Of a stretch of 17,556 bases of DNA, positions 1 to 17,556 are shown one piece after another (within the stretch, counting starts at the first letter, position 1; each line of letters begins with the position of its first letter). The DNA is from Chthonomonadales bacterium (GTDB lineage Bacteria > Armatimonadota > Chthonomonadetes > Chthonomonadales > Chthonomonadaceae), in NCBI GenBank assembly GCA_038217285.1, contig JBBQPO010000119.1, positions 1 through 17,556 on the forward strand, read 5' to 3'. Under the pieces are notes generated by a model that saw only the letters and a list, made by a program, of their open reading frames with translations, did not search any database and was not told the DNA's origin. The position numbers and the translations under genes were made by a program.

Positions 1-139
1 CGTGGGAGATTTGCTCTGCCACCAGATCGCTCCTGCGCCGTTGGTTCCTCCGAAACGAAGAGGGCGTCCACCTGGAAAAACAGGGGCCAGGGAAACGAAA
101 GGAGGTATGGCCAGTGTCACCGTTTAATGCAGCACTACC
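1..139 (+). mobile_element. Probable right end of an IS1-family insertion sequence (partial transposase C-terminus at 2..127 plus terminal repeat)
   Basis: Frame 2 is open from the window start to TAA at 125-127 and reads VGDLLCHQIAPAPLVPPKRRGRPPGKTGARETKGGMASVTV*. This resembles the 'ELL...PP.W.PPK.RGRP' tail I recall from some IS1-like transposases. It is followed by ttaatgcagcactacc (124-139), whose reverse complement GGTAGTGCTGCATTAA fits the IS1-type GGnnnTG end (IS1 IRL begins GGTGATGCTGCC). Confidence 0.45.
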
Positions 140-216
140 AATCGGCCGGACAGGGTATGCTTAAACAGGGCAGGCGACCCGGAAAGCATGCGCTCAAGCG
201 ATCAGGATCACAGGCA

Positions 217-894
217 ATGATGACTCTTTCGGCAGGCTGTTATGCGGCGGGATACTTAACCGGTCTGGGAGCGTTCTGGTGGATGGCCCGGCAGCGCGGG
301 CTGGCGACGCAGGGCGTCTTTGCACTGCTGGCGGCAGGACTGGTCGGAGGGCTGGTCTGCGCCAATCTCGCGCAGTGGATCTTCGCGGGTACCGCCGGGA
401 AGTCGGTGCTGGGAGCGGTCGCGGGCGGCTATCTGAGCGTCGCGCTCTACAAACGCTATCTCGGCATTCGGCGGCCACTGGGCGACCTGTTCGCGGTCGC
501 GCTGAGTGCGGGCGAGGCGGTAGGACGTTGGGGCTGTTTCTTCGCAGGCTGCTGCTACGGGCGGACTTGCGCGCACCTGCCCTGGGCCATCTGGCAGCAC
601 GATGCCTGGCGGCACCCCACGCAGGCCTATCTCTCTCTGGCCAGTCTGGGTATCCTGCTGGTACTGCTCGCCTTGGAGCGCCTGCGCCCGCCCGAGAACA
701 CACTGTTCTTTTTGCAGGGCGTGCTCTACTGCGCGGCCCGGTTCGGCATCGAGTTTCTGCGCGATTCACCCCGTACTGCAGGGAATCTCTCCCTCGCACA
801 GTGGGCCTGTCTGTTCGGCGGCCTTTTCTTCGCCGTCCGTCTGACGTTGCTTCTGCATTCTACGAGGAGGCTTCATGTCCACGCCGTCGCCTGA
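217..894 (+). CDS. Prolipoprotein diacylglyceryl transferase (Lgt) family membrane protein, non-canonical paralog
   Basis: Several hydrophobic helices and the Lgt-family motifs GRWGCFFAGCCYG, RHPTQAY and RFGIEFLR. I placed the start at the ATG-ATG at 217/220 because the longer 127 start overlaps the IS end. Confidence 0.85.
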   Translation: MMTLSAGCYAAGYLTGLGAFWWMARQRGLATQGVFALLAAGLVGGLVCANLAQWIFAGTAGKSVLGAVAGGYLSVALYKRYLGIRRPLGDLFAVALSAGEAVGRWGCFFAGCCYGRTCAHLPWAIWQHDAWRHPTQAYLSLASLGILLVLLALERLRPPENTLFFLQGVLYCAARFGIEFLRDSPRTAGNLSLAQWACLFGGLFFAVRLTLLLHSTRRLHVHAVA

Positions 895-1225
895 GCGTCT
901 CTGCCCTAACTGCCGACAGTCGTACAAAGGAGATCCGCAGTTCTGTCCCCACTGCGGCTTCAATCTGCAGCCCATCCCGCAGCCGAAATTCGTCGCCGGT
1001 TCTGCTGTCGTCGACTCTATTCTGGCCGTGCTGCTGAGTCTGCTCTGCGTGCCCATGCTGGTGACGCTGCTCATTCCGTTTATCCTCTATATTGTCATGG
1101 ACAATCGTTACGTCGCCTTCCGAACCGGCCTGCGCATCATGCTGATCACTTTTGCGGTTCTGGCCCTGGGCGCGCTGGCGTTCTGCGGTATTATGATCGT
1201 CACCAATCTAAACACAGCCCACTGA
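875..1225 (+). CDS. Zinc-ribbon (CPNC...CPHCG) membrane protein, hypothetical
   Basis: Two CxxC pairs at the N-terminus, then two or three hydrophobic segments. A GAGGAGG RBS lies upstream and the gene overlaps the end of the lgt-like gene. Confidence 0.75.
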   Translation: MSTPSPERLCPNCRQSYKGDPQFCPHCGFNLQPIPQPKFVAGSAVVDSILAVLLSLLCVPMLVTLLIPFILYIVMDNRYVAFRTGLRIMLITFAVLALGALAFCGIMIVTNLNTAH

Positions 1226-1254
1226 TGTCCGTATTGCACAGGAAGGAGCGCGCT

Positions 1255-2649
1255 ATGTCGGCAGAGGCAGCACAGGGATGGTCGGAACAGACGCAGGGAC
1301 TCTGTCCGGAATGCCTGCGCACGGTTCCGGCGCTGCTGAAGGCGGAGGAGGGGCGCATCTGGCTGGAGAGCGTCTGTGAGCGCCACGGTATGGCGCGGGC
1401 GCTGCTCGCTTCGGATGCGAAGGAGTATCTGCGTTTCCGGCAGTATGTGCCGGCGCGCTCCGGGGCAGGCTGCTGCGGCGCGGGCGAAACCTGCGCGGAA
1501 AACGGCCCGCCGGTCTGCGTTCTGCTCCTGGAGATCACGCTCGCCTGCAATCTGCGCTGTCCCACCTGCTACGCCGACGCGCAGGGCCACGACTTCATGT
1601 CCGTGGAGACGGCGCGCGCCCGCCTCGATACGTTCTTCCGTTCTCAGAGCAGTCTCGACGTGCTGATGCTCAGCGGCGGCGAGCCGACGATCCATCCTCA
1701 GTTCGGCGATATTCTGAACCTCGCCCTCTCCTATCCCATCGGCCGCATCCTCGTCAACACCAACGGGCTGCGCCTGCGCCAGAGCGACGCCCTGGTGCAG
1801 TCCATCGCCGCGCACCGTGACCGCGTGGAACTGTTCTTCTCCTTCTCCAGTTTCCGGGCCGAGGTGCATGAGCGGCTTTATGGAAAAGACCTGCGGGTGG
1901 AGAAGCGGGAAGCCCTGCAACGGGCGCAGGAAGCGGGGCTGTTCGTGACGCTGGTTCCTACCCTCGAACGCGACGTCAACGACGATGAGATCGGCGATCT
2001 GTACCGTTTCGCTCTCAGCCTGGACAACGTCAATGGCCTCAACTTTCAGCCCGTGATGAGCGCCGGACGCTACGAACATGACTACAACGGAACGGCCCGC
2101 CTCACCCTGACCGACGTGCTGGCGGAACTGGAGCATCAGACGGCAGGCGCGCTCCGAAGCAGCGATTTCGTCGGCTTGCCCTGTTCGCATCCCGACTGCT
2201 GTGTGCTGACCTACGGCTTCCTGGACGAACGCCGCGCACAGATCACGCCTCTGCCGCGCCATCTCGACATCGCGCGCTATCTCGACCTGTTCGCAGACCG
2301 TATCAGCTTCGCCGGTATTCTGAGCGGCGCGGCACGCCGCGTCTGGTCCGATGTGGCGCATCTGCGCGGTAAGCAGACTCTCCAGGACCTGAGCCTGCTG
2401 TTCCGCGAGGCGGGCGTCCGCGACCTGCTGCCGCTGATCGGCAAGCCCGACCGCATCGGCAAGCGCATCTTCCGCATCGTCGTCAAACCGTTCATGGACG
2501 CCCACACCTACGACCACAAACGGATCGAACAGTGCTGCACCAAAATCCTGGACGAGAACGGCAATTCCGTCTCTTTCTGCGAATACAACGTCTTCCACCG
2601 CGCCCGCAAAACGCCCCGCGTCAGCACGATCCCCCTTGTCCTGCGCTGA
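1255..2649 (+). CDS. Radical SAM protein, COG1964 / Tes (tetraether synthase, GDGT-MAS, MJ0619)-like
   Basis: N-terminal CPEC...CERHG rubredoxin-like motif, CNLRCPTCYA (CxxxCxxC), SGGEPTIHP, NTNG, NFQP, PCSHPDC, and C-terminal FMDAHTYDHKRIEQCC and FCEYN. An AAGGAG RBS sits 6 nt before ATG 1255; 1225 is an alternative start. Confidence 0.85.
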   Translation: MSAEAAQGWSEQTQGLCPECLRTVPALLKAEEGRIWLESVCERHGMARALLASDAKEYLRFRQYVPARSGAGCCGAGETCAENGPPVCVLLLEITLACNLRCPTCYADAQGHDFMSVETARARLDTFFRSQSSLDVLMLSGGEPTIHPQFGDILNLALSYPIGRILVNTNGLRLRQSDALVQSIAAHRDRVELFFSFSSFRAEVHERLYGKDLRVEKREALQRAQEAGLFVTLVPTLERDVNDDEIGDLYRFALSLDNVNGLNFQPVMSAGRYEHDYNGTARLTLTDVLAELEHQTAGALRSSDFVGLPCSHPDCCVLTYGFLDERRAQITPLPRHLDIARYLDLFADRISFAGILSGAARRVWSDVAHLRGKQTLQDLSLLFREAGVRDLLPLIGKPDRIGKRIFRIVVKPFMDAHTYDHKRIEQCCTKILDENGNSVSFCEYNVFHRARKTPRVSTIPLVLR

Positions 2650-2675
2650 CGCCCACCCGTTCAGGAGCCTCCACC

Positions 2676-2945
2676 ATGCCCATGAAGTCCCTAAACGAAT
2701 TCGAGAGAGCGCGTCAGGGCGAAAAGTTCGAGGGATACGCCTTCACCTTCTGCAAGGCCGCGTTCCTTGTCCTGATCTTCCAGCGCTTCTCCCTGCTTGC
2801 CCTCTCCGGCCTCGCGACCCTTTTCTATCTCCTCGCCTCCTGGCGCGGCGTCACCCGGTGGCGCTGCTGGGCCAAACCGCCCTACGTCACCCTCTTCTGG
2901 GCCGCCATCTTCGCTTGGCAGTTCTGGCTCCTCCGGCGTCCGTGA
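2676..2945 (+). CDS. Small hypothetical membrane protein (89 aa)
   Basis: AGGAG RBS at 2663-2667 before ATG 2676. About three hydrophobic segments. It follows the radical SAM gene closely on the same strand. Confidence 0.7.
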   Translation: MPMKSLNEFERARQGEKFEGYAFTFCKAAFLVLIFQRFSLLALSGLATLFYLLASWRGVTRWRCWAKPPYVTLFWAAIFAWQFWLLRRP

Positions 2946-3006
2946 ACGCCTGTTGCGGCGCAGGATCATTTCGCTGGGAGCTGTCGGAATCAATCGCAAT
3001 CGAGAA

Positions 3007-3056
3007 TCAAGGAATGTTATCCCTCGCTACTTTCAAGGGATGTTATCCCTCGCTAC
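3007..3056. repeat. Tandem 24-bp direct repeat, period 26
   Basis: tcaaggAatgttatccctcgctac (3007-3030) and tcaaggGatgttatccctcgctac (3033-3056), one mismatch. Confidence 0.9.
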
Positions 3057-3139
3057 GCGGCTTCGCCGGACCGTCCTCGCGGACGGAAATGCAGTTTTTG
3101 GATATGAACAGGCTGTCCTTGTCTTCCCGGCAGACGGAT

Positions 3140-3168
3140 GCAGGAATGCCCTCCCTAAACGGTGAAGA
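3140..3168 (+). repeat. Left copy of a 29-bp direct repeat bracketing the defence island
   Basis: gcaggaatgccctccctaaacggtgaaga matches 12884-12912 at 27 of 29 positions. The core also recurs at 12824-12846. Confidence 0.85.
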
Positions 3169-3204
3169 AAGGTCCAATACAGAACCTGGACAGAACCGAG
3201 AACT

Positions 3205-6200
3205 ATGCCACGTATTTTTGACAATATCGACCTGGATCTGCTTCCGGCTTTGCAGGAGACGTTGAAGGTAGCCGACCGTGCTGATTTTGCGGTCGGCTAT
3301 TTTAACCTGCGGGGCTGGAAGCGGTTGGACTGCCATGTAGAGGCGTGGGCAGGAGGCGAGGGCCACTGTTGTCGGCTGCTTGTGGGGATGCAGAAGGCGC
3401 CGGAAGAGGAGTTGCGGGAGGTGCTCCGGGTTACGGATCACGCCGACGGTATGGATATGCAGACCGTCCTGCTCTATAAGCGCAAACTGGCCACCGAGTT
3501 TCGCGATCAGTTGATGGTGGGCATACCTACCAACGAAGACGAGGCGGGACTGCGGCGACTGGTGGGACAGATCAAACAGAAAAAGGTGCAGGTCAGACTG
3601 TTCCTGCGGCATCGGCTGCATGCCAAACTCTACCTGTTGTTTCGCTCGGACCCGATCAATCCGATTGTCGGCTACCTCGGCAGCAGCAATCTGACCCTCT
3701 CGGGCCTTTCCTATCAGGGCGAACTGAACGTAGACGTACTGGACCATGACGCCGCGAACAAGCTGGCGCAGTGGTTCGAAGATCGCTGGACAGACCACTG
3801 GTGCGTCGATATTTCGGACGAGCTTGTGCAGATCGTGGAGGAGAGCTGGGCGCGAACCGAGCCGATTCCGCCTTATCACATCTACATCAAGATGGCCTAC
3901 CACCTCTCGCAGGAGGCGCGGGCCGGACTGTCGGAATATACCATTCCGCGCGTCTTCCGCGACAAGCTGTTTGACTATCAGACCGCCGCCGTCAAGATCG
4001 CGGCGCGGCACCTGCATAAGCGGGGTGGCGTCGTCATTGGGGATGTCGTGGGGCTAGGAAAGACCCTTATGGCGACTGCCCTGGCCAGCACATTCGAGGA
4101 GCTGGGCATGGAGACCCTGATCCTCTGCCCACGCAACTTGGTGAAGATGTGGAACGACTATCGGGTTCAGTATGGCCTGCGGGCCACGGTGCTCTCCGTC
4201 ACCAGAGCGGTGCGCGAACTGCCCGAGATGTCACGCCACCGTATCGTGCTGATCGATGAAAGCCACAATCTGCGAAACCGCGATGGCAAGGTCTATCGCG
4301 CCATTCGGGAGTATATCGAGAAGAACGACAGCCGCTGTATTCTGTTGACCGCGACGCCCTACAACAAGTCCTATCTCGATCTCTCCAACCAGTTGCGGCT
4401 CTTCGTGCCGGAGGAGAAAGACCTCGGCATCCGACCGGAGCGCCTGCTGCGGGAGATGGGCGAAGTGGAGTTCACACGGCGGCATCAGGCGGGGATTCGC
4501 ACGCTCGCTGCCTTCGAAAAGAGTGACTATCCCGACGACTGGCGGGAGCTGATGCGCCTCTACATGGTGCGGCGCACCCGCTCGTTCATTCAGGAAAACT
4601 ACGCGAAGACCGACCCCGCGACCGGGCGCAAATATCTGCTGTTCAACACCGGGGAGCGCTCCTACTTCCCGACACGCACCCCGAAAACGATCAAGTTCCG
4701 CATCGATGAACAGTACGCCGCGCTCTACGAACAGGATGTCGTGGAGATCATCAACGCGCTCTGTCTGCCGCGCTATGGCCTGGGCAACTACGAAGAGAAC
4801 ATGCCGAGCCAGAAGCCGACGGCGGCGGAGACGGTTGCGCTGAAAGACCTCTCGCGGGCGGGCAAGCGGCTCATGGGTTTCTGCCGCACCAACCTGTTCA
4901 AACGCCTGGAATCGAGCGGATACTCGTTTCTGCTTTCGGTCGAGCGGCATATTCTGCGCAACTATATCTTTCTGCACGCCATCGACAACGGTCTGCCGCT
5001 CCCCATCGGATCGCAGGGCGCGGAGATGCTGGATACCGACAGCAACGACGAGGACGCCGACGACACCGCCGCCGCACAGGATATGTTCAGCGACGAGAAT
5101 GTAGAGGCTATTCCGCAAGAGAAGGTCAAACACGCCCTGCGCACGGATCCGGAGTTCCGGCAACGGGCGAAAGCCGTCTATGAACTGTATCAGGCGCGCT
5201 ACAAGCGACAGTTCAAATGGCTGCCGTCGCCTCTGTTTCAGTCGCAACTGCGCCAGGATCTCCAAGCGGACTGCGATGCCCTCCGCAGTGTGCTGGCGAA
5301 GTGCGACTCCTGGGAGCCGAACAAAGACGGCAAACTGGCGGCGCTGCGGGAGCTGCTGGCGAAAGATCGCCCGAACGACAAGGTGCTGATCTTCACACAG
5401 TTCGCGGACACGGCGCGGTATCTGGGGGAGCAGTTGAAAGCGCTGGGTATCGGGAAGCTGGCCGTCGCGACCGGGCACTCCGACGACCCGACGGAGCTTG
5501 CCTGGAAGTTCAGCCCGGTCAGCAACGACCGGCGGAAACAGATCAAGCCGGAGGACGAAATTCGCGTCCTGATCGCCACCGATGTGCTCTCAGAAGGGCA
5601 AAACCTCCAGGACAGCTTTGTGGTGGTGAACTACGACCTGCCCTGGGCAATTATCCGGCTGGTGCAGCGCGCGGGGCGCGTGGACCGCATCGGGCAGAAA
5701 GCGGAGGAGATCCTCTGCTGCTCGTTCCTGCCGGTAAAGGGCATCGAGAAGATCATCAAACTGCGCGCCCGCGTACGGCAGAGGCTCTCGGAGAATGCCG
5801 AGGTTGTAGGGACCGACGAGGCGTTCTTCGAGGACGACCGCAAAAACAGCGCCCTGCTCGACCTCTATCACGAAAAGGCGGGGGTGCTGGACGCCGAGGA
5901 CGATGGAGATGTGGATCTCGCCTCGAAAGCCTATCAGATCTGGAAAAACGCTGTCGAGGCCGACCCCAAACTGAAAAAGACCATCGAGGATATGCCGAGA
6001 GTGGTCTACTCTACCAAACCGCATGTCGCCTCCGCCGCGCAGCCGGAGGGCGTGCTGGTCTATCTGCATACCGGGCAGGGCAACGATGCGCTGGCCTGGA
6101 TAGATCGGAACGGCAAAAGCGTCACGGAGTCACAGAGCGCTATCCTGCGGGCAGCGGCCTGCACCCCCGAGACGCCCGCTCTGCCGCGCTATGAAGCGCA

Positions 6201-6570
6201 TCACGAACTGGTAGCGCAGGGCATCGAGCATATCGGGATCGAGGAGCGCAGTGTCGGCGGGCAGTTAGGCCGCCCCTCCGGCGCTCGCTTCCGAACCTAC
6301 GAGCGCCTGAAACGCTACGCCGAACAGGTACGCAACACCCTGTTCGATACGCCGGAGCTGCACCGGGCGGTGGAGGAGATCTACCGCTATCCGCTTACCC
6401 AGGCCGCGACTGACCGCTTGAACAGCCACCTCCGCAGCGAAATCGGCGACGATCTCCTGGCGCAACTGACCCTGCTCCTGCGTGAAGAGAACCGTCTCTC
6501 CATCGTCAGCGAAGAGGAACAGACCCGCGAACCGCGCATCATCTGCTCCCTGGGGCTTTCCGCCTCATGA
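3205..6570 (+). CDS. PLD-family nuclease domain fused to an SNF2-like SF2 helicase (restriction-type subunit)
   Basis: N-terminal PLD motifs LHAKLY and GSSNLT..GL...GELN. Helicase motifs GDVVGLGKT (I), IDESHN (II), TATP (III), LIFTQF (IV), TDVLSEGQNLQ (V) and QRAGRVDRIG (VI). Confidence 0.92.
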   Translation: MPRIFDNIDLDLLPALQETLKVADRADFAVGYFNLRGWKRLDCHVEAWAGGEGHCCRLLVGMQKAPEEELREVLRVTDHADGMDMQTVLLYKRKLATEFRDQLMVGIPTNEDEAGLRRLVGQIKQKKVQVRLFLRHRLHAKLYLLFRSDPINPIVGYLGSSNLTLSGLSYQGELNVDVLDHDAANKLAQWFEDRWTDHWCVDISDELVQIVEESWARTEPIPPYHIYIKMAYHLSQEARAGLSEYTIPRVFRDKLFDYQTAAVKIAARHLHKRGGVVIGDVVGLGKTLMATALASTFEELGMETLILCPRNLVKMWNDYRVQYGLRATVLSVTRAVRELPEMSRHRIVLIDESHNLRNRDGKVYRAIREYIEKNDSRCILLTATPYNKSYLDLSNQLRLFVPEEKDLGIRPERLLREMGEVEFTRRHQAGIRTLAAFEKSDYPDDWRELMRLYMVRRTRSFIQENYAKTDPATGRKYLLFNTGERSYFPTRTPKTIKFRIDEQYAALYEQDVVEIINALCLPRYGLGNYEENMPSQKPTAAETVALKDLSRAGKRLMGFCRTNLFKRLESSGYSFLLSVERHILRNYIFLHAIDNGLPLPIGSQGAEMLDTDSNDEDADDTAAAQDMFSDENVEAIPQEKVKHALRTDPEFRQRAKAVYELYQARYKRQFKWLPSPLFQSQLRQDLQADCDALRSVLAKCDSWEPNKDGKLAALRELLAKDRPNDKVLIFTQFADTARYLGEQLKALGIGKLAVATGHSDDPTELAWKFSPVSNDRRKQIKPEDEIRVLIATDVLSEGQNLQDSFVVVNYDLPWAIIRLVQRAGRVDRIGQKAEEILCCSFLPVKGIEKIIKLRARVRQRLSENAEVVGTDEAFFEDDRKNSALLDLYHEKAGVLDAEDDGDVDLASKAYQIWKNAVEADPKLKKTIEDMPRVVYSTKPHVASAAQPEGVLVYLHTGQGNDALAWIDRNGKSVTESQSAILRAAACTPETPALPRYEAHHELVAQGIEHIGIEERSVGGQLGRPSGARFRTYERLKRYAEQVRNTLFDTPELHRAVEEIYRYPLTQAATDRLNSHLRSEIGDDLLAQLTLLLREENRLSIVSEEEQTREPRIICSLGLSAS

Positions 6571-6573
6571 ATT

Positions 6574-6740
6574 CCGCCCCTAAAGGAGCGGCCTGATGCG
6601 GTAACCCCGCTAAAGCGGGCTGGGTCGATCTACCAAGCTTCTCGGCGGAGAATAATAGGCCCGTGAGCCTCCTTTGATGTATGCGTTACCCAGGGCCGTT
6701 TACGGTCCTTACCAAAGACAGACCGCTCCTTTAGGGGCGG
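6574..6740. mobile_element. Non-autonomous REPIN/MITE-like element made of two inverted double-hairpin units
   Basis: Perfect 18-bp inverted repeat ccgcccctaaaggagcgg (6574-6591 / 6723-6740). Each arm has a second hairpin (6604-6621 and 6692-6709). The left arm shares gagcggcctgatgcggtaa with the ends flanking tnpA at 12023-12668. Confidence 0.85.
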
Positions 6741-6803
6741 GGCTTTCGGATCGGTTTCTTGGAATCACCGAAACGAGACATGGAATCTTTCCTGCGAGGA
6801 CTT

Positions 6804-9800
6804 ATGCCGACCTTAAACATCCCGCGTACCCGCACTCTCTTGGAACAGTTCGATTTCTCCACGCTCTTCATCGAGCAGTTGAACTGGTCGCGCCCCGTCA
6901 CACGCCGCCCCGGCGCGTGGCAGGTCGAGGGAGTCGCCTACGCTTACACACACATCGCGGAACTGGCGGGTGTCGTGGTGATGGAAGTGACCGGCCCGGA
7001 CGAGGCGCTGCCTCCCGCTAAAGTGCGCGAGGCCGTGCAGAAGGGCCTGACGGGCCTCCATCGCGAAAATCTGCTGATCTTTGTGGATAAGCTACGGACA
7101 CAGAGCCTCTGGCGCTGGGTGAAGCGGGAAGACGGCAAGACCTATCCCCGCGAACATCTCTACCTGAAGGGACAGCCCGGCGACCTTTTCATCAGCAAGA
7201 TCAGCGGTATGGTGTTCGATATAAGCCGCTTCGACGCACAGGGCAAAGTCTCGTTAATCGCGGTCTCCGATGCGCTCCGCAACGCCCTCGATGTCGAGCG
7301 GGTGACGAAAAAGTTCTTTACGGAGTATGCCGATCAGCGGGTCAAGTTCACCGAACTCATCGTGGGGATCGACGATGAGCGTCAGCGGCGCTGGTACGCC
7401 TCCGTGCTCCTTAACCGCCTGATGTTCATCTACTTCCTCCAACGCAAGTTCCTGATAGACGGTGGCGAACGCGACTACCTCCAGAAGAAGCTAGCGCAGA
7501 CGGCGACGCAGTTCGGGGCCGACAACTACTATGAGGTATTTCTACAGCCGCTCTTTTTCGAGGGATTTGCCCGCCCGGAGCGCGAACGCAGCCCGCAGGC
7601 GAAGGCCCTGCTCGGCACTGTCCCCTATCTGAACGGCGGTCTGTTTCTGGAGCATAAGATCGAGGAGGCCTATCGCGGCAAGATCACCATCCCGGATGCA
7701 GCCTTCGCCAATCTGTTCGGCCTGTTCGAACACTACTCCTGGAACCTCGACGATACACCGGAGGGCCAGCCGGACGAGATCAATCCGGACGTTCTGGGCT
7801 ATATCTTCGAAAAGTATATCAACCAGAAGGAGTTCGGAGCCTACTACACGCGCCCGGAAATCACGGAGTATCTCTGCGAACACACGATCCATCAGTTGAT
7901 TCTCGACACGCTCAACGCCAATCAGGACATTCCCGGCTTGCCACCTGTCCGGCATTACCATGATATTGGCGACTTGCTGACCCACCTGGACGCTCCGGTA
8001 TGCCGCCGCCTGCTCTACGAGGTGCTGCCACATCTCAGTCTGCTCGATCCGGCCTGCGGGTCGGGCGCGTTCCTTGTCGCCGCCATGAAGACGCTGGTCA
8101 ACATCTACGGCGCGATTACCGGACGCATCGAGTATCTAGGCGACAAGAGTCTCACGGTCTGGCTTGCCGATACCCGCAAAGACCACCGCAGCCTCAACTA
8201 CCATATCAAGCGCAAGATCATCACGGAGAACCTTTACGGCGTCGATATTATGGAGGAGGGCGCCGACATCGCGCGTCTGCGGCTCTTTCTGGCACTGGTC
8301 TCCTCTGTCAAAACAGTCGATGAGTTGGAACCGCTGCCCAATATAGACTTCAATATTCTGGCAGGCAACTCCCTCATCGGTCTGCTCCATGTCAACGAAA
8401 ACGATTTCAACGGCAGATTGCAACTCTACGGCTCTTATTCCGAGGTCGTCGCAGAGAAGAATCGTCTGGTAGCGAACTATCGTGGCCTAGCCGAACAGAA
8501 GGGGTTTCGCAACGACCTGCAGATCCTGCGCGACGACATTCAGCAGAAGATCGCTGAAGCAGGCGAGACACTGGATGAACTCCTCCTCGACGAGTTTCTA
8601 ACGCTCAAAATCCAGTTCGAGCAGGCGACCTGGGATGTGGTCATGGGCAAAGAGGGCAAGGCGAAAAAGCGTTCCCCGAATCTATTTGATATTCGGGATC
8701 TCCAACCATTCCATTGGGGCTATCAGTTCGACGAGATTCTGAAGCATGGTGGCTTTGATGCCATCATCACAAATCCACCCTGGGAGATTTTCAAGCCGCA
8801 AGCAAAGGAGTTCCTGACGGATTATGCCGTGGGCATCACCAAGAATAAAATGACCATAAAGGAGTTCGAGGAGAAGCAGACTGAAGCCCTTTCGGACGAC
8901 AATGTACGTCAGGAATGGGAAGCCTTCCTGAGCCGATTCCCTCATGTTAGCGCGTACTATCGCAGCGCGAAGCAGTACGAAAACCAGATTTCCGTCGTGA
9001 ACGGTAAAAAAGCCGGCACCGACATCAACCTCTACAAACTCTTCACCGAGCAGTGCTACAACCTGCTGCGGACCGGCGGACAATGCGGCATCGTCTTGCC
9101 CAGCGGCCTGTACACCGACCTGGGAACGAAGCAGTTGCGGGAACTGCTGTTCGACTCCACTCATATCACAGGACTGTTCTGCTTCGAAAACCGCAAATTG
9201 ATTTTCGAAGGCGTAGACAGTCGCTTCAAATTCATCGTTCTAACCTTCGGCAAGACTGGCCGAACAGAAGCATTTCCTGCGGCTTTTATGCGGCACGATG
9301 TGGCGGAGCTACGCGAATTTCCAAATCGAGGTGCGTTAGATATATCGGTTGAAATGGTGCGCCGTCTCTCGCCAGACTCTTTTTCAATCATAGAATTCAA
9401 GAGTGATATGGACGTGTGTATAGCGGAAAAGATGCTATCGTTCCCGCTACTGGGCGAGAAGATCGAAGGGACATGGAATCTTGTCTTAGCTACTGAGTTT
9501 CACATGACCAACGACAGCAGACTGTTCCGCACAACCTCTGGTATCAATCGGCTGCCACTTTATGAAGGCAAGATGATTCACCAGTTTACTCACACTTGGG
9601 GGGAACCGAAATACTGGATTGATGAGCGTGAAGCGCGTAAGGCTCTGGGTGGACGCACTGGCGACAATGGACAATTCCTCAATTATCAACGATATCGCAC
9701 GGCACATCGTGAGATTGCCAGGAGTGTTGACGAGCGAAGCATGATCTGCAGCATACTTCCGCGTAATGTATTTGCCAACCACAAACTTCACGTAAGCCGT

Positions 9801-10235
9801 GATCTTCTTTCTGGCAATATCCTATGTTACATCTGCGCCATGTTCAACAGCTTTGTTTACGACTTTTCGCTACGTATGCGGGGGATTGGCAGCATTACCA
9901 TGTCAGTCACTTACCAGATGACGATGCCGCGACTGACAGAAAAAGACGCAGCGTTCGCGCCGATAGTAGAACGGGCGGCAAAGCTTATCTGTACTACACC
10001 GGAGTTCGATGATCTAGCTCGCGAAGTTGGATTAAAAAGCCATGTTTATGGGGCTACTGATATGTTTGAACGCGCCCAACTTCGCGCCGAACTAGACGGC
10101 CTTATTGCACACCTCTACGGCCTGACGGAAGCAGAATTCGTCCACATTCTCAGCACTTTTCCTATCGTCGCAGAGCCGGTCAAAGTGGCGGCGCAGAACG
10201 CCTACCGTGACGTGGCCCGAGGACTTATCCAATGA
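6804..10235 (+). CDS. Type IIG / Eco57I-like amino (probably N6-adenine) DNA methyltransferase with a C-terminal target recognition region
   Basis: VPYLNGGLF, LGYIFEK, GAYYT, motif I LLDPACGSGAF, LYGVDI, GNSL, motif IV NPPW and LPLYEGKMIHQF. Start at 6804 (GAGGA upstream) or 6780. Confidence 0.92.
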   Translation: MPTLNIPRTRTLLEQFDFSTLFIEQLNWSRPVTRRPGAWQVEGVAYAYTHIAELAGVVVMEVTGPDEALPPAKVREAVQKGLTGLHRENLLIFVDKLRTQSLWRWVKREDGKTYPREHLYLKGQPGDLFISKISGMVFDISRFDAQGKVSLIAVSDALRNALDVERVTKKFFTEYADQRVKFTELIVGIDDERQRRWYASVLLNRLMFIYFLQRKFLIDGGERDYLQKKLAQTATQFGADNYYEVFLQPLFFEGFARPERERSPQAKALLGTVPYLNGGLFLEHKIEEAYRGKITIPDAAFANLFGLFEHYSWNLDDTPEGQPDEINPDVLGYIFEKYINQKEFGAYYTRPEITEYLCEHTIHQLILDTLNANQDIPGLPPVRHYHDIGDLLTHLDAPVCRRLLYEVLPHLSLLDPACGSGAFLVAAMKTLVNIYGAITGRIEYLGDKSLTVWLADTRKDHRSLNYHIKRKIITENLYGVDIMEEGADIARLRLFLALVSSVKTVDELEPLPNIDFNILAGNSLIGLLHVNENDFNGRLQLYGSYSEVVAEKNRLVANYRGLAEQKGFRNDLQILRDDIQQKIAEAGETLDELLLDEFLTLKIQFEQATWDVVMGKEGKAKKRSPNLFDIRDLQPFHWGYQFDEILKHGGFDAIITNPPWEIFKPQAKEFLTDYAVGITKNKMTIKEFEEKQTEALSDDNVRQEWEAFLSRFPHVSAYYRSAKQYENQISVVNGKKAGTDINLYKLFTEQCYNLLRTGGQCGIVLPSGLYTDLGTKQLRELLFDSTHITGLFCFENRKLIFEGVDSRFKFIVLTFGKTGRTEAFPAAFMRHDVAELREFPNRGALDISVEMVRRLSPDSFSIIEFKSDMDVCIAEKMLSFPLLGEKIEGTWNLVLATEFHMTNDSRLFRTTSGINRLPLYEGKMIHQFTHTWGEPKYWIDEREARKALGGRTGDNGQFLNYQRYRTAHREIARSVDERSMICSILPRNVFANHKLHVSRDLLSGNILCYICAMFNSFVYDFSLRMRGIGSITMSVTYQMTMPRLTEKDAAFAPIVERAAKLICTTPEFDDLAREVGLKSHVYGATDMFERAQLRAELDGLIAHLYGLTEAEFVHILSTFPIVAEPVKVAAQNAYRDVARGLIQ

Positions 10236-11419
10236 GACGCAAGCCTCTGCCTTTGCAATCGTTTCGCCTAAAAAACTTCAAGGCAGTGCGGGATAGCGGC
10301 ATTGTAAAGTTTACACCGTTGACTGTCTTCATCGGCAACAATGGCTCTGGTAAGAGCAGCCTCATCGAAGGACTGGAGACGTTTCAGTCTATCATTAGCG
10401 ATGGTCTGGACCGTGCAATGGAACCGTGGCGTGGTTTCGAGCACATATGGAATCAGGCTAACCCGCATCAGTTACGCTTCTCTCCAGACGTCCGCGAGGA
10501 CCACACGAATCCCATGCGCTTTGAATTGCGTGGAGACGGTTGGGGAGGCAACGTTTATGCCTCTATGGAGGTTAACGTAGGCCCAGGAGGTACGGAACTC
10601 TTCATAGGAAAAGAAGAGTTCCGCATGAGAGTACGTGACTACACTACTCGTGCCGTTCGAGATTCTAGCGGACAGGTACGAGCGACTAATACTTTGGATA
10701 AAAACGCAGCATTAGAGAATCTCGAACTTCTCGAAAGCGGAAGAAATTTTCTCAAGAGCAACCATATTGGTTCAGATCACTGGCAGTTTTTGTCGCTGGT
10801 TCCGCATGCTATGAGCGATCCGGTGCCGCAGAAACGGACGGGCGGGACGATTCGATTGGCGAAAGATGGGTCGAATGTCGCGGAGTACCTGTTGAGTATC
10901 CGCAAGATCGATCCGGCGGTCGTGGATGGCATTGTGGAGACGTTGCAGTATGTTCTGCCCTACGCACGGGATGTGCAGCCTGCGCTCACCTCGGAGCTGG
11001 AGCGGACTGTCTACCTGCAAATGACTGAGGGCAATTTCAAACTTCCCGGCTGGCTGCTCTCGACAGGGACATTGCGTGTTTTGGCTCTGCTGGCGGTGTT
11101 GCGGCATCCGAATCCGCCTGCTCTGCTGGTCATCGAGGAGATCGAGAACGGACTGGACCCGCGCACCATCCACCTGATTGTGGAAGAGATACGTAGTGCG
11201 GTGGAAAGCGGCAAGACGCAGATTATACTGACGACCCATTCGCCTTACCTGCTCGACCTGCTCACCCTGTCGCAGATCGTCGTCGTCGAGCGCGACGATG
11301 CCGGTTCCCCCGTCTTCACACGTCCCGGTAACGACGCAGCCCTACAGGAATGGACGCAGAAATTTGCGCCCGGACAGCTCTACACGATGGGGCGATTGAA
11401 CCGAAAGCAGTCGGAATGA
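10232..11419 (+). CDS. ABC-like AAA ATPase (AAA_21/AAA_15 type), defence-associated
   Basis: LKNFKAV, Walker A GNNGSGKSS, signature LSTGT, Walker B/D-loop IEEIENGLDP and H-loop TTHSP. ATGA overlap with the MTase stop codon. Confidence 0.9.
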   Translation: MRRKPLPLQSFRLKNFKAVRDSGIVKFTPLTVFIGNNGSGKSSLIEGLETFQSIISDGLDRAMEPWRGFEHIWNQANPHQLRFSPDVREDHTNPMRFELRGDGWGGNVYASMEVNVGPGGTELFIGKEEFRMRVRDYTTRAVRDSSGQVRATNTLDKNAALENLELLESGRNFLKSNHIGSDHWQFLSLVPHAMSDPVPQKRTGGTIRLAKDGSNVAEYLLSIRKIDPAVVDGIVETLQYVLPYARDVQPALTSELERTVYLQMTEGNFKLPGWLLSTGTLRVLALLAVLRHPNPPALLVIEEIENGLDPRTIHLIVEEIRSAVESGKTQIILTTHSPYLLDLLTLSQIVVVERDDAGSPVFTRPGNDAALQEWTQKFAPGQLYTMGRLNRKQSE

Positions 11420-12033
11420 AGATTGGCCTTATCCTGGAGTGTGGTCCGGAGGGGCCGGACCTTCATGTCTGCAAACATCTCGCCAAGCGGGTGCTGGCAG
11501 ACGGCGGTATCGAAGCCGAACTCTCCTTTACCACTCTGGACAACAAACCCAAACTGCTGCAACAGTGTGGAGACGCCGCTTTCGTCCTGCTCGGGCAAGG
11601 CTGCGAACGTGTTCTCATCGTCTGGGATCTCTACCCCGCGTGGCGAGAGCAAGGCCAAAAGCCCTGCCGCCGTGCAGACCGAGAGACAATATTCGGCGTC
11701 CTGGAGGCCGCGAACGTGGATAAAAACCGCGTGGCCCTGATCTGCATTCAGGAGGAGTTGGAAGCCTGGCTGCTGGCCGATGGAGACGTGCTGACCGGCT
11801 TTTTAAAGAGCATCAACAGCCATGTCAAAAAGGTGAAGCATCACAAAAATCCGGAACGTCTCGGGTGCAATCCCAAAACGGCCCTCAACAAGCTGATGCA
11901 GGAAAGTACAGGGCGCAAATATGAAGATTATGTCCACGCCCGCAAGATTGTGGCGAGGATTGACGACCTGTCGCGGCTAAGAAAATTTTGCCCGATTTTC
12001 CTGCGCTTCGAACATCATCTTCGCCGCCCGTAA
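11416..12033 (+). CDS. DUF4276-like (TOPRIM-related) protein, partner of the ATPase
   Basis: MKIGLILECGPEGPD, LIVWDL and IQEELEAWLLAD, plus an 'NPK..L' motif. ATGA overlap with the ATPase gene. Its stop codon lies in the loop of the REP-like hairpin. Confidence 0.8.
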   Translation: MKIGLILECGPEGPDLHVCKHLAKRVLADGGIEAELSFTTLDNKPKLLQQCGDAAFVLLGQGCERVLIVWDLYPAWREQGQKPCRRADRETIFGVLEAANVDKNRVALICIQEELEAWLLADGDVLTGFLKSINSHVKKVKHHKNPERLGCNPKTALNKLMQESTGRKYEDYVHARKIVARIDDLSRLRKFCPIFLRFEHHLRRP

Positions 12034-12668
12034 ACGAGCGGCCTGATGCGGTAAGGCCCATAAATGGGCCTGGGATGGTTGGCCTGTAGGATGAGGCGCA
12101 GAGGCGGGAGTTGACGGAGGGGCCATGTCGGCGCACGTTTATCATCAGTTGTTCTATCACATTGTTTGGAGTACGAAAGATCGCCTGCCGTTTATCACCG
12201 ACGATGTGCGGGAATGGCTGGTAGAGCGGGTCGCGAGCGAAGCCCGCAAGCGATACGCTATCGTTCTGGCCTGCAATGCGATGCCCGATCATGTGCATCT
12301 GTTTGTGAGCCTGCCGCCGACCGTAACGCTGGCAACCTTTGTCGGAGAGGTTAAAGGCGCAGCCAGTCATGCTTTTGGTCAGGAGTACGGACAAGTACGC
12401 TTCTTGAAATGGCAAATGGGCTATAGCGTCACCACTCTGCGCAAGAACGAGCAACAGATCGTCATTCGCTACATAGAAGATCAACAACGCCGCCACGCCG
12501 CTGGCAAAATCTGGCCTTCCCTGGAATCCATCAATGATGATACAGCGCCGCCGCCCTAACAAAAAACAGGCCAGCCGTCAATCTCCATGTCCGACCCCAC
12601 CTTCTTTAACAACCAACACAGCCCCCTTCAGGGGGCTTACCGCATCAGGCCGCTCGTTTACGGGCGGC
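12023..12668 (+). mobile_element. REPtron/IS200-like element: HUH transposase flanked by inverted double-hairpin repeats
   Basis: Perfect 33-bp inverted repeat gccgcccgtaaacgagcggcctgatgcggtaag (12023-12055 / 12636-12668). Inner hairpins aggccca-taaa-tgggcct (12054-12071) and agccccc-ttca-gggggct (12620-12637). Confidence 0.85.
12125..12559 (+). CDS. tnpA: IS200/IS605-family Y1 HUH transposase
   Basis: YHIVWSTKDR, HUH motif MPDHVHL, VKG, WQMGY and catalytic YIEDQ. 144 aa with a GGAGG RBS. No tnpB follows. Confidence 0.92.
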   Translation: MSAHVYHQLFYHIVWSTKDRLPFITDDVREWLVERVASEARKRYAIVLACNAMPDHVHLFVSLPPTVTLATFVGEVKGAASHAFGQEYGQVRFLKWQMGYSVTTLRKNEQQIVIRYIEDQQRRHAAGKIWPSLESINDDTAPPP

Positions 12669-12672
12669 TTTA

Positions 12673-12805
12673 GTTCGCCCCCAACGCATCACTGACTACC
12701 GCCTCTCTTGTTCGCCCTCAACGCATCACTGACTACCGCCTCTCTTGTTCGCCCCCAACGCATCACTGACTACCGCCTCTATTGTTCGCCCCCAACGGAT
12801 CGCTG
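12673..12805. repeat. 37-bp tandem repeat, three full copies plus one partial
   Basis: Unit gttcgcccccaacgcatcactgactaccgcctctctt starts at 12673, 12710 and 12747, with a partial diverged copy at 12784. There are no spacers. Confidence 0.95.
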
Positions 12806-12823
12806 TCCTCTTGGCGGAAGTGT

Positions 12824-12912
12824 GCAGGAATGCCCTCCCCAAACGGATCGCTGACTGCCGTAACCTTATTTCGCCTGAACTGCGCAGGAATGCCCTCCCC
12901 AAACGGAGAAGA
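12824..12912 (+). repeat. Two copies (period 60) of gcaggaatgccctccccaaacgga; the second is the right copy of the island-bracketing repeat
   Basis: Identical 24-mers at 12824-12847 and 12884-12907, homologous to 3140-3168. Confidence 0.9.
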
Positions 12913-12976
12913 GAAACGCAAGGTGAAAAAATTATGGCCGGATGCTTGTGGCGTCCGGCGGAAGGAGCGAAAGAAG

Positions 12977-13444
12977 ATGTTGACGTTACCGGAAGAGATC
13001 GCTACGGCCTGTGCGCCGCTGTTCGAGGCGGTGCCGTTGGAGAGTGCGATGGGGCGTCTGGTGGGCAGTGCGCCGCAACAGACCGAGATCGTGACGCAGA
13101 TTTTGCAGCATCCGGCGCTGACAAAGCGTCCGGAGCTTGCAGCGGGCCTCTGGCTCTATGTGGACGACCTGGACCGCAGCCACACTGTAAGCCAGTCGCT
13201 GGACGATGCTACGGGCGCGTACTGGCACGGCATCATGCATCGTCGCGAAGGCGATTTCAGCAACAGCCACTACTGGATGCGCCGCGCTGTCGCCCATCCT
13301 CTGCGTCGCTCTCGGCCGGAACTCGATCCGGATGCGCTGGTAGATGCCGTTGGAGCTGCCAAGGGCAGCGATAAGCCCGATCTCGTGGCCCGACAGCGCG
13401 AAGAGTGGAAAGCCCTCTTCGAATGGTGCGCGGCGCAGGCGTAG
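12977..13444 (+). CDS. Conserved hypothetical protein (155 aa)
   Basis: AAGGAG RBS upstream. Motif-like block GLWLYVDDLDRSHTVSQ...YWHGIMHRREGDFSNSHYW and C-terminal EWKALFEWC, typical of a widespread uncharacterised family. Confidence 0.8.
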   Translation: MLTLPEEIATACAPLFEAVPLESAMGRLVGSAPQQTEIVTQILQHPALTKRPELAAGLWLYVDDLDRSHTVSQSLDDATGAYWHGIMHRREGDFSNSHYWMRRAVAHPLRRSRPELDPDALVDAVGAAKGSDKPDLVARQREEWKALFEWCAAQA

Positions 13445-13481
13445 AAATTCTCTAAAATCAAACGGAACAGGAGCATTTTCA

Positions 13482-14561
13482 ATGGCGGAAAAAAGTGCGG
13501 TCTCGGCGAAGGAGACCATCAATATGGGGTTTATCGGCGTGGGGGGACGGGGACAGTATCTGCTGCGCCTCATGCTCACCGTGCCCGGCGTGAGGATTAC
13601 GGCGCTCAGCGACGCCGACCCGAACAACCTGGAGAAGGCGGCTGCGATGGTGGTCAAGGCGGGACAGCCGGTTCCGGCCCTGATCGGCGACTGGAAGACG
13701 CTGCTGGAGCGCGCGGATGTCGCGGCGGTCGTGAGCGCCCTGCCCTGCGATCTGCACGCCGCCTGCTATCTCGACGCCATAGCAGCCGGGAAAGACCTTT
13801 ACGGCGAGAAACCGATGTGCCTGACCGTGGCGGACTGCGACAGAGTCGTCGCAGCAGCGAACAAGGCCGACAAACAGATCGTGCAGATCGGGTTTCAGCG
13901 CCGCGCCGACCCGCGCTTCATCGAGCCGATGCAGCAGATCCATGCCGGAGAGCTCGGCACACTCGTCGAAGGCCGCGTCGCGTGGCTCAACTCCTGGGGG
14001 CCGCTCTACGGCTGGTTCGGCAAGCGGGACCGCTCCGGCGACTGGATGGTCGAGCAGGCCGTCCACAACTGGGACGTGATGAACTGGGCCAACGACTGCC
14101 TGCCGGTCCGCGCCATGGGCATGGGCCGCGCCGGCCTCTACGCCGACAAACAGCCCGACCGCGATGTCCACGACTACTACACGGCTCTCGTGGAGTACGA
14201 GAACGGGGTCATCGTCAATATCATCCATAGCTGGATCTCGCCCGGCCAGGAGGGCCATTTCAACCGGAATTTCAACGACGAGTACACCCGCCTGCTCGGC
14301 ACCGACGCCGGGATCGATTTCAACTCCGGCACCTTCTCCTACCGCAAAGAGCTCGACAAACCCGACCGCATCGGGCACAATCATCCCGGCGACATCAACG
14401 GCAGCCTGCTCTCGCTGGAGGCGTTCGTCAACTCCGTCCGCACCCGTTCGGCCCCCGTCGCCACCGTGGAGCATGGGCGCGCCTCCGTCCTCACCTGCCT
14501 GCTGGTGCGCGAGGCCGTCTATCGCAGCGGCGAAGTGACCATGAAGGAGCTGACCGCGTGA
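13482..14561 (+). CDS. Gfo/Idh/MocA family NAD(P)-dependent oxidoreductase
   Basis: Rossmann motif GFIGVGGRG, EKP motif, QIGFQRR and SGDWMVEQAVHNWD. AGGAG RBS upstream. Confidence 0.92.
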   Translation: MAEKSAVSAKETINMGFIGVGGRGQYLLRLMLTVPGVRITALSDADPNNLEKAAAMVVKAGQPVPALIGDWKTLLERADVAAVVSALPCDLHAACYLDAIAAGKDLYGEKPMCLTVADCDRVVAAANKADKQIVQIGFQRRADPRFIEPMQQIHAGELGTLVEGRVAWLNSWGPLYGWFGKRDRSGDWMVEQAVHNWDVMNWANDCLPVRAMGMGRAGLYADKQPDRDVHDYYTALVEYENGVIVNIIHSWISPGQEGHFNRNFNDEYTRLLGTDAGIDFNSGTFSYRKELDKPDRIGHNHPGDINGSLLSLEAFVNSVRTRSAPVATVEHGRASVLTCLLVREAVYRSGEVTMKELTA

Positions 14562-16312
14562 AACTCCGCTCTCTCACCCTCTGCGCGGCGCTGGCTCTCT
14601 TCAGCGCCGTAAGCCTCGGGCAACCCGCCCGCGCCGCCGACGACTACAAGCTCGGCCCCGACTCGATGCAGCAGCCCGATGTGCCGAAGGGCGAAGTCAC
14701 CTACTTCAAGGCCAAAAACAGCAAGGTGTTCGCCGGAGCCGAGCACGATGTCTGGGTCTATGTCCCGAAGCAGTACGACGCGGCCAAACCCGCCTGCGTG
14801 ATGATCTTTCAGGACGGCGGCGGCTTCCAGGATCGTAATGGCGGCTTTCGTGTGCCCGTCGTCTTCGACAACCTGATTGCGAAGAAGCAGATGCCTGTCA
14901 CCGTCGCGATCATGATCAATCCCGGCGTCGTGCCCGCAGCAGGCCCTAACGCGCTGCCGCGCTACAATCGCAGCTTCGAGTACGACGATCCCACCGACCG
15001 CTACGCCCGTTTCCTGCTGGAAGAGATCCTGCCGGAGGTCGGTAAGAAGGTCAGCCTCTCCCAGAACCCCGACGACCGTGCGCTCTGCGGCGCGAGCTCC
15101 GGCGGCATCTGCTCCTTCGTCGCCGCCTGGACACGCCCCGATCAGTTCCACCGCGTCGTCAGCTTCATCGGCAGCTTCACCGACCTGCGCGGCGGCAACA
15201 CCTTCGCCTCCGATATCCGCAAGTACGAGCCGCGCCCCCTGCGCGTCTTTCTGCAGGACGGGACCGCCGATCAGGACATCTACTCCGGCAACTGGTATAT
15301 CGGCAATCAGGATGTCGCGGCGGCGCTGCGCTTCGCGCGTAACGACGTGCAGTTCGTCGTCGGAACGCAGGGGCACAGCGGCCAGCAGGGCGCGTCGATC
15401 CTGCCCGACGCCCTGCGCTGGCTCTGGCGGGACTACCCCGCGCCCATTCGCGCCGCGACCGCCACGCCGCAGCCGATCATGAACATTCTGCTGCCCAACG
15501 AAGGCTGGCAGGCCGTCGAGGCTCCGTTTGCCGCAGGCGCTCTCGCCGCCGATCCCTTCGGCAATGTCTACGTCGCCTCAAGCTCCTCCGGACGCATCGA
15601 CAGGATGGCACTCGACGGCACGATGTCGCGCTTCGCGGACGGCGCCGCCAGCGCGTCCGCGCTGGCTTTCAGCCCGGACGGCCTCCTCTACGCGGCCCAA
15701 AACGGAGCGAAACGCCTGGTCTCCTGCGATGCGAATGGGAAAGAGACGGTGATTGCACGGGGCGTGACGGCGAACGGCCTCACGATCAATCATCAGGGCG
15801 AAATATACCTGACGGACGCGAAGAACGGAAAGATCTACTTCCTCGGCAAGAACGGACGCAAGGTTCTGGCCGACGCCGGGCAGCCTAACGCCAGCGGTCT
15901 TGCATTGACGCCGGACCAGACCCTGCTCCAGGTCGCCAACACCAGCCCCGGTAAACTGCTGACCAGCTATCAGATCCAGCCCGGCGGCGTTCTGGCAGGC
16001 AAACAGGAGTTCTTCGACATCCACATTCCGTACAGCGTCCCGAGCAGCGGCGCGAACGGCATGACCAGCGATACGCTGGGCTGGCTCTATATCGCCACGA
16101 ACTCCGGCATCCAGGTCTGCGATCAGGCAGGGCGCGTCAACGGCATCATCGCCAATCCGGATCGGCGCGCGGCGTCTGCTGTCGTCTTCGGTGGCCCGAA
16201 CCGTGACATTCTCACCATCATCGCCGACGGCAAGATCTTCCGCCGGAAGACGAAGGCCCGAGGCGTCCTCTCCTATGAGGCGCCTGTCAAGCCGCCGGGG
16301 CCGCGCCTTTAA
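14558..16312 (+). CDS. Exported fusion of an alpha/beta-hydrolase (enterochelin esterase-like) and an SMP-30/gluconolactonase beta-propeller
   Basis: Signal peptide ending ARA-A, VWVYVP, FQDG and nucleophile elbow GASSGG. C-terminal propeller motifs ANGLTI, NGMTSDTLG and VVFGGPNR. GTG start overlapping the upstream stop, with an AAGGAG RBS. Confidence 0.85.
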   Translation: MKLRSLTLCAALALFSAVSLGQPARAADDYKLGPDSMQQPDVPKGEVTYFKAKNSKVFAGAEHDVWVYVPKQYDAAKPACVMIFQDGGGFQDRNGGFRVPVVFDNLIAKKQMPVTVAIMINPGVVPAAGPNALPRYNRSFEYDDPTDRYARFLLEEILPEVGKKVSLSQNPDDRALCGASSGGICSFVAAWTRPDQFHRVVSFIGSFTDLRGGNTFASDIRKYEPRPLRVFLQDGTADQDIYSGNWYIGNQDVAAALRFARNDVQFVVGTQGHSGQQGASILPDALRWLWRDYPAPIRAATATPQPIMNILLPNEGWQAVEAPFAAGALAADPFGNVYVASSSSGRIDRMALDGTMSRFADGAASASALAFSPDGLLYAAQNGAKRLVSCDANGKETVIARGVTANGLTINHQGEIYLTDAKNGKIYFLGKNGRKVLADAGQPNASGLALTPDQTLLQVANTSPGKLLTSYQIQPGGVLAGKQEFFDIHIPYSVPSSGANGMTSDTLGWLYIATNSGIQVCDQAGRVNGIIANPDRRAASAVVFGGPNRDILTIIADGKIFRRKTKARGVLSYEAPVKPPGPRL

Positions 16313-16370
16313 GAGTATGACCACCTGCTGCACTTGAGACACTGCGGCGCAAAGAAAAACATGAGGAAGG

Positions 16371-16409
16371 AGAACGGAGGCTGTCACGACCGGTGACAGC
16401 CTCCGTTCT
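16371..16409. terminator. 17-bp perfect hairpin, probable terminator or RNA-stability element
   Basis: agaacggaggctgtcac-gaccg-gtgacagcctccgttct, downstream of the 12977-16312 genes. The U-tract is weak. Confidence 0.6.
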
Positions 16410-16525
16410 ATTGTGGTGGAACAGAGACACAGGCAGGTACGTCCTATCGACATCGCCCCATAGTACCGGTAGAAAGAAGAGGTTCGCTTCTTTTTTCTAA
16501 ACCTCTGTCAAGGAGATATGAAAAC

Positions 16526-16858
16526 ATGCTTCGCAATTCACGTGTGATCGCGGCGGCTCTATTGACCGCCTTTATAGGAACCACAACTCTTGCCGTCCCC
16601 ATGGCCGCAAGAGCCAGCGAAGAGGGCAAACGGAATACGACCCTTGGCCTCGGAGCGGCGGCGGCGGCTCTGCTGCTGACCCAGAAAAACAAGCTTCCGG
16701 GCGCTCTTGTCGGCGTGGGCGCGGTCTACTCGTATTCCCAGTATCAGAAGGACATCAACCGCCGCCATAAGCGCGAGCGCCTTTCGGCTTATCATACCGG
16801 TTTCCACCGCGGCAGCGCCTATGCTCGCTCTCACCGCCGCAGAAGCAATAACGGCTGA
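16526..16858 (+). CDS. Small exported or membrane hypothetical protein
   Basis: AAGGAG RBS, signal peptide ending ARA-S, glycine/alanine-rich hydrophobic hairpin and a basic C-terminus. Confidence 0.75.
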   Translation: MLRNSRVIAAALLTAFIGTTTLAVPMAARASEEGKRNTTLGLGAAAAALLLTQKNKLPGALVGVGAVYSYSQYQKDINRRHKRERLSAYHTGFHRGSAYARSHRRRSNNG

Positions 16859-16876
16859 TCGCGCGGATAGATGCAG

Positions 16877-16922
16877 ACAGCATTCGGCCCACAGGTTTTT
16901 GCCTGTGGGCCGAATGCTGTTT
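16877..16922. terminator. 19-bp perfect hairpin between convergent genes, probable terminator
   Basis: acagcattcggcccacagg-tttttg-cctgtgggccgaatgctgt followed by tt. It lies between the stops at 16858 (+) and 16948 (-). Confidence 0.7.
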
Positions 16923-16947
16923 GAGAAGATTGGGAGAGAGCCACCGG

Positions 16948-17220
16948 TCAGCGTACAGGGCTGATCTTCGTAGCGTTTGCCACTACCGACAGAGGCGACA
17001 CACCGGGCGTGAAATTCGCGGCGAAGGTTGCTTGGGTCGTGACACCAGGCGCGGTCATGACCGGACCTGTGCCCTGCTTCGGAGCGCTCTTGGTGGCGCT
17101 ATGGAACAGGGGCAGGCTGATACCCGTCAGGACCATCATCATCAGTCCAACGGTCAGCATGTCGGTGCAAGAGAAACCTTTGCGGTTCGGAGAAGCAGAA
17201 AGCGGTCGAATCGAAAACAT
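16948..17220 (-). CDS. Small protein with a degenerate type IV prepilin-like N-terminus
   Basis: Strong AAGGAGG RBS. RKG-FSCTDMLTVGLMMMVLTGISLPLF resembles the G-FTLIELLVVIAIIAILAAILFPVF pattern. Confidence 0.6.
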   Translation of the reverse strand: MFSIRPLSASPNRKGFSCTDMLTVGLMMMVLTGISLPLFHSATKSAPKQGTGPVMTAPGVTTQATFAANFTPGVSPLSVVANATKISPVR

Positions 17221-17416
17221 ACGTGCCTCCTTCTAGAGACGCAATGCGAAGATCGTGTCCCCCTGGAAAAGCCTGGGCGACCTTCACACTCTTATTCTAT
17301 TCGACCGACCGGGAAAGCGCCTCTGCTAAATGGCATATTTTGTGCCGACGATCCCTCACAAACAAGGTTTTTGCCCGAAATCGACGTAGATGTGGGCGGG
17401 CAATAGTGCTAAAGGC

Positions 17417-17556
17417 GTTACTGTCTAGCCTGGAGCGACAGGCTCGGGCGATCCCCGAAAGACGCCTTCCAGAGCGGTCAGGATATTCTTGCCCTGTTTG
17501 CGTAATGTCGAGAGATAACTGCGCAGACGACAGAAACCCTCGGCACCCGGCAAGGT
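17417..17556 (-). mobile_element. Right end of an IS66-family (ISBst12-like) element, with transposase C-terminus at 17425..>17556
   Basis: The minus strand reads TLPGAEGFCRLRSYLSTLRKQGKNILTALEGVFRGSPEPVAPG*, matching the IS66 'GA..FCR.RSY.ST.RKQG.N.L.AL' tail. An IR-like gttactgtctagc lies at 17417-17429. Confidence 0.8.

Follow-up and report, generated by a model that had tools for sequence, protein, structure and literature searches.

A conserved bacterial membrane module that pairs a divergent Lgt paralogue with a Tes-like radical SAM enzyme and probably makes an unusual lipid-protein or lipid

Introduction

The closest described relatives of the radical SAM enzyme considered here are two families of one superfamily, Tes (the archaeal tetraether lipid synthase GDGT-MAS, MJ0619; 7TOL/7TOM; NF045702) and the radical SAM (seleno)protein TrsS (NF045646). 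TrsS was reportedly described by Haft and Tolstoy in 2025, and a methylase role is said to have been first proposed for MJ0619. Tes couples the ends of lipid tails through carbon-carbon bonds and contains two hydrophobic lipid pockets. Its N-terminal [4Fe-4S] cluster is held by three cysteines and one histidine (C-x3-C-G-x-C-x2-H in the Tes rows of our alignment), and its C-terminal [4Fe-4S] cluster by three cysteines and one methionine. The ligands of its rubredoxin-like iron site are three cysteines and one histidine, the C-terminal cluster traps the lipid radical, the route passes through a carbon-sulfur bond to cluster sulfide, and the enzyme binds glycerolipids that bear headgroups (PMC13459092). 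Another radical SAM enzyme, the bacterial membrane-spanning lipid synthase Mss of Thermotoga and Thermoanaerobacter, was shown to couple fatty-acid tails and was proposed to share the auxiliary-cluster mechanism of Tes, according to the available text of its sources (PMC13459092, PMC13159169). In the same available text, BLAST detected no Tes homologue in the Mss source genomes (PMC13159169).

For Lgt (phosphatidylglycerol:prolipoprotein diacylglyceryl transferase) of E. coli (5AZB/5AZC), the accessible part of one report describes an active site open to the periplasmic side, phosphatidylglycerol bound in a membrane-open cavity, and roles for residues Y26, R143, G154, Y235, R239, E243, and R246 (PMC4728403). 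As far as the available text of another report goes, H103 is essential yet poorly conserved, and specificity for the protein substrate reportedly depends on the head domain and arm-1 (PMC13251419). MYXO-CTERM (myxosortase) tags carry an invariant cysteine adjoining a C-terminal membrane helix, and this cysteine is thought, in the accessible text, to be lipidated by an "Lgt-like" enzyme yet to be identified (PMC11980579). Our literature searches found no description of a module that combines Lgt-like and Tes-like genes.

Gene organization

The window is a stretch of 17,556 nucleotides from a Chthonomonadales bacterium (GCA_038217285.1, contig JBBQPO010000119.1). Positions 217-2945 hold four co-directional genes on the plus strand (Table 1). 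The Lgt-like and zinc-ribbon genes share 20 nt, and the zinc-ribbon ATG is preceded by GAGGAGG at a distance of 4 nt. The radical SAM start overlaps the stop of the zinc-ribbon gene as TGATG, and a gap of 26 nt, with GGAG upstream of the last gene, separates the radical SAM gene from that of an 89-aa membrane protein. The closely spaced or overlapping arrangement in the initial annotation is thus confirmed. So are its non-canonical Lgt, a divergent copy that the genome carries in addition to a housekeeping Lgt, and its two small Cys-containing membrane proteins, which are both conserved and both have invariant cysteines.

Table 1 Features of the four-gene locus, in positions of the window
Feature	Position	Strand	Remarks
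Lgt paralogue (Lgt-like gene)	217..894	+	225 aa counted from ATG at 217; equivalent MTLS start in relatives
Lgt signature region GRWGCFFAGCCYG (G103-G115)	523..561	+	Arg104 invariant, aligned with E. coli R143
TM6 motif Y171...R175-x3-E179-x2-R182	727..762	+	aligned with E. coli Y235, R239, E243, R246 (5AZB)
116-aa "Cys-tail" zinc-ribbon membrane protein	875..1225	+	weak Pfam matches; family alignment
Zinc ribbon CPNC-x10-CPHC (C10, C13, C24, C27)	902..955	+	cysteines retained in 41-42/47 aligned members
Cys104 of the 116-aa protein	1184..1186	+	the family's one fully conserved residue, 47/47 rows
Tes-superfamily radical SAM enzyme	1225..2649	+	474 aa; Pfam PF04055 and PF23545
Rubredoxin-like site CPEC...CERH (C27, C30, C51, H54)	1303..1386	+	invariant in 55/55 rows of alignment A3
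CC-x5-C (C83, C84, C90)	1471..1494	+	stands where Tes has its N-terminal cluster motif C-x3-C-G-x-C-x2-H
Radical SAM cluster motif CNLRCPTC (C108, C112, C115)	1546..1569	+	invariant in 55/55 rows
LPCSHPDCC segment (C320, C325, C326), C-terminal domain	2182..2202	+	kept in 51/55, 50/55, and 33/55
FMD...QCC...FCEYN segment (C437, C438, C452)	2491..2589	+	probable ligand region of the C-terminal [4Fe-4S] cluster
89-aa membrane protein, unnamed family	2676..2945	+	HMM of alignment A1
Cys26 of the 89-aa protein, in the invariant AFTFCK motif	2751..2753	+	
Cys64 of the 89-aa protein, in the basic loop RWRCWAKPP	2865..2867	+	C64 and P69 invariant in 33 sequences

The Lgt paralogue

The first gene belongs to the Pfam LGT family (PF01790; 88.9 bits where 24.9 is required, with a match over positions 17-233 of the 240-position profile). 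It falls far under the NCBIfam equivalog cut-offs for TIGR00544 (48.3 vs 118.9) and NF000778 (64.1 vs 334). A profile built from 28 relatives matched E. coli Lgt 5AZB with an E-value of 4.5e-23, and seven hydrophobic segments are predicted from our own inspection of the sequence. The housekeeping Lgt of the same genome is encoded separately, on contig C58, and scores 201.9 bits on PF01790.

The paralogue retains the equivalents of all seven E. coli residues listed above (alignment A2 and the 5AZB profile alignment), and R175, E179, and R182 are invariant across the 28 sequences of A2. G103, R104, C107, and G115 are also invariant in A2 and aligned to 5AZB. The equivalent signature of the housekeeping Lgt reads GRFGCLFNGCCYG, so the cysteines of this region are typical of the lineage. 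Judged by these residues, the paralogue looks active. It differs from E. coli Lgt in that arm-1 (the N-terminal segment) and the periplasmic head domain are missing from the 5AZB profile alignment, which begins at chain residue 26 and passes over the head-domain segment. In A2, the N-terminal segment is present in the housekeeping and Chloroflexia Lgt copies and missing in the window paralogue. The position of E. coli H103 (HGGL motif) is a leucine in the paralogue and a glutamine in the housekeeping Lgt.

The radical SAM enzyme

The closest solved relative of the radical SAM enzyme is GDGT-MAS 7TOL (E-value 3.7e-49, 25% identity, full-length). The AlphaFold2 model of the window enzyme (pLDDT 85.4) contains the four-domain fold of Tes, with the rubredoxin-like, N-terminal, radical SAM core, and C-terminal domains. 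Foldseek aligned the model with 7TOL over 483 columns (TM 0.77/0.75), the next non-Tes match having a TM of 0.37. The initial annotation had assigned this protein to a Tes/GDGT-MAS-like family on motifs that all occur in the translation (CPEC...CERH, CNLRCPTC, and the C-terminal FMD...CC...FCEYN). The assignment holds at the level of the superfamily, in sequence and in the whole-chain fold comparison that it had suggested.

Placement by HMM and phylogeny, also proposed there, put the enzyme within the Tes/MJ0619 superfamily and outside the clades of both named families. The best NCBIfam model was TrsS, with the same domain order, at 240.8 bits against a cut-off of 490; the Tes model gave 190.3 against 450. 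The Tes-model scores of three relatives (L020, L024, and L027) were 188-313 bits. The TrsS cut-off was passed by 13 representatives, in a scan that took in 97 of the 120 full-length representatives, and these 13 form a separate clade with Tes. In a FastTree phylogeny of 148 rows, the Tes and TrsS representatives fell in a 45-row clade (support 98) with the window enzyme outside, as it was for the 19-row clade (SH-aLRT 98) of a quick IQ-TREE run on 64 rows. Orthology to Tes and identity with TrsS were therefore both rejected, on score and on clade.

The enzyme shares with Tes the rubredoxin-like site of three cysteines and one histidine and the radical SAM motif, and it retains candidate cysteines for the C-terminal cluster. 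F423 and D425 do not vary; 51/55 rows have C437, the same number have C438, and C452 is found in 50/55. The candidate cluster ligands C325, C437/C438, and C452 (50-51/55 rows) align with 7TOL. The N-terminal cluster motif is different. In A3, the window CC-x5-C has three cysteines and lacks the following histidine. Armatimonadota members read CC(C)G[PA]GExC, a sister clade of Eremiobacterota and Chloroflexia has no cysteine at all in the motif, and Tes, TrsS, and the L024 clade retain the canonical form. With three cysteines left, the region could possibly still hold a cluster. Because this clade has an altered motif and its sister clade has none, the enzyme may depart from Tes chemistry. Judged by sequence and model together, the enzyme looks Tes-like in its chemistry. 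Unlike Tes, it is bacterial and lies beside an Lgt paralogue and the gene of the 89-aa protein.

The small membrane proteins

The 116-aa protein consists of an N-terminal zinc ribbon, for which all Pfam matches are weak and under the gathering score, followed by hydrophobic segments, the last one ending in ALAFC, and a 12-aa tail. It is the sole full-length member of its family in the genome. We aligned 47 ORFs located between the Lgt-like and radical SAM genes. It should be noted that the apparent conservation of this Cys-tail family is inflated, because the iterative HMM that assembled it looked only at ORFs between both enzymes. Among the 46 distinct rows, the invariant cysteine is preceded by a median of 19 uncharged residues, with a median of two K/R just ahead of this stretch, and the tail after it has a median length of 10 aa. 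L/F occupies position -3 in 33/46 rows, and A occupies position -2 in 22/46; the residue directly before the cysteine is bulky (V/L/I/W) in 37/46, where a lipobox has G/A/S. As far as sequence can tell, the cysteine is placed with the geometry of a lipoprotein signal peptide, and the Cys-tail proteins look like clients of the cassette.

A motif-only scan found Cys-tail ORFs in 56/2041 cases on the cassette strand and 2/2106 on the other strand. Copy number was one to four in 53 loci and reached approximately 13 tandem copies in one (L047). Some loci, such as L088, L093, and L101, have only the Lgt-like, radical SAM, and 89-aa genes and no Cys-tail ORF in the fetched flanks. In these, the client may be encoded elsewhere in the genome; alternatively, the cassette may actually modify the 89-aa protein or a free lipid.

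The 89-aa protein had no family match in Pfam or NCBIfam, and its Atlas clusters are all labelled "hypothetical protein". Its HMM matched 66 of 78 loci (6 of the 12 misses have cut flanks) and gave a single match in the window genome. All of 33 sequences, drawn from Armatimonadota, Eremiobacterota, and Chloroflexia, have A22, F23, T24, C26, and K27. Three helices are modelled, at low confidence (pLDDT 68). The two invariant cysteines are probably at the cytoplasmic face because they adjoin basic residues, a topology taken from the positive-inside rule and this low-confidence model. The gene lies less than 100 bp after the radical SAM gene in most loci, and in some lineages the protein is 45-57% identical, against approximately 33% for the radical SAM enzyme.

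Conservation and linkage of the gene set

The gene set recurs across several phyla, in 78 loci that were fetched, and the grouping is therefore more than chance. Among 53 Armatimonadota-type loci, 38 have an Lgt-like gene, always upstream and on the same strand. When only the 36 of these loci with at least 2.5 kb on each side are considered, the Lgt-like gene is present in 31/36, the 89-aa gene in 33/36, and both in 29/36. A further 25 distant loci (Chloroflexota, Eremiobacterota, and others), with radical SAM enzymes 30-37% identical, include 19 with an Lgt-like gene. The linkage is also seen in Eremiobacterota and Chloroflexia, and the adjacency spans at least three phyla. Unlike E. coli Lgt, members of the paralogue family are sometimes fused to the radical SAM enzyme. 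Two representative proteins, P0012 (671 aa) and P0030 (733 aa), are natural fusions that each join LGT, zinc ribbon, and radical SAM in one chain, and they sit in different subclades of both trees. The survey of lgt linkage called for in the initial annotation thus found it conserved across phyla and reinforced by fusions. The four genes at 217-2945 represent the form that a conserved membrane module takes in one lineage.

Among 41 related genomes, which are kin and not independent samples, a Tes-like gene accompanies a second Lgt in 11 and occurs without one in 4; a single genome carries a second Lgt but no Tes-like gene, and the remaining 25 lack both. The Tes-like gene is present in 10/24 genomes of the same family. 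A separate housekeeping Lgt (175-223 bits) was found in 38 of the 39 related genomes with any Lgt match; the exception, G005 (79% complete), has two Lgt fragments of 47.5 and 29.5 bits.

Discussion

An uncharacterised lipid or lipoprotein modification pathway, as suggested initially, is the best-supported reading of the operon, and the product is probably an unusual lipid-protein or lipid. Within this frame, we tentatively favour, with somewhat less than even confidence, a pathway in which the Lgt paralogue attaches lipid to Cys-tail proteins, with the Tes-like enzyme remodelling the tails of that lipid. Building on the observed gene order, family membership, conserved residues, linkage, fusions, and Cys-tail expansion, we infer its acceptor, lipid donor, step order, chemistry, and product as follows. 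The module would comprise the Lgt paralogue, the Tes-type radical SAM enzyme, the single-copy 89-aa protein, and one or more Cys-tail proteins. The paralogue, with its retained phospholipid-binding and catalytic residues, would take diacylglyceryl from a phospholipid and transfer it to the invariant Cys-tail cysteine (here Cys104), which would lie close to where the last membrane helix reaches the outer face. The radical SAM enzyme, for which the Lgt paralogue and the 89-aa protein would serve as membrane tethers, would use 5'-deoxyadenosyl radicals and its C-terminal [4Fe-4S] cluster, as in Tes, to activate unactivated carbons of the lipid tails. A new C-C (or C-S) bond in the tails would then yield a cross-linked or membrane-spanning lipid anchor.

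The radical SAM enzyme must work in the cytoplasm; with an active site open to the periplasmic side, as in E. coli Lgt, the two reactions would take place on opposite membrane faces, which counts against this reading. Several other features run against the lipidation reading, namely the altered N-terminal cluster motif of the radical SAM enzyme, the inflated conservation of the Cys-tail family, the bulky residue before the Cys-tail cysteine where a lipobox has a small one, the loci without a Cys-tail ORF in the fetched flanks, and, in the Lgt paralogue, the leucine in place of H103 and the absence of the head domain and arm-1.

The main rival, which we regard as rather unlikely, is a free-lipid pathway in which the substrates of the Tes-like enzyme are ordinary membrane glycerolipids, whose tails it couples or cross-links. 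In line with proposals for bacterial Tes homologues, the product would be a lipid that is macrocyclic, membrane-spanning, or of the diabolic-acid type; the Lgt paralogue would be a membrane anchor and a lipid-binding or hand-over partner, and the small proteins would be structural subunits. The enzyme's retention of the entire Tes fold and of candidate cysteines for the C-terminal cluster is consistent with this, as are the loci with the Lgt-like, radical SAM, and 89-aa genes alone, and the Lgt-radical SAM fusions suit an anchor or hand-over role. Tes binds headgroup-bearing glycerolipids (PMC13459092) and E. coli Lgt phosphatidylglycerol (available text of PMC4728403), and published hypotheses, in the accessible part of PMC8941075, link bacterial Tes homologues to membrane-spanning lipids. 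A mere anchor, however, would not need the invariant catalytic arginines, Glu, and Tyr of Lgt, and tandem arrays of up to approximately 13 paralogues with one invariant cysteine each are unexpected for structural subunits. The patchy spread within one family also points to an accessory trait more than to core membrane chemistry.

It is improbable, in our view, that the radical SAM enzyme acts directly on the cysteines of the 89-aa or Cys-tail proteins, for instance to make a thioether or to attach a lipid carbon to protein sulfur, with the Lgt paralogue supplying or positioning the lipid and no tail-to-tail C-C coupling. The proximity of the 89-aa gene to the radical SAM gene in most loci and the probable cytoplasmic position of its invariant cysteines, within reach of the enzyme, would fit such a maturase, and Tes chemistry already includes the carbon-sulfur bond to cluster sulfide (PMC13459092). 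Structural neighbours after 7TOL/7TOM include the peptide maturases SkfB, CteB, and SuiB, but these match over the radical SAM core only (TM 0.32-0.37). The sole whole-chain match is 7TOL, and the enzyme has the Tes C-terminal domain and no SPASM or RiPP-recognition domain. The 89-aa protein, being single copy and in some lineages more conserved than the enzyme, would make a better subunit than substrate. A lack of any joint function, with the Lgt copy as ordinary lipoprotein machinery and the radical SAM enzyme in an unrelated methylase or TrsS-type role, is hardly credible. The name of PF23545 (HMPTM zinc ribbon) reflects an older methyltransferase annotation, and TrsS is the best NCBIfam match, but the enzyme lies under the TrsS cut-off and outside the TrsS clade. 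The fusions, the adjacency conserved in at least three phyla, and the separate housekeeping Lgt in nearly all related genomes with an Lgt match come close to refuting this explanation.

For Mss, the available descriptions mention no Lgt or Cys-protein partners. The Cys-tail proteins may be likened to MYXO-CTERM proteins by way of analogy. No CPBP protease was seen in the cassette, unlike in the MYXO-CTERM/myxosortase systems. In the accessible account, the MYXO-CTERM cysteine comes before the helix, with an Arg-rich tail on the cytoplasmic side; in the Cys-tail proteins, the cysteine comes after the hydrophobic stretch and has only a short tail behind it.

Organization of the module

The initial annotation had described four co-directional genes at 217–2945, encoding an Lgt-like protein, a radical SAM enzyme and two small Cys-containing membrane proteins. 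This layout was borne out: all four genes lie on the forward strand with measured overlaps or short gaps between them, every radical SAM motif named in that annotation was found in the translation, and the cysteines of the small proteins are family features, C26 and C64 being invariant in the 89-aa family and Cys104 in the 116-aa family. In a scan of positions 1–3400, no promoter-like site was detected, and the five terminator-like sites are no clear excess over shuffled sequences (2.8 ± 1.4). Contig C119 (17,556 bp), which is the entire window, belongs to a genome of 6.2 Mb that is 95% complete, and the nearest related locus (L030) is 91% identical. Another locus, L072, is an 1869-bp contig filed under a Terriglobales/Acidobacteriota MAG; its proteins are 99–100% identical to those encoded in bases 1–1869 of the window, and misbinning is the simplest explanation for this, ahead of gene transfer.

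Features of the window and of a second cassette type found at related loci
Feature	Position	Strand	Remarks
Lgt-like gene	217–894	+	20-nt overlap with the following gene
116-aa gene	875–1225	+	GAGGAGG immediately 5'; stop shares TGATG with the radical SAM start
Radical SAM gene		+	Start overlaps the stop of the 116-aa gene (TGATG)
89-aa gene	2676–2945	+	Begins 26 nt past the radical SAM stop; GGAG 5' of start
HKD/PLD + SNF2 helicase	3205–6570		Defence island
Type IIG restriction-methyltransferase	6759–10235		Defence island
AAA_21 ATPase	10232–11419		HEC-01-type pair
DUF4276 protein	11350–12033		HEC-01-type pair
IS200/Y1-type transposase gene	12125–12559		PF01797, 87.7 bits; end of defence island
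GFO/IDH/MocA oxidoreductase	13344–14561		High G+C region
Esterase + SMP-30/gluconolactonase-like protein	14558–16312		High G+C region
Second cassette type	L024:4587–7827		Likewise in L025 and L026; DUF4395 protein with several cysteines

The radical SAM enzyme has a complete Tes architecture

In Pfam, the radical SAM enzyme (474 aa) matched PF04055 and an N-terminal zinc ribbon, PF23545. Its best solved relative was the archaeal tetraether lipid synthase GDGT-MAS (Tes; 7TOL), with an E value of 3.7e-49 and an alignment spanning nearly the entire chain. An AlphaFold2 model (pLDDT 85.4, pTM 0.87), based on an alignment of 55 sequences, matched 7TOL in a Foldseek search of the PDB with TM scores of 0.77/0.75 across 483 columns; outside Tes, the best match was SkfB, which had a TM score of only 0.37 and was confined to the radical SAM core. 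The sequence match, the model and the Foldseek result therefore place a complete Tes architecture in this enzyme, and the Tes/GDGT-MAS-like identity first proposed for it is upheld by both the sequence and the whole-chain fold.

The NCBIfam scores were 240.8 bits for TrsS, another radical SAM family of the same superfamily (cut-off 490), and 190.3 bits for Tes (cut-off 450); judged by its sequence, the enzyme is not Tes itself. A scan of 1.84 billion representative proteins returned 332 matches at E ≤ 1e-30, the full-length ones being at most about 42% identical apart from the enzyme's own cluster (P0002, 66%). Among the 97 of 120 full-length (≥400 aa) representatives covered by the NCBIfam scan, 13 were above the TrsS cut-off and 3 above the Tes cut-off, and none of the closest 50 representatives reached either. 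Tes and TrsS were grouped by FastTree in a 45-row clade with a support of 98, and the window's enzyme lies outside it; the 148 rows comprised this enzyme, 27 locus proteins and 120 representatives, the 30 representatives under 400 aa being omitted. A quick IQ-TREE analysis of 64 rows hand-picked from these 148 reproduced the result, with Tes and TrsS in a 19-row clade (SH-aLRT 98). The Armatimonadota clade of the window had an SH-aLRT of 100, and the deeper backbone of this tree was weak (83–90).

The metal sites were compared with those of Tes as described in PMC13459092. All 55 aligned sequences have the rubredoxin-like 3Cys+His site (C27, C30, C51, H54) and the radical SAM motif without variation, and 50–51 of them retain C325, C437, C438 and C452 in the C-terminal region; according to that paper, Tes uses its C-terminal cluster to trap the lipid radical. 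A difference is seen at the N-terminal cluster motif, where Tes has C-x3-C-G-x-C-x2-H and the window enzyme has CC-x5-C, and the Tes motif is wholly absent from the Eremiobacterota/Chloroflexia sister clade.

Some superfamily members (P0102, P0130, P0136, P0140, P0094 and P0106) are fused to Methyltransf_11, a MobA-like NTP transferase (with an added HD domain in P0136) or DUF5714. P0094, P0102 and P0106 score above the TrsS cut-off, and P0130, P0136 and P0140 are in the same clade as the TrsS rows, a placement made by the tree alone. At locus L009 (G011:C29:77098–78492), the orthologous radical SAM gene contains one in-frame TAG, which may reflect a sequencing error, pseudogenization or recoding.

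The Lgt paralogue keeps catalytic-centre residues of Lgt

The Lgt-like protein had a PF01790 match well over the Pfam cut-off. Its initial designation as a non-canonical Lgt holds: all NCBIfam Lgt equivalogs are far under cut-off, and the genome has a separate housekeeping Lgt on contig C58 (201.9 bits). A phmmer search of the PDB with the single sequence gave nothing relevant; a family profile was required, and the profile of 28 members matched E. coli Lgt (5AZB) with an E value of 4.5e-23. In this profile alignment and in the family alignment (A2), the equivalents of Y26, R143, G154, Y235, R239, E243 and R246 are retained, residues that are described as the mutation-intolerant catalytic centre of E. 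coli Lgt in PMC4728403. The paralogue differs from the E. coli enzyme in having Leu in place of H103 and in being devoid of both arm-1, at the N terminus, and the head domain on the periplasmic side. According to PMC13251419, arm-1 and the head domain govern specificity for the protein substrate, and the absence of both fits a different acceptor. A Cys-rich Lgt signature was considered as a special feature and rejected because the housekeeping Lgt of this genome has the same cysteines.

Two families of small membrane proteins

The 116-aa family was gathered by an iterative HMM over the ORFs that separate the two enzyme genes (47 rows, 46 distinct), a procedure that favours the conserved features counted in it: the zinc-ribbon cysteines were present in 41–42 of the 47 rows and Cys104 in all 47. 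By medians, two K/R are followed by 19 uncharged residues, the cysteine and a 10-aa tail; the residues preceding Cys104 are L/F at −3 (33/46), A at −2 (22/46) and V/L/I/W at −1 (37/46). A homology-free scan for this geometry only found 56 of 2041 ORFs on the cassette strand versus 2 of 2106 on the opposite strand, with at least one Cys-tail ORF in 39 of 78 loci. Copies matched by the family HMM numbered zero in 24 loci, one in 29, two in 16, three in 7 and four in 1, and L047 had 14 matches (13 with both zinc ribbon and Cys tail), all of these being upper bounds because the stop-to-stop frames partly overlap. In L047 (positions 1–5850; Capsulimonadaceae MAG), the radical SAM gene is preceded by about 13 tandem zinc-ribbon Cys-tail paralogues that fill 6 kb, and no Lgt-like gene was found inside the fetched range. 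At other loci, such as L088, L093 and L101, the Lgt-like gene abuts the radical SAM gene with no Cys-tail ORF within reach. Zinc-ribbon matches elsewhere in the genome (contigs C10, C208 and C370) were set aside, being ribbon repeats without the Cys tail.

The 89-aa protein, encoded by a single-copy gene in this genome, has no Pfam or NCBIfam family, its Atlas clusters are labelled "hypothetical protein" only, and Pfam searches at E ≤ 1 with all 33 family members gave scattered chance matches. Ten residues are invariant across these 33 sequences from three phyla: A22, F23, T24, C26, K27, L33, Y51, G58, C64 and P69. A structure of three helices was predicted with low confidence (pLDDT 68), and we infer that both cysteines face the cytoplasm because both adjoin basic residues. 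The FAFC motif of the DUF4395 protein in the L024 cassette resembles that of the 89-aa protein; the possibility that the latter is a short DUF4395 was rejected (hhalign probability 0.3, E 0.18, 10 columns). A complex prediction that offered the 89-aa protein as partner to the radical SAM enzyme and the Lgt-like protein scored 0.00, the mark being 0.32, which weighs neither way.

Conservation of the linkage

The neighbourhood survey covered 78 related loci, and the linkage to lgt on which the initial interpretation relied proved to be conserved, both in neighbourhood counts across phyla and in two fusions. Among the 53 Armatimonadota-type loci (enzyme identity ≥45%; neighbours found by tblastn), 38 have an Lgt-like gene, invariably upstream and on the same strand. 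When at least 2.5 kb was available on both sides (36 loci), the Lgt-like gene was present in 31, the 89-aa gene in 33 and both in 29; the seven incomplete loci are L034, L041, L047, L052, L055, L058 and L068. An Lgt-like gene also occurs in 19 of the 25 distant loci (enzyme identity 30–37%), which come from Chloroflexota (11), Vulcanimicrobiota/Eremiobacterota (7), Armatimonadota (1) and Bacillota (1) or are unlabelled (5). MAGs of the genera Capsulimonas and Armatimonas are among the carriers of the cassette. The 89-aa gene was detected by HMM in 66/78 loci; of the 12 loci without a match, six have little sequence 3' of the radical SAM gene, and the other six (L041, L052, L055, L085, L098 and L106) gave none despite adequate flank. 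In the fusion proteins, P0012 (671 aa) and P0030 (733 aa), the LGT, zinc-ribbon and radical SAM domains are on one chain, and the two sit in different tree subclades. Loci L024–L026, from the same taxonomic order, have a third arrangement: radical SAM, an ICMT/PEMT-type membrane methyltransferase, DUF4395 and the Lgt-like gene.

Both a second Lgt and a Tes-like gene were found in 11 of 41 related genomes and neither in 25, a co-occurrence that is not a statistical test because the genomes are kin. Four genomes have a Tes-like gene without a second Lgt: in G003 and G004 the Tes-like genes are from a different subclade, in G018 the locus is broken at a contig end, and G009 is a genuine miss. G010 is the only genome with a second Lgt and no Tes-like gene; the Lgt-family match (C60:915–1625, 117.6 bits) is within a 549-aa open frame, and no Tes-like match was found at E 1e-20.

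Possible function of the module

Judged by gene content, three components make up the conserved core: the Lgt paralogue, the Tes-type enzyme and the 89-aa protein. The Cys-tail proteins resemble clients in that their copy number varies, they occur in tandem arrays, their N-terminal domains are variable and they have one invariant cysteine positioned as in a lipobox. Our preferred reading, which we hold tentatively, is that the Lgt paralogue would transfer a diacylglyceryl group onto the Cys-tail cysteine on the outward-facing side of the membrane, and that the Tes-type enzyme, at the inner face, would remodel the hydrocarbon tails via radical C–H activation and cluster-assisted coupling, with the 89-aa protein as its presumed membrane partner. 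The isoprenylcysteine-carboxyl-type methyltransferase beside the Lgt paralogue in the L024 type hints at a lipidated-cysteine substrate. The weak points of the preferred reading are that some loci have the three core genes only, that the residue at −1 to Cys104 is unlike that of a lipobox and that the two reactions would occur on opposite faces of the membrane. The main rival is the coupling of free-lipid tails, with the Lgt paralogue serving as a lipid-handling anchor, which we consider unlikely; a peptide/thioether reading appears improbable.

Lipidation of the Cys-tail proteins could also make the module an unrecognised protein-lipidation route, a proposal that we regard as somewhat doubtful, in which a C-terminal cysteine would receive the diacylglyceryl group from the dedicated Lgt paralogue and the Tes-type enzyme would then weld the tails to each other or to a lipid in the other leaflet. 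If so, the module would yield a protein with a covalent link to a macrocyclic or membrane-spanning lipid, and the role of one large clade of bacterial "Tes homologues" would be explained. A bolder version of this proposal is that the lost N-terminal cluster motif might be replaced by ligands or a carrier sulfur from the invariant cysteine pair of the 89-aa protein.

Bacterial Tes homologues have been known since 2022 and have been loosely linked to branched GDGT biomarkers, with no function demonstrated in the available parts of PMC8941075 and PMC13459092; they are treated only as candidates for membrane-spanning lipid synthesis in those of PMC8941075, PMC13159169 and PMC13274423. No description of the Lgt-like and Tes-like combination was found in the literature within the scope of our search (paywalled papers and supplements fall outside it), and among the matches listed for COG1964/MJ0619/GDGT-MAS with lipobox/Lgt, none joins both topics. 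Two known enzyme families are represented in the module by new subfamilies; the zinc-ribbon head of the Cys-tail protein, the 89-aa two-cysteine partner and the altered N-terminal cluster motif are particular to the lineage. One large clade of the bacterial Tes family is accompanied by a specialised Lgt copy and Cys-bearing membrane proteins, and is sometimes fused to Lgt, which reduces the open question of its function to four small, experimentally tractable genes. A protein-bound, cross-linked lipid, if confirmed as the product, would represent new chemistry for protein anchoring and would call for caution over the use of every "Tes homologue" as an environmental marker of membrane-spanning lipid producers.

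Genomic surroundings

A defence island (3205–12033) lies directly 3' of the cassette, and the G+C content is about 0.50 at 8.5–10.5 kb versus about 0.63 in the cassette. A defence role for the cassette was considered and rejected, since the downstream defence genes are not conserved beside it in relatives (L020). In PADLOC, the Lgt-like protein had no match and the radical SAM enzyme only weak, generic viperin-model matches over the radical SAM core. The defence island and the transposase are not part of the module finding, and the genes of 13344–16312 are ordinary metabolic genes.
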